A stretch of DNA of 64,000 nt from Methanosarcinales archaeon. GTDB lineage: Bacteria > Omnitrophota > Gorgyraeia > Duberdicusellales > 4484-171. The stretch covers positions 5,418-69,417 of the forward strand of contig JAIWAR010000002.1 in NCBI GenBank assembly GCA_048634245.1, read 5' to 3'. The position numbers and the translations under genes were made by a program. The notes beneath the pieces were generated by a model. That model had not been told where the DNA came from. It searched no databases and was given only the letters and a program-made list of their open reading frames with translations. Positions 1 to 64,000 of the stretch are shown here, piece after piece (positions within the stretch are counted from its first letter, which is position 1; each line of letters opens with the position of its first letter).

Positions 1-2412
1 CTATAAAACACTATCGAATTCAGCAATTACCATAAATTCACCCTCTTCTGAATTTGGAATACTAATGGGATCGTAATCGGGATTTAAAGACAAAAGAGTT
101 ATTTCTTCATGTTTCCACGATCCATCGTCAAATACCTTTTTTTTGCTTGTATATTTTTTTACAGTATATTTTCCACCTGTTTCGGGATCAGAGATACCAT
201 TATGCTGCACTAAAACAATTTTGTTTTGCCTAGTTCCTTCTACCCCCCATCGAAAAATGCAAAAACTATCATTGGGTATTAGTGGTTCCATAGAATGACC
301 GATCACCTTTGCCACAAACATTCGTCGGTTTAGTTTTTTGCCAATATTTGCCTTAGCCCATCCTTCTTCGTGACTACTCATACCTCGCCCAAAATTACCA
401 GCAGCTGCTTCTAGTGAATAGACTGGTAAATACTCAGTATATTTAAGATGCTCTTCAATATCTTGCTCGATCTTGTAAATTAATTGATCTTCTGCTGCGA
501 CTAAATCAGAAAGTTTAAGGGCTTTTCCTTCATCTATCGGCGTTCCTTCAATACGTGACTTAAAAAACCTCTCTATATCTTTATTCATAAAATAGACATA
601 ACATCCTTTCATCCCGCGGCTAAGTAACACTCTATAAGTATTTTTTATGAGATCAATAAAACCTTCTTTTGAACGCTTTACCACATTGTCAGATGATTTA
701 TGGGGGTTACCCACCCATTCTTGATTATCAAAATCATAAACTAAATCTTCGCCAAAAATAACTCCGACATAATCAAATTCAAATCCTTGCGCAGTATAAA
801 TACACCCCACCTGATTTATTCCATTTGGGTCATATGCCCATAATGAAGCCTTGGGAATTCCCGGAGCTAACCTTCGCGCTTCTGGCTTTGCATCCCAGGG
901 GCGTTTATAATCGCCGATAACAACATCATCTTTTAAAGTTCCATCTTCATTCGGCATAGACCAATCCCAACAAAATCCAGCAGTCACGCGTCCCGTGAAC
1001 CCACTTTTTACTTTTTCCCTTATTGCAGCTTCTAATTCAAAAGGAGATGGGAATATTCTAAAATCAAACTCTTCATGCTGGTCCCAAATAACATTGGCTG
1101 TTCGCTGTATACCGAGTGTATTATTTATCCAATTAACAAAAGCATCTGACCCATTACATCGAAATTGTGCTGCTAATTCATATTCGAACATCTTACAACC
1201 TTCATCATTAGCCCATTTTTTAATGTAGCTTACAGAACCTATTTCGTTAGGCCTTACAACCTGTTTATCATCTATAAGAAATACCGCTACTTTAGATGTA
1301 TGCAATAACTCTTCTATCTGAGAGAATTCTGATCTTTGTGCACGAGGGGTAAAACGGCTGTTGCTTGTTTTACGTATTCTATGTGCCTCATCGGCTATCA
1401 AAACATCTATGATGTTAGGTTCAGCTTGTGCGTAGCTATTAAAATATTTAAATTGCACAGATCCACGCGAGCCAATAATCTTACGGAGCGTTTCCGTAAA
1501 TGCTCTAGACCCTGTTGCATAATGTGCATTAAATCCTTTGAGCGATAAGTCCGCCATAAGATTAATAGCTATTACTGATTTCCCCGTACCTGGGCCACCC
1601 TTAATTATTAAAACTGTTTTTTGTTTGTCTCGAAATCCTCTTTTTGCGCAAGAAAGCACTTTATCGTAAACGATTAGCTGTTCATCAAGCAAGATATATT
1701 CACTTTTTCCTTTTATTATATTACCTACGTGACCCATTAATTTTTTACTTGGCCGGTATTTGCTTTCTTCAACTCTTTTAAGAACGCTTAGCCCCTCACC
1801 TCTTGACATTTTACTAGCTAAATAATCTGCTAACTTATCTACATCATCAGCCGTAAATAAAGGGTACTTAGATAATACGGCAGAAAATTTATCTGAAAAT
1901 ATAACATCTTGATTATAGTAATTATAATTATGAAGATAAGCGCAGGCCCTTAATTTTACAGGATTGTAATCAGTATTAAAGGTGGTATGGGTATCTTGCA
2001 GATACATTTGATATTGACCAACTTGCACTGCTGGATGAAGCACCTCTCTTTTAGCTCCTCCAACCCATGTCAAAACTTCATTATCTCCGGCTGCTTCCTC
2101 ACATTTATCCCATTGTTTAAGCTCTACTATAACAGCATTATCTTCCTTGGAGTCATCTTTGCCACAAATCATACAATCTAATCTTTTTGAAGTTAACGGT
2201 AATTGATACTCTAAAATAACACCATGATCGAATAAGTTTGCATATTGAAAAACTTGAGAAATTGATCTTAGTGAATTACGCCAAGAATTGACTTCTGCCG
2301 GGGCCGGGTTGTAGCGGAAATAATTGAAAAATGCAAGTTTTAGCTTTTCGGCAATTTGATTCTGAATGGTATCATCTATAAACTGCTGAGAGCTTCCTGA
2401 ATAAAGTCTCAT
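1..2412 (-). CDS. Three-module protein: N-terminal PD-(D/E)xK-like nuclease domain, DUF2075 / Schlafen-like SF1-type P-loop ATPase (Nhi-like nuclease-helicase architecture), and C-terminal LexA/UmuD-type S24 serine peptidase domain
   Basis: Walker A GGPGTGKSV and Walker B-like VLIADEAHR. N-terminal D..ExK (RLDCMICGKDD...VIVELKQW). The C-terminal 106 aa align to LexA: GHSMEP (Ser), GGKYTVKKY (Lys), LNPDYDPISI. An AAG candidate cleavage site lies 35 residues before the Ser. The stop codon is at positions 1-3, so the gene is complete. Confidence 0.75.
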   Translation of the reverse strand: MRLYSGSSQQFIDDTIQNQIAEKLKLAFFNYFRYNPAPAEVNSWRNSLRSISQVFQYANLFDHGVILEYQLPLTSKRLDCMICGKDDSKEDNAVIVELKQWDKCEEAAGDNEVLTWVGGAKREVLHPAVQVGQYQMYLQDTHTTFNTDYNPVKLRACAYLHNYNYYNQDVIFSDKFSAVLSKYPLFTADDVDKLADYLASKMSRGEGLSVLKRVEESKYRPSKKLMGHVGNIIKGKSEYILLDEQLIVYDKVLSCAKRGFRDKQKTVLIIKGGPGTGKSVIAINLMADLSLKGFNAHYATGSRAFTETLRKIIGSRGSVQFKYFNSYAQAEPNIIDVLIADEAHRIRKTSNSRFTPRAQRSEFSQIEELLHTSKVAVFLIDDKQVVRPNEIGSVSYIKKWANDEGCKMFEYELAAQFRCNGSDAFVNWINNTLGIQRTANVIWDQHEEFDFRIFPSPFELEAAIREKVKSGFTGRVTAGFCWDWSMPNEDGTLKDDVVIGDYKRPWDAKPEARRLAPGIPKASLWAYDPNGINQVGCIYTAQGFEFDYVGVIFGEDLVYDFDNQEWVGNPHKSSDNVVKRSKEGFIDLIKNTYRVLLSRGMKGCYVYFMNKDIERFFKSRIEGTPIDEGKALKLSDLVAAEDQLIYKIEQDIEEHLKYTEYLPVYSLEAAAGNFGRGMSSHEEGWAKANIGKKLNRRMFVAKVIGHSMEPLIPNDSFCIFRWGVEGTRQNKIVLVQHNGISDPETGGKYTVKKYTSKKKVFDDGSWKHEEITLLSLNPDYDPISIPNSEEGEFMVIAEFDSVL

Positions 2413-2756
2413 AATTTATTATACTTAGTATGCTTTCCTCTAGCCTTTTCTACAGGATATTTCTTTTCATTTTTTGCTAATTTTTTTTCCATAGCACTAA
2501 TTAAATCTATACTTAGATTATCAGCTAGCTCAAAAAGATATAAAGCAATATCAGCTATCTCATCTTTAATTTCATCATGATTCTGCCTTGCGTATTCCTC
2601 CACCTCTTCAATAGTTTTCCACTGAAAATGCTCTAACAACTCAGAAGCTTCAAGAATGATTGAGACAGCCATATTTTTAGGATCATGGAATTGCATCCAG
2701 TCCCGGTCATCTCGAAATTTTTTAATTCTTTCAGTTATATTTTCTACGTCACTCAT
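2409..2756 (-). CDS. MazG-like all-alpha nucleoside triphosphate pyrophosphohydrolase (COG1694 type)
   Basis: FRDDRDWMQFHDPKN...EASELLEHFQW...EIADIALYLFELADNLSIDL...KNEKKYPV matches the MazG/YpjD EExxE and DxxLY motifs. It overlaps the downstream gene by 4 bp (ATGA). Confidence 0.8.
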   Translation of the reverse strand: MSDVENITERIKKFRDDRDWMQFHDPKNMAVSIILEASELLEHFQWKTIEEVEEYARQNHDEIKDEIADIALYLFELADNLSIDLISAMEKKLAKNEKKYPVEKARGKHTKYNKL

Positions 2757-2868
2757 AAAAAACCCCCATTTTAATTAGAGTAGCACTATAGAAATTCCGA
2801 AGACGGTTCACTTAATTACCGAAAAAGAAATTACCCTCTTTATGTTAATAATATATTTAACTTCCCCC

Positions 2869-3069
2869 TTATAATTTTCTCCCCACTAACTTATCCAAAC
2901 TAACCCCAAACACATCTGAAAGTTTAATCAATGTCTTCAAGGTGGGATGTTTCGCTAACCCTTGTTCTATCTTGGTAATCGCATTAAAAGAAAGGCCTGC
3001 TTTCTCAGCAAGTTTTTGCTGAGACCATTCTTTTTGTTTGCGAAATTTCTTTACTCTTCCTGCTAACAT
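2869..3069 (-). CDS. XRE-family (Cro/CI-type) HTH transcriptional regulator
   Basis: QQKLAEKAGLSFNAITKIEQG is the typical XRE HTH; 66 aa. Confidence 0.8.
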   Translation of the reverse strand: MLAGRVKKFRKQKEWSQQKLAEKAGLSFNAITKIEQGLAKHPTLKTLIKLSDVFGVSLDKLVGRKL

Positions 3070-3192
3070 CTTACTTGACCTATTACTACTTTTGTGGTAT
3101 TACTTCTATAGCACTACTTTTGCCATATTTTAGTTAGGCTATTCTACCACTTTGATAGACTTTGAAAAAGAAAAATTTCGGAGATAAAACCT

Positions 3193-3390
3193 ATGCTCTG
3201 GTTCCTAAGCAATTTCCTCCACCCCTACCTCAAACCTAAATACATCTGGGTTAAGGTGCGGATACGGTATGAGACTGAAAAGGCTATTCTTGTATTATGT
3301 AAAGGAGCGAAAGTTTGGCTTCCTAAATCGCGGATAGACAAGATAAAGTTTAAGAGAGGAGTGTTTTGGATTTATGTGCAGATGTTTTGA
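3193..3390 (+). CDS. Small basic hypothetical protein (65 aa), divergent from the XRE gene
   Basis: ORF with GGAG about 10 nt upstream of the ATG. No recognisable domain. Confidence 0.25.
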   Translation: MLWFLSNFLHPYLKPKYIWVKVRIRYETEKAILVLCKGAKVWLPKSRIDKIKFKRGVFWIYVQMF

Positions 3391-3542
3391 TGTTGGGTGG
3401 GCACGGTTTGGGCACAACCCAAAAAGCTTAATTTCCCTTTTTTAGAAATCATTTTTTAATTATTTTTAGTTTCTTTAGAAAAAAATACGTAACCAATTGA
3501 TTTTCAATAGGTTAAAGATTTGAAAAAAACACACCTCCCCCT

Positions 3543-3571
3543 TGACACCGAGACTCGATATGTTATATTTA
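3543..3571 (+). promoter_or_regulatory. Near-consensus sigma70 promoter, TTGACA-N16-TGtTATATT (extended -10), reading into the 3' end of the minus-strand NYN gene
   Basis: ttgacaccgagactcgatatgttatatt read directly. Confidence 0.35.
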
Positions 3572-3595
3572 CTACGCAGGCTAGAAATAGACCTG

Positions 3596-4300
3596 CTAAC
3601 TCACGCGGTCCCGTTCGAAAGAGCGGGATTTTCGCATTTTAGGGCCTTGATACCAGTGCCCAAAATTTACAAATTTAGTTAAAACCCCCCACAGTTCTTT
3701 TGCGACTTGGCCTCTCACTCCAAAAACATAAATATTTTTACCTTTTAGTTTTAACCGATTGAGGGGTTCCTTGAAGTCTGAATCACCAGAAAAAAGTAAA
3801 ACACCAGACACCCTATCCACCACATCTAACATATCGAGTGCGATTTCTACATCAAAATTACACTTTGGTTCTTCTATCACAACCTTTTGGCTTTGAAGAT
3901 ATTCAATTAGCTCGTCCAACTTAGAATGTGCATTGCCATCAAAGAGTTCAAGAGTCCCGGATTTAACGAATAATTTTCTAGTTATTTTTTTCTTAATCCA
4001 TTTCACAGGCTTATTAATTACAATTGCTCCTTTACTTCTTAATACTTTATGGAAATTTTCAGATTTTTTGAAATCGCGATAGTTTACCCCGTAATATATA
4101 CGGATTTCCTTTAATGCAGTTATTTTAAATAACTGCTTAATAACAAAATAGATTGAAAATTTCCATTTTAAGCTATCTTGCCAACCAAACATATTGCTTA
4201 AATCGAGATATGCAATAAGGCTGGTTTCCCTAAAAAACTCATAAGTCTTATTTCTTTCCATTATATATGTTTTTGAAATTCCGAAATTCCGGTGACACAA
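3596..4300 (-). CDS. NYN-domain (LabA-like) putative RNase
   Basis: VLLFSGDSDF motif and conserved upstream D residues of NYN/LabA. The start may be the internal MERNKTY at about 4261. Confidence 0.7.
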   Translation of the reverse strand: MCHRNFGISKTYIMERNKTYEFFRETSLIAYLDLSNMFGWQDSLKWKFSIYFVIKQLFKITALKEIRIYYGVNYRDFKKSENFHKVLRSKGAIVINKPVKWIKKKITRKLFVKSGTLELFDGNAHSKLDELIEYLQSQKVVIEEPKCNFDVEIALDMLDVVDRVSGVLLFSGDSDFKEPLNRLKLKGKNIYVFGVRGQVAKELWGVLTKFVNFGHWYQGPKMRKSRSFERDRVS

Positions 4301-4368
4301 TACTTAATTGTACAAATTCCGTGGAATTCAGTGAAAAACTACCGTCAGATATAATAAACTCCTTATTC

Positions 4369-5349
4369 CTATGAATTTAGTTCTTTCTCTAATCCCTCTA
4401 TCACACCCAAAAGCTCATCAAAATTCGGGTATTCACCAAATATCATCTGCTCCATGTCAGCGTAATCTTTCCTTAATGCACCTGTTAAAGATTCATTTGG
4501 CATTAAAGCAAAAGTGCCTGGTCTCGCAAGATCATCTCTTGCCCAAGAACTTGGAAAGAATTGCTTCTTAAATGTTACTACCTGTTCACAAAGAACCAAA
4601 TCAATAATAGCCGAATCTTTAATACCTTTTTTACACATCATCACAACATCATAGTAATGACGCGAATACCTATCTCTTGATTGTTTACCCGCTGAACGAT
4701 GATGTTCTTGATGCAATATCAGCACTTTTTCCCAAAATGTTCTCTCAGCCTTTATTGCATGTACACTTACCATAGGATCAGAAAACACACCTGGAAATTC
4801 TTCTGCCGCATACGGCTTTATATTATAGAAAGCATTTGGCTTCCATGCTGATCTAGGGCCTATTTCCAAAAAAATACGGTCCTGAATATATTTATCTGTA
4901 AAACTAGACGGATACTTAATAAATATTTTTGCGGTATCACCAGAGGTATTGATATCCAAGACACACAGGTCGCCAACAAGATCCTTAACTATCTGATAAA
5001 TCGTATCTTCAACAAATTTACACGACTTTTGTTTAAGTTCGGCATGCCAAGATTTCTTAGCTTTACCAGAAGTCCCTTCAGGAAGCTGACTCATCTGCAA
5101 AAGATTCCAATTCAGTACAAGATCAATGTCTTCTGAGAATCGCTCTATTACATTAAATACCTTTGAAAGGCTTGTCCCTCCCTTAAACATGATATTCTTA
5201 GAAAACATAGAATGTCTATACAGCTTCTGAAGGACCCAACATGCCCAGAAGTCCTTTTCTATAATTATTTCTCTTACCCCACGCTTTGCAGCACACTCGT
5301 GAAATATATCCGCACGCTGTTTAGGTGGCATCCTTGCAACTTTATTCAA
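4369..5349 (-). CDS. abiEii: AbiEii/AbiGii-family nucleotidyltransferase toxin (DUF1814)
   Basis: N-terminal IEKDFWACWVL signature; length about 320 aa. It overlaps the upstream AbiEi-like gene by 8 bp. Confidence 0.75.
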   Translation of the reverse strand: MNKVARMPPKQRADIFHECAAKRGVREIIIEKDFWACWVLQKLYRHSMFSKNIMFKGGTSLSKVFNVIERFSEDIDLVLNWNLLQMSQLPEGTSGKAKKSWHAELKQKSCKFVEDTIYQIVKDLVGDLCVLDINTSGDTAKIFIKYPSSFTDKYIQDRIFLEIGPRSAWKPNAFYNIKPYAAEEFPGVFSDPMVSVHAIKAERTFWEKVLILHQEHHRSAGKQSRDRYSRHYYDVVMMCKKGIKDSAIIDLVLCEQVVTFKKQFFPSSWARDDLARPGTFALMPNESLTGALRKDYADMEQMIFGEYPNFDELLGVIEGLEKELNS

Positions 5350-5953
5350 TCTTATCTCCTAGTATATACTTGATATTATCATATACACTTCCTGACATAC
5401 CCTTAAAGTCTTTAGATATATTGTTTAGCTCATCATCACTAAAATATGATTTCATTTTAAGCAAATCATCATTACTAATATCCCCCGGCAAGAGCCCCTT
5501 AATAGCCTGCACAAGCAGAGCTGTCTCAGGATACTTAACCGCCATATCTCTTTTAAGTTGATGCTTGAACACAAGTTTTGTTTTACCTATCTTATACTTG
5601 CGATGCGGACCATCTGAATAATAAATAACTCTGCTGGGGACCTGAGCAGAAATACCAAGTATATTTAAAGCAGTATCACTTGAAGGATGTATATTCCAGC
5701 CGCATTTACGCGCAATAGCATCAGCGACCTTTGATATAGCCGGACTAATATATTGTTTAAGGATATCGCTATAAGAAGGATAATCATAGATTCCTGTCAT
5801 AACCCTTCTGATATTACCCTTCTTGTAAAGACGCACTAAAGCCTGACGCACAGCATCTCGTGATGCGATATCCCTGAAATCCACTGCAGAGAAAGCCCAA
5901 GACTTCTTTTTTGAACAAATTTTCCTAAATATTTTATCTTCAATACTATACAT
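5342..5953 (-). CDS. abiEi: AbiEi-family type IV antitoxin / transcriptional autoregulator
   Basis: About 200 aa, immediately upstream of and overlapping AbiEii. Direct-repeat operator-like sites lie just upstream. Confidence 0.6.
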   Translation of the reverse strand: MYSIEDKIFRKICSKKKSWAFSAVDFRDIASRDAVRQALVRLYKKGNIRRVMTGIYDYPSYSDILKQYISPAISKVADAIARKCGWNIHPSSDTALNILGISAQVPSRVIYYSDGPHRKYKIGKTKLVFKHQLKRDMAVKYPETALLVQAIKGLLPGDISNDDLLKMKSYFSDDELNNISKDFKGMSGSVYDNIKYILGDKIE

Positions 5954-5969
5954 ATGCCATATTATACAC

Positions 5970-6016
5970 TTTTGTCACAGAAATTTCAACTTTTTTGTGA
6001 CATTTTGTCACAGAAA
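5970..6016. promoter_or_regulatory. Candidate AbiEi operator: TTTTGTCACAGAAA twice (5970-5983 and 6003-6016), plus a TTTTGTGACA variant between them
   Basis: Repeats read directly, 17-63 bp upstream of the abiEi start codon (5953). Confidence 0.45.
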
Positions 6017-6104
6017 GCAATAGACCTCCATGGATATTACCAAAGCTCAATTCACTGTAATATATAACAAAAACCTTTGTACAATCATGGATTTACGGTT
6101 GACA

Positions 6105-6194
6105 ATTCACAGGAAAAGTGGTATATTTTTTGCAAAAACCATAAAAACATTCAAAATTAACTAAAACAAAAAATATACCACTTTTCCTGTGAAT
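6105..6194. repeat. Perfect 27-bp inverted repeat (attcacaggaaaagtggtatatttttt / aaaaaatataccacttttcctgtgaat) around a 36-nt AT-rich loop
   Basis: Arms at 6105-6131 and 6168-6194 are exact reverse complements. It lies between the PLD-family gene stop (6239) and the abiEi upstream region. Confidence 0.9.
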
Positions 6195-6238
6195 ACAATT
6201 CTTTTTTAAATTTCTACCTATTATCAAATCTTCTCTAC

Positions 6239-7411
6239 TCAATCACCATACTCGCGTAAATCATTAAATGCAGCTTTGATAGTTGATACATTGACATTAA
6301 AACGTTTAGCAAGGGCAGATTTTGATATGGAATATAAGTCTTTTCCTTCATCTTTAAGCAGTGCCTCGATTATACGAAGAAATTTTAAGCGCATAGTCAA
6401 CGCGCTTTTGTTTGTTCTAATAATAGACCTGGTGGGTATACTGAATTGAGATTGCTTCGCTTCGCTCGCAATGACGATAGGCTTCAGTGCTACAACAGCA
6501 TCTCTTCCAAAAACAAACTTTACGTTAATAAGATGATAGCGATTTTGTAGTTTTTTTAAGGTTTTAATTACTTGCCGCCTCAAAGCGCTATATGTCCATG
6601 AATCAGGCATGCCTAAACTTAAAGCCATAGCTTCTAAACTTATTAAAAATTCCTGTTTGCCGGTAGTCTGACTATGAGCTAAAAGTAATAGATAAAGATC
6701 CATAGCGCGTTCACCAGAGCTGGTAACCATACGAGAAAGATATTTTTTATTCAAAAGAAACTCTTTGGGAACAGATAAGCTTTTAGGCAGATTTTCCATA
6801 TAGGCCGGAATATAATGTCTTTTATCACGCGGCGCAGAAGATATAAGAAGGTTTTTAAGGCGTGATAGTTTTACTTGGGCTAAGTCCGGAGAATCGATCA
6901 GCGTAGAAGATTCAAAATTATTCTTCAGCGCTGAAATAGACCAATTAGCGCTGCCTTCAACTACATATCGACTATCAACCACTATAAGTTTATCATGAAG
7001 CCTGCGATTAGAGGGTATAAAATGAATGACAACTCCGGTATTTTCTAATTTCTTAAAAATAGAGCTCTTGATAAAAGGGTTCTCGCCTTTGTCAGAATCT
7101 CTGAAGCGGGTATTAAGATATAGTGTAACTTTAACGCCTCTTTCTCTTGCTTCCAACAAATCGTTAAGCAAAAGCCTTATCGGATTCCTAGTCTTTGTTC
7201 CCAGACTTATACTATATATAGAAATAACTATGGAATTTTGCGCATTATCTAAAAGCTGAATTACAGCTTCTTCGTAACTACGATCAGATATATCTTTTAC
7301 TTTGGCAGAATGAAATGTTTCTTCAAAATCACTGGAGTAAACAGAAGCAGCTAGAATAAAAGTAAAAAAGCCGAGGCTAACCCATGATGAAAGGAATTTT
7401 CGTCTACACAT
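6239..7411 (-). CDS. Secreted phospholipase-D (HKD) family nuclease-like protein with a roughly 190-aa C-terminal HTH-like extension
   Basis: Signal peptide MCRRKFLSSWVSLGFFTFILAASVYS. A single HKD motif HDKLIVVDSRYVVEGSANWS. The C-terminal region has HTH-like segments (ISKSALAKRFNVNVSTIKAAFNDL). Confidence 0.7.
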   Translation of the reverse strand: MCRRKFLSSWVSLGFFTFILAASVYSSDFEETFHSAKVKDISDRSYEEAVIQLLDNAQNSIVISIYSISLGTKTRNPIRLLLNDLLEARERGVKVTLYLNTRFRDSDKGENPFIKSSIFKKLENTGVVIHFIPSNRRLHDKLIVVDSRYVVEGSANWSISALKNNFESSTLIDSPDLAQVKLSRLKNLLISSAPRDKRHYIPAYMENLPKSLSVPKEFLLNKKYLSRMVTSSGERAMDLYLLLLAHSQTTGKQEFLISLEAMALSLGMPDSWTYSALRRQVIKTLKKLQNRYHLINVKFVFGRDAVVALKPIVIASEAKQSQFSIPTRSIIRTNKSALTMRLKFLRIIEALLKDEGKDLYSISKSALAKRFNVNVSTIKAAFNDLREYGD

Positions 7412-7414
7412 CAG

Positions 7415-7512
7415 TAAATATTATAGCAGGAAGGTGAAACTTGGAAAGAAACTTAGTCAACAGGAATATTTAAAACAATTTTCAATAATTAAGTGCGTGT
7501 CTCCAGAACCCC
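7415..7512. repeat. Copy A of a roughly 98-bp promoter/5'-leader cassette, upstream of the PLD-family gene
   Basis: About 93% identical to 8469-8566. On the minus strand it ends in TATAAT plus 8 nt plus ATG. Confidence 0.85.
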
Positions 7513-8013
7513 TTATTCCAACTTTGTCCGCTTTGGTATATTACCATTTTTGAAATGCTTATCGAGCCAGCCATTTTTCACATTTTCTCTTGAATCAAAA
7601 TGCGAAACATAGGGTTTAATATCTAACAAAGGTGTACCATCTAATATATCAACCTCTGAAAACGTAATAATATTACTCTCTACTTTTTCCAATTTCACAA
7701 TAGAAAACCCAATATGATTCGGCCTCATCGGACTCCTAATTGCAAATATCCCGTGTGATTCATCTTCAAGGAAGGGTCTGCCGATAAGCTTCTCATCTTT
7801 AGATCTATCAAAATAATAGATTAAAATAATATGAGAAAATCCTTCTATATCTTTAAGGCCCTGCCGATACTCTGAAAATAGCTCAGCCTGGCCAGTAACG
7901 CCTTTTTCAAATCTACCTTGGATAGGTATACCCTTTGGTTCTTTATATGGCGTATGAATTATGCCTATTGGTTTCAATTTTATCTCTTTTTCCATATTAC
8001 ATCCAACATCCAA
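7513..8013 (-). CDS. tsaA: tRNA (adenine37-N6)-methyltransferase TsaA (YaeB/UPF0066 family)
   Basis: IGIIHTPYKEPKGIPIQG...AIRSPMRPNHIGFS...LDGTPLLDIKPY are conserved TsaA motifs. The start is probably MEKEIKL at 7995. Confidence 0.75.
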   Translation of the reverse strand: MDVGCNMEKEIKLKPIGIIHTPYKEPKGIPIQGRFEKGVTGQAELFSEYRQGLKDIEGFSHIILIYYFDRSKDEKLIGRPFLEDESHGIFAIRSPMRPNHIGFSIVKLEKVESNIITFSEVDILDGTPLLDIKPYVSHFDSRENVKNGWLDKHFKNGNIPKRTKLE

Positions 8014-8162
8014 ACGTCTTTACGAAAATCTTCATAGAATATCTCCTGACGTTTGGGTGTCACATCCGAGCCGCTTCGGGTTAAAAGTTACGCAGCGGAG
8101 CGGAGTAAGATTTAACCCGATATATAGGCGGCCGGATGAAATCAGTTTGCTTCTATTATCTC

Positions 8163-8465
8163 TCATACTTTTCTTGCCAACACCTTATCTAATCTCATGC
8201 CGCCAACTAACAATTCTTTCTGCCCGCGATTCAACTGCTTAATCTTATATTCCGCCCTCATCGCATAGCACAAATGACAATACTCCTTTGTCCAAGCCAC
8301 CTTAACCGGCCTTTTGTATCGTGTATATTTAGCTCCCCGCTCACTTTCATTATGTTCTTTGATACGTTTTTCCAAATCATTAGTATATCCGGTATAGTAT
8401 GTTCTGTCAGAACACTCAAGAATATACACAAAAAATCTACCAGAATGCTTAAAATTAGACTTCAC
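8163..8465 (-). CDS. GIY-YIG nuclease family protein (YhbQ/UPF0213-like)
   Basis: FFVYILECSDRTYYTGYTNDLEKRIKEHN; 100 aa; GTG start. Confidence 0.75.
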   Translation of the reverse strand: MKSNFKHSGRFFVYILECSDRTYYTGYTNDLEKRIKEHNESERGAKYTRYKRPVKVAWTKEYCHLCYAMRAEYKIKQLNRGQKELLVGGMRLDKVLARKV

Positions 8466-8468
8466 GTT

Positions 8469-8566
8469 TAAATATTATAACAGGAAGGTGAAACTTAGAA
8501 AGAAATTTAGTCAACAGGAATATTTAAGACAATTTTCAACAATTAAGTGTGTGTCCCCGGAACTCC
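8469..8566. repeat. Copy B of the roughly 98-bp promoter/5'-leader cassette, upstream of the GIY-YIG gene
   Basis: About 93% identical to 7415-7512. TATAAT plus 8 nt plus GTG on the minus strand. Confidence 0.85.
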
Positions 8567-8625
8567 AAGTGAGCTGTCCCCGGAATTCTCCCGGAATTCC
8601 CCGGAATTCACACCCGAATTCATAT
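8548..8625. repeat. Degenerate tandem array (about 5 units) of a CCCCGGAAYTC motif
   Basis: gtccccggaactcc / gtccccggaattct / cccggaattcc / ccggaattcac / acccgaattcat read directly. Related single copies lie at 7500-7512, 8951-8967 and 10003-10020. Confidence 0.7.
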
Positions 8626-8910
8626 TATGTCACCAGTTTTAATGCGTACAGCAGCAAACCAGAAAGTCCGGTCATTCTTTAATAGGCTTTTTATGAGATT
8701 GTTATAATCAGCTCCGTTTATCTTAACTCTCTCTTCTTTCCAAAGCTCAATAAGTATATTTCTGATTTCAATTATAGAAGGCATTGATATTGCTAAAGCA
8801 ATGCATATTATAGGCACACCTTGAAAAAATTTTAATATTTCTTTGTAAGAGCTGTCTGATTCCATCTTATTTAAAAAAGATAATATTTCGTTATTTTTTG
8901 TTTCACACAT
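8620..8910 (-). CDS. Hypothetical protein (96 aa)
   Basis: Strong SD (aggaggagggg) before the ATG. No recognised domain. Confidence 0.4.
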   Translation of the reverse strand: MCETKNNEILSFLNKMESDSSYKEILKFFQGVPIICIALAISMPSIIEIRNILIELWKEERVKINGADYNNLIKSLLKNDRTFWFAAVRIKTGDII

Positions 8911-8969
8911 TACCCCTCCTCCTAATTACAATCACTAAATTTAATTTTAGTGTGCCCCCGGAATTACTC

Positions 8970-9932
8970 TTATTTCAATTTATCTGTTATCTGATAGATT
9001 ATTCCAGAGGCAATCTCAAGCTTAGGAAACCCTAATTTGCGCGCGGAAACTGTAATTTCTGTGGTTGTATTATTAAGTTTCTTAAGCTTAAAGGTTACAT
9101 TTACACCATTAACTACAGCACTTATGATGCCATCGGATTTATTCTCCCTTTTAACTACTCCCACCTGTTTAAGCACCTGTAATCCTGTGTCATAGGCCTT
9201 ATCCATTGTTACGTTAAAAGAAGCTTGGGCGTGGTCTTTTCCGGCAAAAAACAATACAGCAGCAACCGGTAAAGCCGCTATACCAGTTAACATTGAAGCA
9301 CCGTACACCTTAAGACCCTTGATCCCCGCTACCTTTAATGGTTCAGAAATAATCAAGGCAGCAAGCTGCCCAACGCTGGTAATATTCTTGTAACTCTTCT
9401 TGAGATTTACATCATACACCTTGATAACCGCCGGGCCCTCAACGCTATAATCCTTACTCACTATTCTGCCTATAGCTAAATTCGCAAGGTCAATTTGTAT
9501 CGCCATCTTTTTCGCGGGTTTTTTTACTCTTTTCTTTGGAGCTTTTGCCTTTTGCTCCTCAATTATCTTAAGAGAATCTACATTAAGTTTTCCTTCTTTA
9601 TTCTTAATCATACACACTTCTTTAAGCTCGAAGTCTATCTGCTTAAGATGAATCTTGCCTCTTATAAGTGCTCCTAAGTTATAGGCAACATATATCTTTG
9701 GAATATCGACAAGAATATCCTTTGGAAACCCCTTAGGATTATACATCCTGAAATTGGATATTTTGATCGATTGTCTTATTACGCTTAAGGACAGTCCGCC
9801 TACGTGAGTAGGGGCGCCTGTAACACTACCTGCGACAGTGCCGATGAGTGACTTGATAAGAAAATCCCTGACCAAACAAACTCCAAAAATAAGGACGATT
9901 ACCAGAATTATAATCTTGATTTTCTTCTGCAT
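8970..9932 (-). CDS. Membrane-anchored/exported hypothetical protein with a DUF3568-like C-terminal domain
   Basis: N-terminal hydrophobic segment IKIIILVIVLIFGVCLV. GAAGGAGG SD before the internal MQKK start; the ORF could extend to 9956. Confidence 0.5.
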   Translation of the reverse strand: MQKKIKIIILVIVLIFGVCLVRDFLIKSLIGTVAGSVTGAPTHVGGLSLSVIRQSIKISNFRMYNPKGFPKDILVDIPKIYVAYNLGALIRGKIHLKQIDFELKEVCMIKNKEGKLNVDSLKIIEEQKAKAPKKRVKKPAKKMAIQIDLANLAIGRIVSKDYSVEGPAVIKVYDVNLKKSYKNITSVGQLAALIISEPLKVAGIKGLKVYGASMLTGIAALPVAAVLFFAGKDHAQASFNVTMDKAYDTGLQVLKQVGVVKRENKSDGIISAVVNGVNVTFKLKKLNNTTTEITVSARKLGFPKLEIASGIIYQITDKLK

Positions 9933-10061
9933 TAGTACCTCCTTCAAGCACACCAATATGGCGGCTTAATTTTCCTTAAATCTATGTGAATAGTTATGGT
10001 AGCTGCCCCCGGAACTCCAGAACTCTTTAAATGTCTAATGTCAAGGTTTGACCCGTTATTA

Positions 10062-10610
10062 TTAGAAATAATATTTTATTCCTCCGCTGTATTGCCAGCT
10101 ATATACATCGAGGTTGGTCTTTTCCCCCGGATCAGTATAAAAATGAACTGCTTCAAGATTTACCGCCCAATTCTTTGTTAAAAAATATTCAGCCCCCACA
10201 CCCGCTTTATAGGCAAAAGCAACGACTTTATCCTTTTTCTCTGTAGAATGTAAATCGTCATAACTGAAAAATGCTAACCCCATACCAACCACAACATAGG
10301 GAACAATCTTATCAGACGTAGCTCGTAACTCTAGATTTGTGAAAAGCGTATAAATCCTTGTTTTTGAATCCCATTTCGATTTTAATCTAAAACTTCCAGC
10401 TTCTAACTCCCCAACTAAATTATTGTTAATGCCATAACTAAGGTTTATTCTGCTTAAGCCATTAAAGGTATCCTTATATTCCGCATCCTCGGGGAGAATA
10501 TAGCTTGCATCTAAGCCCAATGCCCATCTATTTTCTATCTTCTGGCAAAAACCAGGCCTACAAAAAACAGTAAATATAATTAGAGCCGTTAAAACAATTA
10601 CTCGCCTCAT
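10062..10610 (-). CDS. Outer-membrane beta-barrel protein (OmpA/OmpW-like porin family)
   Basis: Signal peptide, alternating amphipathic strands, C-terminal ...GGIKYYF aromatic terminus. SD gaaggggg before the MRRVIV start. Confidence 0.6.
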   Translation of the reverse strand: MRRVIVLTALIIFTVFCRPGFCQKIENRWALGLDASYILPEDAEYKDTFNGLSRINLSYGINNNLVGELEAGSFRLKSKWDSKTRIYTLFTNLELRATSDKIVPYVVVGMGLAFFSYDDLHSTEKKDKVVAFAYKAGVGAEYFLTKNWAVNLEAVHFYTDPGEKTNLDVYSWQYSGGIKYYF

Positions 10611-10655
10611 AAATACACCCCCTTCGTTAGAGAAAAACTTCATTGCTCCCTCTAT

Positions 10656-11423
10656 TTATTGCTTTTTCACCCCTTCCCTGATCATCGGCACAAATCTAAC
10701 CGGAATAATGCTGGTAGTTTTTATCCGGCCATTTAGTTTTTCTAATAATTTCAGCTCCTGCCAATGAACCCCTACCGGAATAACCATTCTTCCGCCTTCA
10801 GCTAACTGTCCAACCAATACTTGCGGAATTTCGGGCGGGGCACAGGTGACGATGATAGCATCAAAAGGCGCATATTCTGCCCAGCCAAGATACCCATCAC
10901 CGCTTTTGACAGTAATATTTTCATATCCTAAATCCTCTAAGGTTTTTTCTGCCTGTCTGGCTAAAAGCTCCAATATCTCAATAGTATAAACTTCTTTAGC
11001 CAATTCAGCTAAAATGGCGGCCTGATAGCCTGAACCGGTTCCAATCTCTAAAACTCTATCATCACTATCCAGATTTAATAATTCGGTCATCAAGGCAACA
11101 ATATAAGGTTGAGAAATCGTCTGCTCTTCTCCGATAGGCAAAGGACAATCGCTATAAGCCAATTTCTGAATACGAGCCGGGACAAAAAGATGTCTTTTTA
11201 CCTTAAACATCGCCTTTAACAATCGTTCATCCCTAATACCTCGCGCCTTTATCTGCGTTTCTATCATATCTCTTCTTGCTTGAACAAACCCTATTTCCTC
11301 CTCAGAAAATTTATGTTCGGCGCCGGCTGAATCAACGCCACCAACCATACAAAACAAACTAATTACCAGAACCAAGATTCCCTTTCCCTGATTAAAAATA
11401 CTTCTGCGTAAACTAAGCATCAT
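10656..11423 (-). CDS. pcm: Protein-L-isoaspartate O-methyltransferase (with N-terminal signal peptide)
   Basis: ISQPYIVALMTELL...VLEIGTGSGYQAAILAELA SAM-binding motifs. Confidence 0.85.
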   Translation of the reverse strand: MMLSLRRSIFNQGKGILVLVISLFCMVGGVDSAGAEHKFSEEEIGFVQARRDMIETQIKARGIRDERLLKAMFKVKRHLFVPARIQKLAYSDCPLPIGEEQTISQPYIVALMTELLNLDSDDRVLEIGTGSGYQAAILAELAKEVYTIEILELLARQAEKTLEDLGYENITVKSGDGYLGWAEYAPFDAIIVTCAPPEIPQVLVGQLAEGGRMVIPVGVHWQELKLLEKLNGRIKTTSIIPVRFVPMIREGVKKQ

Positions 11424-11460
11424 GAATAGTGATATCTTTTAAAAACTCTGTTCATAAAGT

Positions 11461-11949
11461 TTAATTATGTCTACCCAGGGATTCTTTTAACATAACGAGA
11501 TCAGCCAGATGCTTCTTCTCCTCATCAATAACTTTCTCTATTATTGATTGCTTTGCTGTTAATACGTATTTTCTTAAAGCAGAGTAAGTAAGAATTGACT
11601 CTTTCTCTATATATATCCCAAAGTCAACAGCCTCCAAATCAGAGCTAAATCCTTCTTTAGTCTTCTTCTCTATTAACTCCTGAGTAAAAATATATTCAGA
11701 GGCAATCGCCCTCAAATATGCCGCGTATTCACCGGGACTAAACTCATAAACAATATAATCTTTCACGTTATCAAGCATTGTCTGAAAAGTCTGACCATGA
11801 ACTTCCTCCTGCTCCTTCATATATTTCCAGGTTGCCTTTAGTGACTCGCTTTTCGCTTTACTCTCTAAGGTTTCATATAGATTTTTACCGTTCTTCTCAA
11901 CATTAACAGCAATTCTTAATATTTCCTGAGGACTAAAAATATTTTCCAT
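11461..11949 (-). CDS. Ferritin-like/rubrerythrin-type four-helix-bundle protein (putative)
   Basis: ExxH-like motifs (EQEEVHGQTF, EEKKHLADL). Adjacent to superoxide reductase. Confidence 0.4.
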   Translation of the reverse strand: MENIFSPQEILRIAVNVEKNGKNLYETLESKAKSESLKATWKYMKEQEEVHGQTFQTMLDNVKDYIVYEFSPGEYAAYLRAIASEYIFTQELIEKKTKEGFSSDLEAVDFGIYIEKESILTYSALRKYVLTAKQSIIEKVIDEEKKHLADLVMLKESLGRHN

Positions 11950-11969
11950 TATGCACCCCCATATTTTAA

Positions 11970-12404
11970 TTACAGATTCATTTCCTTAATCCAAGCGCCA
12001 TGAAGATTACAAAACTCAACAACCGAAAGCTTGCCGCTATGAGTTTTAAAGTGAAGGCTGGCGGCCGGATTAAGTTTTTCAGGAGTCAATATTACCCTTG
12101 AGATAAATTCATTATCTATATAAAAATCAATGTGAGTAATATAGTGCTCCGGCTTCATTGGGTGCTCAATCTCGCCAATCTTCACATGCACGTCCTGACA
12201 ACCTTCCAGAATTAGCCCGCATTTCTTTGCCGCTGTGATAACCGGAGTATGCTTTTCGCTCAAACTTACTTCATCCTTAGATGTTTTTATAGCATCCTGC
12301 TTCTCTTGAAAGGATATTTTTGGCGCGCCGCATACAGGACATTTTTCCGGAGCACTGCCATTTATCGATATAAACCCGCAGACTTTACAAACATACCCCT
12401 TCAT
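11970..12404 (-). CDS. Superoxide reductase (desulfoferrodoxin-like) with an N-terminal rubredoxin-type Cys4 domain
   Basis: CKVCG...CPVCG N-terminal. SEKHTPVI, H...H...C..H SOR centre II motifs. Confidence 0.75.
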
Positions 12405-12511
12405 TATCTACCCCCTTTTGTTGCGCGCGAAAAAAACGATGTTTATGAATTTACAGTATTCATCTGCGCTAAAAAGTTACCTAATTACTGAGCACATATA
12501 TCTGTCCCCTT

Positions 12512-13909
12512 TTATCTTTGCTTAATAGGAAGATATTGTTTATCAAAAGGCCCGGTATACATTGCCCTGGGGCGAAAAATGCGGTTATTCTCAAGATATT
12601 CCATCACCCGCGCAGTCCATCCTGCTACCCGGCTCACTGTAAACATAGGGGTAAAAAACTCAGTGGGGATACCAAGAGCATGGTAGGCAATACCTGAATA
12701 AAAATCAACATTAGGAAATATTTTCTTCTTTACGCCCAAGGTTGAGATAACCACCTCCTCCAAGCTCCGGGCAACCCTAAACAACGACAAAGATTCTTTA
12801 TTGTTTTCAACAAGATATTCAGCTAAAGGCGATAAAATGCGGGCCCGCGGATCATAGGCCTTATATACCCTATGCCCAAAACCCATAATTTTATCCTTCT
12901 TTTTTCGGGAGTTTTCATACCAGGATTTCACGTTTTTAATACTGCCTATTTCTTTTAGCATATGAATAACCCGTTCGTTAGCTCCGCCGTGAAGAGGCCC
13001 ATTAAGAGCGGCAATGCCTGAGCCCACAGAAAAATAAATATCGGATAAAGTAGAAGCAACCACCATTGCCGCAAAAGTACTTGCATTCATGCCATGGTCC
13101 GCATGCAAAATAAGCATTATATCCATAATGCGTTCTTCTTCCGGAGAAGGTTTTTTACCTGTTATCATATAAAGTAAATTAGCCGCATGGCCTAAAGCCG
13201 GATCAGGCTCAACAGGAGAATGCCCTTGATGGATTCGGGCAATAATTGCCGCGATTGAGGCGACACCGGCTATTAAGTGGTAGCAGGACATGTAACCCGC
13301 TGCTGTTCCTAAGCCTGCGGGTGATTTTGAACTTTTAATACCCCTCTTCCCCTTAAATTCATAAATAGCGCGCTCTTCTCCCCGGGGCGGTGTTTCCATA
13401 GGAATGGAATCTTCATCGGTACCGATTATATTTGCTTCGCTAAACCTGCTGTCATCTTTATCTGCATGGGTGAATTCCTGACGCATAAGATTTACGCCAA
13501 GCCTTAATGCTGCCATAGGGCTCATCTTTTCAACAGAAAAATTCTGCAGCAGCCCTAAGGTGCCGGAAACATCGCGACATTTTATAAGTTTACGATTAAA
13601 TGCCTTCAGCTGTGATGCCGTAGGAAGATTACCATGCAAAAGCAAATAACTAACTTCTTCATATGTAGAATTTGCGCATAAATCGAATATATCGTATCCG
13701 CGATAGATAAGCCATCCCTTAGCTCCATTCACATAGCCGATTTTACTCTCGCAGGCAATCGCACCTTCAAGCCCCGGGCCTACAATACATTCTACGGGCC
13801 AGTTAATAGGTTTGGTAAGAGCCGGCTCGGGTTCGGTGTTAGTTTCTCTCCGGGCTTTTTTTGCGGCATTAAGCACCAATTTTGTAATTTTTTTTGTATT
13901 TTCATTCAT
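12512..13909 (-). CDS. gltA: Citrate synthase
   Basis: GFGHRVYKAYDPRA and conserved His/Asp active-site context. Confidence 0.85.
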   Translation of the reverse strand: MNENTKKITKLVLNAAKKARRETNTEPEPALTKPINWPVECIVGPGLEGAIACESKIGYVNGAKGWLIYRGYDIFDLCANSTYEEVSYLLLHGNLPTASQLKAFNRKLIKCRDVSGTLGLLQNFSVEKMSPMAALRLGVNLMRQEFTHADKDDSRFSEANIIGTDEDSIPMETPPRGEERAIYEFKGKRGIKSSKSPAGLGTAAGYMSCYHLIAGVASIAAIIARIHQGHSPVEPDPALGHAANLLYMITGKKPSPEEERIMDIMLILHADHGMNASTFAAMVVASTLSDIYFSVGSGIAALNGPLHGGANERVIHMLKEIGSIKNVKSWYENSRKKKDKIMGFGHRVYKAYDPRARILSPLAEYLVENNKESLSLFRVARSLEEVVISTLGVKKKIFPNVDFYSGIAYHALGIPTEFFTPMFTVSRVAGWTARVMEYLENNRIFRPRAMYTGPFDKQYLPIKQR

Positions 13910-13920
13910 ATATTTCCCTC

Positions 13921-14847
13921 TTATAGATGTAGCTTATTAATATTTTTTCTCACTGCCTCACTGGATTTCTTGAGGGCTTCTTTTTCTTGAGCAGTTATTT
14001 CGATTTCAATAATCTCCTCAACACCTTTGCTGGAAAGCCTTACCGGCACCCCGCAGTAAACATCCTTGATTCCATACTCTCCGTTTAAATAAGCACTGCA
14101 GGGCAAAACTTTTTTCTCATCAAGAAGAATGCTTTTTGCCATCTCAACCGCTGCGGCAGAAGGCGCGTAATAAGCAGAACCTTTCTTAAGCAAATTAACG
14201 ATTTCTACTCCGCCGCTTCTGGTTCTGTTATTAATTTGCTCTATTTTTTCCTTTAAGAGAAGCCCTTCAATAGGCTTTTCCTTAAACCTGGAGTAACGAA
14301 GTAGTGGAATCATTAAATCACCGTGCCCCCCAAGGATAACAGCTTCTATCTCATGAGGAAAAACTCCTAAAGCCTCCGCGACAAAATATCTGTAACGAGC
14401 TGAATCAAGTATACCGGCCATACCTATTACCCGGGCAGCCAAAAATCCCGAAACCTTATAAGACAGATAAGCCATGACATCAAGCGGATTTGTAACAATA
14501 ATCAATATTGCATTCGGGCTAAGAGCAGAAGTTTTCTCGACAATTTGCCGCACAATTTCAGCATTAGCTTTCAGGAGATCATCCCGGCTCATTCCGGGCT
14601 TTCGGGGTAATCCGGCAGTAATAATAACAATATCGCTTTCTTTTGTATCACAATAATCATTTGTCCCGATTATCTTTGCTTTAAAGCCCTCTATGGGAGC
14701 CGATTCCATCAAATCCAATGCTATACCCTGAGGAAGCCCCTCTACTATATCTACAAGCACAACATCAGCAAGATCCTTTTCGACAATCCGCCGGGCAGTA
14801 GTTGACCCAACAAATCCTGCACCTACAACTGTAACTTTCTTATCCAT
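13921..14847 (-). CDS. mdh: Malate dehydrogenase (LDH-like MDH family)
   Basis: KVTVVGAGFVGS Rossmann motif, IVTNPLD, GGHGD. Confidence 0.85.
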   Translation of the reverse strand: MDKKVTVVGAGFVGSTTARRIVEKDLADVVLVDIVEGLPQGIALDLMESAPIEGFKAKIIGTNDYCDTKESDIVIITAGLPRKPGMSRDDLLKANAEIVRQIVEKTSALSPNAILIIVTNPLDVMAYLSYKVSGFLAARVIGMAGILDSARYRYFVAEALGVFPHEIEAVILGGHGDLMIPLLRYSRFKEKPIEGLLLKEKIEQINNRTRSGGVEIVNLLKKGSAYYAPSAAAVEMAKSILLDEKKVLPCSAYLNGEYGIKDVYCGVPVRLSSKGVEEIIEIEITAQEKEALKKSSEAVRKNINKLHL

Positions 14848-14898
14848 AAATTCTGCTATTTAGAAAACCTCAATTATTACCGGGGCATTATAACACAG

Positions 14899-15405
14899 CT
14901 AAATCTGATTGGTATTTTTAATTTGTGCGCCTCGTAGGTGGGCAAATTTTAGGTGAGTTGGAGTCAAATCAACTATATCTTCCACCACCATTCTAATAAG
15001 ATACTGCGGCTGAGGAAAGAGCGCTTCGGGATGGTAGGAACTCTTTTTTTCTTTTTTTATATCATCAATCACCCTCTTAGATACTCTTTGAATAACCTTA
15101 TTTTCCCAGTTCAGACTGATATCGTTCTTTATTTTTTTTCTGTCGACAATCTCTGCTTTACCCTTTAGAGTATATCCGGTAAACTTACTCTCATCAATTG
15201 CCGTAATACTTACAACAGGATTTCTCTTGAGATTATCAAAGGTTTTTCCCTGGTAAAGGTCTATTAGATATATCTCTCCCTTTTTCTTTATCCCCGCGAT
15301 GCCCTTTGCGGAACAATGAATCTTCCCATCCGCATCCAACGTAGATACGATAACAAACCCCTGCCCATGGAATAAATGAATTATTTTCAAAGTCAATTTC
15401 TTCAT
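14899..15405 (-). CDS. Pyridoxamine 5'-phosphate oxidase-like FMN-binding split-barrel protein
   Basis: Size and general PNPOx-like pattern; weak. Confidence 0.45.
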   Translation of the reverse strand: MKKLTLKIIHLFHGQGFVIVSTLDADGKIHCSAKGIAGIKKKGEIYLIDLYQGKTFDNLKRNPVVSITAIDESKFTGYTLKGKAEIVDRKKIKNDISLNWENKVIQRVSKRVIDDIKKEKKSSYHPEALFPQPQYLIRMVVEDIVDLTPTHLKFAHLRGAQIKNTNQI

Positions 15406-15458
15406 ATTAATTTATCCTCCTTCAATTGGCCTAAAACCCGCAAATAGATAGATACCTT

Positions 15459-16496
15459 TTAAAATAGTTTATTAGCGACAATACCTAAAATAATCACCTG
15501 GGGAACGGTTATAATCGGCAGCCAAATCGCTACCCGCTTACCAACATTATGCCACAGGAGGCCGATTTCAGTATAATCGGTAACTACCCCGGCCATAAGA
15601 AAAACAAAACTATTTCCAAAAGCCCCGGTCTGCCTAAATAATTCAAAAGCCATGGGAGCTGAGCCTTCAGAACATACTTCAATTACCGTAGCCACTAAAA
15701 GAGTAACCAAAAGGCCGAAAATAGTCGGACCCATATAATTAGTAAAAATATTAGCCGGCACATAAGCTCCGGCTAAACCGGCCAAGCCCATACCGATTAA
15801 AATCCACCAAAGCACCATATTGCTTAATGATACCGCTCCTTTAATAATACCTTTAATATCCGACTTAAAAATTTCAAAAGACCAGCAATGCTCTTTAAAT
15901 CTCTTTTTAACGTCCTTAAGAATAGAAAAATCTTCTTCGATCTCTATAATGTTATGGTTTTTTTCAATAAGATTTCTTCTTTCCAGAAATTGAAAAATGA
16001 ATCCGGTTATTATCGCAATCACCACGGCCGAAATTATTATAAACAAAGCTTTTAGGCCGAAAAATCCAATAAGTATTATCGTAAGGACTAAATTCGCCCA
16101 GGGGCTAGCGAGCAAAAACGACACCACCGCCGGATTCGACGCGCCTTTTTTATGCAGCTCTATAGAAAGTGCCAGAATCCCGTGAGAACAAACACTCATA
16201 AAAAAACCTAAAATCACCGAATAAAGAATAGTTCTCTTCTTCGGTTTAGACAAAACATGAGTAACATATTCTTTAGGTATATAATAATCAATTACTCCTC
16301 CCAAAACTAAACCCAAAATAATAGCCCACCAGATAGCCTTAAAATACATTGATAATGAATTTCTAAAAGGCACCAAAAAGGGCACCGCGTATGACAGCAA
16401 AACCAAACCCAGTAAAATTGAAGCGATAATAAGAGTTTTATTTTTGTAAATAGAAGCTTTTGGGCAGTTTAAGCAGATTGGGATATCTTTAGCCAT
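15459..16496 (-). CDS. Predicted permease (COG0701/DUF318-like polytopic membrane protein)
   Basis: Multiple TM segments and an internal duplication pattern. Confidence 0.5.
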   Translation of the reverse strand: MAKDIPICLNCPKASIYKNKTLIIASILLGLVLLSYAVPFLVPFRNSLSMYFKAIWWAIILGLVLGGVIDYYIPKEYVTHVLSKPKKRTILYSVILGFFMSVCSHGILALSIELHKKGASNPAVVSFLLASPWANLVLTIILIGFFGLKALFIIISAVVIAIITGFIFQFLERRNLIEKNHNIIEIEEDFSILKDVKKRFKEHCWSFEIFKSDIKGIIKGAVSLSNMVLWWILIGMGLAGLAGAYVPANIFTNYMGPTIFGLLVTLLVATVIEVCSEGSAPMAFELFRQTGAFGNSFVFLMAGVVTDYTEIGLLWHNVGKRVAIWLPIITVPQVIILGIVANKLF

Positions 16497-16577
16497 AATG
16501 AATAGGCCTTAAAGGTTTAATCATCTTGCGATAATTTTTTATTTGCCGCTCCTCTTATTCTATGTTAGCATAAATCA

Positions 16578-17609
16578 ATGCTTTCCCAAATAAAAAAGAA
16601 AATTAACCACGAGCTTTGTCTTTTCCTCCAAAATGCTGATAGACTCTACTCCTTAAGAGCAATATCGCCCTTACTATTTAGAAGTATTAAGGACTTTATT
16701 CAGAGAGACGGCAAACGCATACGCCCTATCCTCTTTATTTTAGGTTACCAGGGTTTTAGCGAAAAAAAAGCGCCTGGCCTTTATCAAAGCGCTCTCTGCG
16801 TAGAACTCCTTCATGATTTTTTTCTCATTCACGACGATATAATCGACAAGTCTGATACCCGCCGGAGTAAACCCTCTTTACATAAGATATTCGATAAATA
16901 CCTAATCAAATATCGGAATCTCAAATTTAACGGCCAGGACTTAGCAATTGTAGCCGCCGATATCATCTACGCCTTAGCGATTAATGCCTTTCTGACAATA
17001 AAAGAAGATCCTCAACGCAAAGAAAAAGCTTTACAAAGGTTCCTTAAAGCTTCAGTCCATACCGCCGGCGGAGAGTTTATTGAACTTTTAGCCGGGGCAA
17101 AAAAAATTAAAAATTTAACTAAGAAGGAAATTTACAAAATTTATGACTATAAAACCGCTCATTACACCTTTGCCTCGCCGCTTGCAATGGGAGCAAGATT
17201 AGCCGGAGCTGCTCAAAATCAAATTGATATACTCACGAGTTACAGCCTCTATCTGGGGAGAGCTTTCCAGATAAAAGATGATATTCTGGGTTTATTTTTT
17301 GACCAGAAAAAAATCGGTAAATCAACACTTTCGGACCTGCAGGAAGCAAAAAAAACCCTGCTTATCTGGTATGCTTATAATCACACCAACCAAAAAAATA
17401 AGTCTTTTATAGAAAAAACTTTCTTAAAAAAGAAAGTGACAAAAAATGACTTATTAGCAGTACGAAAAATAGCAGAAGAATCCGGGGCGCTAAATTACGC
17501 TCAAGGTGAAATCTATAATCTCACCGGGAAAGCAAAAACTATAATCGCATCGGCCAAGATGAAAATCAAGTACAAGAATCTTCTTTCCCGGTACACCGAA
17601 CAATTCTAA
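16578..17609 (+). CDS. Polyprenyl (isoprenyl) diphosphate synthase
   Basis: First and second Asp-rich motifs FLIHDDIIDKSD and FQIKDDILG. Confidence 0.8.
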   Translation: MLSQIKKKINHELCLFLQNADRLYSLRAISPLLFRSIKDFIQRDGKRIRPILFILGYQGFSEKKAPGLYQSALCVELLHDFFLIHDDIIDKSDTRRSKPSLHKIFDKYLIKYRNLKFNGQDLAIVAADIIYALAINAFLTIKEDPQRKEKALQRFLKASVHTAGGEFIELLAGAKKIKNLTKKEIYKIYDYKTAHYTFASPLAMGARLAGAAQNQIDILTSYSLYLGRAFQIKDDILGLFFDQKKIGKSTLSDLQEAKKTLLIWYAYNHTNQKNKSFIEKTFLKKKVTKNDLLAVRKIAEESGALNYAQGEIYNLTGKAKTIIASAKMKIKYKNLLSRYTEQF

Positions 17610-17652
17610 CCATCTGAGTAAAGCCTGGCTTCACTCAGAAAAAGGGAAAAAT

Positions 17653-18507
17653 ATGGGTAAAAAAATAGAGGTTAATCTGGCAAAATCCGCGGGTTTCTGT
17701 TTTGGTGTAAAAAGAGCTCTGGATATCGCTATCCAGACCGCTAAAAAAAATAAGCAAGTCGAAATGCTGGGAGATATTGTCCACAATGAAGATGTGGTCA
17801 AAGAAATTACCTTAGCCGGAATCAAAAAAATTAAACGATTAGGCAAAGGAAAAAACAAAATTCTCTTAGTTCGGGCTCATGGAACATCTTCTAAAATACT
17901 TAAAAAAGCCCGTAAGCACGGCTATAAAATAATCGACGCTACCTGTCCGATGGTAAAAGAAATACATAAAATCGCCAAGGAAAATGAAAAAAAAGGTTAC
18001 CGAATCATCATTATTGGGGATAAAAAACACGATGAAGTCCGGGGCATCCTCGGACAGCTCAAAAAAAGCGCCCTGGTTATCGACGATATCAAAAACATCC
18101 CGGTAAAAAGCCTTACCAACATAAAAAAAGGAGCCGTAATAGTCCAATCAACGCAAAATTTAGATAAAACCCTTAAAGTGGTCCGAACTTTAGAAAGAGT
18201 CATCAAAGAGCTAAAGTTTTTCAACACAATATGCAAACCCACTCAAACCAAACAAGAAGAAATAAAAATACTGCCGCTTAAAAATGATATCATGATTATT
18301 GTCGGCTCAAAAACAAGCGCCAATACTAAGAGGCTTTATGAAATATCAAAGTCGCTCAATAAAAAAAGCTACTGGATTACTTCAAGAAAAGACTTAAATC
18401 AAGCCTGGTTTAGGAGTGTAAAAAAAGTGGGGGTGGCGACCGGAGCGTCAACTCCTGATTACACCACTGAAGACATCCTGGAATGTATAAAGAAATTTGT
18501 TCGATAA
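17653..18507 (+). CDS. ispH: 4-hydroxy-3-methylbut-2-enyl diphosphate reductase
   Basis: GFCFGVKRA, VHN, DATCPMV motifs with conserved Cys ligands. Confidence 0.9.
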   Translation: MGKKIEVNLAKSAGFCFGVKRALDIAIQTAKKNKQVEMLGDIVHNEDVVKEITLAGIKKIKRLGKGKNKILLVRAHGTSSKILKKARKHGYKIIDATCPMVKEIHKIAKENEKKGYRIIIIGDKKHDEVRGILGQLKKSALVIDDIKNIPVKSLTNIKKGAVIVQSTQNLDKTLKVVRTLERVIKELKFFNTICKPTQTKQEEIKILPLKNDIMIIVGSKTSANTKRLYEISKSLNKKSYWITSRKDLNQAWFRSVKKVGVATGASTPDYTTEDILECIKKFVR

Positions 18508-18516
18508 AATCAGGTT

Positions 18517-20613
18517 TTATTTGTTTTCCTTCTGCTTTTTCTCTTCGATAATTTTTTCAGAAATCGTTGACGGTACTTCTATATACTTTTCAAAGTGCAT
18601 AGTATAATTACCCCGGCCGCTGCTTAGAGAACGTAAGGCTGTGGCATACCCAAACATCTCTGATAACGGAACCTCAGCAGAGATTACCTGCTGATTACCT
18701 TTAGACTCAATTCCCAATACTTTGCCCCGGCGGGAGCAGATATTCCCCACAATATTACCTACATATTCTTCAGGAGTTGTAGCTTCTAAAGACATATGGG
18801 GCTCCAGCAATATTGGAATACTTTTCATAAAAGCCCTTTTAAAGCACTCTGCGGCAGCAAGTTTAAAAGCCAATTCTGAGGAATCTACGTCGTGATAAGA
18901 ACCGTCTGTAAGCTCAATTTTCACATCTACAACCGGATATCCGGCATAAATACCTTTCTGCATAGCAGAAATTACTCCTTTTTCTACCGCCGGGATATAT
19001 TCACGGGGAATCTTTCCACCGGTAATGCTATTTTTAAATTCAAATCCCTCACCGGGTTTAGTGGGTGAAATTTCCATAATAACATGAGCATATTGTCCCC
19101 GGCCGCCGGTTTGCTTAACATGTTTATATTCCTGGGCTACTGAACTTAATACCGTTTCCTTATAAGCTACCTTGGGCTGGCCCACGACTGCCTCAACACT
19201 AAATTCATGCTTTAGCCTGTCTACAATAATTTCCAAATGCAGCTCTCCCATACCTGAAATAATTGTCTCATCGGTCTCTTTGTCAGTATGCACAATAAAT
19301 GTGGGATCCTCCTCAGCCAGCTTCAGCAAAGCTTTAGATATTTTATCTTGTCCAGCCCGGTTTTCGGGTTTAACGCTAATGGACATTACCGGTGCCGGAA
19401 ATTCAATAGCTTCTAAGAGCACCGGTTTATCTACGCAAGATAAGGTATCCCCGGTTACAGTATAGTCTAGGCCAATAATTGCTGCGATATCGCCGGCATA
19501 AATAGTCGAACGGCTTTCTCTCTGGTTAGCATGCATCTGTAAAATTCTTCCCACTCTTTCTTTTTTATCTTTGGTAACATTAAGAATATAAGAACCGGCA
19601 TCAAGTTTTCCGGAATAAACCCTAAAATATACCAGCTTACCCATATGAGGGTCAGTCTGGACCTTAAAAGCTAAGGCTGAAAAAGGTTCTTGGTCTGAAG
19701 GAGCCCGCTCAATGACCTTTTCACAATCTTCAGGATCACTTCCTTTTACCGGAGGTTGATCTGAAGGTGCCGGAAGGTATAAAGTTATAGCATCAAGTAA
19801 TCTTTGCACACCTTTATTACGAAAGGCTGAGCCGCAAAGAGCGGGAACAATTTTATTAGCAATGGTACCTTTACGAATTGCCGGAATTAATTCCTGAGAG
19901 GCTATAGTATCCTCAGACTCTAAATACTTCTCCATAAGAGAATCTTCCAACTCTACCGCTTTCTCCACCATGATATGGTGATATTTTTTAGCCACTTCTT
20001 TATATTCATTGGGAATCTCTTCAACATGAAAATTCCTACCCAAGGATTCATCATCATAAATATAAGCCTTCATCTCTATAAGGTCAATGATTCCCCGAAA
20101 ATTATCCTCAGCTCCAATAGGAATCTGTAAAGGGATTATATTGGCCCCTAAATCACCTTCAATACTCTTAAGGACCGCAAAAAAATCAGCACCGACCCGG
20201 TCCATCTTATTTACAAAGGCAATTTTAGGTACCTGGTATTTATCAGACTGGTGCCAAACAGTCTCTGATTGAGGCTCAACTCCTCCAACCGCACAAAAAA
20301 CCGCTATTGCTCCGTCTAAAACTCTTAAGCTTCTTTCCACTTCAACGGTAAAATCAACATGCCCCGGAGTATCAATAATATTAACCTTACAATCCCCCCA
20401 GTAACAAGTAGTTGCGGCTGAGGTGATGGTAATCCCTCTCTCCTGCTCCTGCTTCATCCAATCCATTTGCGCGGCACCGTCATGAACTTCACCGATTTTG
20501 TGAGAACGCCCGGAGTAGAAGAGAATCCTTTCGGTCAAGGTGGTTTTACCGGCATCGATATGGGCCATAATCCCGATATTTCTGACTTTTTTTAGCTCTA
20601 TTTGACGACTCAT
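18517..20613 (-). CDS. fusA: Elongation factor G (stand-alone copy, possibly an EF-G2 paralog)
   Basis: [18 protein letters not shown] GTPase motifs; 698 aa. Confidence 0.9.
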
Positions 20614-20792
20614 AATTTACTCCTATCTTAGGCAAATACTTTTTTATATCGCTTTATACGAAGCATTTTCCGGTTACTGATAATAAGAAGACGCTATTAT
20701 ACTGAATACCGAGGATAAAGCAACATTTTTTTGAAAAAATACTAACCGTAAGATATGCGCTTAAGCGATAGGGAGGAGTAACAGTGGCCGAT

Positions 20793-21341
20793 TTAGCTAA
20801 ACCAAAAGCCGTATTTACGCCCGGTTTGGCCATCAATTACTGCATGTTTATCCGGAGCAAGCCGCAAAGCTTCATGAATTGACTTATCGAAAGTAAAAAG
20901 TTCAACATGCTTTCCGTAACGTTCCTTAATTTCACCGATAACTTCAGCAAAATCAGAGTCTCCGGAAACTAAAGCAACGGTATCGTATTGATTATTAACA
21001 GCCTTAGAAAACATATCCAAAGAAATCTTAATATCCACTCCTTTCTGGACCCAGCCGTCATGGAACCGGACTAATCTTCCCAATTTAATCTCAAGATAAG
21101 GAATGCTTAATTTAAGGCGTCTTAGATAATCCTGTTGTTCCTTGTAAGTTTGAGGATTTTCCTCTTGATTTAATCTTGACGAATAGTAATAAACCCGGAT
21201 TAGTTTTCTCTTGGCGGTTATCCAGCGGACTATATTTTTCCAGTCAATATCTGTCCGCTTAATCGACTTTCCCTTGCCTAATAAGTTGTACATTTTTGAA
21301 ACAACATACTCAGCATCAATAAATATCATTAATCGATCCAT
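20793..21341 (-). CDS. NYN-domain (LabA-like) protein, second paralog
   Basis: IFIDAEY...ALVSGDSDF motifs. Confidence 0.65.
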
Positions 21342-21352
21342 TTTCCTCCTAT

Positions 21353-21904
21353 TTATTTCATATAAGCTTTTATAATCTTCTGCTCTGTAATTGGTTTACT
21401 AGATGAATCCGCAGCCGAATTCTCTATTTTTTCAACAACATTGTATCCGGAAATAACTTCACCAAATATAGTATGACGCATATTAAGCCACGGAGTCTTG
21501 GCTGTCGTGATAAAAAATTGGCTTCCATTGGTATTAGGGCCGGAATTAGCCATAGCCAGAATTCCTTGCTTATCAAACTTTAGTTCGCTGTTGACCTCAT
21601 CCTTAAAAGAAGCTCCCCAAAGTGAACTGCCACCGGTTCCGGTGCCTGTAGGATCCCCTCCCTGAATCATAAAATCTTTTATTACCCGATGAAAAATTAT
21701 TCCATCATAATAACCTTTCTCAATTAAACCGATAAAATTCTCACAAGCCTTAGGGGCTGCCTCGGGAAATAATTTAATTTCGATTAAGCCTTGATTAGTC
21801 TCTAGCACCGCGATTTTATCTTCCATCTTTATCTCCTCTCCGTAAATACTGCTCATAAATACACTTACCACTAATAAAATTAAAAATCTCTTAAACAGCA
21901 TCAT
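21353..21904 (-). CDS. Cyclophilin-type peptidyl-prolyl cis-trans isomerase (exported)
   Basis: [21 protein letters not shown]; N-terminal signal peptide. Confidence 0.85.
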
Positions 21905-21941
21905 ACCTCCCGTTTCCTTGTCTTTTTCTAATTTATACCTG

Positions 21942-22172
21942 TTAAATTTCGGCTTGTTTTATTAATTTGCGGTAATACTCAACGCATTCGGAACAAGTTA
22001 AATCCTCTTGTTTCCATTTGGGGTGGTCTTTTTTGATAAGATTAAGCAGGTACTCTTCAGCCTTAGCATGCTCCAAAGAATGAGCCTCATGAACCATTCT
22101 CCTGCAAATCTGACACCTATATTTCTTACTCTTAGAAAAAGTCCTTGTAACATTATTTAAAAATTTCTTCAC
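21942..22172 (-). CDS. Small zinc-ribbon hypothetical protein
   Basis: CQIC...CSEC pairs. Confidence 0.35.
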   Translation of the reverse strand: MKKFLNNVTRTFSKSKKYRCQICRRMVHEAHSLEHAKAEEYLLNLIKKDHPKWKQEDLTCSECVEYYRKLIKQAEI

Positions 22173-22193
22173 AAAACTCCTTTTGTTTAAAAC

Positions 22194-22523
22194 TTACTGT
22201 TTTATAAAAACTATTTTTAAGGTAGTGCGTACTTTATCCTGCCAGGGCCAAAACATAGCTATCACGGTAATATTTCCAAACCGCTTCCTATATAAAGGCT
22301 GACTACCCCTAACCCCCCCGTATTTTTTAGTTAGCTCGGCGTCCTCTTCAATGGGCTCTTCCCCAACCGGCTTCACTGCTGCGCCTAAGATACCTTCAAA
22401 AAGACGAGTCCACTCCGCAATATCTTTAGTATAAAAAACAATCTCATAATAATCACTAGAACTAACCCTCTCTTCATAAATATCTAAGGTTTTACATTTC
22501 TTAACAATTTCTTTCAAAGTCAT
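22194..22523 (-). CDS. Hypothetical protein (109 aa)
   Basis: ORF only. Confidence 0.3.
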   Translation of the reverse strand: MTLKEIVKKCKTLDIYEERVSSSDYYEIVFYTKDIAEWTRLFEGILGAAVKPVGEEPIEEDAELTKKYGGVRGSQPLYRKRFGNITVIAMFWPWQDKVRTTLKIVFIKQ

Positions 22524-22596
22524 GCCTGTTCCTTGTTTATAATTTTTTAATTTTTATTTTTAATCAATAAACATTATCCGCGAAATTAAGATTTAG

Positions 22597-23736
22597 TCAA
22601 TCAAAATCACTGTATATCCGGCCAAAGTCTATTCCGCCAATAATTTTTGACCGGTATTTTTTTCTAAGATCTCTCATCGCAGTATCTAAGTCCTCACTCT
22701 GCACACCATTCGCTCGGGACAAATAAGCTTCAATAAAAGCGGCTAACTCGTCAATACCCTTAATCAACTCACCATCTCTTTCTACGCGGCCGCCGGAAGT
22801 TAATATATCTGTGAATTCATTCTCGGTAAACATATGCATATCCAAATGCCAGCTTTTCGGAATCAATTTAAATATTTTCCTCTCCATCTCAAACCGTTCG
22901 TACTCTTTGATCAAATCTTTCAATCCTACAACTGCTCTCTTTACCGGATTAATCACATCCCGGGTAAGGACTTCAGGCAAGTCATGGAATAAGCCGGTAA
23001 AGTAATTATTTATACAGCGTTTTTTATCAGCTCCTGTCTCTAAAGAAAAAAAATAAGCCAACATAGCCACGATCAACATATGTCCTAATACCGATGTCTT
23101 CGGAACCCGGTACAAATGGCTCCAGCGTATCTGAAATCTCAGCTGCCCGCAAATATTTACGAAATCGGTTAATTCTTTAGAGTGCAATAGCTCCTGCATG
23201 CTCTTTAAGTCCTGATACTTCTCTTGTTTAGCGCGAATATCTTCTTTTATTTCTTCTATGGCATACCCTTTAGGATTAGCCCGTTCAATTATATCAAACT
23301 CCCATTTGGTAGCATAAAAATGGGCCGCGCTTATGATTCGGCGATTCACATTACGCTCAGCATCATGCAGATACTTCTTAAATCGTAAACAAAAATCTCC
23401 GCCCAAAGGAATTATGACCGGGCTTATCCTTTTATAAACCCACTCGTTTAACCTCTTATATTGCCCGGCATTTTCTTTTATTCTGTGGAATAAAGTCGGT
23501 TTTAGATCGGTGAGGATAATACGCTGCAAGAATTCGAATAATCCGGCTTCTATTACTTCTATCCAGTCAAAGTCTTTATTATTCAAATCCTCTTCACGCT
23601 TACCCAGGCAGTAAGCAATAACCATCTTATGCGCCTGCTTATCCAGCTCTGTCAGCTCAACAGTACGGATTTGATCATTCCACCGCTGCATCTGAGCAGC
23701 TTCATAAAGTTTCAGAAGAAATGGCTTGGTTATCAT
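22597..23736 (-). CDS. HD-domain phosphohydrolase, YfbR-like 5'-deoxynucleotidase fold, apparently a tandem duplication with a degenerate first copy
   Basis: C-terminal half RVPKTSVLGHMLIVAML...GLFHDLPEVLTRDVINPVK matches YfbR (H..HD..E..D..P.K). The N-terminal half has an RWNDQIRTVELTELDKQAHKM echo without the H/HD. Confidence 0.55.
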   Translation of the reverse strand: MITKPFLLKLYEAAQMQRWNDQIRTVELTELDKQAHKMVIAYCLGKREEDLNNKDFDWIEVIEAGLFEFLQRIILTDLKPTLFHRIKENAGQYKRLNEWVYKRISPVIIPLGGDFCLRFKKYLHDAERNVNRRIISAAHFYATKWEFDIIERANPKGYAIEEIKEDIRAKQEKYQDLKSMQELLHSKELTDFVNICGQLRFQIRWSHLYRVPKTSVLGHMLIVAMLAYFFSLETGADKKRCINNYFTGLFHDLPEVLTRDVINPVKRAVVGLKDLIKEYERFEMERKIFKLIPKSWHLDMHMFTENEFTDILTSGGRVERDGELIKGIDELAAFIEAYLSRANGVQSEDLDTAMRDLRKKYRSKIIGGIDFGRIYSDFD

Positions 23737-23748
23737 ATTTTAATTATA

Positions 23749-26700
23749 TCACTGATTCTCTTCTTTCTGCTCAGATTTTTTCACAGTTGCGTGCCCGGTA
23801 AGTTTAAAATCAATATCATCAATAATAGCATAGATACAGGGTAAAACGATTAAAGTTAAAGCGGTCGCGCAAATAATACCCCAAACAATAGTAAGAGCCA
23901 TAGGCCGCAGGAAAGGGTCGCCTCCCCAAATACCATAGGCTGTGGGGGTTAAACCCAAAGCAGTAGTAATTGTAGTAAGTAATACCGGCCTTAAACGCAG
24001 CTGGCCGGCACGAACAATAGATTCTCTTCTTTTAACTCCTTTGCGCCGCAGATTATTGACAAATTCAACTAAAACAATAGAGTCATTAACCACAATTCCC
24101 ATCAATCCTACAATACCCATCAACATAAAAAAACTTAAGACTAAGCCATGAAAGAAAAAAGCCCAAATAACCCCGATAAGGCCAAAAGGAATCGCCATCA
24201 TTACCACTGCCGGTTGAATTAAAGAATTAAAATTAGCCGCTAATATAAGAAAAATCAAAAAGATTGCCAACCCGAAAGCTCTTATAAAATCTTTTCCCGA
24301 TCTAATATTCTCCTGCTGTTCTCCACCATATTCTATACGGTAACCGGGATATTCTCGAGATACATCCTTAAACTCTCTCTCCAGAAGATTGTTAACCCTA
24401 AGCGAAGTAATAGCCTTAACGTCAACATCAGCCCGGATAGTAATTACTCTTTTTCCGCCTAAGTGCCGAATACGGGTTAAAGCTTCTTTATCCTCTAGGC
24501 GAGCAACTTTATTCAGAGGGATAAGATTGCCAAATTCATTAGAAATAAAAATCTTATCAAAAGTTTCCTTCTTGTCCCGATACTCTTCGGGAAAACGCAC
24601 TAAAACATCAATTTCCTCCTCAGCCTTTACCGGCTTAATTGAGGTAGCTACCCCTCCATGGAAAACATTACGAATAGAAGAAGCGATATCCGCAACCGAC
24701 AGGTATGCTCTTGCCGCCTCTTCCTGATTAACAACTACCCGGATTTCACTTCTTCCAACCTCATAATCAGAGGTAATATCCAAAACCCCTTTAGTGCTTT
24801 TCAAGAACCCGATTATCTCATCGGAAATTTCCTTTAAGACTGAAAATTTCTCTCCCCTAATTTTAACCGCTACAGCTTTTCCTATTGGCGGGCCGCCTTC
24901 CTGTTTTTCGAAGTAAATCTTATCAAAACCCTCTATGCCTTTGATCTTCTCCTTTAACCCCCTAATAATTTGAGAAACGGTTTGCTTACGTTCAGTGTAA
25001 GGAGTAAGGTGTACTGCGATTTGAGCGGTGTGGCTTCCGGATTTACCGTAAGGGTCAAACATCCAGGTTTCACCGATTGAACCAACTTGGGTGGTATAAG
25101 TATCTAATTGATTTTGAGGCAGCTCTTTGACCTTATCCTCTACCTGCTCTATTAATTCATTGGTCGTATAAAGACTTGTTCCCACCGGAGCCTCAACTCT
25201 AATCCAAAACTGTTCAATTCCTTCCTCTGTGCTAAAAAGAACAAAAGGCATATTTATAGCCAGGATAATTGTAAACAAAAACAAGATAATTATCCCTAAA
25301 ACAACCCAATAGCGCCGGTTTAGGGCTTTATTCACAATATTGGTATAAAATTTAAGAAGCTGCTTAAACCAGGGTAATTCCTTTCTCGACTTAAAATTCT
25401 TTTTACCAAAATGAACAAAATCCGCGAAGTGAGAAGGCAAAATCACTAAAGCTTCAAATAATGAGGCTGATAAAGCAATAATCACAACCAAGGGTATTCC
25501 CCAGATAAATTTGCCCAGCATCCCTCCCATAAACATAAGCGGGGAAAAAGCCGCAATTGTAGTAATGATGGTAACAGTAACCGGCTTAGCTACTTCCCGG
25601 GTTCCCAAAATTGCAGCTTCTCCGGGGTTAAATCCTTTCTCCAGATAGCGAGAACAATTTTCAGCTATAATAATTCCGTCATCCACTAACATACCTAAGA
25701 CTATAATTAAACCGAACATAGTAATAAGATTAATACTTAAACCAAATAAACCCATTAAAGCTATGGTGGCTGCGAAGGCAATAGGCAGGCCTAAGGCGGT
25801 TATTAAAGCAACCCGGAAATTCAAAAAGAGCATAAGAACACAACAAATCAGAAATATACCGATAATTCCATTATTCTTTAAAACCCCTAATCTTCTTGTA
25901 ATATAATAAGATATGTCGTTTATGTAGGCGGTTTTCAATTTAGGGGCACTTTGAGCAAAAAAGTTTTCAGTCTCCTTTTTCACCTCCTCAACAATCTTGA
26001 TAGTATCGCCGGATGCTCTCTTAATGACAGTAAGACTAATGGCCCTCATTCCATAACTCTTATTTATTATATCCTCATCTTCAAAAGAAAACCGCACAGC
26101 CGCCACATCTTTTACGCGCAGCCAATTACCGGATTCATTAGCCCTAATAACCACATTCTCAATTTCTTCTTTAGTATAAAATTCACCGGTGGTACGAATG
26201 CTAAATTCCTCCTTACCTCGTACTTTTCCTCCGGGAATACTCATATTTCGCTTTTTTAAAGCTTGCATTATCTCTTCTAAGCTCACATAGGCATCACGCA
26301 TTTTGTCGGGATTAACCTCAACCCAGACTTCCGTATCCCGATAACCTTTTCGGGAAATTGAAGACACTCCGGGAATATCTTCGAGTATATCCCCCAAATT
26401 CTCAGCATATTCCTGAAGCTCTGCTTCCGACAACTCCCCGCTTAATGCCACCTGAATTATAGGAATTTCACCGGAAGTAATTTCAGTTACTACAGGGTCA
26501 TCTTTAACGCCCTGGGGAAGATCCCGGACACGGTCAACAGCCTTTTGGATATTATCAACAACCTTATCTTTATCCTTTATATCCTGGCTAATTTTTATCA
26601 AAATGTTAGACATATTTTCAATGGAGGTAGACTGCATTTCTTCAATCCCGTCAACGCCTTTCAGCTCTTTCTCAATGGGTATAGTAACCAGCCTCTCTAT

Positions 26701-26880
26701 TTCCTGAGATGGAGCTCCGGGGTAAGCAGCAGCAATGACCACAATATCGTATGAGACCTCTGGAAAGGCCTCCCTCCTGATCTTATAGACAAAAAGAGTG
26801 TAAAAACCGGCGATAAGGATAAAAAGAGAGATAAGATTTATTAAAAGTGAGTTTTTTACTGAAAATTCTGAAATCTTCAT
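23749..26880 (-). CDS. RND-family efflux transporter permease (AcrB/CzcA-like, 12 TM)
   Basis: 1043 aa with a typical RND TM/periplasmic loop organisation. Confidence 0.85.
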   Translation of the reverse strand: MKISEFSVKNSLLINLISLFILIAGFYTLFVYKIRREAFPEVSYDIVVIAAAYPGAPSQEIERLVTIPIEKELKGVDGIEEMQSTSIENMSNILIKISQDIKDKDKVVDNIQKAVDRVRDLPQGVKDDPVVTEITSGEIPIIQVALSGELSEAELQEYAENLGDILEDIPGVSSISRKGYRDTEVWVEVNPDKMRDAYVSLEEIMQALKKRNMSIPGGKVRGKEEFSIRTTGEFYTKEEIENVVIRANESGNWLRVKDVAAVRFSFEDEDIINKSYGMRAISLTVIKRASGDTIKIVEEVKKETENFFAQSAPKLKTAYINDISYYITRRLGVLKNNGIIGIFLICCVLMLFLNFRVALITALGLPIAFAATIALMGLFGLSINLITMFGLIIVLGMLVDDGIIIAENCSRYLEKGFNPGEAAILGTREVAKPVTVTIITTIAAFSPLMFMGGMLGKFIWGIPLVVIIALSASLFEALVILPSHFADFVHFGKKNFKSRKELPWFKQLLKFYTNIVNKALNRRYWVVLGIIILFLFTIILAINMPFVLFSTEEGIEQFWIRVEAPVGTSLYTTNELIEQVEDKVKELPQNQLDTYTTQVGSIGETWMFDPYGKSGSHTAQIAVHLTPYTERKQTVSQIIRGLKEKIKGIEGFDKIYFEKQEGGPPIGKAVAVKIRGEKFSVLKEISDEIIGFLKSTKGVLDITSDYEVGRSEIRVVVNQEEAARAYLSVADIASSIRNVFHGGVATSIKPVKAEEEIDVLVRFPEEYRDKKETFDKIFISNEFGNLIPLNKVARLEDKEALTRIRHLGGKRVITIRADVDVKAITSLRVNNLLEREFKDVSREYPGYRIEYGGEQQENIRSGKDFIRAFGLAIFLIFLILAANFNSLIQPAVVMMAIPFGLIGVIWAFFFHGLVLSFFMLMGIVGLMGIVVNDSIVLVEFVNNLRRKGVKRRESIVRAGQLRLRPVLLTTITTALGLTPTAYGIWGGDPFLRPMALTIVWGIICATALTLIVLPCIYAIIDDIDFKLTGHATVKKSEQKEENQ

Positions 26881-26890
26881 AACAAAACCT

Positions 26891-28369
26891 CTACAAGGGC
26901 TCCTTCCAATACTTATCTAATAAAACATTCTTTGCCAAATCCAGTTCAATAAGCTTTACCCGGTAAGTATAAAAATTAGATGCTAAATTCAACCTTGCCT
27001 TCAGAAGATCCTCTTCGTACTGAATAAGAGTATCGGCATTTGACCGGCCGTAACCTATGCGTTTTATCTGGCTATCAAGCTTTTTCTGATGCAGCTTGAT
27101 TATAGACTCATATAACCTAACCTGATTATCAGCTGTATTAACCTGGTTTACCTTATCATTGATCTCCTGCAGAATAAGGCGCTCAACCCGCTTTAAGCGA
27201 AGCAAGAACTGCCTTTTTTCCAAATTTACTTTCTCTAATTCAGCCTTTGCCTTACGGTTCTCTAAGGATACTTTAAAAATTAGTTTAAAAGATACTTCAT
27301 CATTGCTATTATCTGCAATACCTTCCCAAGCCTTACTTCTTTGCGAATTAATATTGTTGCGGCTAAGAGTAGCTTCCAAATCTATTTCCGGCCAGAGCGC
27401 ATTTTTCTTAATCACAATATCAATTTTATTTTTCTTAAGCTCATTTCTTAAACGTTTATAGTCACGCCGCCAAAAAGTAGACTCTTTAAGGGCCTCATAT
27501 AAATTGACTACGGCAGTACTACAAACTAAATCATCTTTAGGCCTAACTTTTTCTTCAAAATCTCCTCTATTTATTAAGAAGAGTAGTTCATTCTTTGCTG
27601 TTTTCTGCGCTAGATAAGCTACTGCGAGATCGCTTTCTCTAGTGCGAACAAGAGCCTCTAAACTTAAAAGTTCACTCTCTTCAACTAAACCTAAAGAATG
27701 TTTATCATGATAAATCCTATAAAGCCTTTCTGCGCTCTTAAACATATCCTCGCTTATCAAGCGCTCCTCATTCTTCAAAACAAGATTCCAGTAAGACTTC
27801 TGGGCTTTATATATCGTCTCCTCAATATCATCTAAAGAGGTAAATTCTGAATTTTCAATATCAATTTTGGTAATTTTAATCTCGGAGCGATCGGCCAAAC
27901 CGAAGAAGTTCTTGCCTAACTCCTGGGTTAAAGAAAGTCCGACCAAAGCCTCATTGTAAGGATTTAAGACGCTGGCGGTGCCATCAGTTCGCTTCTTGCT
28001 TGCCGCAGTATCTAAAGATAGAGTTGTCCCTGTGGGAAACTTTTTCTCTAGCCCTAAAGAAAAAACATATTCTGTAGCCTCTGAACCGGCAGAAATGCTA
28101 TTTTGAGCTTTTTTATTCCGGTTATAGCCGGCCTCGGCACTAAAAATAGCGTCAAATATTGACTGAGCATCACCCAGAGAAGTCCGGCTTATATAAGCGT
28201 CGTATTGGGCAATCTGAATATCTAAAGAGTTCGCCAGAGCCAGCTCAGTTACATCTTCTAAGGATAACTCGATTACTTCCGAGGATGTCTCCTGAGAGTA
28301 TACCTTAGCGGTTAAACCCAATACCAGAAAAAAGAATATTATATACTTATTTCTTCTTATCCTTTCCAT
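26891..28369 (-). CDS. TolC-family outer-membrane efflux protein
   Basis: Signal peptide and duplicated OEP coiled-coil/beta repeats. Confidence 0.75.
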   Translation of the reverse strand: MERIRRNKYIIFFFLVLGLTAKVYSQETSSEVIELSLEDVTELALANSLDIQIAQYDAYISRTSLGDAQSIFDAIFSAEAGYNRNKKAQNSISAGSEATEYVFSLGLEKKFPTGTTLSLDTAASKKRTDGTASVLNPYNEALVGLSLTQELGKNFFGLADRSEIKITKIDIENSEFTSLDDIEETIYKAQKSYWNLVLKNEERLISEDMFKSAERLYRIYHDKHSLGLVEESELLSLEALVRTRESDLAVAYLAQKTAKNELLFLINRGDFEEKVRPKDDLVCSTAVVNLYEALKESTFWRRDYKRLRNELKKNKIDIVIKKNALWPEIDLEATLSRNNINSQRSKAWEGIADNSNDEVSFKLIFKVSLENRKAKAELEKVNLEKRQFLLRLKRVERLILQEINDKVNQVNTADNQVRLYESIIKLHQKKLDSQIKRIGYGRSNADTLIQYEEDLLKARLNLASNFYTYRVKLIELDLAKNVLLDKYWKEPL

Positions 28370-28814
28370 AAAAAGCCCTTTTTATTTTGTGTAGAATCGC
28401 TAAATAAGCCTGACGTTCTTTTTCGGTAAGAACACCGAAAATTTCAGCGATAATTTTCTTGCGGGCTACCCTTGTCTTCTCGGTAATTTTCTTACCTTCT
28501 TCAGTCAAGGTAATAAATATAACTCTCCTGTCTTCTTCATCATATACACGCTTTGCCAGCTTCATTGACACCAGCCGATTAATTAAACCAGTGGCAGCCG
28601 GAAGGCTTATCCGCAAAGCCTTAGCAATGCTCTTCATCTTCAAAGACTCATCCGTATGAAGCACCTCTAATGCAATGTATTGAGGGAAAGTAATTTTACC
28701 CCGGATTAAAGCATCAGCCCGGTTCTTCAGCATAGAACTCGCTAAACGCTGTATATAGGTTAGGGTTTGAGCAAAGTCTCCGGAAAATTCTAAAAGTTGT
28801 GTTTTTTTAGACAT
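28347..28814 (-). CDS. MarR-family transcriptional regulator
   Basis: wHTH region LKMKSIAKALRISLPAATGLINRLVSMKLAKRVYDEEDRR. Confidence 0.8.
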   Translation of the reverse strand: MSKKTQLLEFSGDFAQTLTYIQRLASSMLKNRADALIRGKITFPQYIALEVLHTDESLKMKSIAKALRISLPAATGLINRLVSMKLAKRVYDEEDRRVIFITLTEEGKKITEKTRVARKKIIAEIFGVLTEKERQAYLAILHKIKRAFYGKDKKK

Positions 28815-28832
28815 ATTTAGCCTCCTTAATGA

Positions 28833-28845
28833 TTAACTAAGTTAA
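28833..28845. promoter_or_regulatory. Perfect 13-bp palindrome TTAACTaAGTTAA, candidate MarR operator
   Basis: Read directly, about 19 bp upstream of the marR start and followed by a related TTAACTA half-site. Confidence 0.4.
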
Positions 28846-28938
28846 CTATTAATCAACTAAAGTATATAGCATATTTCCTCTTTTGTCAAGGCTAATCAAA
28901 GCTCTTGATAATTACTCCTTTACAGATAGAATATAAAG

Positions 28939-30021
28939 ATGAGAAGATATCTTAAATTCTTAGTCATAGCCAGCTTGCTTCTGGGCTTCCGGGCCGAAGC
29001 CGATCCCTTACCCCTAAAAGAAGCTCTATACTGGACGGATTTAGGTGAAAACAAAGTCCAATGCCAACTTTGTCCATGGAGATGCATTTTATCCCCCAAT
29101 CAAAAAGGATTCTGCCGGGGAAGAAAAAACATCAAAGGGAAACTCTATACCCTGAATTATGCTCAACCAATAGCTATCCATGTTGACCCTATCGAGAAAA
29201 AACCTTTAAACCATGTATACCCGGGCACAAAATCTTTTTCTATAGCTACTGCCGGCTGTAATTTGCGCTGTAAATTCTGCCAGAATTGGGAAATCGCTCA
29301 ACTGGACCCTGAGAGTGTAAGCATTGCGCCGGTATCTGCGCAAGAAATAGTCGCGCAAGCTAAAAAAACAAACTCTAAAACCATTGCTTTTACTTACACT
29401 GAACCGATGATATTCTACGAATATATGTTAGATATTGCAAAAATAGCTAAACAGGAAGGCATCAAGTGTGTAATGCATTCGGCCGGCTACGTCAATGAAA
29501 AGCCCTTAAGGGAAATAGCTAAATATCTCACAGCGGCTAATATTGACTTAAAAGGTTTTAGTGATAAATTCTACGCTTCATTTTGCGAAGGAAGCCTTGA
29601 TCCTGTGCTCAACACCTTAAAAATATTAAAAGAAGAAGGCGTTTGGTTAGAAGTAACAAATCTGCTCATCCCCGGTGCAAATGACAGTGATGAAGACATT
29701 ACCCAGCTTTGCAAATGGATTAAAGAAAATTTAGGCCCGGAAACCCCCGTTCACTTCTCAAGATTCTTTCCTCTTTATAAACTCACCAACCTCTCCCCTA
29801 CCCCTTTAAAAACCTTGCTCCGGGCTCAGAAGATTGCTGAAGGAGAAGGAATAAAATTTATCTATATCGGTAATGTCCCCCAGCAGGTAGGTGAAGATAC
29901 TGTTTGTCCCAAATGCGGTAAAATACTTATTAAACGTATTGGCTATAACGTTCTTGAAAATCTGCTAAAAGCCGGCAAATGTCCCTTCTGCGGATATAAA
30001 ATCCCCGGGGTCTGGGACTAA
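28939..30021 (+). CDS. AmmeMemoRadiSam-system radical SAM enzyme with an N-terminal RR-containing signal-peptide-like extension
   Basis: CNLRCKFCQNW radical-SAM CxxxCxxC and the family-specific upstream CQLCPWRC. N-terminus MRRYLKFLVIASLLLGFRAEA-DP. Confidence 0.75.
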   Translation: MRRYLKFLVIASLLLGFRAEADPLPLKEALYWTDLGENKVQCQLCPWRCILSPNQKGFCRGRKNIKGKLYTLNYAQPIAIHVDPIEKKPLNHVYPGTKSFSIATAGCNLRCKFCQNWEIAQLDPESVSIAPVSAQEIVAQAKKTNSKTIAFTYTEPMIFYEYMLDIAKIAKQEGIKCVMHSAGYVNEKPLREIAKYLTAANIDLKGFSDKFYASFCEGSLDPVLNTLKILKEEGVWLEVTNLLIPGANDSDEDITQLCKWIKENLGPETPVHFSRFFPLYKLTNLSPTPLKTLLRAQKIAEGEGIKFIYIGNVPQQVGEDTVCPKCGKILIKRIGYNVLENLLKAGKCPFCGYKIPGVWD

Positions 30022-30101
30022 CCCTGAGCGTCAATTAATATCCAATGTCGAAGGCTGACCCCGTTGTTTGACAATTCCTCATCCAGCCCCAAGAGTGTTT
30101 C

Positions 30102-30971
30102 CTATCTATTTTTTGCTAATGGAAAGGCTTTAATTTGCTTGTATATTTTCTCCTTACGCATTTCTGATAATTTTTTGTCTAACTCAAGAAAGAATACATA
30201 CTTTTCTCCTTTAGCAAAAAAGTGCTTGTCAGAAAAGCTTGTCTTATCCGGAATTCTTACAAACATACGGAAACCGCTTCCTTCGTTTCTTAGGCCTTTA
30301 AGGATACGCTTCCATGGCCAAACCTCAATAACAGGCCAATTTCTAGGATTCATCAATGAGTCTACATTACCGACTCTTGCAAAGACTACAAGAGGAGCAT
30401 GTGTTAATGCTTCTTTTAATTCATTTCTTGTAGCGATATCACCCTTGGCAACTTTAACCTCTTTTAGAATCTTATCGAATACTTCGTCAAATTGAAAATT
30501 AGAACCATATGTAACAAAATCATTAAGTTCTTTTCCAATAATATTTAGAATACTTCGTTCTCTCAAAAGAAAAAATGGTAAATCAAATCTGGAAGGAAGG
30601 CCTTTGTAATCTACAGTCATTTTAGCTTGCTTCTCATTCAGTTTCTTGATAACGAAAATGTTCTCTTCACCACCTATCTGATAAAACCATGCTTTAAACT
30701 TTAATTCTCTTTCAGGAATATACAATTCTGTTTCAATAGCATAAATGGTAGATTCATCAAGAAAATTCGGGCCCCAGACTCCTGGATGGTATTCTGCTTC
30801 ACCTCCACAGGCCGTAACATCAAGGGTAAATTTCGTTGAGAGATAATTAACGATATCTGAAAAAGAATGTTCGTATATTCGAGATTGTGATTTCCATATC
30901 ACGCCAGTAACAAAAATTATTGCAATAACAACAATAAATAAAAACTTTCGCTTATATTTGGCTAGATTCAT
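30102..30971 (-). CDS. Hypothetical N-terminally membrane-anchored protein in an AT-rich segment
   Basis: N-terminal TM FLFIVVIAIIFVTGVIW. No recognised domain. Confidence 0.4.
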   Translation of the reverse strand: MNLAKYKRKFLFIVVIAIIFVTGVIWKSQSRIYEHSFSDIVNYLSTKFTLDVTACGGEAEYHPGVWGPNFLDESTIYAIETELYIPERELKFKAWFYQIGGEENIFVIKKLNEKQAKMTVDYKGLPSRFDLPFFLLRERSILNIIGKELNDFVTYGSNFQFDEVFDKILKEVKVAKGDIATRNELKEALTHAPLVVFARVGNVDSLMNPRNWPVIEVWPWKRILKGLRNEGSGFRMFVRIPDKTSFSDKHFFAKGEKYVFFLELDKKLSEMRKEKIYKQIKAFPLAKNR

Positions 30972-31190
30972 GTTCCTCTACCTCCTTCCCTCCCAATTAT
31001 ATCACCGCAATCTTAAGATTGTAAACAAGTTAGCGACTGGATTTATATGTATAGACAAGGGAAATTATCGGTCTTTTTATATTCTGCAGCTAATTTTCCT
31101 ATTTCGCAAGGATTATTTTGTTTTATGTTATTTAAGAATTAAAAGTGGGCTCCTTAAAATGGTATATTTTAAGAAAAAGGAGGTTCCAAG

Positions 31191-31367
31191 ATGGCTCAAA
31201 TCCACAAAAATTTCACTGATTCTCAGATCAAAGATCTTTTTAACCGCTATATCCGCAAGGAAATACCTAGAAAATATATTCTTGAGGTTCTTGGTATAAA
31301 GAAGAGCCGTTTGGCTGTTCTTCTTAAGCAATATAAAAAGAATCCTCAAGAATTCTCTATCCGTTAA
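31191..31367 (+). CDS. 58-aa HTH-like protein, possibly an N-terminal remnant of a transposase-type DNA-binding domain
   Basis: Not in the ORF track (<60 aa). Strong AAGGAGG SD 7 nt before the ATG. The sequence MAQIHKNFTDSQIKDLFNRYIRKEIPRKYILEVLGIKKSRLAVLLKQYKKNPQEFSIR has an HTH pattern. Confidence 0.4.
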   Translation: MAQIHKNFTDSQIKDLFNRYIRKEIPRKYILEVLGIKKSRLAVLLKQYKKNPQEFSIR

Positions 31368-31374
31368 ATTGATT

Positions 31375-31414
31375 AAAGCCAGGCTTTAATCCGTAAAAAA
31401 GCCTGGCTTTGGTT
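31375..31414 (+). terminator. Candidate intrinsic terminator hairpin (aaagccaggcttt ... aaagcctggcttt) after the small HTH gene
   Basis: Exact 13-nt inverted arms, a 10-nt loop, then a weak U-rich run. Confidence 0.4.
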
Positions 31415-31502
31415 AATACGATTCTCTAATATTCTATTCATAGCTTAAAAGAATATTTCAGACGTATTTCAAACCCTTTTATTAAATTCTCGGGGGGTGG
31501 GA

Positions 31503-33623
31503 TTAATTAAAACATTCTTTTAGGCCCCAGACGAAAATTAGGAAGATGATCATTAGTAGGCTGAGTTGTACTCCCAGGAAGGGGATGAAAAAAATGGAAA
31601 AGATAAAAGTGCCCAGAGCTGCTCCGGCTAAATCGGCAGTATAGATAGATGCTGCTAAATTTTTGGGATTGGCTTGATTAGCTAACATAAGTTTACTGAG
31701 GATAGGGTATAGGGAGCCGGTAAGTACGCCTGAAATAAACGAATAACCATAGAAGATAAATTCAGCATAAGGGTGTTGCCCCAAAAACCTTATTCCGGCC
31801 ACAAAGAAAATCAGGAATAAAAACCAGAGAAAATAAAAAACCGGCAGCGGCCGCTTGATTTTAAATATCTTCTCAAGGTTTAAATTTATTAAAAATGCGC
31901 CCACACTTAAGCCGGCCATAAATATCCCGGTTAAAATACCCAACTTCCAGAAAAGAGCACCGGAATAAAGCTGAAACAGCACAAAAATTACTGCGCTCAA
32001 ACCGATAGATGAAAAGCCTACTATTGAAGCATTAGGCAGGAGCAAAACTTTTTTGCTTGATGCGCCGAAGCCACTAATAAAAAGAGCCAAAATTACAAAA
32101 ATAATCGCTATAAGATTTCTTACTTTAGGAATATTTATTAAAAGGCGCGGGTAAAATTTTGCCTGCTCGATTAAAGAATAATAGAGAAATCCTTGAGGAT
32201 TAAAATCGCTGTTTATATCAACTCCCTTCTCCAGCTTACTTTTAAGATAATTCATGCGCTCCTCATCAAGAGAATATTTAAGATGATGGATAGTAAAATA
32301 ATCCGTAAGGATATTGTGAGCTTGGAAATTTTTTATTAAATCACCGGGGCTGATATTCTTATTTAAACTAGCAATAATAATCATTGAATCTGAGGGAATA
32401 AGCAGCCAATTACCAAAGGCGAGATCTAACGTATTTATAATACAAGAGTTAAACTGGGCAATTCGCGGACTCAAAATATCAGCCCTGGAAGGTATCCTGA
32501 AGGAAAAAATGCCACGGCCGGTTAAATGCTCTCCAATAAGCTTAAAAAACTCCAAAGAAAAGTAGCGGTTAAGGGCTATGTTTGAGGGGGCGGGCATATT
32601 CATAATTATACAATCATACTTCTTTTCAGTTTCACTAAGGTAAAGACGAGGGTCATCAACAATAAAGTTAACTTTCTCTTTTTCTTTAAGTTTAACTCTA
32701 CCCCTGCTTAAAGCGGAAAGAACAGGATTTATATCTAAACAATCCAGAGTGTTTATCTTATATTTTAATATCTCTTGAACCTGGCCGGAAAAATAAGAAC
32801 CGATAAAAAGAACATCTTTGATTCCGGAGCGGGCAGAAAAAACACTATGAATAAACTCTTCATCCCCTGCTTTATCCTCACTGGTTGCAACCTGCGAACC
32901 ATTAACATATAAAGATTCTACGCCGAACTTTTTTGCTAAAATAACCGGGCCGTAATTCGAGCCTTTAGAGATAAGAATATCAGCTCCTTTAAGTTCCGCT
33001 TTTAGAATCGGATTAAAACTAAGTGAAAAAACAATACTTAAAAAAATTATTATTAGCGAAGAGATTAACTTTATTTTAGGCTTGATATCCGGAATCAACA
33101 GGAACACAAAACTTAAAAAACTAAAAATAAAGGGGTTGGAATAAGAAGAAAGAAAAAAGGTAAAAATAAGCCCGCCGATAAAAAACCCCAAGGCTTCATA
33201 GGCAAAGAATTTCCCAAAAGTCTTCTCCCCAAAGGCTTGCTTATTTAAATAATGACGGCTGAAAATACAGAATGAATAGCCAATTAAGAAACTAACCGGG
33301 CTAATAAGAAAAAAAGCGGCGATAAAAACAAAACCTAAACTTGCCGCCTCATAGTAGGCTAAGCCAACTAAAGTTTTAACCAGATGAATAGAGCCAATCA
33401 CCAGCGAGAAAACCAAGGCAAAAAGAGGCGCCAGGCTCACCAGAGACAAAGTCTTCTTATTCTTAGCTATTCGGCTTCCTAAGGAACAGAAAATAAGCCA
33501 TATCCCTACTCCCAGGATGAAGCTAAATTCATTCTTAGCTAAGGAATAAGTAAACTCCCTGAAAATTGTTAGCTGAAATATTGAGCTGACTATCCCTAAA
33601 AATACAAAAATTAACATGGACAA
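31503..33623 (-). CDS. Polytopic membrane protein with an embedded spermidine-synthase-like (aminopropyltransferase fold) domain
   Basis: TM-rich N- and C-terminal regions flank a central LFIGSYFSGQVQE...DCIIMNMPAPS...LTGRGIF segment typical of the spermidine synthase/methyltransferase fold. Confidence 0.55.
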   Translation of the reverse strand: MSMLIFVFLGIVSSIFQLTIFREFTYSLAKNEFSFILGVGIWLIFCSLGSRIAKNKKTLSLVSLAPLFALVFSLVIGSIHLVKTLVGLAYYEAASLGFVFIAAFFLISPVSFLIGYSFCIFSRHYLNKQAFGEKTFGKFFAYEALGFFIGGLIFTFFLSSYSNPFIFSFLSFVFLLIPDIKPKIKLISSLIIIFLSIVFSLSFNPILKAELKGADILISKGSNYGPVILAKKFGVESLYVNGSQVATSEDKAGDEEFIHSVFSARSGIKDVLFIGSYFSGQVQEILKYKINTLDCLDINPVLSALSRGRVKLKEKEKVNFIVDDPRLYLSETEKKYDCIIMNMPAPSNIALNRYFSLEFFKLIGEHLTGRGIFSFRIPSRADILSPRIAQFNSCIINTLDLAFGNWLLIPSDSMIIIASLNKNISPGDLIKNFQAHNILTDYFTIHHLKYSLDEERMNYLKSKLEKGVDINSDFNPQGFLYYSLIEQAKFYPRLLINIPKVRNLIAIIFVILALFISGFGASSKKVLLLPNASIVGFSSIGLSAVIFVLFQLYSGALFWKLGILTGIFMAGLSVGAFLINLNLEKIFKIKRPLPVFYFLWFLFLIFFVAGIRFLGQHPYAEFIFYGYSFISGVLTGSLYPILSKLMLANQANPKNLAASIYTADLAGAALGTFIFSIFFIPFLGVQLSLLMIIFLIFVWGLKECFN

Positions 33624-34308
33624 CTCCCCCCTTAACTCTTATATTAAGAGTATAACAGAGATGAAAGAAAATCTATATTATTTATTTCTTAGTGGATTAA
33701 TTTTAGGCTCAGGGCCCTGTTTGGCCTTCTGCGCACCGATATTAGTCAGCTACACAGCTATCCATAAAAAAACCTTTAAAGATTCATTTTTTTCCTATCT
33801 GGTATTTTCCTTATGCAAACTCCTAAGTTACGCCGTCTTAGGACTCCTCTGTGCTCTGGGGGTCAAAATAATAAACACCCCCTTAGGAGCAAAATATTTA
33901 GATTCTATTTACTTAGGTTTAGGGTATTTTATTGTTCTAATCGGGGTAGCGACTATCTTTCACAAAGGGAAAAAGCTTACTTCAATCTGCAGCTGGTTAA
34001 ATAAAGGGAATATTAAAAATGTAGGCATCCTGGGACTATTAATCGGATTTACGCCCTGTCTTCCCCTTTTGGGAATATTAAACTATATTATAATCATCTC
34101 CAAAAATATTCCCCAATCAATCATCTTTTCGCTAGTATTTGGCCTGGGAACGGTTATTTCTCCTCTATTCATTTTAGTTCTAATTTCGGGTAAATTAGTT
34201 GATCAATTCTCGAAAAATAATATATTTAAAGCGGTTATTAGAATTGTCTGCGGGCTGATTCTCTTACTCTTGGGAGGAAGAATTATTCTTCAAATACTTC
34301 TGCGCTAA
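33616..34308 (+). CDS. CcdA/DsbD-like transmembrane thiol-disulfide electron transporter family protein (putative)
   Basis: Two TM Cys motifs, GSGPCLAFCAP and GFTPCLPLLG, resembling the CcdA SPC/TPC pair; 6 predicted TM segments. Confidence 0.45.
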   Translation: MDNSPLNSYIKSITEMKENLYYLFLSGLILGSGPCLAFCAPILVSYTAIHKKTFKDSFFSYLVFSLCKLLSYAVLGLLCALGVKIINTPLGAKYLDSIYLGLGYFIVLIGVATIFHKGKKLTSICSWLNKGNIKNVGILGLLIGFTPCLPLLGILNYIIIISKNIPQSIIFSLVFGLGTVISPLFILVLISGKLVDQFSKNNIFKAVIRIVCGLILLLLGGRIILQILLR

Positions 34309-35743
34309 ATATATAGATATCGCACTCACCTTTTTTCCAGGCATCCGGCGCCATTTGAGCCTTATGTCCGCAGAGGCTATTCATAAACTCTTCTTTATTC
34401 CAGCCGGTCTCAGTTGCTACTTGAGGCAGGTATACTCCACTGCGAAAGTTATCTCTTACCAGAACTCCATGTTTACCCAAAATTATTTCCTCTGGGCCGG
34501 TAATTTTTTTTAAAGGAGAAAGAACCGATATCTCGATATGAATATCCTTTAACTCTTCTTTAGTTACGGGCGGAAACCGGGAATCCCGGGTTGATGCGGC
34601 AATAGCCATATCCCTTGCCCCCAGATAAAGAGGCTCAGTACCGACAATATTTCCAATACAGCCCCGAAGCTGATGGTTACGGCGTAAAGTAACGAAAATA
34701 CCCATTACCGTTTTAAAAACTTCATCCTCAGGCTCCCTTTCCAATATCTTTCCCTCATTTAAATAAAGAGTAATGGTATCACGGACTAATTTAAGTAATT
34801 CTTCTTTTTGCCGTTTATTTAAAAGTTCTGCCATCTCTTCACTCTCCTTTATTCTATCAGGCTCTTTTCTTATCATTATTGCCGATAGATAGCCTACCAC
34901 TCTTTCTTTGTCCTGACCGGCTTTAGACGAATTTGACCTTTTTAATACTTTTAACTTATTTGCGCCTAATTTTTTTGCGGCAATCATTACTGAGACAACC
35001 GGCCCTAAACCACACATACGGTTTTGTCCGTAGGCTGCGAAAAATAAAGCTTTGGGGTCCATTTCGCTTATTAAGCCTATAGTTTCAATGTCGGTTTTTT
35101 CAGCTTGAGGAAGAGAAAGATAATGACTCATATCGGTGCTGGCGATAATTAAAAAATTATCCCTTCCCGCTAAAAGCTCTCCCAGGGCATCCCCTAATAT
35201 CCTGCAATTTTCCCAACTCTGGCGGCCGAGAGCTAAAAGCAAAACTTTCGGTTCATTAAAAGCTGTTTGGATAAATGGCAGAATAAGTTCTATTGAATTC
35301 TCATCTTTAAATGCTTTGGGATAGGTAAAAAATTTCTCATGAGCTAAAGATATCTTTTCTGTCAGTTCCGTATCAGCGGTTAGAATTCCCAGCGGCGTTT
35401 TAAACCCTTCATCAGAAAAAACCGCTATACCGTCAAAATCAATCCTATGACTAAAGCCTACCAAAATTACAGTATCGACTTTTTTATTCTTTAATGCCTT
35501 AAACCCATAGGCAGCCGCGTCTCCGGAATAAATCAACCCGGCATGGGGGCAGATTAAAGCAATATTCTTATCTTCCGAAGGTTCAACTTTAGCATTTTTC
35601 AAATAATTATTTATATCTTTTTTAAGTATCTGAGGATCGTCAGGATACCAGGAACCGGCAAGATCAGCCTCTTTGATACTTTGGGCAAAAACACCGCTAA
35701 AAATAATAAGAAAACATAAACTTAAAAAGATAAACTTAGCCAT
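34283..35743 (-). CDS. Fused AmmeMemoRadiSam protein B (Memo-like) and protein A (AMMECR1 domain), with a Sec-type signal peptide
   Basis: N-terminus MAKFIFLSLCFLIIFSGVFA-QS. Memo motifs WYPDD...CPHAGLIYSG. C-terminal AMMECR1 LRGCIGNIVGTEPL. Confidence 0.75.
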   Translation of the reverse strand: MAKFIFLSLCFLIIFSGVFAQSIKEADLAGSWYPDDPQILKKDINNYLKNAKVEPSEDKNIALICPHAGLIYSGDAAAYGFKALKNKKVDTVILVGFSHRIDFDGIAVFSDEGFKTPLGILTADTELTEKISLAHEKFFTYPKAFKDENSIELILPFIQTAFNEPKVLLLALGRQSWENCRILGDALGELLAGRDNFLIIASTDMSHYLSLPQAEKTDIETIGLISEMDPKALFFAAYGQNRMCGLGPVVSVMIAAKKLGANKLKVLKRSNSSKAGQDKERVVGYLSAIMIRKEPDRIKESEEMAELLNKRQKEELLKLVRDTITLYLNEGKILEREPEDEVFKTVMGIFVTLRRNHQLRGCIGNIVGTEPLYLGARDMAIAASTRDSRFPPVTKEELKDIHIEISVLSPLKKITGPEEIILGKHGVLVRDNFRSGVYLPQVATETGWNKEEFMNSLCGHKAQMAPDAWKKGECDIYIFSAEVFEE

Positions 35744-35768
35744 TTAATAACCTCCGGCAATAAATGAA

Positions 35769-36023
35769 TTAGAAATAAAGAGTATCTTTACTTCTTAAAT
35801 CAGACCGGTTAAGATGCTTAACTGAAAGATTGACCTTTTCTTTTTCTTTAGCCCGGGGAATCTGATAGCCGTCTTTTTCAATTTTTACTACTGTAAACTT
35901 TTTACCCATAGAAGTCACGCCAATAGAGCCCTCAACAACCTCACCGGACTCTACGGACCCGGTAATAATACAGCTTATACCGCTTATGCTATGGTAATCC
36001 TTTACGGAAAATTCTGCCCCCAT
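35769..36023 (-). CDS. Small hypothetical beta-rich protein
   Basis: ORF only. Confidence 0.3.
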   Translation of the reverse strand: MGAEFSVKDYHSISGISCIITGSVESGEVVEGSIGVTSMGKKFTVVKIEKDGYQIPRAKEKEKVNLSVKHLNRSDLRSKDTLYF

Positions 36024-36030
36024 ACCCCTC

Positions 36031-37047
36031 CTATTCGTTTGCTCTCTCTAAACCGAGAGCTAATATTTTTTGAATCAGCTTATTATAAAGAATGCCGGCT
36101 TTAGCTGCTGATTGCCCTAATTCATCATACTCGTCTAAACAAGGATTAGCATTAGCTTCAATAATGTATATTTTAGAATCTGAGGTTATTCTTATGTCAA
36201 AACGAGCATAGCACTGCATATTTAATGCCTTATACGTACGCTTACAAACCTCTTCTATCTTTTCAGTTAATCCGTTAGGCAGCCTTCCGGCAAAAACATT
36301 TTTTATCCCCCACTTCTGACGATAATCATAATCCCACTTCGCCTTATAAGTAGCAATTCTTGGTTCGTCTCCGCCAACTTCTCCAAATTTCATCTCCCGT
36401 AAAGGCAAAACTTTAATCCTCTTATTACCTAATACGCCAACATAAAATTCCCTCCCCTCTATGTACTCCTCGACTATAGCATCATCCTTTACACTTTCAT
36501 GAATAAACTTAACCCTCTCAAACAGGGAATCCTCACTATCAACGACTGAAGCCTGAGATATGCCTCGAGAGGCTTCCTCACGAAGAGGCTTTACGATAAG
36601 CGGCAGCTTAAGCCGCTTAGGCAGCCATACTTTATGTTTCTTGTAAAAAGTATAAAAATGCGGAGTTTTTATCCTATGAAAGCTTAAAATTTTCTTGCTT
36701 AAAGCTTTATTACCGCAAATAAGCAGGCTGGCCGGCGAAGCCCCGGTATAAGGAATCCCCAACATCTCTAATACCGCGGCAACATTTTTATCAAGATAGG
36801 ACTTCTGATTAAATACTTCGGCCCCATTAAATATAATATCAGGCCTATTCTCCTTAACCTCTTCCAGTAAAATATTAATATCGTTATACAACCCCAAAAA
36901 AGTTACCGTGTGGCCGGAAGCTAAAAGAGCCTTATAGATATCAGCCTCAGCACCCCAGTCAAGCTCCTTAAATTCCTTAACAAAATCATAGCCTCTGGGG
37001 GTAAAATAAGGGCTGTCAAAAAGCTGAAGAACCTTTAGTTTTTTCAT
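36031..37047 (-). CDS. ATP-grasp family ligase (D-Ala-D-Ala ligase/RimK-like fold)
   Basis: ATP-grasp pattern (ICGNKALSKKIL..., EEYIEGREFYVGVLGN..., IIEANANP). Confidence 0.65.
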   Translation of the reverse strand: MKKLKVLQLFDSPYFTPRGYDFVKEFKELDWGAEADIYKALLASGHTVTFLGLYNDINILLEEVKENRPDIIFNGAEVFNQKSYLDKNVAAVLEMLGIPYTGASPASLLICGNKALSKKILSFHRIKTPHFYTFYKKHKVWLPKRLKLPLIVKPLREEASRGISQASVVDSEDSLFERVKFIHESVKDDAIVEEYIEGREFYVGVLGNKRIKVLPLREMKFGEVGGDEPRIATYKAKWDYDYRQKWGIKNVFAGRLPNGLTEKIEEVCKRTYKALNMQCYARFDIRITSDSKIYIIEANANPCLDEYDELGQSAAKAGILYNKLIQKILALGLERANE

Positions 37048-38087
37048 CCTTCCCGGCGAAAGCCTCCCGTATACAGGTAATTCATAACTAAAGCAGTAAT
37101 ATAAGTAGAGATTTTCAACACGGCCAATGATTCAGACTCACTCGAATAAAGTCCTAAAGCCTTACAGCGCTGAATTATAATATCCAAAAGGCTGTTTATA
37201 ATATATTTTTTTTCACCGGTCCACTTAGCCGTATTATTTAAAATGTCTTTTTTATACCTTCTTATAGTATTAGCGGCGGAGGATTCTTTATTCTTCTTAC
37301 AAAGATTGCTCTCTGATGATTCTGAAAACAGAAATATCTTTTTTAAATTAGAATCATGAAAGTCCGGAAAATCTTCCATATAAAAACGGCGTTTTTTCTT
37401 ATAAAAATTCCTTAAGGTTATACGCATCCGGGAAGACTCCCAATACTTCCGGCCCCCCTTAACTAAAGGCTCCTTACCTTTAACTTCCCCCATTAATTCA
37501 TCCACATAGCTGAGTTTTCGCATTGCTTTCCATCCTTTATATTGAGCCGGCCAGTTCAAATCAGGAGTAAGCCAAACAGCAAATGTTTCAGCAAAATCTT
37601 CGTCAGGATGATACTGAGCGTAGTAGTCCTCCAGGTGCCTTACAAAATTCTTGCTATAAGGCCTAAAACGGTAGGTATCATCATACTGTTGAGAAAATTG
37701 GCCAAAAACTTTCTGCCATTTTTTCCTTCGGTATAGCTTGTATGCATAATTTAGAGCATGTCCGGTTTCATGGCGCAACAGTTTTAGGCACCAGGAGCGG
37801 GTGCCTCCCTCAGCATCTAGCACCATTTTCTTTTCTAACTTGATTAAGGCCGGGTGGGCTAAAAAGAAAGGGATACCAACTACCGGCTCTTTATCCGGAG
37901 CAAGCCACTCATCAGCTAAATAGCACAGGGGTTTAAAGTTAAACCCTTTACCCTCTAACTCCCGATAGAGCTCTTTTACGCATTCTTCCAGCCAGGTTCC
38001 TTCCAGATGTAAAGGCAGCTCGCAAACTCTTAAATCAAGGAGTTCCTCTTCTGTGAGTTTTGATAGATTGACATTCTTCTTGGGCAT
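37044..38087 (-). CDS. Putative zinc metallopeptidase-like protein (HExxH), translationally coupled to the ATP-grasp gene
   Basis: LRHETGHAL HExxH motif. A 4-bp overlap with the downstream ATP-grasp gene. Confidence 0.45.
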   Translation of the reverse strand: MPKKNVNLSKLTEEELLDLRVCELPLHLEGTWLEECVKELYRELEGKGFNFKPLCYLADEWLAPDKEPVVGIPFFLAHPALIKLEKKMVLDAEGGTRSWCLKLLRHETGHALNYAYKLYRRKKWQKVFGQFSQQYDDTYRFRPYSKNFVRHLEDYYAQYHPDEDFAETFAVWLTPDLNWPAQYKGWKAMRKLSYVDELMGEVKGKEPLVKGGRKYWESSRMRITLRNFYKKKRRFYMEDFPDFHDSNLKKIFLFSESSESNLCKKNKESSAANTIRRYKKDILNNTAKWTGEKKYIINSLLDIIIQRCKALGLYSSESESLAVLKISTYITALVMNYLYTGGFRREG

Positions 38088-38090
38088 CTA

Positions 38091-38696
38091 TTATTTTATT
38101 AATTTCACGCAATCAAAGTGATAAACCCCTTTACCCATTATGCGAGGCTCAAATTGAAAGCTTACAATAGGAAAATTTAAAACTTCGTTTCTGTCAGCAT
38201 CTTCGGGCTGCCAATCTCCCCGGGGAAAGAATTCCGCCAAAGGACAAATAACTTTTTTCCAGCCTGATGTATCATCATCAAGGAAAAACCGCCAAAGCTC
38301 TCCACCGGAATCTTTTATGTCAAAAGCAATAATTCCACCGGAATTACGGCCGTGCATATATAAACTGAAAGCATTATACTCTGCCCACTTAATATCCTCG
38401 GGTGGAGCTTCCCACCTGGCCGCTCCTTTGGTATCCAGGCCATACCCCCTCGCTACCCACATATAACCGGAAGGATTTAATTCAAAATCCAGCTTTAAAG
38501 ACTGCTCTCCGCAAATCTTTATTTTTTTATCGCAAACTACCGTCAAGGAAGAATTTTCTGAAGAACCGAAATCAACGGTTCCACTGTTTATCTCACCCTC
38601 AAAACTATCAAGCAAAAACTCCGGCGGCGCTTTAGTACAGCCAACGGAAAGAACAAGAAAACAACCTACGAATAAAATGTAGATATTCTTCATCAT
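38091..38696 (-). CDS. Putative lipoprotein (lipobox LSVGC), beta-sandwich-like
   Basis: Signal peptide plus Cys lipobox. A 3-bp gap to the upstream gene. Confidence 0.45.
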   Translation of the reverse strand: MMKNIYILFVGCFLVLSVGCTKAPPEFLLDSFEGEINSGTVDFGSSENSSLTVVCDKKIKICGEQSLKLDFELNPSGYMWVARGYGLDTKGAARWEAPPEDIKWAEYNAFSLYMHGRNSGGIIAFDIKDSGGELWRFFLDDDTSGWKKVICPLAEFFPRGDWQPEDADRNEVLNFPIVSFQFEPRIMGKGVYHFDCVKLIK

Positions 38697-38754
38697 TTAC
38701 CCCTTATTTTTAATTAGTATAGCACAGATTTAGAAAAAAGTTAATGGCCTAAGA

Positions 38755-39801
38755 TCAATCTTTCTCAATGATTCCACCTCCCAACAATAAGTCCTTGTAA
38801 TAAAATGCGGCTATTTGCCCCGGAGCTATGGCCTCAATTTTTTTAGTTAATCTAACCTCCGCTCTTGAACCTACAATATTTAAAGTACAGGGGTAAGTCA
38901 AAGAATTATAACGCACTTTTACTTCGATACTCTTAAACTTCCCTAAAGGATAAAACCAATTAAGAGAGTTTACCAAAAAAGTATCCTTGGATAAAAATCT
39001 CCGCTCAGCCACAATGACCTGATTATTCTTATTATCAATCCCAGTCACATAAAGAGGCTCTTTCCAGCCTATTTTCAGCCCTCCCCTCTGGCCATAGGTA
39101 TAATAATAAATACCTTTATGCCGGCCTAAAAAATCTCCTTTTATATGTCTTATCCGGCCGGAATATTTATAATAATCAGCCGTATTCTCTTCAATAAATT
39201 CCGGATATTCCTTGTCATTAATAAAACAAACATCCTGACTTTCTTTTCTTTCTTTATGAATAATCTTCCTGGATTTCGCAATCCGCTTGACCTCTTCTTT
39301 TGTATAATTGCCTAAAGGAAAAACTAAATGTTTTAAGGCTGCCGGCGCAAGCATTGCCAGGAAGTACTCCTGGGATTTCTTGCTGTCTTTGCCCTTCTTA
39401 AGAAGGTACTTTCCGTCTTTTTTTACCAAACGAGCATAGTGGCCTGTAGCTAAATAGTTAATACCTAAAGATCTTACCTTTTGCAGAAAAGCTCCAAACT
39501 TAATTAAACGATTGCAATAAACGCAAGGATTAGGAGTCAAACCCTGAAGATAACTGTTTATAAAATAATCAATAACCTTTTTCTTAAATAAAACACCTAC
39601 ATCCAGCACATAATGAGGAATGTCCAGCTTATAGCATAGCTTTCTGGCCTGGTCTAAGCTATCTAAATCGCAGCAACGATTCTCCCGGGGATAAAATTTT
39701 AGGGTAAAACCGACTACATCCCAGCCGCTTTTTTTTAAAAGGTAAGCGGCCAGAGAAGAATCAACTCCTCCGCTTAAACCCACAGCGATTCTTTTTTTCA
39801 T
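38755..39801 (-). CDS. mnmA: tRNA-specific 2-thiouridylase
   Basis: IAVGLSGGVDSS PP-loop and CVYCN motifs. Confidence 0.85.
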   Translation of the reverse strand: MKKRIAVGLSGGVDSSLAAYLLKKSGWDVVGFTLKFYPRENRCCDLDSLDQARKLCYKLDIPHYVLDVGVLFKKKVIDYFINSYLQGLTPNPCVYCNRLIKFGAFLQKVRSLGINYLATGHYARLVKKDGKYLLKKGKDSKKSQEYFLAMLAPAALKHLVFPLGNYTKEEVKRIAKSRKIIHKERKESQDVCFINDKEYPEFIEENTADYYKYSGRIRHIKGDFLGRHKGIYYYTYGQRGGLKIGWKEPLYVTGIDNKNNQVIVAERRFLSKDTFLVNSLNWFYPLGKFKSIEVKVRYNSLTYPCTLNIVGSRAEVRLTKKIEAIAPGQIAAFYYKDLLLGGGIIEKD

Positions 39802-40193
39802 TTTTTCTTATCTTGTGAGGTTTTTTTGCGGTAATCGTCAACGGCCGAATGTAAACCCTCTTCAGCCAGAAGAGAACAGTGCATCTTAATTGCCGGTAAT
39901 CCGCCTAATTCTTCGGCTACATCTTTATTGGTAATCTTTAAGGCACGATCAAGCGTTTTACCCTTGGCAAGCTCGGTTAAGACTGAAGAGGTGGCAATAG
40001 CCGCTACACAGCCAAAAGTTTCGAATCTACAATCTACGATTACATCATTTTCAACTTTAATATATATCCACATCACGTCTCCGCAGACTGGATTGCCAAC
40101 CTTACCGATACCGTCAGGGTTTTCAATCTTACCCATATTACGGGGGTTACGAAAATAATCCAAAACTCGCTCAGTATAATCAAGATTAGACAT
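39798..40193 (-). CDS. iscU: Fe-S cluster assembly scaffold IscU/NifU-like
   Basis: GNPVCGD...ETFGCVAAIATSS...HCS, three conserved Cys. Confidence 0.85.
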   Translation of the reverse strand: MSNLDYTERVLDYFRNPRNMGKIENPDGIGKVGNPVCGDVMWIYIKVENDVIVDCRFETFGCVAAIATSSVLTELAKGKTLDRALKITNKDVAEELGGLPAIKMHCSLLAEEGLHSAVDDYRKKTSQDKKK

Positions 40194-41109
40194 AATTGAC
40201 CATCCTTTCTAATGCTACAAGGGCTTTGTTTATTATTTCCGGGCCTAACTCTATCTTATGCTCGTTTTTGCTTAGAGCCCGGTATATATCTTCAAGAGTT
40301 GTCATTTTCATGCTTGTACAAATCTTTGCCGTGCCTAATGAGTAAAATTTCTTACCCGGGTTCTCTTTACTCAAACGATAAATTAATCCCTCTTCCGTAC
40401 CGATAATAAATTTCTCCGCTTTAGATTCTTTTGCCCGCCGTAACATCCCGACGGTTGAAACAACAAAATCAGCCTCCTCTAAAATTTCCTTAACACACTC
40501 CGGATGAGCCATGACTTCTGCGTCAGGATGAATTTTTTTTGCCGCTCGGAGATCTTTTAAAGAAAAATACTCGTGCACAAAACAATAACCGGGCCAAATA
40601 ATTATTTCTTTTTGAGGAACATTTTTCTTCACCCACCAGCCTAGATTTTTATCAGGAACAAAAATTACTTTCTTTACCGGAACATTTTTTACTACAGTAA
40701 CCGCGTTGGCTGAAGTGCAGCAAACATCGCTTAAGGCCTTTATCTGGGCGGAAGTATTTACATAACTTACCACCCAAGCATCAGGATGCTCTTTTTTCAA
40801 CTCAACAAGCTGCTGAGTATCAATCATATCCGCTAGCGGACAACCGGCTTCTTGAACCGGCAAGAGGACAGTTTTTAAAGAAGACAAAATCTTAGCGGTC
40901 TCGGCCATAAATCTTACCCCGGCAAAAACAATAATCTCTTTTTCAACGTCCCGGGACTTCTTGGACAATTCCAAAGAATCACCTAAAAAATCAGCTATAT
41001 CCTGAATCTCGGGAGCTTGATAATTATGAACGAGTAAAACCGCATTCTTTTCTTCTTTCAATCTCAGGATTTCTTCTCTTAAAGCCGGCTTATCCAAATC
41101 TAAAGTCAT
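40186..41109 (-). CDS. nadA: Quinolinate synthase A
   Basis: LVHNYQ...FMAETAKIL...YVNTSA...CCTSANA motifs. Confidence 0.8.
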   Translation of the reverse strand: MTLDLDKPALREEILRLKEEKNAVLLVHNYQAPEIQDIADFLGDSLELSKKSRDVEKEIIVFAGVRFMAETAKILSSLKTVLLPVQEAGCPLADMIDTQQLVELKKEHPDAWVVSYVNTSAQIKALSDVCCTSANAVTVVKNVPVKKVIFVPDKNLGWWVKKNVPQKEIIIWPGYCFVHEYFSLKDLRAAKKIHPDAEVMAHPECVKEILEEADFVVSTVGMLRRAKESKAEKFIIGTEEGLIYRLSKENPGKKFYSLGTAKICTSMKMTTLEDIYRALSKNEHKIELGPEIINKALVALERMVNYV

Positions 41110-41142
41110 TACAAACTCCTTACCGAAAGATTCTCTAACGGA

Positions 41143-42300
41143 TTAATTCTGCCAAAACGGTGAAATTTTCCGTAATTTTTCCACTATCGGCGGTAAAACC
41201 GTTAAAACCTTATTGATATCCTCATCACAAGTGTATTTTCCTAAACTCATCCTCAATGAACCGTGAGCAACGTCAGCCGGTAGCCCCATGGCTAAAAGAA
41301 CATGAGAAGGCTCCAGGGAACCGGAAGTGCAGGCCGAACCGCTGGAAGCGCATACCCCTTCAAAATCTAAATTTATTAAGATACTCTCTCCTTCAATATG
41401 CCGTATACAGATATTCAGGGTATTATATATCCGCTTCCGGAGATGTCCGTTAATTTTTATTTCGGGAATTTTTTCTTTTATCCCCGCTTCCAGCTTATCC
41501 CGAAGAACCCTTATTCTTTTTTCATCATCCTTCATCTCTATCATAGCTAACCGGGCTGCCTCACCTAAACCCACTATACCGGCAACATTTTCAGTGCCTG
41601 AGCGTCTTCCTCGCTCATGCCCTCCGCCGTGAAGAAGAGAAAAGAATTTTACTCCCTTTTTTATATATAAAGCGCCCACGCCTTTAGGCCCATAAAACTT
41701 ATGGCCGGAGAGTGAAAGCAAATCCACCCCTAAAGCCTCTACATCAATGCCTACTTTACCTACAGCCTGAACAGCGTCACTATGAAAATAAACCTCTCTT
41801 TTTCTGCAAATATCGGCAATTTTTTTTATCGGCTGAATCATCCCCACTTCATTATTGGTATGCATAATTGAAACTAAAGCAGTCGTATCCTTAATGCTGC
41901 TCTCTAATTCTTCCAAATCTATTAGGCCCTGTTTATTGACCCCTAAATAAGTTACTTCAAACCCGAGTTTTTCCATTGCCTGACAGGAACGCAGCACAGC
42001 ATGATGCTCTATCTTACTGGTAATAATATGCCTTCGGTTATTCCGGCAAGCAAAAACAACACCCTTTATAGCCGTATTATCAGACTCGGTTCCTCCGGAA
42101 GTAAATATAATTTCACCGGGCTGAGCCCCCAATAACCGGGCTAGAAAACTTCGGGCCTCTTCTACCGCCCGCTTAGATTCTTGAGCAAAACGGTAGACTG
42201 AAGAAGGATTGCTGTAAATATCCTTAAAATAAGGCATCATCTTTTCCAGTACTCTTTTATCCAAAGGGGTAGTAGCATTATAATCTAAGTAAGTCATCAC
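41143..42300 (-). CDS. iscS: Cysteine desulfurase (IscS/NifS family)
   Basis: SGHKFYGPKG PLP-Lys motif, SSGSACTS active-site Cys loop. Confidence 0.85.
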   Translation of the reverse strand: MMTYLDYNATTPLDKRVLEKMMPYFKDIYSNPSSVYRFAQESKRAVEEARSFLARLLGAQPGEIIFTSGGTESDNTAIKGVVFACRNNRRHIITSKIEHHAVLRSCQAMEKLGFEVTYLGVNKQGLIDLEELESSIKDTTALVSIMHTNNEVGMIQPIKKIADICRKREVYFHSDAVQAVGKVGIDVEALGVDLLSLSGHKFYGPKGVGALYIKKGVKFFSLLHGGGHERGRRSGTENVAGIVGLGEAARLAMIEMKDDEKRIRVLRDKLEAGIKEKIPEIKINGHLRKRIYNTLNICIRHIEGESILINLDFEGVCASSGSACTSGSLEPSHVLLAMGLPADVAHGSLRMSLGKYTCDEDINKVLTVLPPIVEKLRKISPFWQN

Positions 42301-42340
42301 TTTTCTCTTTTTGCTATCGTATACTATATAATAATGGGTG

Positions 42341-43579
42341 TCAAATATTTTCTTGAATTGACCGCTTTTGCCAGATAAAAACCTTATCCTTGCGTTTTAC
42401 GGTAAAGGGGAGTTTAACTCCTCCGACTTGCCCCTTTTCTATGCGCTCTACGAACTTATGGTTTATTTGAATGTCTTTAACCCTGGCAAAGGATGCCGGG
42501 GTATTCTTGCCGACACAGAGAATCTGAACGCCTTTTTTTAAACTTCCGTTTCTCAGGCAGATTTCGGCTACACTGATTTTTTTATAGAATTTTATTACTT
42601 CACCGAGATAAATCTTCTCATAACTATTTTCTAAAATCCGGCTGGGAAAGCCCCCTGGTTCACCCCAATAAAAACCATTAGAAAATCCCCGATTATAAAC
42701 AGTATACAACTCTTTCTTTAACTTCTCTTTTAAAGCCTTGGTCAGCTTACCCTTAAAATAAGCATCGATTGCCTTCCGATACACAGAAGTTACTACTCGA
42801 ATATATTCCGGAGAACGATTTCTACCCTCTATCTTAAAAGCATTAATCCCGGCCTCTATCAAGCTATCGATAAAATCAATAGTGCATAAGTCTTTAGGAC
42901 TTAAGATATAGTCACAACCGGCTACGTACTGAGTTTCGCCTTGGGTATCAACGATTAAATACTCTCTTCGACAAGGCTGAATACACTCCCCCCGGTTAGC
43001 TGATTTGGAAAATGAATATTGGGATAAAAAACACCTCCCCGAAAGGCTCAAACACATCGCACCATGGATAAAAGCCTCCACCTCACAATCTAAATTCTGT
43101 TTCTTAGCTCGGGAAATTATATTTTTGATATCCAAAAGACTGCACTCCCGGGCTAAAACCACTCTTTTTACGCCCCTTAAAGCGTAATTTTTTAGGGCGG
43201 GAAAATTAGCTACGCTAGCCTGGGTAGATAAGTGAATCTTTAAGCCCAGCTCCTGAGCAATAGAAAAAACCGCCATATCCCAAAGAATAACTCCGTCTAC
43301 TCCGGATTGTTTAGCCTCTTTTAGAATCTTCTTGACTTTATTAATCTCTTTATCATAGATAATAACATTTAAAGCTAAGTACCCTTGACGTTTTCTCTTA
43401 TGCAGCAATTTCATTATCTTTTTTATCTCTAAAATATCAAAGTTAGCGGCCAGATTGCGCATATTAAGGCCTTTTATGCCAAAATAAACACTGTCAGCGC
43501 CAGAATCTAAGGCGCTATAAAAAGAGCTCCAATCTCTAGCCGGCGCAATTAATTCCGGCTTTTTAATTTTTTTCTTCAT
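42341..43579 (-). CDS. Peptidase U32 family protein (RlhA/TrhP/UbiU-like Fe-S hydroxylase family)
   Basis: U32 conserved Cys pattern (GAMCLSLSGRC..., ECIQPC). Confidence 0.75.
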   Translation of the reverse strand: MKKKIKKPELIAPARDWSSFYSALDSGADSVYFGIKGLNMRNLAANFDILEIKKIMKLLHKRKRQGYLALNVIIYDKEINKVKKILKEAKQSGVDGVILWDMAVFSIAQELGLKIHLSTQASVANFPALKNYALRGVKRVVLARECSLLDIKNIISRAKKQNLDCEVEAFIHGAMCLSLSGRCFLSQYSFSKSANRGECIQPCRREYLIVDTQGETQYVAGCDYILSPKDLCTIDFIDSLIEAGINAFKIEGRNRSPEYIRVVTSVYRKAIDAYFKGKLTKALKEKLKKELYTVYNRGFSNGFYWGEPGGFPSRILENSYEKIYLGEVIKFYKKISVAEICLRNGSLKKGVQILCVGKNTPASFARVKDIQINHKFVERIEKGQVGGVKLPFTVKRKDKVFIWQKRSIQENI

Positions 43580-43610
43580 GTTAAAAAAAGGAAGGAAACA
43601 ATCTTAACGG

Positions 43611-44081
43611 TTATCTTGATATTTTAATTATTTTGTATTCTAAAGTTCCGGCTGGAACATCTATCTTTACAATGTCATTTTCCTTATGGCCTAACAAAAC
43701 TTTACCTACCGGAGAAGTCACTGAAATCAGGCCCTTTAAAGCATCAGCCTCATCTTGGCCTACCAGAGTATACTCAAGCTCTTCATCAGTATCTAAATCG
43801 AGAAGGGTTACTTTAGCACTGATATAGATTTTATCCGTAACTATCTTGTCCTCATCAATAATCTCAACCCGGCTTAACTTATCTTCTAACTCCGACACTC
43901 TCATTTCATTCTTAGCCATTGCGTCTTTAGCCGAATGATATTCGGCGTTCTCTTTTAAATCGCCCAAGGAACGAGCGTGCTCTATGGCCAGAGAAATCTC
44001 CCTTCTCTTAACTACCTTTAGATGTTCCAGCTCTTCAGTTAACTTTTCATACCCGGCTCTGGTTAAATATACCCTTTCCAT
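43611..44081 (-). CDS. greA: Transcription elongation factor GreA
   Basis: N-terminal coiled coil plus FKBP-like C-terminus; 156 aa. Confidence 0.85.
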   Translation of the reverse strand: MERVYLTRAGYEKLTEELEHLKVVKRREISLAIEHARSLGDLKENAEYHSAKDAMAKNEMRVSELEDKLSRVEIIDEDKIVTDKIYISAKVTLLDLDTDEELEYTLVGQDEADALKGLISVTSPVGKVLLGHKENDIVKIDVPAGTLEYKIIKISR

Positions 44082-44117
44082 AATAATCCTTCTTTTGTTT
44101 AAGGTGTTCTTTTCATA

Positions 44118-44975
44118 TTAAATAGCCCTTAATATTGCCTTAATTATATCGGGTTTATTAAGAGTAAAAAAATGGAGCTTTTTAACCCCGTTTCTCACCA
44201 AATCCCGGCACTGTTTTATAGTAAAGTCGATCCCGGCCTTTTCCTGCTCCTGAGGATTATTGATAAGGCTGGCCATAGTTTCCTCGATATTTTTGGGAAT
44301 GGTTACCCGGCAAATAGACGCGAATTGCTTGACCTTAGTTATATCCGTTATGGGTAAAATCCCCGGTAGAATTGGAATATTAATTCCTTTTTTCTCCATT
44401 CTATCAAGCAATCTATAATAATAGGTATTATCAAAAAACATTTGAGTTACCGCAAAATCAACACCGGCGTCAATTTTTTGCCGGGCATAATCTAAATCTT
44501 CCTCGAGAGAAGAAGTTTCAATATGCCCTTCCGGATACACAGCAACCCCGATACAAAAGCGGCCGTATTTTTTTATAGCTTTAACTAAATCCCGGGCGCA
44601 AAAAAAGTTCTGGCCTAAAAAATCAAAATTGCCGACTCCTTGTGGGGGATCACCACGTAAGACCATGATATTCCCAATGCCTTTTTTCGTACAATCATCT
44701 AAAAAGTCTTGGAGTATTTCCTCGTTTAAATCAAGACAGGTTAAGTGCGGCATAACCTCTAAACCCTTTTGCTCTAAAAGCAAAGCGACTGCCGCCTTAG
44801 TCGCTGCCCTAGTCGTTCCTCCTGCCCCGCAAGTCATAGAAGCATATAATGGTTTGCACTCTCCCAAAGCTTTGATTGTGTTTATCAGGGCGGATTTACT
44901 CCGTTCACTTCTTGGCGGGAAAAACTCAAAAGCCACTCCCCGATCATTTTGTTTAAGAATTTCGCTTATTTTCAT
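44118..44975 (-). CDS. metF: Methylenetetrahydrofolate reductase
   Basis: FEFFPPRS..., MTCGAGG, HLTC motifs. Confidence 0.8.
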   Translation of the reverse strand: MKISEILKQNDRGVAFEFFPPRSERSKSALINTIKALGECKPLYASMTCGAGGTTRAATKAAVALLLEQKGLEVMPHLTCLDLNEEILQDFLDDCTKKGIGNIMVLRGDPPQGVGNFDFLGQNFFCARDLVKAIKKYGRFCIGVAVYPEGHIETSSLEEDLDYARQKIDAGVDFAVTQMFFDNTYYYRLLDRMEKKGINIPILPGILPITDITKVKQFASICRVTIPKNIEETMASLINNPQEQEKAGIDFTIKQCRDLVRNGVKKLHFFTLNKPDIIKAILRAI

Positions 44976-45063
44976 ATTCGTCTACCGGATTCAAATTTAG
45001 CCTGAATCAGCATTGTTGTATTTTATCATGGACAAGAAAGCATATCAATGCAATTTCCCAAAC

Positions 45064-45918
45064 CTAAAGCAAAGTATGAGCCAGATAAGAAGAACGAACA
45101 TAAGGCGCGCTCTTTACTCCTCGAAATCCCAGATTTTGAGCGTATTCTTTAAAATAGCTGAATTTATCGGGATGGACGTATTCTTTTAAAGGGTAGTGCT
45201 TTAATGAAGGGGATAAATATTGGCCCAGAGTCAAGAAATCACAATTAACTCTTCTCAAATCCATCAAAGCCTGAATAACCTCACCCTCCTCTTCGCCTAA
45301 ACCTAAGATAAGGCCGGATTTAGTAAGAACTTTTTTGTTTGCCTCCTTAATCAACCGTAAAACATCCAATGACCTCTCATAATCGGCGCCCTTTCTTACC
45401 TTTGCATATAACGAAGCCGGGGTCTCTAAATTATGAACGATCACCTCGGCTTTAGAACTTACAACTTTTTTAATCAACCTTTTCTCTCCCTTAAAATCAG
45501 GGATCAAAATTTCTACTTTCATCCCGGAACTTATACTCATTACCTCCTCTACGGTTTGACAAAAAAGATCTGCCCCTTTACAATCAAGGTCATCCCGGGT
45601 TGGAGAGGTAATAACCACATAATTCAAGCTTAATCGTTTAACTGCCTCTTTTACGCGCTTAGGTTCGCTAAAATCAACCGGGGAGGGCTGCCCTTTATTA
45701 ATCCCGCAAAAAGCGCAAGCTCTGGTACAGGTATCTCCAAGAATCATAAAAGTAGCAACCCCGCTGCGAAAACACTCTGAAATATTGGGACAGGAAGATT
45801 CCTCGCAAACACTATGCAGATTTAGCCCTCTTAAAATGTTCTTTATCCTGCGACAAGAGCCAAGATCTATCTTTTTGTTTAACCATAAAGGTTTCGGGGA
45901 TATTTTAGGCATTTCCAA
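45064..45918 (-). CDS. lipA: Lipoyl synthase
   Basis: CEESSCPN and CTRACAFC Cys clusters. Confidence 0.9.
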   Translation of the reverse strand: MEMPKISPKPLWLNKKIDLGSCRRIKNILRGLNLHSVCEESSCPNISECFRSGVATFMILGDTCTRACAFCGINKGQPSPVDFSEPKRVKEAVKRLSLNYVVITSPTRDDLDCKGADLFCQTVEEVMSISSGMKVEILIPDFKGEKRLIKKVVSSKAEVIVHNLETPASLYAKVRKGADYERSLDVLRLIKEANKKVLTKSGLILGLGEEEGEVIQALMDLRRVNCDFLTLGQYLSPSLKHYPLKEYVHPDKFSYFKEYAQNLGFRGVKSAPYVRSSYLAHTLL

Positions 45919-46717
45919 ATATTTTATAATTATTCCATGCTTTTGTCTTATACTTTTCCTTCAGAAAAAAAGCTACCTTTTCACTCTCTGAGAGTGAGAG
46001 CCCCCCCTGATTAAACTCTACCTTAAAGATAAATTCAAAACTTCGGGACAAAAGAGAACGCAAAAAGCAAAAGTCTAGAGTTTTACCCAAAGCCTCATTT
46101 AAAGATATTGCCCTCTCCTTAAGGCCATTTGACCCTTTTATAATCTTCCCAACATAGGTTGAGTCAATCTCCTGGGGAATGCTGCCATGCTGAAAAATAA
46201 TGTTTTTTTTACGCCGCTGGGCATTGCCGCCGATTTTTCTTCTGCCAATTAAAAGATCGAAATGCTGCCAGGTTGAAAAACAGGAACTTTTATATTTGCC
46301 CAGATTCTTTGAAACCTCCTGCATAGCCGGAAGTAAATCCTTAGCAAAATAAGCTTCCAACCCTAATTGATGATAAAAGTGCTTAAGAAAAGAACAAATT
46401 ATCCGGTAAGACTCTTTAACTCCCCCGGATAGATTTAAATCTTCTAAGGAACAAACTAAACTATAAGTAAGTTCTTTATGATGAAGAATAGCCGAGCCGC
46501 CGGTTATCCTTCTTACAAAAGAAATTTCCTCGCAAAGGTTTAAAACCTCCCGAGGATCTTGGTTATATCCCAGAGAAACAAAAGGTTCTTTCCATCCATA
46601 TACTCTTAAGGTAGGAGTTTTATGAGAACGGTAATTGGATAATATAGCCTCATCAACAGCCATATTATAGTAACCGTCACCTTTTTGATCTACAATCAGG
46701 CGCCAGGTTTTTCCCAT
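45905..46717 (-). CDS. Lipoate-protein ligase / octanoyltransferase family protein (BPL/LPL catalytic domain)
   Basis: RRITGGSAILH and KIGGNAQRR motifs. Confidence 0.65.
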   Translation of the reverse strand: MGKTWRLIVDQKGDGYYNMAVDEAILSNYRSHKTPTLRVYGWKEPFVSLGYNQDPREVLNLCEEISFVRRITGGSAILHHKELTYSLVCSLEDLNLSGGVKESYRIICSFLKHFYHQLGLEAYFAKDLLPAMQEVSKNLGKYKSSCFSTWQHFDLLIGRRKIGGNAQRRKKNIIFQHGSIPQEIDSTYVGKIIKGSNGLKERAISLNEALGKTLDFCFLRSLLSRSFEFIFKVEFNQGGLSLSESEKVAFFLKEKYKTKAWNNYKIFGNA

Positions 46718-48147
46718 TTTAAATCCGGAAATCTGGCTGCCCTTACTTCATCAACCCTTTTAACCGGCGCCAGGCGGGGGCAAGCCTTGACCTTTTCACA
46801 ATCGGTATCGATCTCCCTGTCAATATCAATCATGGTTTGAATAAAATAATCTAAGGTTTGCTTGCTTTCGGTTTCAGTAGGTTCTACCATCAAAGCTTCT
46901 TTTACAATTAAGGGGAAGTATATTGTGGGAGGATGAATGCCTGAGTCAATTAATCTTTTGGCAATATCCAGAACGGAAGCTCCTCTTTGTTTTTGCTTTT
47001 CACAGGTAAAAACAACTTCATGCATACATCTCTTAGGAAAAGCTACCTGGTAATGCTTCTTTAGCTTTTCTTTTATATAATTAGCGCAAAGAGTGGAATT
47101 TTGGGCTACCCGCAAAAGTCCATCCCCTCCTAAACGCAAAAGATAAGCATAAGCTCTTACTAAAACTCCAAAGTTACCGTAAAAGCTTCTCACTCTTCCG
47201 ATAGAATGCTTTATCGCATAGTCAAAATAAAACTTATTATTTTTTTTACCTATCAAGGGTGAAGGAAAAAAATCGCACAACTCCTCAATAGCCCCTACCG
47301 CGCCGGAACCAGGGCCGCCACAGCCATGAGGAGTAGAAAAGGTTTTATGCAAATTAAGATGAACTATATCAAAGCCCATAAGTGAAGGTTTTGTTATACC
47401 TAAAAGGGGGTTAAAGTTTGCCCCGTCATAATAAAGAAACCCCCCATTTCTGTGTATAATATCGCTTATAGCCAGAATATTGGTTTCAAATAATCCTAAA
47501 GTATTAGGATTAGTAAGCATAATAGCGGCTACATTCCCATCAACCAGCCTTTCCAACTTGCTAATATCTACCAACCCTTGAGAATCACTCTCAACCACTT
47601 GGACCTGATACCCGCACATTGCAGCAGTAGCCGGGTTTGTCCCATGAGCTGAATCAGGAATAATTACTTTGGTCTTTTTATTACCTTTAATCTCATGGTA
47701 CTTACGAATCATCAGAATTCCCGTTAACTCTCCCTGAGCACCGCTGGAAGGCTGAAAAGTAAACCTCTTCATTCCCGTAATCTCACAGAGTAACTCTTCC
47801 AGATTATAGATCAACTCTAAGGCACCGCTTAGAGCTTGCGGCTCTTGATAAGGGTGAATATCATTAAATCCCTCCAGCCCGGCCAATTCTTCGTTAATCT
47901 TGGGATTGTATTTCATGGTACAGGAACCCAGAGGATAAAAATTAGTATCGATGCAAAAATTTAATTCTGCTAAGTGTAAATAGTGACGGATAACATCCAG
48001 CTCTCCGAAACTAGGCAAAGGCAGCTCATCCCGGAGTATTTTTTTAGGAAAAATGTCCTCCAAATCCTGCAAAGGAATTTTAGGCGCGGCTAAATAAGTG
48101 GTTTTACCAAAACCTTTATCTTTATCAAATATAACCCCTTTATCCAT
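46696..48147 (-). CDS. gcvPB: Glycine dehydrogenase (decarboxylating) subunit 2
   Basis: PLP-Lys context LHKTFSTPHGCGGPG. Confidence 0.9.
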   Translation of the reverse strand: MDKGVIFDKDKGFGKTTYLAAPKIPLQDLEDIFPKKILRDELPLPSFGELDVIRHYLHLAELNFCIDTNFYPLGSCTMKYNPKINEELAGLEGFNDIHPYQEPQALSGALELIYNLEELLCEITGMKRFTFQPSSGAQGELTGILMIRKYHEIKGNKKTKVIIPDSAHGTNPATAAMCGYQVQVVESDSQGLVDISKLERLVDGNVAAIMLTNPNTLGLFETNILAISDIIHRNGGFLYYDGANFNPLLGITKPSLMGFDIVHLNLHKTFSTPHGCGGPGSGAVGAIEELCDFFPSPLIGKKNNKFYFDYAIKHSIGRVRSFYGNFGVLVRAYAYLLRLGGDGLLRVAQNSTLCANYIKEKLKKHYQVAFPKRCMHEVVFTCEKQKQRGASVLDIAKRLIDSGIHPPTIYFPLIVKEALMVEPTETESKQTLDYFIQTMIDIDREIDTDCEKVKACPRLAPVKRVDEVRAARFPDLKWEKPGA

Positions 48148-49486
48148 GAAGCACCTCGGCTAAAGTATTAACAAAATTATCGATATCTTCCTTACTTTTT
48201 TTCTCGGTGCAACAGCTTAAAATACCGTTTTTATGCTGAGAGAACTTATCCCCCAGATAGTAACCGATAATAATATTCCGCTTGTAAAGTTCATCCTTTA
48301 CCCTCCAGGCATCTTCAGTCTCCCAGACAAATTCATTAAAGACTTGAGGCAGGTAGGGAATTTTCACCCCTCTTACTTGCTTTAGGCGCCGGTAAAGGTA
48401 TTGAGTATTATTTAAGGAATATAAAGCCGCCTCTTTTAACCCCTCTCTCCCCACCAGAGAAAGATAGATTGCCGCCGTTATCGCACATAAAGATTGATTG
48501 GAGCAAATATTGCTGGTGGCTTTTTCTCTTCTTATATGCTGCTCGCGAGTCTGAAGGGTAAGACAAAAGGCATCTTTCCCTTCTGAATCCTTAGTCTTAC
48601 CTACAATCCTTCCCGGCATCTGCCGTAAGTAATCTTTGCGGGCGGTTAAAAAACCAAAGGATGATCCGCCAAGGCCTAAACTCCCCCCTAAAGGCTGCCC
48701 GTCGCCACAAACAATATCCATACCTAAGGAGCCCGGCTCTTTAAAAAGTGCTAACGATAAAGGATTGGTAATCATAACGGTTAAAGCACCCTTAGCGCTT
48801 GCTATTGCCGCTAAATCTTCGGCATTTTCAATAAGGCCAAAAAAATTAGGGCTTGAAAACGCGCAAACCGCTGTATCCTCATTTAAGGTTCGCTCTAAAG
48901 CCTCCCTATTCACTAAGCCATTATCTCTTAAGCTTACCTCTTCAATAATAAAATCAAATCCGGCTAAGTAAGTGTAGAGTGTTTTTCTGTATTCGGGATG
49001 AATCACGCCGGCAAGAATAATCTTTCGGCGTTTAGTTATCCGCAAACTCATAAGCACAGCTTCAGCAAAAGAAGACGCGCCGTCAAGCATGGAGGCATTA
49101 GAAACATCCATACCGGTCAAAAGACACAAAAAACTTTGATACTCGTATATAGTCTGCAGTATCCCCTGAGAACACTCCGCTTGATAAGGAGTGTAAGCAG
49201 TTACAAACTGGGAACGGGAAAGGATAAACGACAGGGCTGCCGGGATATAATGGTCATAGCACCCGGCCCCTAAAAAGGAGTTAAGCTTATTTACTGTAGT
49301 ATTCTGCTCAGAAAGCCCTTTTACCGCCTTCCTTACTTCTTGCTCACTACAACCCTTAGGTATATTAAGAGGGTTGCCTAATCTTATCCTTGAAGGAATC
49401 GAAGAATAAAGCTTATCTATAGAGCTTACCCCTACAACTTTAAGCATCTTCCTGAGGTCTTCGTCAGTATTTAAAATATATGGCAT
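48140..49486 (-). CDS. gcvPA: Glycine dehydrogenase (decarboxylating) subunit 1
   Basis: Conserved P-protein N-terminal subunit pattern; overlaps gcvPB by 8 bp. Confidence 0.9.
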   Translation of the reverse strand: MPYILNTDEDLRKMLKVVGVSSIDKLYSSIPSRIRLGNPLNIPKGCSEQEVRKAVKGLSEQNTTVNKLNSFLGAGCYDHYIPAALSFILSRSQFVTAYTPYQAECSQGILQTIYEYQSFLCLLTGMDVSNASMLDGASSFAEAVLMSLRITKRRKIILAGVIHPEYRKTLYTYLAGFDFIIEEVSLRDNGLVNREALERTLNEDTAVCAFSSPNFFGLIENAEDLAAIASAKGALTVMITNPLSLALFKEPGSLGMDIVCGDGQPLGGSLGLGGSSFGFLTARKDYLRQMPGRIVGKTKDSEGKDAFCLTLQTREQHIRREKATSNICSNQSLCAITAAIYLSLVGREGLKEAALYSLNNTQYLYRRLKQVRGVKIPYLPQVFNEFVWETEDAWRVKDELYKRNIIIGYYLGDKFSQHKNGILSCCTEKKSKEDIDNFVNTLAEVLHG

Positions 49487-49505
49487 TGTTTTAACACTTA
49501 TTTAA

Positions 49506-49886
49506 TTATTTTTTCTCTTTCCCGATAAACTCTTCGTAAGCAGCTTCATCCATAAGATTATCTAACTCTACTTGATTCTCAATTTTAATTTTTGCTATCC
49601 AGCCTTGATCCAACGGAGACTCATTTATCCATTGAGGATTATTGCCTAGCTCATCGTTTGCTTGAATCACCTCGCCGCTTATAGGAGCATATAATTCACT
49701 TGCCGCTTTTGTAGACTCAATAGTTCCCAGCTGAGATAATTGTTTTATTCTTTCCCCAACTTTAGGCAGTTCAATGAAAACTATATCTCCTAACTGTCCC
49801 TGGGCATAATCAGTTATTCCTGTAGTGACTACATCGCCTTCAATCCTTATCCATTCATGAGATTTGGTAAATTTTAAGTCTGCCAT
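49506..49886 (-). CDS. gcvH: Glycine cleavage system H protein
   Basis: Lipoyl-lysine motif ESTKAAS. Confidence 0.9.
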   Translation of the reverse strand: MADLKFTKSHEWIRIEGDVVTTGITDYAQGQLGDIVFIELPKVGERIKQLSQLGTIESTKAASELYAPISGEVIQANDELGNNPQWINESPLDQGWIAKIKIENQVELDNLMDEAAYEEFIGKEKK

Positions 49887-50987
49887 TTAAACCCTCCGCC
49901 CCTTTGTTCTAATATCTACAAAGGAAAATTTAGTCACCTCTGCTCTATATAATTTACTTCTTACCTCTAAGCTAACTTCTAAACCATATTTAGCATATTC
50001 TTTTTCAACATAAGCCATGCCGATGAATTTATCTATATTCGGTGAATATGTCCCGCTGGATACTTTGCCAATCACACTCCCCTCTGAACATAAAAGATAC
50101 CCTTGCCGGGGAACAGCGCGTTCCCGCATAATAAGCCCTATTCTCTTCTTTTTCAAACCTTCATCTTTTACTTTAAGAAGCTCTTTTTTACCGATAAAAT
50201 CTTTATTTAGCTTAACCGCCCAATCTAAACAAGCCTCATAGGGGTTAATGGTATCATCTATCTCGTGGCCGTATAAAGGATAACCGGCCTCGATTCGCAA
50301 GATATCCCGAGAGCCTAAACCGCAAGGCTTAAGCCCAAACTCCTTTCCCGATTCAGTTAGCCTATCCCACCACTGGATACCGCCTTCCCAGGGAAGATAT
50401 ATTTCAAATCCGTCTTCTCCGGTATAACCGCTACGGGAGATAATAATTTCCTGATCTCCTGCTTTCACCTTCTTAAAAGACAGGTATTTGAGCTTGGATT
50501 CTTCAAGCCCAAAAACCCTCTTTATGACTTCAGCAGAATAAGGCCCTTGAATAGATATAAGAGCTAAATTCCTGCTTCGATCAATTATCTCTACTTCAGG
50601 TTGAATATTCTCCTCAAACCACTTAAGCACCTTATCCTTGTTAGAAGCATTTACCACGCATAGAAAAGCTTCCTCTTGACGATAAACCATTAAATCATCG
50701 ATAATACCCCCGGATTCATTTAGAAAAAGATTATACTGCATCCGTCCAATATCAATCGTTGAGATATCATTAGAGGCAAGCTTTTGCAAAAAAGAAAAAG
50801 CCCTTTTTCCTTTTACTTCTATCTCCCCCATATGAGAAGCATCAAAAATACCACAGGCTAAACGAACAGCTTTAGCTTCGGCCAGCATACTCTTATATTC
50901 AGAAGGAAGGGCCCAGCCGGAAAAATCAACGATTCGTCCCTTATCTTGAAGATGCTTTTGATAAAAAGGGGTTTTTTTTAACTCCAT
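49887..50987 (-). CDS. gcvT: Aminomethyltransferase (glycine cleavage T protein)
   Basis: Typical GcvT length and motifs. Confidence 0.9.
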   Translation of the reverse strand: MELKKTPFYQKHLQDKGRIVDFSGWALPSEYKSMLAEAKAVRLACGIFDASHMGEIEVKGKRAFSFLQKLASNDISTIDIGRMQYNLFLNESGGIIDDLMVYRQEEAFLCVVNASNKDKVLKWFEENIQPEVEIIDRSRNLALISIQGPYSAEVIKRVFGLEESKLKYLSFKKVKAGDQEIIISRSGYTGEDGFEIYLPWEGGIQWWDRLTESGKEFGLKPCGLGSRDILRIEAGYPLYGHEIDDTINPYEACLDWAVKLNKDFIGKKELLKVKDEGLKKKRIGLIMRERAVPRQGYLLCSEGSVIGKVSSGTYSPNIDKFIGMAYVEKEYAKYGLEVSLEVRSKLYRAEVTKFSFVDIRTKGRRV

Positions 50988-50988
50988 C

Positions 50989-51228
50989 TTAAGCGCACTT
51001 TGCTATCTGAATTACCTTATTTCTCTGCTTATCACCTTTAACAATAGTAATATTATATTTCTTGGTTTTGTAATAGCCCGCAAGCACTTTTATTAATTCT
51101 TTATTTGCTCTGCCTTGGGCCGCCGGTGAATTAAGGTACACCTTTAAACCTTGGAGAGAGGCTTCGATTTTTACTTTCTTAGCCCGGGTAACCACCCTCA
51201 CTTCAACTTTCACTATCTTTAACTTCAA
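50989..51228 (-). CDS. DUF167 (YggU/UPF0235) family protein
   Basis: GRANKELIKVLAGYY...VKGDKQRNK pattern. Confidence 0.55.
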   Translation of the reverse strand: MKLKIVKVEVRVVTRAKKVKIEASLQGLKVYLNSPAAQGRANKELIKVLAGYYKTKKYNITIVKGDKQRNKVIQIAKCA

Positions 51229-52069
51229 TGGTATGCAGTTTAGAAGAAATCTTCTCTATCTTTCCGGTTAAATCATCGTACCTTGAACTTGCACTTCTTA
51301 TATGGGTACCTAAAATCGTGTAATCGCGCGTAAAAACAGCTACATCCTTTTCCAGCCGCTTTAAGTTATCGTAAATCTGCCGGGCTTTCTTCTCTACTTT
51401 TATTGCCTGAAAACCGATAAGAATAGTCTTTAGATACGCGTATAGGGTATTCGGCCCGACGATAAATACTTTTTTCTGATGAGCAAATTCTAAAAGTTGA
51501 GTCTCAGTAATGATAAAATAGTAAACTGCCTCTGAAGGAACATACATCAAGGCAAAATCACTTGTCCCTTCATCAGGATAAATATAAGCGGCTGCCTCAG
51601 CGATTCTCTTCTTCATGCTCTCCAGACAAAGCCGATATTGAGCCTTTTTCTCCGGTTGTGCGGCGTCAAGGTAATTCTTAAAAGCTTCCACAGAAAACTT
51701 CGCATCAATAGGTACAATTACCTCAGGAAGCTTAATAACAAAATCTACCCGCTTACCGTCCTTAAACCCATATTGAGATACAACCACCTCTTTCGGTAAA
51801 ATATCTTTAAGCAAGTTCTCTAAAATACTTTCTCCAAAAATACCTCTGGCTTTGGTAGGTTTTAAGATATCGTGGAAAGATTTAGTGAGCTGTAAAATTT
51901 CCTGGCTCCCCCGGTCTAAGCCACCTATTCTCTCGCAAATTTTAGAAAGCCCTTCAGCTACCGTTCTCTGAGAATTAAGAAAATTACTCTCTTTTCCTGA
52001 TTTAAAAATAAGGATAAAAAGGATAATAAGAATTACTGCCAGTATTATAAAAAGAAGATAGGTTATCAT
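51203..52069 (-). CDS. rmuC: DNA recombination protein RmuC family
   Basis: N-terminal TM plus coiled-coil, then a C-terminal ...ALMYVPSEAVYY RmuC motif. Confidence 0.7.
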   Translation of the reverse strand: MITYLLFIILAVILIILFILIFKSGKESNFLNSQRTVAEGLSKICERIGGLDRGSQEILQLTKSFHDILKPTKARGIFGESILENLLKDILPKEVVVSQYGFKDGKRVDFVIKLPEVIVPIDAKFSVEAFKNYLDAAQPEKKAQYRLCLESMKKRIAEAAAYIYPDEGTSDFALMYVPSEAVYYFIITETQLLEFAHQKKVFIVGPNTLYAYLKTILIGFQAIKVEKKARQIYDNLKRLEKDVAVFTRDYTILGTHIRSASSRYDDLTGKIEKISSKLHTIEVKDSES

Positions 52070-52166
52070 ATGTGTAGGGAGCAGGCATTGCTTGTGCCCG
52101 TCAGGGTATGCCGTCTGTTATTTAATATTTTTATTAACGGGCCGGTCATAACCGGCCCCTACTATA

Positions 52167-52751
52167 TCATCTAAATTGATAATTTATCAATTTATAGATG
52201 TCTTTAGCCTCGGGCATCCTCCCCTCTCCATGAACACCACAGGCTAGCTCGCCCTTCCGGGGAAGCATGATAAGATATTTTTTTATTCCTCTCAACTTCT
52301 TTACATTCTCGTGAATTAGGGGATTCCGCCACATATTCTCGTTCATAGCCGGAGCTAACAGAACTTTTGTATCCGCGTTTAATGCTGATACAACTGTGGT
52401 AAGAAGATTGTCGCAAATACCAGCTGCAATCTTGGAAAGAGTATTAGCCGAAAGAGGAGCAATTACGCAAAGATGAGCCCATTGAGAGAGGCTTATATGT
52501 TGAATATTCTCCTCTTTTATTAACCTAAACATATCTACATATACCGGATTCTGCGAAAGCTCTTGAAAAGCCAGGGGGGAAATGAACTTTGTTGCAGCTT
52601 CAGTCATCATTACTTTGACCAAGTACCCATTTTTAATAAGCAAACGAACTAATTCGCAAGTTTTGTAGCAGGCGATTCCTCCGGTTACTCCCAGCAAAAT
52701 ATTCTTGCCCCCTGACGGGCACAGGTTCTCTCTATATTTTTTCTTTTCCAT
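52167..52751 (-). CDS. coaC: Phosphopantothenoylcysteine decarboxylase flavoprotein (stand-alone CoaC)
   Basis: ILLGVTGGIACYK flavoprotein motif. Confidence 0.75.
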   Translation of the reverse strand: MEKKKYRENLCPSGGKNILLGVTGGIACYKTCELVRLLIKNGYLVKVMMTEAATKFISPLAFQELSQNPVYVDMFRLIKEENIQHISLSQWAHLCVIAPLSANTLSKIAAGICDNLLTTVVSALNADTKVLLAPAMNENMWRNPLIHENVKKLRGIKKYLIMLPRKGELACGVHGEGRMPEAKDIYKLINYQFR

Positions 52752-52818
52752 AGATAGGCTCTATTGTAATCTAAGTCTCCTTAATTGTAAACCCCAAAAG
52801 TTACGATTAAAGGCCTTT

Positions 52819-53445
52819 TTATTGTGATTTAGCTCTAAAACGAACAATCTTGCTTAAAGCCCCAAGAAGCATGTTTTTAGATTCTAAGGGAATAATCTCT
52901 TTGTCTCTATTGATTATAAATCCTTTATATCCGGTTTTCATATCGCTAAGAGCATTGGCAACCACGAAATCACTCTTATTCGCCTTTAGGCTCTTATAGG
53001 CTTTTTTTATAATTCCCTGCTGTTTTGGTTCTAACTTAAATTGGATAAGCAAAGAATTCGGAGCTTTGGCCCGTATCTGTTTTATAATTTTCTCGGTAGG
53101 GACTAATTTTAAGGCCATGGGCTTACCTGAGGAAATCTTCCCTTTTTGAGGAGACTTTATCTTATAATCACTAATTGCGGCACTATGAATAATTACATCA
53201 TAGCGTTGCTTTTTCATTACTCTGGTAAGTTCTTTCTTAAACTCTTCAAAATACCGGTAAAAAATGACCTTTAAACCCCTTATCTTGCCTAAACAATGGG
53301 GGTTTATAAGAAGAGTAACTGAATGGCCTTTTCTCTTTAGCCCTTTAGCCAGATACAGGCCGGTCTTACCGGTAAAACGGTTGGTAAGTATGCGAACATC
53401 ATCAATTTTAGCCCAGGTGGAACCCGCGGTAATTAGTATTTTCAC
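52819..53445 (-). CDS. coaB: Phosphopantothenate--cysteine ligase (stand-alone CoaB)
   Basis: ITAGSTWAKIDDVRILTNRFTGKTG motif. Confidence 0.75.
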   Translation of the reverse strand: MKILITAGSTWAKIDDVRILTNRFTGKTGLYLAKGLKRKGHSVTLLINPHCLGKIRGLKVIFYRYFEEFKKELTRVMKKQRYDVIIHSAAISDYKIKSPQKGKISSGKPMALKLVPTEKIIKQIRAKAPNSLLIQFKLEPKQQGIIKKAYKSLKANKSDFVVANALSDMKTGYKGFIINRDKEIIPLESKNMLLGALSKIVRFRAKSQ

Positions 53446-55305
53446 TCAAAGCTCTCTTTTTCTTGTCGAAGATAGAATCAGCATCTTTAAAGCTTTTTTA
53501 TCCTTCATCCGCATCCAATTTTTATAAAAACTGTTCTCACGCACAATCTGGGCAATTGCCATTAATACTCTTAAATGAAAATTCCGCTCATCTATGGAAC
53601 CGGCGAGGACAAAAATAATCTGTACCGGATCTTCCCGGGGTGAGAATACTATTCCCTTGCGGGCCCGCACAAGCATAATTTCAAACTTATTTCTACCGGG
53701 AACAATAATATGAGGAATAGCCAAGCCCTTCTCAATCACCGTATCGGACTCCTCCTCTCTCCTAATTAACAACCCCTTAACCTGCTCGGGGCTAATTCCC
53801 AAACGCGAAGAAAGCATCTCAGATATAAGCGTAAAAAAATCATCCCGATTCATCTCTTCTCCTAAGTCTAAAACAGGAGAATTCTCTACCAGACGATCAA
53901 ATCTATCTTTTACTATTTTATCCCGTTCATGAAGGATTTCTTTTAATTCATCTTCTAAGGAAGTATCTACAAATTCTTTTGCCGTAACCCTTTCTACCAG
54001 GTGCATAAGCGCGGAATACCTCTTTATCTTGCTAACACTTAATCTAAAACAGATAAAACTAGCTCCGATAAAAAAGATACTTATAAATAGCGGTATCTTA
54101 CCCATCTTGAAAATTAAAACACTATAAATAATAACTGCAAAAATCTGAACCCAGGGATAAAACGGAGATTTAAAAGTGGGACGGTAATTTATAACCTTGC
54201 TTTCCCTCATTATAATAACTGAGAGGTTAACAAATATAAAAAGAAGAATCATAAGCGTCGAGGCTGTCTTTACCAAATCCTCGAGATCTAAAAAAAGTAT
54301 TAATACCAGCATAAACAAACCGGTAAAGATTATAGAAAAATAGGGAGTCCGGGACTTCTTGGAAACAAATGAAAATCGGGAAGGAAGTAAATCATCCTTA
54401 GCCATAGCCAGGGGTATGCGGGAAGAAGAAAGTATACCGGCATTAGCTGTGCTAATAAAAGCGGTTAAGGCGGCTAAAGAAATAATAATACCAAAACCTA
54501 TACCGCCCAATTTTAAGGCACCTTGAGTTAAGGGGGTAAAGGTAGAAGTTATTGCCTCAGACGGTAAAATACCAATAGTAACCCCGACACAAAGACAGTA
54601 AAGCACCTGAACAACAAAAAAAGATAAAAACATCCCCAGAGGAATAGTCAGAGAAGGGTTTTCGGTGTCTTCGGCAATAGAAGCAACTTTGGTAAGCCCG
54701 CCATAGGAGATAAAGACCATTCCTATTACTGACAATAAAGAACCTGTTCCTTTAGAAAAAAAAGGCTGAAAATTTTGCCAGGATATCTCCCTTATTCCCA
54801 GAATAATGTAGGTAATACAAGATAAAACAAGAAAGGTAACCATCAGGTTTTGAATACGAGCTGTAAGTTTAACGCTGAAAATATTTATTAATACAAAAAC
54901 TATACAAAATAATGACGCAATAAGTTTTACAAGAAAATACAACTGAGGGCCGCTTACAGAAGGAAGAAAATACTCCAAGAACACCCCTATACCTATCAAA
55001 GCAAAAGCGCTCTTTAGGCTAAGAGAAAACCAGCCGGCTAACCCCCCAAATATTCCCAGCAAAGGCCCAAAGCTTCGTTCAATGAAAAAATAGGTTCCCC
55101 CAGCCTTAGGCATCGCGCTTAAAAGTTCTGATTTGCTGAAAATAGAGGGAATCATCAAGATCCCGGCTAAAAAGTAAGCTAGGATAATCGAAGGCCCGCT
55201 ATATTTATATACGACAGCCGGAAGGATAAACAAACCCGAGGAAATCATAGTCCCGCTGGCCAAACAGAAAATATCCCAAAGATTAAGCTTTTGTACCGGC
55301 TTCAT
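53446..55305 (-). CDS. APC-superfamily amino-acid permease fused to a C-terminal PTS EIIA(Ntr)/fructose-type regulatory domain
   Basis: 12-TM APC core. The C-terminal 150 aa, ...IEKGLAIPHIIVPG...IIFVLAGS, are an EIIA type 2 pattern with a conserved His. Confidence 0.65.
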   Translation of the reverse strand: MKPVQKLNLWDIFCLASGTMISSGLFILPAVVYKYSGPSIILAYFLAGILMIPSIFSKSELLSAMPKAGGTYFFIERSFGPLLGIFGGLAGWFSLSLKSAFALIGIGVFLEYFLPSVSGPQLYFLVKLIASLFCIVFVLINIFSVKLTARIQNLMVTFLVLSCITYIILGIREISWQNFQPFFSKGTGSLLSVIGMVFISYGGLTKVASIAEDTENPSLTIPLGMFLSFFVVQVLYCLCVGVTIGILPSEAITSTFTPLTQGALKLGGIGFGIIISLAALTAFISTANAGILSSSRIPLAMAKDDLLPSRFSFVSKKSRTPYFSIIFTGLFMLVLILFLDLEDLVKTASTLMILLFIFVNLSVIIMRESKVINYRPTFKSPFYPWVQIFAVIIYSVLIFKMGKIPLFISIFFIGASFICFRLSVSKIKRYSALMHLVERVTAKEFVDTSLEDELKEILHERDKIVKDRFDRLVENSPVLDLGEEMNRDDFFTLISEMLSSRLGISPEQVKGLLIRREEESDTVIEKGLAIPHIIVPGRNKFEIMLVRARKGIVFSPREDPVQIIFVLAGSIDERNFHLRVLMAIAQIVRENSFYKNWMRMKDKKALKMLILSSTRKREL

Positions 55306-55353
55306 ACTTAAAAATCATACCATAGCCGAGGATAAACCTCAACCAAAAGGACT

Positions 55354-57354
55354 TCACTCGGTGAGTTTTTGGAAATCCTTTTCATGAATAATAGTCACTC
55401 CTAATTTTTTAGCCTTGCTGTATTTTGAACCGGGATTCTTCCCCGCTACCAAAAAATCTGTGTTTTTACTAACTGCCGCCATGGGCCTGCCGCCTAAGGC
55501 CTCTACAATACTTTTAGCCTGAAAACGAGAAAAAGAAGCCAACTCACCGGTAAAGACAAAACTTTTTCCCGCTATCTTGCTCTTTTTGACTACCCTTTTA
55601 TTCTGCCTTAAATTAACCCCTATTTTTTTGAAACTCTTAATCATCTTCCTGGTGCTTTTGGATGAAAAAAACTTCACGATTGATAAAGCCATAACCGGGC
55701 CTATTTCAGGAATCTCCTCCAAATCAGTTTTTTTTAACCTAAGAAGATGATCAATACTGCCAAAATGCTCAGCCAATAACATAGCCGCTTTCTCACCCAC
55801 ATGTTTTATCCCCAATCCAAAGAGAAAACGTGAAAAAGGCCGCTTTTTACTCTCTTCGATTGCGCTCACTAAATTGCTTGCCCGTTTCTCCTTAAAAAGA
55901 GGGAGCTTAAGAAAATCATCTTTTTTCAAATGATACACATCGACCAGGCTTATAACCAACTTACGATTAGCCAGCTCCTCCACCAAACTTTCGCCCATTC
56001 CTTCAATATCCATTGCCCCACGATGAGCAAAATGAATAAGTGAACGTTTAAGTTGAGCCGGACAATCAAGGTTAAGGCAATACCAATAAACCTCCCCGGC
56101 CTCTTTAGCCACATTACCGCCGCACTCCGGACAATGCTTAGGCACCTTGGCCTCTTTTTCTTTACCGCAGCGTTTAGATGTTATTACTTTTACTACTTTG
56201 GGAATTACCTCACCAGCCCTCTCAATTAAAACCGTATCCCCCTCTCTTACATCAAGCCGCTTTAATTCATCAAAATTATGCAGCGTGGTTCGGGATATTG
56301 TAACTCCCCCGCACACGACCGGCTCTAATACCGCTACTGGAGTAATAATCCCTGTCCGGCCTACCCCAAACTCAATCTTTTTTATCTTAGTCGTTGCCTG
56401 ATGAGCCGGAAATTTATAAGCAACGGCCCAACGCGGACTCTTACGGGTCGCTCCCAGCTCTTTCTGCAAACTAAAAGAGTTAACTTTTACCACTACGCCA
56501 TCAACTTCATAATCTAGGGTTTCGCGCCTCTGTTCCCAGTAAAGACAATAATCAATAACTTCTTTTAAGTTTTTACAATATTTATTATACGGATTAAGGC
56601 AAAACCCCCAACCACCCGCCTTAGTTAAAAATTCCTTCTGAGAAGAAAAGCTATAAGCAGGGATACTTCCGAAGGAATGAACAAAACATTTTAAATTCCG
56701 CCTAGCCGTTAAAGAAGGGTCAAGCAACTTCAAAGAACCGCTAGCGGCATTCCGGGGATTAGCAAAAGGGGCCTCTCCCGTATTAAGCCTTTTTTTGTTT
56801 ATTTTCCCAAAATCCTTCTTACCTAAATATATCTCTCCTCTGACCTCGATTAATTTAGGTATTTCCTTACTCATTAGCTTAAGCGGTATCGTCTTAATAG
56901 TTTTTAAGTTAGCAGTAACATCTTCGCCTCTCTCCCCGTCCCCCCGGGTAGCACCTACCAAAAACCTTCCATCCTCATAGGTTAAGGCTGCACTCACTCC
57001 GTCCATCTTTAATTCCACAACATAAGTCAGCCTAACATCATTCTTTAATGTCCGCTTAATCTTTTTCTCCCAGCTTTTTAGCTCCTCAACAGAATAAGTA
57101 TTATCTAAAGACAACATCCTTTTTTTATGTTCTATAGTGGGAAAACTCTCCAAGAGCCCACCCCAAACCCGCTGGGTAGGAGACTCAGGATTAATAAACT
57201 GAGGATGCTTCTTCTCCAAGTCCTTTAAACTCTTAAAAAGAACATCATACTCTTTATCGGAGATTTCCGGCTCACTTAATGCATAGTAACAGTAATCAGC
57301 ATGACGAATCTTTTCTTTTAATTCTTCTATCTCTTTTTTTGCTTTTTCCTTCAT
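55354..57354 (-). CDS. ligA: NAD-dependent DNA ligase
   Basis: KMDGVS adenylation Lys motif, Zn-finger CPECGG, HhH and BRCT regions. Confidence 0.9.
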   Translation of the reverse strand: MKEKAKKEIEELKEKIRHADYCYYALSEPEISDKEYDVLFKSLKDLEKKHPQFINPESPTQRVWGGLLESFPTIEHKKRMLSLDNTYSVEELKSWEKKIKRTLKNDVRLTYVVELKMDGVSAALTYEDGRFLVGATRGDGERGEDVTANLKTIKTIPLKLMSKEIPKLIEVRGEIYLGKKDFGKINKKRLNTGEAPFANPRNAASGSLKLLDPSLTARRNLKCFVHSFGSIPAYSFSSQKEFLTKAGGWGFCLNPYNKYCKNLKEVIDYCLYWEQRRETLDYEVDGVVVKVNSFSLQKELGATRKSPRWAVAYKFPAHQATTKIKKIEFGVGRTGIITPVAVLEPVVCGGVTISRTTLHNFDELKRLDVREGDTVLIERAGEVIPKVVKVITSKRCGKEKEAKVPKHCPECGGNVAKEAGEVYWYCLNLDCPAQLKRSLIHFAHRGAMDIEGMGESLVEELANRKLVISLVDVYHLKKDDFLKLPLFKEKRASNLVSAIEESKKRPFSRFLFGLGIKHVGEKAAMLLAEHFGSIDHLLRLKKTDLEEIPEIGPVMALSIVKFFSSKSTRKMIKSFKKIGVNLRQNKRVVKKSKIAGKSFVFTGELASFSRFQAKSIVEALGGRPMAAVSKNTDFLVAGKNPGSKYSKAKKLGVTIIHEKDFQKLTE

Positions 57355-57387
57355 CTTTTTCCCAAATCATTACCCTTCATAAAACGC

Positions 57388-57669
57388 TTAATAAGAGTCA
57401 AATTTTATCTGAAAACTATTGCAATCTTCCGATGGCTCTTTCTCCTGAAGCTGAAAATCAGCAATGTACTTCTTAAAACTCTTCCTCAAGTCATAAAGGA
57501 ACCTATCTAAATCTTTTTGTGAACCTTGAGCTACCAGTTTAACTCTACCATCGGAAAGATTCATTACCCAGCCTTTTATTCTATGCTTATCAGCTAAGTA
57601 TCTGGCGGTAAATCGGAACCCTACTCCCTGGACCATCCCTGAAAAAAAAGCTTCAATACCCTTATCCAT
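57388..57669 (-). CDS. acyP: Acylphosphatase
   Basis: SGMVQGVGFRFTA and GWVMNLSDGRV motifs. Confidence 0.8.
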   Translation of the reverse strand: MDKGIEAFFSGMVQGVGFRFTARYLADKHRIKGWVMNLSDGRVKLVAQGSQKDLDRFLYDLRKSFKKYIADFQLQEKEPSEDCNSFQIKFDSY

Positions 57670-57686
57670 CTTTAGAAAAACAGGCT

Positions 57687-58625
57687 TTATTTATCGGAAG
57701 AAAAAAGTTCCCCGGCCTTAACCCGGTATCCACAGACAAAAGACCAGGCAGACATCTCACTCTTGCCTTGAGGTTTTAGCTTCTTAATTTTGAGAGCTCC
57801 TTTACCTGCGGCAACCTGAATCCCCTCTTTATCAATATCTATAATTGTCCCCGGAAGAAAAGAAGCTTCTCTATCCACTATATCAGCAACCAGTATTTTA
57901 ACTGTTGCTCCCCGATAATAAGTGTAAGCGGAAGGCCAATCTACTGTTGCCCGAATTAAATTTCTTATATCCTGCGCCTTGTTACTCCAAAGTATTCTAC
58001 CACTCTCCTTATTAAGTTTATAAGTCAAAGTCGCTAAATTTTCATCTTGAGGAGCTAGAAAATAATCTTTCGCTTTTATCTTATCAACAGTTTCAATTAA
58101 TAATAAAGCTCCTTTCCTGGCTAATCTTTGGCTAAGAGAAAAAAAATCATCTTCATAGCCGACTGTTAACTCTTTTTGCGAAATTATATCTCCGGCATCG
58201 ACTTTTTGATTCATCTTAAAAACAGTAACTCCACTTTTCTTTTCACCGTTCATCAAAACCGCTTCTATAGGTGCCGGACCCCGATAACGGGGAAGCAGCG
58301 AAGGATGAAAACAAAGAGGAAAAATCTTAGGTATGACTAAAAGATTTTTGGGAATTATTTCCCCGTAATCAGCAACAATAAAAAAATCGGCCCTCTCTTT
58401 ACTTAAAGTCCTTCCAACATCGCTACCATTTAACGATACCGGTTTTATAAGATGAATATTTTTATCTTGGGCAAATTGGCTCACTTCAGTCGGTAAAAGC
58501 TTTAACCCTCTTCCCTTAGGCTTATCAGGTTTACTGACTATAAGAGCCGGTACATACCCTTGAGCGTAAAGCTCTCTTAGAATGATTTGAGAGAACCAAG
58601 AACTGCCAAAATAAATAAACTTCAT
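57687..58625 (-). CDS. fmt: Methionyl-tRNA formyltransferase
   Basis: HPSLLPRYRG and formyltransferase N/C domains. Confidence 0.85.
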   Translation of the reverse strand: MKFIYFGSSWFSQIILRELYAQGYVPALIVSKPDKPKGRGLKLLPTEVSQFAQDKNIHLIKPVSLNGSDVGRTLSKERADFFIVADYGEIIPKNLLVIPKIFPLCFHPSLLPRYRGPAPIEAVLMNGEKKSGVTVFKMNQKVDAGDIISQKELTVGYEDDFFSLSQRLARKGALLLIETVDKIKAKDYFLAPQDENLATLTYKLNKESGRILWSNKAQDIRNLIRATVDWPSAYTYYRGATVKILVADIVDREASFLPGTIIDIDKEGIQVAAGKGALKIKKLKPQGKSEMSAWSFVCGYRVKAGELFSSDK

Positions 58626-60409
58626 CGTAAACTCACCGCTAATTGAACAGAAGAACTACGAAAACCTTTGATTCCTTCTCTGATCAATTCTCTTGATAAA
58701 AAATCCTTCTTGATTTTAAGTATAATTGAATAACGGAATTTGTTCCGCAACTTGAAAGGTTTTTCTTCAAAGGGGCCATAGACCTCTTTAAACTTTTGCT
58801 CTAACTTATTATATAAACCCTTTGTTCTTTTTAAAAGAACTTTTTCATTCTTCGCGCGCAAGGTGATCTTAGCAATAAGCCCAAAAGGCGGAAAGTGTGA
58901 CTTTTCCCTGAATTGAAGTTCTGATTCATAAAAATCCTTCCAATTCTCGTTCAAATGCTTAAAAAGATAGTAGTCTTTATGACGGGTAAATACATAAAGA
59001 GACTCCTTAAACAGAGTAAGAAGTTTCTTCAGGTATAAAAAGGTTTTGAAGGTCGCCTCGTAGTCTGTACGATTTAAGAAAAGATCGACATCAAGAACAA
59101 ACCCTTTATCAAACTTTTGAGGTTCAAAAAGATAGCTTAAAACCTTAGAGGTGGAGAGTGTAATTTGGGCATCGCCGGAAGAATCTAGAGAATTATTGAT
59201 TTTAACTTCGGGAAATATCTTTTTTAGAATACTGCCCAACCTCTGGACACCATAACCTTTACTTTTCAAATAACCGCTATTGCAATGGTTACACACCCGG
59301 GGTAAAGACACTCTTCTTTGACAATAAGGACATACCCCTTCATCTTTTTTTAGAGACGAGACCAAAAGGCTCGAACAATGTTCACACTTAAACACATGCC
59401 CACAACTAGAACAAGCTATGCGCGCAAATCCTTTTCGGTTCCACAAAATAAGAGCCTTTTTATTATCTTGGATAGCCTTTCTTAAAAGCTCGGTTAGGAT
59501 TGGGCCAATAATCTTATTTTTGCTAAACTCAAGCGTACTAATCACCTCTATGCCCCTGACGCCGGCGTCTTTATCAAGCAATTTTACTCTCTCTTCTTTT
59601 ATGCGCTGATAAATATCTAAGGATGGGTAATCCCCGCTTAGAACCAAATCAACACCCTTAACCTGAGATAAAATATCAGCTACATCCGGAAGGTTATAAT
59701 ACGGTTTTTCTTCTTGAAAGTAGTACGGGCTATTTTCCTCCTCGACTACAATCAGCCTTAGATCAGAGGGATAATAAAAAATAGCCACCCGGGTTCCTAA
59801 AATCAATGATTTTTTTCTTGTTTCCCTCCAGTTAGAAAAAAGCTCTTTTTCCTTTTTCTGACTATGAATCACTTTAACTTGAGCTGGAAAATCTTTCTCG
59901 ATAATTTTTCTTGCAAATTCGAGGTAGGTTAGCTGGGGAAAGCAGATAAGAACAGAACCCTCCTTTAATTTCTTCTTAACTATATCTTTCCATAACCGGT
60001 ACCGCTCTAAAAAAATATCGGCCTTAATGAAACTAACCTCAGGAGTGTCTTTTATTTCGTTTTTATTCTTATTAATTTCCAGATCCGATTTATTTATTTT
60101 CCTCAAGTAAGGTGGTATCATCATAAACAAAAACTCACCCCTTGCATAAGGGTAAAATCTGCTTAATGTTTTTGCAAGCCGCAAGTGTTCCGCATCTAAT
60201 AGGGTTTGTGAATCAAGGACATCGATTATTGGCTTTATTTTCTGTAGATGCGATTTACTCGCAACACCAACAACAATACCCATTCGCTTCTTACGGTTAA
60301 AATCCACCAAAACCCTCATCCCGCATTTTACGGCTAACTGCGTTGGATAAGAATAGTCAAATTCCTTATCCAAAGACATCTGCACTACGACCTTTGCTAT
60401 TTTAAGCAT
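58622..60409 (-). CDS. priA: Primosomal protein N' (PriA) with degenerate ATPase motifs
   Basis: N-terminal 3'-DNA-binding domain and the Cys-rich region CSSCG...CEHC...CPYC...CNHC are present. Walker A is absent and Walker B DEEH reads VVEEEN. Confidence 0.75.
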   Translation of the reverse strand: MLKIAKVVVQMSLDKEFDYSYPTQLAVKCGMRVLVDFNRKKRMGIVVGVASKSHLQKIKPIIDVLDSQTLLDAEHLRLAKTLSRFYPYARGEFLFMMIPPYLRKINKSDLEINKNKNEIKDTPEVSFIKADIFLERYRLWKDIVKKKLKEGSVLICFPQLTYLEFARKIIEKDFPAQVKVIHSQKKEKELFSNWRETRKKSLILGTRVAIFYYPSDLRLIVVEEENSPYYFQEEKPYYNLPDVADILSQVKGVDLVLSGDYPSLDIYQRIKEERVKLLDKDAGVRGIEVISTLEFSKNKIIGPILTELLRKAIQDNKKALILWNRKGFARIACSSCGHVFKCEHCSSLLVSSLKKDEGVCPYCQRRVSLPRVCNHCNSGYLKSKGYGVQRLGSILKKIFPEVKINNSLDSSGDAQITLSTSKVLSYLFEPQKFDKGFVLDVDLFLNRTDYEATFKTFLYLKKLLTLFKESLYVFTRHKDYYLFKHLNENWKDFYESELQFREKSHFPPFGLIAKITLRAKNEKVLLKRTKGLYNKLEQKFKEVYGPFEEKPFKLRNKFRYSIILKIKKDFLSRELIREGIKGFRSSSVQLAVSLR

Positions 60410-61586
60410 TGCTCCATTTCTCGATTAAATCCGACAAAGGCTTACCTATGTCTTTAACTCTTAAAGGGTAATTATCTCTTAACCAATTGACTTTCGAGCT
60501 GTAATAATAGACCGCTTCTATCAGCTCTTTCTGCCCCCGGACTAATTTAGCTATATCATGCTTAATTAATACCTCCATATTTTCCTCTTCCTGACCAGGA
60601 ATGTAGTGAGTAAAAATAAAAGGTTTCCTCATGTAAAGGCCTTCAAAAACAGTCATCCCTCCGGGTTTAGCAATAATAATAGAGCTTGCCAGAAAAAGCT
60701 CCCAAATCTCATCATAAAAAGAAAAAAAACGGATATAAGAAGAGTTTAGGCCTCCTAAATACCTCTTTAGCCGCTTATTCTTGCCGTAGATAAGAAAAAT
60801 GTTAAAATCCTTCGAAAGAATCCGGATCGACTTTTTTAAATAAGAAAACTTTCCCCTTAACGATGAAACAAAAATTAATGCCGGCCTTAAATCCAAGGCA
60901 AACTTTTTACGTACTGACTCCGGAGAAATACCCTTTAAAAACCCCTCCCTTAAAGGAACATAGCCAGCAGTAATCTTGTCGCTCACGACCCCTAAGTTAA
61001 TCAAATCCTTTTTCGTTACCTCAAGGGCGGCAAAATAGTGATCAATGCAATCTGAAACCCATAAAGAATGAACTCTCAAATCAGTAATAACAGAAATTAC
61101 TTTAAAATTTAATTCGCCTTTTATATCCGCAATCAGGCTGGAGGGAAAAAAGTGAGTGACGATTATTATTTCGGGACGGGTATCTTTCAAGTATTTTAAA
61201 AATGAGGCGAATATCTTCCGGTTGATTTTATCTACCCAAGAAGAAAAAAAATTTTTCTTGGTATAAAAAAATAGCCCCTTCCAAATCCCGGGAAAATACT
61301 GCGCTACGGCTAAATAACCTGAAGAATAAATCTTTCTTAGTATGGGGTGAGTAAAATTTAGAAGGTCGCAAAAACAAGCTCCCGGTAAATATTTTAGAGC
61401 CTGAGCCCCTCTTTTGTGCCCTTCCCCAAAACTGGCGTAGACGATTAAAATCTTAGCCATAATGAATACATAGATACTCCGCCGCTGCCTGTAAATTATC
61501 AAATATATAATCCGGCTCAAATTCCCATTGACTACGGTTAGATATTTTTTCCTTGCCTGTGAGAACAAGTATTGACTTTGCCCCAA
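60402..61586 (-). CDS. Glycosyltransferase, MGDG-synthase/UgtP-like (GT28-type) family
   Basis: MAKILIVYASFGEGHKRGAQAL N-terminal motif. The true start is probably at 61460; the upstream extension is likely spurious. Confidence 0.6.
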   Translation of the reverse strand: MGQSQYLFSQARKKYLTVVNGNLSRIIYLIIYRQRRSIYVFIMAKILIVYASFGEGHKRGAQALKYLPGACFCDLLNFTHPILRKIYSSGYLAVAQYFPGIWKGLFFYTKKNFFSSWVDKINRKIFASFLKYLKDTRPEIIIVTHFFPSSLIADIKGELNFKVISVITDLRVHSLWVSDCIDHYFAALEVTKKDLINLGVVSDKITAGYVPLREGFLKGISPESVRKKFALDLRPALIFVSSLRGKFSYLKKSIRILSKDFNIFLIYGKNKRLKRYLGGLNSSYIRFFSFYDEIWELFLASSIIIAKPGGMTVFEGLYMRKPFIFTHYIPGQEEENMEVLIKHDIAKLVRGQKELIEAVYYYSSKVNWLRDNYPLRVKDIGKPLSDLIEKWSNA

Positions 61587-62001
61587 AGCAACTTGCGGCT
61601 TTCATATCCAAAAAAGAGTCACCGATAAAAAAAGACATCCGGGGAGTAACACCTAAAGCTGAAACTGCCCGCCTTAAGAGCCCTGTTTTGGGTTTCCGGC
61701 AATCACAATTATCGGTAGCAAGATGAGTACAATAATAAATACCTTCAACTTGAGCCCCTTGCTTCTCAAACCCCTTTAACATCCCCTCATCTATCCGGTC
61801 TAAATCCGCTTGAGTATACTGCCCCTTAGCCACACCGGCCTGATTAGAGATAATACATAGCTTAAATCCATAAGCATTAAGCTTTTTTATCCCTTCAACG
61901 CTTCCGGGAATAAAGCTAAATTCACTCCAATTATTAACATAATTGGTATCCCCGGGATATTCATTGATTACACCATCTCGATCAAGAAAAACTACCTGCA
62001 T
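61453..62001 (-). CDS. gmhB: D-glycero-beta-D-manno-heptose-1,7-bisphosphate 7-phosphatase (HAD-IIIA)
   Basis: VFLDRDGVIN motif I and GDS...D motifs. Confidence 0.7.
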   Translation of the reverse strand: MQVVFLDRDGVINEYPGDTNYVNNWSEFSFIPGSVEGIKKLNAYGFKLCIISNQAGVAKGQYTQADLDRIDEGMLKGFEKQGAQVEGIYYCTHLATDNCDCRKPKTGLLRRAVSALGVTPRMSFFIGDSFLDMKAASCFGAKSILVLTGKEKISNRSQWEFEPDYIFDNLQAAAEYLCIHYG

Positions 62002-62035
62002 TACTCATCCTTTTACCTATGCTAACATCAAATCC

Positions 62036-62767
62036 TTAGTTTTTAAAGAAGGAATATATTTTATTTCTCTCTATCAGTTTATACCTACCCGGGGGCAAAT
62101 TCCCCAAAATTAATCGTCCTACCCTGATTCTTTTTATTTCCCGTACCGGAAAACCCAACTCCCCAAATAACCTTCTTAAATGCCTATTCTTACCCTCGGT
62201 TACCACCACCCTGCACAAAGTCACATTCTCTTTTTCCTTTAATACTTTAATACTCTTTACTTTTAGATATTCACCCTTTATCCTACAACCTTTTTTAGCC
62301 CTCTGGCAATCCCGCAAACTTAACCCTCCTTTAAGTTCAACCAAATACTCTTTTTCCACCGAAAATTTAGGGTGAGTCAGCCGATAACAAAAATCTCCGT
62401 CATTAGTGAGGATAAGCAACCCGCAAGACTGTTTATCCAGCCTTCCTACAGGATAAATTCCCATTCCGCCAGAGGCGGATTCGCTTCGGGCGAAAAATCT
62501 TTTAGGAAAAAAATCGATTACCTTCTTAAGAGCAAACTTATCACTAAGGGTGGTAGTTACCCCCTTAGGTTTATTAAATAGAATATAGGTGTGTTTTTTT
62601 AAATTTAAAAATTCCCCGTCAGCTTTGACCTCGTCTTTATCCGTAACTTTTAAAAATGGCTCAAAAACTTTTTGGCCGTTTACCTCTATCTTACCCTTTT
62701 CAATAAGACAATCAGCTCCTCTTCTTGAGGCATAACCGCTCTTAGCAATAAAAAGATTGAGACGCAT
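62036..62767 (-). CDS. Pseudouridine synthase, RsuA/RluB family (S4 domain plus catalytic domain)
   Basis: RLNLFIAKSGYASRR S4 domain and VGRLDKQSCGLLILTNDG catalytic Asp motif. Confidence 0.8.
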   Translation of the reverse strand: MRLNLFIAKSGYASRRGADCLIEKGKIEVNGQKVFEPFLKVTDKDEVKADGEFLNLKKHTYILFNKPKGVTTTLSDKFALKKVIDFFPKRFFARSESASGGMGIYPVGRLDKQSCGLLILTNDGDFCYRLTHPKFSVEKEYLVELKGGLSLRDCQRAKKGCRIKGEYLKVKSIKVLKEKENVTLCRVVVTEGKNRHLRRLFGELGFPVREIKRIRVGRLILGNLPPGRYKLIERNKIYSFFKN

Positions 62768-62782
62768 GGCTTTTTTTGTTAT

Positions 62783-64000
62783 TCACCTAGTAATAGAGGC
62801 GAAAACTTTATCTCCCTTTATACCCTCTATTGTCACTGAACTGATTTGGCCCAAGGGAATTTTCTCATTTACCCAAACCTTGATGTAATTTTCAGTGTAG
62901 CCGGATACAAAACCATTGTTTTCAACTTCTGCTACCATATTAAGAGTTTTTCCTAAAAATTTATTTTTATAGCTATCTGAAAACTCATCCGCTAACTTTT
63001 TTAAAAAATCATACCTTTGGCGAATTAGCTTAGGGTTCTTTGGGCTCGCTTTTGAAAGTTGAGTCTTCTCCCGGGGAGAAAAAGTAAAAATATGCATCCT
63101 CATCGGCTTGATTGCCCTTAAAAAATTTACGGTATTCTGAAAACTTTCTTCACTCTCTGTGGGAAAACCAACCATAATATCGCAGCTTATAGCAACATCC
63201 GGACTAACCCTTCTTGCTTGAGAAACCTTATCCAGGTATAAAGCAACCGTCTCTTTTTTGTTCATCTCGCCCAGTATACGATCGTCTCCATACTGAAAAG
63301 GAAAGTGAAAGTGCGGACATAGTTTATTGTGCGTAAGAAGAGAAATTAATCCTTCATCCACAAAAAACGGCTCTAGAGAACTCAGCCTCAGCCTTCCTAA
63401 AGATGGCATAGCCAAAAGATCCCTTATCAAGCCCTCTAAAGTAAACTTGGGAGTTAAGTCCTTCCCCCAAAGGCTTAGATTTACTCCACAAAGCACAATT
63501 TCTCTGTGCCAAAGGCAAACTTTTCTAACCTCATCTATTGCCTCTTCTTTAGCCTTACTGCGAGATGGCCCCCTAAGATAAGGAATTTTGCAAAAAGAGC
63601 AAAAATTATCACACCCGTCCTGAACTTTAACAAAAGCCCGGCGATTAGAGAAGCGGGTTATTTTGAAAGCTTTCTTTTCTTCATGATCCTCTATTGTTTC
63701 CGCCTTAGGCGACGGGCCGAGAACGATATCAGGTAAAAGATGTTTTTGATCCTGGGAAATAATATAATCGGCCCCGATTTGAGCAATAAAATCTTTATTT
63801 AGCTGCGCAAGGCACCCACACACTGCGATTTTAGCCCGGGGGCTCTCCTTCTTTGCCCGCAGGATCGCGTCTTTAGACTTGCTATCAGCCCGAGAAGTGA
63901 CTGTGCAGGTATTAATTACATAAAGGTCAGCCTTTTTGTCGGTTACTCTGTGCCCTAAAGCGGAAAATTTTTCTTTAAGGCTTTGTGTTTCGTATTGATT
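62783..64000 (-). CDS. Radical-SAM methylthiotransferase (MiaB/MtaB/RimO family), 5' end beyond the window
   Basis: VQDGCDNFCSFCKIP radical-SAM motif and a C-terminal TRAM domain. The same frame continues upstream to the window edge (…YVINTCTVTSRAD…AVCGCL MTTase N-terminal domain). Confidence 0.75.
   Translation of the reverse strand, partial: NQYETQSLKEKFSALGHRVTDKKADLYVINTCTVTSRADSKSKDAILRAKKESPRAKIAVCGCLAQLNKDFIAQIGADYIISQDQKHLLPDIVLGPSPKAETIEDHEEKKAFKITRFSNRRAFVKVQDGCDNFCSFCKIPYLRGPSRSKAKEEAIDEVRKVCLWHREIVLCGVNLSLWGKDLTPKFTLEGLIRDLLAMPSLGRLRLSSLEPFFVDEGLISLLTHNKLCPHFHFPFQYGDDRILGEMNKKETVALYLDKVSQARRVSPDVAISCDIMVGFPTESEESFQNTVNFLRAIKPMRMHIFTFSPREKTQLSKASPKNPKLIRQRYDFLKKLADEFSDSYKNKFLGKTLNMVAEVENNGFVSGYTENYIKVWVNEKIPLGQISSVTIEGIKGDKVFASITR

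Follow-up and report, generated by a model that had tools for sequence, protein, structure and literature searches.

An AmmeMemoRadiSam system with predicted export signals and a CcdA-like membrane partner in Omnitrophota

The AmmeMemoRadiSam system described here probably belongs to an extracytoplasmic (periplasm-facing) clade that has not been described before and has its own reductant supply. The window, a stretch of 64,000 nucleotides of DNA from Omnitrophota, encodes the radical-SAM enzyme of the system (AmrS), a Memo-AMMECR1 fusion protein, and a CcdA-like DsbD_2 protein. Export signals were found on the system in the window and on its relatives in about a dozen phyla. The searchable literature gave no function for the AmmeMemoRadiSam family, and we found no description there of extracytoplasmic iron-sulfur (Fe-S)/SAM radical chemistry.

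Methods

All of the evidence for an exported system is computational. Leaders and topologies of all proteins were called with our own hydropathy, regular-expression, and positive-inside heuristics. The co-variation survey covered 165 loci, and nearly all of the sequences compared were from metagenome-assembled genomes or metagenomes.

Results and Discussion

A preliminary description of this DNA had named AmrS, the CcdA-like gene, and Memo-AMMECR1, all of which were found where it had placed them; it had omitted two intervening genes. The genes run in the order AmrS, 289-aa orphan, SpeE-like membrane protein of 706 aa, DsbD_2, and Memo-AMMECR1, with the following features.

28905..28932, + strand: promoter-like TTGATA-16-TAGAAT (consensus scan), ending 6 nt 5' of the AmrS ATG
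28939..30021, + strand: AmrS, radical-SAM enzyme of the AmmeMemoRadiSam system, 360 aa (TIGR04337, PF04055)
28939..29001, + strand: AmrS leader MRRYLKFLVIASLLLGFRAEA, outside the family profile
30102..30971, - strand: 289-aa orphan with one N-terminal transmembrane (TM) segment
31503..33623, - strand: 14-TM SpeE-like membrane protein, 706 aa (PF01564, 37.4 bits)
33616..34308, + strand: CcdA-like DsbD_2 membrane protein, 6 TM (PF13386, 67.6 bits)
34283..35743, - strand: Memo-AMMECR1 fusion (system proteins B+A), 486 aa (TIGR04336, TIGR04335, PF01875, PF01871)
35684..35743, - strand: Sec signal peptide of Memo-AMMECR1, MAKFIFLSLCFLIIFSGVFA followed by QS, ending about 5 aa short of where the Memo profile begins

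Profile searches of Pfam and NCBIfam gave no match for the orphan, and it is missing at L001 and L003-L005, syntenic loci at which the SpeE-like gene directly neighbours AmrS (4/4 contexts). It is a lineage-specific insertion between these two genes and probably lies outside the conserved system.

AmrS matched TIGR04337 with 385.5 bits (cut-off, 220) from residue 31 onward, and its translation retains 11/11 family cysteines (CxxCxxxC...C, CNLRCKFC, and CPKC...CPFC). Memo-AMMECR1 matched TIGR04336 (232 bits) and TIGR04335 (165 bits), with homology starting at about residue 25, and its translation contains PHAG, DMSH, and MCG (Memo) and LRGCIG (AMMECR1). Thus, in having three clustered components above the curated cut-offs, the radical-SAM CX3CX2C, the accessory cysteines, and these motifs, the system resembles the canonical cytoplasmic AmmeMemoRadiSam system (TIGR04335/TIGR04336/TIGR04337). 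It differs from the canonical system in its export signals and in the added SpeE-like and DsbD_2 proteins. The next-best NCBIfam matches of AmrS were PFLA (67 bits) and NrdG2 (61 bits); the glycyl-radical activases PflA and NrdG are its nearest characterised radical-SAM relatives, with a shared radical-SAM core. However, AmrS scores far below the cut-offs of those families. The activases work in the cytoplasm on a glycyl-radical enzyme, and the window system has no such enzyme.

In the AmrS leader of 21 residues, a positive n-region is followed by an h-region of 11 aa and an AEA-D site; the leader therefore looks like a short cleavable Sec-type signal peptide. In the closest relative, L166, the leader is kept in frame as MRKYFKFLIIASLLLGFWSEA; the changes are synonymous and conservative, and the start codon is GTG. 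Of the close homologues of AmrS, 114/120 have a hydrophobic leader whose n-region is positive; the sequence itself is not conserved. On average, this n-region has a charge of +2.6, and the residues that follow the h-region are nearly neutral (n = 114). Memo-AMMECR1 begins with a classical Sec signal peptide, as had been proposed, and 118/120 of its homologues have an equivalent, with a small-x-small site in 117/118; in 112/118, the n-region exceeds the residues that follow the h-region in positive charge. Leaders of this kind are far more frequent than chance would produce.

We found no clear Shine-Dalgarno sequence upstream of the AmrS ATG. As the promoter-like element ends only 6 nt before this codon, the arrangement suggests that the transcript is leaderless or has a very short 5' UTR; the number of promoter-like consensus sites in the region is at chance level. 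The element gains weight from a block, CTCTTGATAATTACTCCTTTACAGATA(G/A)AAT, which is identical upstream of AmrS in L166, where the sequence further upstream has diverged.

The leaders of the two proteins go together. Among 48 Memo proteins encoded beside a leader-bearing AmrS, all 45 with an assessable N-terminus have a leader (three are cut by the contig end), and beside leaderless AmrS, four are without a leader and one has a leader. Orthologues in other taxa had been expected to be leaderless; instead, in a large sister group across many phyla, AmrS has canonical Tat signals and the neighbouring Memo-AMMECR1 has Sec or lipoprotein signals. More distant members of TIGR04337 (295-377 bits) bear RR signals. 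A point against the extracytoplasmic reading is that the Bacteroidota leaders are KR variants below the TIGR01409 (twin-arginine profile) cut-off. In a neighbour-joining distance tree, leader-bearing and N-terminally fused AmrS form one block, and the Omnitrophota type is nested among the Tat types.

Fusion proteins of AmrS were also found: DsbD_2-AmrS (P0249 and P0252), DsbD_2-FMN_bind-Fer4_5-AmrS (P0247), FMN_bind-Fer4_5-AmrS (P0241 and P0242), signal peptide-CBM_11-AmrS (P0250), signal peptide-beta-propeller-AmrS (P0246), and signal peptide-Memo-AMMECR1-AmrS (P0256). The FMN domains contain the TGAT flavinylation motif, and helix counts place AmrS on the same side of the membrane as FMN, with the CX3CP motifs facing the cytoplasm. 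The flavinylated FMN_bind/Fer4_5 module has been described as extracytosolic, and modules of this type as carriers of electrons across the membrane to extracytosolic reductases (PMC8238504); radical SAM, Memo, and AMMECR1 are absent from that paper. The Tat-signalled or FMN_bind(TGAT)+Fer4_5-fused relatives of AmrS resemble the Tat-exported Fe-S oxidoreductases (NosZ and RdhA) that are served by NosR/PceC/NapH-like flavinylated membrane modules. The differences are that the client is a radical-SAM enzyme and that both a Tat signal and a NapH-like gene are lacking in the window. The location outside the cytoplasm, which the preliminary description had put forward for the window, is predicted to be a conserved property of the clade and not a peculiarity of this genome.

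The partner most consistently found with the exported systems is the SpeE-like protein, present at 55/105 leader-bearing loci vs 1/33 leaderless loci (Fisher test, 8e-8, with no correction for phylogeny). It consists of 7 TM, a SAM-fold domain of the SpeE type, and 7 TM (the NCBI gene model starts at 33617), and its AlphaFold2 model has a pLDDT of 89.4 and a pTM of 0.88. The domain resembles spermidine synthase and membrane SpeE-like proteins (PF01564, PRK03612, and NF037959 'fused MFS/spermidine synthase') in its full SpeE fold with the N-terminal beta domain (Foldseek matches to aminopropyltransferases, TM-score about 0.7), in the fusion to membrane domains, and in the retained ribose- and adenine-binding acidic residues. 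Unlike spermidine synthase, it has lost the Asp of GGGDGG and both Asp of the catalytic DSTDP, which reads N(L/M)PxP. It also differs in sitting between two 7-TM halves, in being linked specifically to exported AmrS, and in its predicted outward position, which the positive-inside rule gave for 81/81 orthologues (39/39 and 42/42). We found no functional study of such membrane SpeE-like proteins in the literature.

The true start of DsbD_2 is probably the ATG at 33661, and its orthologues at syntenic loci have 214-216 aa. The motifs GPCLAFCAP and TPCLPLLG are present, as had been reported; however, the invariant cysteines in an alignment of 21 sequences are three and not two, C35 and C39 in TM1 (GPCxxxCxP) and C148 in TM4 (PCxPL). 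The third invariant cysteine, which makes CxxxC, is not a CcdA feature, and the binding of a thiophilic metal would fit it too. A weak match to NCBIfam ArsG (24.5 bits) is far under the cut-off.

In the CcdA/ResA branch of cytochrome c maturation, the export of reductant keeps the cysteines of a Sec-exported apoprotein reduced. DsbD_2 is similar in its predicted topology (six TM, N-out/C-out) and in its TM1 and TM4 PC-motif cysteines; CcdA (5VKV) was the only PDB match of its profile, with both catalytic cysteines aligned. It is also similar in being paired with a Cys-rich protein that is predicted to cross unfolded and to bind its cofactor outside. The differences are the Pfam family (DsbD_2, PF13386, not DsbD_TM), the extra invariant cysteine, and the client, an Fe-S radical-SAM enzyme instead of an apocytochrome. 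A thioredoxin-like periplasmic acceptor is the usual partner of CcdA, and no recurrent one (ResA/CcsX-like) was found in the neighbourhoods of the loci.

DsbD_2 was found at 21/30 loci with a non-RR (Sec-type) leader vs 0/75 Tat-type loci (Fisher test, 2e-15, again uncorrected for phylogeny), and at 0/33 leaderless loci. The non-RR loci without it number 9/30 (3/15 where the flank extends to 4 kb or more), several of which are short contigs. The tie of the CcdA-like gene to the system, suggested earlier, was upheld by conserved synteny, strict co-occurrence with one leader type, and the DsbD_2-AmrS fusions.

Other readings of the N-termini have to be weighed. It is extremely improbable that the leaders are annotation artefacts with true starts downstream, since they are present in 114 and 118 of 120 close homologues of AmrS and Memo-AMMECR1, respectively. 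Although one database model for P0002, the nearest homologue, begins at an internal TTG and lacks most of the leader, and AmrS has no clear Shine-Dalgarno sequence, the P0002 DNA conserves the leader frame with synonymous changes and an aligned GTG start. For Memo-AMMECR1, a strong ribosome-binding site (GGAGG) lies 8 nt 5' of the ATG, and a scan found no in-frame ATG or GTG before the conserved domain. The preliminary description had correctly recognised the 21-residue extension of AmrS but had read its RRYLK as a Tat signal that exports the folded enzyme with its clusters. The RR at residues 2-3, the following hydrophobic stretch, the basic R18 in the c-region, and the ancestrally Tat-type wider clade would fit this reading, which is nevertheless very unlikely. 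The twin arginine is incidental, because it is RK in L166, occurs in 2/114 leader-bearing homologues, and gives no match to TIGR01409, vs 7/9 RR-type leaders of sister lineages above the cut-off. Moreover, the n-region before RR is a single Met vs 5-20 aa in Tat-type relatives, and DsbD_2 co-occurs with the leader type of the window only, as expected for unfolded crossing. We also regard it as unlikely that the N-termini are uncleaved anchors that hold AmrS, and perhaps Memo-AMMECR1, at the cytoplasmic face by the membrane partners. Among the AmrS leaders, those of many Omnitrophota have an h-region of 16-19 residues (67/114), a length more like that of an anchor than that of the usual cleaved signal. 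Moreover, we know of no periplasmic SAM pool and no extracytoplasmic route of Fe-S assembly, which a Sec-exported apo-enzyme would need; these problems vanish with cytoplasmic chemistry, because SAM, reductant, and Fe-S assembly are available there. However, the n-region is the more positive flank in 98/114 AmrS leaders, which predicts N-in/C-out; textbook cleavable signals or lipoboxes are seen on Memo-AMMECR1, and canonical Tat signals in sister lineages; and the fusions with FMN_bind, CBM_11, and a periplasmic-type propeller put AmrS outside.

If the system is exported, DsbD_2 might still transport a thiophilic metal or some other solute, or be mere syntenic baggage of one lineage; we consider this rather unlikely, though less so than the readings above. 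Some PF13386 members are transporters, such as ArsG-like permeases, and the membrane CxxxC and third cysteine resemble metal or arsenical binding sites. The weak ArsG match, the lack of a recurrent thioredoxin-like acceptor, and the predominance of one phylum among the DsbD_2-positive loci point the same way. Against this are the fusions of DsbD_2 to AmrS, with or without a NapH-like part, and the alignment of both redox cysteines with CcdA, the only solved relative. The association is also found in Ratteibacteria (L064) and an unclassified lineage (L006), and it tracks the leader type within Omnitrophota, where the Tat-type loci L017, L029, L042, and L046 are without DsbD_2.

Conclusions

Under the preferred reading, an extracytoplasmic clade with its own reductant supply, AmrS appears to reach the outside and to receive electrons in three ways. 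In many phyla, a canonical Tat signal would carry the Fe-S enzyme out in folded form. The window, like most Omnitrophota, combines a non-RR Sec-type leader with the CcdA-like DsbD_2. In the third way, AmrS is fused to a NosR/NapH-like module, whose flavinylated FMN domain faces outward and whose Fe-S part spans the membrane; DsbD_2 is included in some cases. In the window, Sec would translocate AmrS and Memo-AMMECR1, and their signal peptides would be cleaved. The Cys35/Cys148 pair of DsbD_2 may then move reducing equivalents outward, as CcdA does for apocytochrome c. This reductant may hold the 11 cysteines of AmrS in a reduced state that allows [4Fe-4S] cluster formation, may provide the electron that cleaves SAM, or may do both. 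AmrS would then act on Memo-AMMECR1, or the two would work jointly on an envelope substrate. In the most speculative step, the SpeE-like protein, which keeps nucleotide-binding residues and has lost those for aminopropyl transfer, may deliver or present SAM or an adenosyl compound at the outer face. The export signals on the AmrS system imply iron-sulfur/SAM radical chemistry outside the cytoplasm.

Matching export signals are present on both enzymes of the AmmeMemoRadiSam system, the radical-SAM enzyme AmrS and the Memo-AMMECR1 fusion protein; a set of membrane partners is confined to signal-bearing systems, and in relatives AmrS is physically fused to transmembrane electron-transfer proteins.

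Gene cluster and its neighbourhood

The names of the closest homologues in the databases assign the window to Omnitrophota. The AmmeMemoRadiSam family itself is already known (TIGR04335-7). In a profile search of the window, all three components scored above the curated cut-offs, and their genes are clustered within 6.8 kb. The same cluster was observed in the loci L004 and L005 and in many of the loci L006-L165.

Genes of the cluster (coordinates, strand, product, profile match with cut-off)
28939-30021, +, AmrS, 360 aa; TIGR04337, 385.5 bits (220), the profile beginning at residue 31
30102-30971, -, orphan protein with one TM segment at the N-terminus, 289 aa; no Pfam or NCBIfam match
31503-33623, -, SpeE-like polytopic protein with a central Spermine_synth domain, 706 aa; PF01564, 37.4 bits (22.9)
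33616-34308, +, DsbD_2 (CcdA-like) membrane protein, 230 aa; PF13386, 67.6 bits (24.9)
34283-35743, -, Memo-AMMECR1 fusion, 486 aa; TIGR04336, 232.4 bits (26), and TIGR04335, 164.8 bits (99)

The translated AmrS has intact Cys motifs, namely CNLRCKFC (the radical-SAM CX3CX2C motif), CQLCPWRC...C and CPKC...CPFC, and alignments A1 and A2 show no variation in the corresponding columns.

The four conserved genes lie on alternating strands (+,-,+,-) in the window (31503-35743), L004 and L005. The convergent stop ends overlap, by 26 nt for DsbD_2 and Memo-AMMECR1 in the window and by 4 nt for AmrS and the SpeE-like gene in L004 and L005, and the SpeE-like and DsbD_2 genes start nearly back to back. 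In other Omnitrophota (L009, L020, and L021), the same genes are co-directional. With its ORF start at 33616, the DsbD_2 gene would run over the beginning of the SpeE-like gene, which is divergent from it; the lengths of the orthologues point to the ATG at 33661 as the true start. The 289-aa orphan sits between the AmrS and SpeE-like genes, and has no counterpart in L001 and L003-L005, which are syntenic.

Genes for a MarR regulator, a TolC-like outer membrane efflux protein (OEP) and an RND pump lie beside the cluster (23749-28814, -) and are syntenic in L001, L005, and L166, the closest relative, that is, in close relatives only. The MarR gene is divergent from AmrS, and its product could regulate AmrS. 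On the other side, the region 35769-38087 (-), between Memo-AMMECR1 and a CBM_11 gene, contains three tightly packed genes that are syntenic in L005, encoding an 84-aa ORF weakly similar to EF-Tu/EF-1alpha domain 2, a D-Ala-D-Ala-ligase-like ATP-grasp protein, and a Peptidase_Mx-like protein. The CBM_11 gene (38091-38696, -; PF03425, 66.9 bits) encodes a lipoprotein with the lipobox LSVGC and belongs to the same-strand gene string as Memo-AMMECR1. Synteny of the MarR, OEP, RND, CBM_11, ATP-grasp and peptidase genes with the cluster is confined to close relatives, and we left these genes out of the system. In L005, a gene of the MamF/MmsF family (magnetosome membrane proteins) was found about 5 kb past the cluster (20448-20768, -).

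Export signals of AmrS and Memo-AMMECR1

The preliminary description had noted the AmrS extension MRRYLKFLVIASLLLGFRAEA, a Sec signal ending in ...FSGVFA/QS on Memo-AMMECR1, and the segments GPCLAFCAP and TPCLPLLG in the CcdA-like protein, and all of these details were confirmed. As criteria for a Sec-type (signal peptidase I) leader, we used a positive n-region, an h-region of 7-15 residues, and a small-x-small site just ahead of the mature domain. By these heuristics only, both enzymes have such a leader, read as MRRYLK / FLVIASLLLGF / R-AEA/D in AmrS and as MAK / FIFLSLCFLIIFSGV / FA/QS in Memo-AMMECR1.

The leaders could be produced artificially if the true start codons lay downstream, as the preliminary description had considered. 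In the case of Memo-AMMECR1, GGAGG is located 8 nt 5' of the ATG, and the conserved domain is preceded by no alternative in-frame ATG or GTG (the two codons checked). The AmrS ATG lacks a clear Shine-Dalgarno sequence; a TTGATA-16-TAGAAT element ends 6 nt 5' of it, and a start only 6 nt past the -10 element suggests a leaderless mRNA. The roughly 35 nt directly 5' of the AmrS start, which contain TTGATA-16-TA(G/A)AAT, are identical between the window (28815-28938) and L166 (1520-1675), in contrast to the diverged remainder of the intergenic DNA. In place of the ATG of the window, L166 starts with GTG, from which the leader continues in frame as MRKYFKFLIIASLLLGFWSEA, with synonymous and conservative changes. 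A hydrophobic N-terminal segment was found in 114 of the 120 closest AmrS homologues (63-91% identity), the n-region charge averaging +2.6 and the flank past the h-region being about neutral. For Memo-AMMECR1, signal peptides were found in 118 of the 120 closest homologues, and 117 of these include a small-x-small site. The character of the leaders is thus kept but their sequence is not, the pattern expected of targeting signals. The in-frame leader of L166, the leader counts among homologues, and the ribosome-binding site of Memo-AMMECR1 rule out a start-codon artefact.

For AmrS of the window, the preliminary description had proposed export by the Tat pathway on the basis of its twin-arginine-like RRYLK. 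This proposal was rejected: the twin arginine is RK in L166, RR stands beside the h-region in only 2 of 114 clade members, and the leader does not match TIGR01409, the curated Tat signal model. Of nine RR-type leaders from sister lineages, seven exceeded the TIGR01409 cut-off of 16.7, scoring 17.8-22 bits. No TatA- or TatC-like motifs were found within the 64-kb window, a result that carries little weight for the genome as a whole. We also surveyed more distant TIGR04337 members (38-48% identity; 295-377 bits) by using 50%-identity cluster representatives. Orthologues in other taxa had been expected to be leaderless; some are, but dozens begin with textbook S/T-R-R-x-F-L-K signals. The leaders of Bacteroidota AmrS are S/N-K-R-E-F-L-K variants, which we counted as Tat-like although they are below the TIGR01409 cut-off.

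Distribution of membrane partners

We compared 80 species-level genome loci, 80 metagenome loci (picked with a leaderless query), 4 context loci, and the window. The sequences are mostly from MAGs, and were annotated by searching six-frame ORFs with purpose-built HMMs.

Membrane partners by type of AmrS leader (in brackets, loci with flanks of at least 4 kb)
Tat-type, 75 loci: SpeE-like in 42 (24/33), DsbD_2 in 0
Non-RR hydrophobic, 30 loci: SpeE-like in 13 (10/15), DsbD_2 in 21 (12/15)
Leaderless, 33 loci: SpeE-like in 1 (1/13), DsbD_2 in 0

Fisher's test, which ignores kinship, gave 8e-8 for the SpeE-like association and 2e-15 for the DsbD_2 association. The preliminary description had called for a check of whether the CcdA-like gene co-occurs with the system; it does so in 21 of the 30 non-RR loci, compared with none of the 75 Tat-type and none of the 33 leaderless loci. 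Within Omnitrophota the contrast holds as well, DsbD_2 being missing from the Tat-type loci L017, L029, L042, and L046, and the association also extends beyond this phylum (L064, Ratteibacteria, and L006). Memo-AMMECR1 adjoins a leader-bearing AmrS in 48 cases; all 45 assessable proteins have a Sec or lipoprotein-type leader, the other three being cut by the contig end. Beside a leaderless AmrS, four Memo-AMMECR1 proteins have no leader and one has.

Four partners, and no others, recurred in an unbiased clustering of the neighbourhood ORFs: the SpeE-like protein, Memo-AMMECR1, DsbD_2, and a DUF362 protein with a Tat signal. The last one, of about 330 aa with its own canonical signal (MNRRKFLKK...), adjoins Tat-type AmrS in 15 loci from several phyla (L008, L018, L023, L025 at 5287-6273, L043, L083, and nine others); it is absent from the window and is a candidate for a further component of the exported system.

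Tat-type loci span Desulfobacterota, Bacteroidota, Zixibacteria, Ignavibacteriota, Planctomycetota, Poribacteria, Aminicenantes, Chloroflexota, Calditrichota, and others, and one carrier is in culture, Mangrovibacterium marinum DSM 28823 (L062, Bacteroidota). A contig assigned by binning to a DPANN archaeon (L016; record title, Candidatus Aenigmatarchaeota) encodes a Tat-type AmrS beside a SpeE-like membrane protein; either the exported system occurs in archaea as well, or the contig was binned wrongly. In a neighbour-joining tree of the mature AmrS domains, drawn without support values, the proteins with a leader or an N-terminal fusion group in a single block, in which the Omnitrophota type is nested among the Tat types.

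The DsbD_2 protein

Like the CcdA/DsbD transporters, the DsbD_2 protein has two conserved Cys residues, one each in TM1 and TM4, in PC motifs. In the alignment of 21 AmrS-linked sequences, C35 and C148 are invariant and C39 is present in 20. The only PDB match of a profile made from these sequences is CcdA (5VKV; E = 0.0044, full length), whose redox Cys residues align with C35 and C148, and the L001 orthologue additionally matches PF02683. Hydropathy and the positive-inside rule, a crude prediction, gave six TM segments with both termini outside (K+R, 6 in the predicted outside segments, both termini included, and 12 in the predicted cytoplasmic loops). No recurrent thioredoxin-like family, the usual acceptor, was found in the neighbourhoods; AmrS itself may be the acceptor. 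Unlike CcdA, DsbD_2 has an extra Cys (CxxxC), and because this is alien to CcdA, a metal-handling role is also possible.

The SpeE-like membrane protein

Hydropathy only gave 6 or 7 TM segments ahead of the SpeE-like domain, with no K/R bias; thus, the topology was settled with the helix boundaries of an AlphaFold2 model (39 homologues; pLDDT 89.4, pTM 0.88). The model predicts seven helices, a soluble domain (213-486), and a second set of helices, also seven when the long final one is counted as two. K+R averages 16.2 on the N-terminal-side loops versus 8.1 on the other side, with the bias in 39/39 Omnitrophota sequences, and 11.9 versus 2.1 in sequences from other phyla (42/42). According to the positive-inside rule, this bias would place the termini in the cytoplasm and the SpeE-like domain on the outer side.

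The soluble domain resembles the aminopropyltransferases 1UIR, 3ANX, and 1INL (Foldseek TM-score about 0.7). In spermidine synthase, the Asp of GGGDGG selects decarboxylated SAM, and the Asp residues of DSTDP are catalytic. The SpeE-like protein has the fold and PF01564 in common with this enzyme but lacks both features: in the alignment to solved SpeE enzymes, GGGDGG corresponds to G-a-a-l-s-G-q, without the Asp, and D-S-T-E/D-P to n-i-p-a-P, a conserved N(L/M)PxP (N-l-p-x-P across phyla) taking the place of the catalytic motif. Therefore, the protein should not be classed as a canonical spermidine synthase, although it retains the acidic residues that bind ribose and adenine and probably still binds an adenosyl compound. 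A literature search on membrane-bound spermidine synthase and COG4262 proteins gave nothing relevant.

Fusion proteins

Fusion architectures were sought among the cluster representatives.

Architectures of AmrS fusion proteins
DsbD_2-AmrS: P0249, P0252
DsbD_2-FMN_bind-Fer4_5-AmrS: P0247
TM-FMN_bind-Fer4_5-AmrS: P0241, P0242 (64-66% identity to AmrS of the window)
Signal peptide-CBM_11-AmrS: P0250
Signal peptide-beta-propeller-AmrS: P0246
Signal peptide-Memo-AMMECR1-AmrS: P0256
TM-AmrS-Memo-AMMECR1: P0245

The FMN_bind domains of the fusions have the flavinylation motif D-x-I-TGAT. A flavinylation survey [PMC8238504] describes NapH-like PF12801 proteins that have an FMN domain at the N-terminus as extracytosolic electron-transfer modules; its main text and part of its supplement make no mention of radical SAM, Memo, or AMMECR1. 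In P0241, according to a crude helix count, the FMN domain would lie outside, the two CX3CP motifs in cytoplasmic loops, and AmrS outside past a seventh helix. In P0252, the six-TM DsbD_2 part is predicted, also crudely, to have both termini outside (K+R, 3 versus 12), which would place the AmrS part outside. In two Omnitrophota genomes (L013, 8473-10966, and L053, 8260-10972), a leaderless AmrS ORF directly follows an FMN_bind and NapH-like ORF or overlaps it out of frame; the same parts are joined in one protein in P0241 and P0242, and their separation may be genuine or may result from a frameshift or a sequencing error.

The CBM_11 gene near the cluster and the CBM_11-AmrS fusion (P0250) may hint at a carbohydrate substrate, and the CBM_11 and propeller fusions hint at an envelope glycan as the target of AmrS.

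Proposed mechanism and its implications

In the lineage of the window, AmrS would cross the membrane by Sec. DsbD_2 would then keep its eleven conserved Cys residues, and perhaps the cluster, reduced, by analogy with CcdA in cytochrome c maturation. The clusters of such Sec-type enzymes would have to form outside the cytoplasm, which is conceivable because these organisms live in anoxic habitats rich in iron and sulfide, yet unprecedented. In the Tat-type lineages, the folded holo-enzyme would be exported and DsbD_2 would be dispensable. More speculatively, the SpeE-like 14-TM protein may supply SAM on the outer face, and AmrS, a relative of glycyl-radical activases, may modify Memo-AMMECR1 or an envelope glycan.

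Taken jointly, these points allow a tentative reading, which we consider possible but rather doubtful as a whole: many anaerobic bacteria would have a complete periplasmic radical-SAM pathway with its own reductant, SAM supply, Memo-AMMECR1 partner, and envelope target. AmrS would be exported by Tat, or by Sec with Fe-S loading outside the cell, and reduced through DsbD_2 or the flavinylated NapH-like module as dedicated transmembrane conduits. The outward SpeE-like domain of the co-inherited 14-TM protein would carry or present SAM, Memo-AMMECR1 would be the periplasmic partner or substrate of AmrS, and the system would act on an envelope molecule.

Because radical-SAM enzymes depend on SAM, on an electron of low potential, and on [4Fe-4S] clusters that are sensitive to oxygen, they are, to our knowledge, regarded as confined strictly to the cytoplasm. 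Literature searches on periplasmic, exported, or secreted radical SAM gave nothing relevant, one Tat paper featuring a radical-SAM gene as a neighbour only; those on AmmeMemoRadiSam function and on AMMECR1, MEMO1, and radical SAM together also gave nothing relevant. A conserved clade from many phyla with Tat or Sec signals, matched signals on the partner, and its own electron-supply modules would overturn the cytoplasm-only assumption. It would imply that SAM or a substitute is available outside the cytoplasm and that Sec-type members acquire their Fe-S clusters there, neither of which is known to have been described.

The MEMO1/AMMECR1/AmrS triad is conserved from archaea to humans. The exported clade offers a handle on its function, as the substrate in this clade must be in the cell envelope, and the co-inherited partners (the SpeE-like 14-TM protein, DsbD_2, the NapH-like module, and the Tat-signal DUF362 protein) narrow the possible chemistry. 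The cultured M. marinum DSM 28823 makes the export prediction directly testable.
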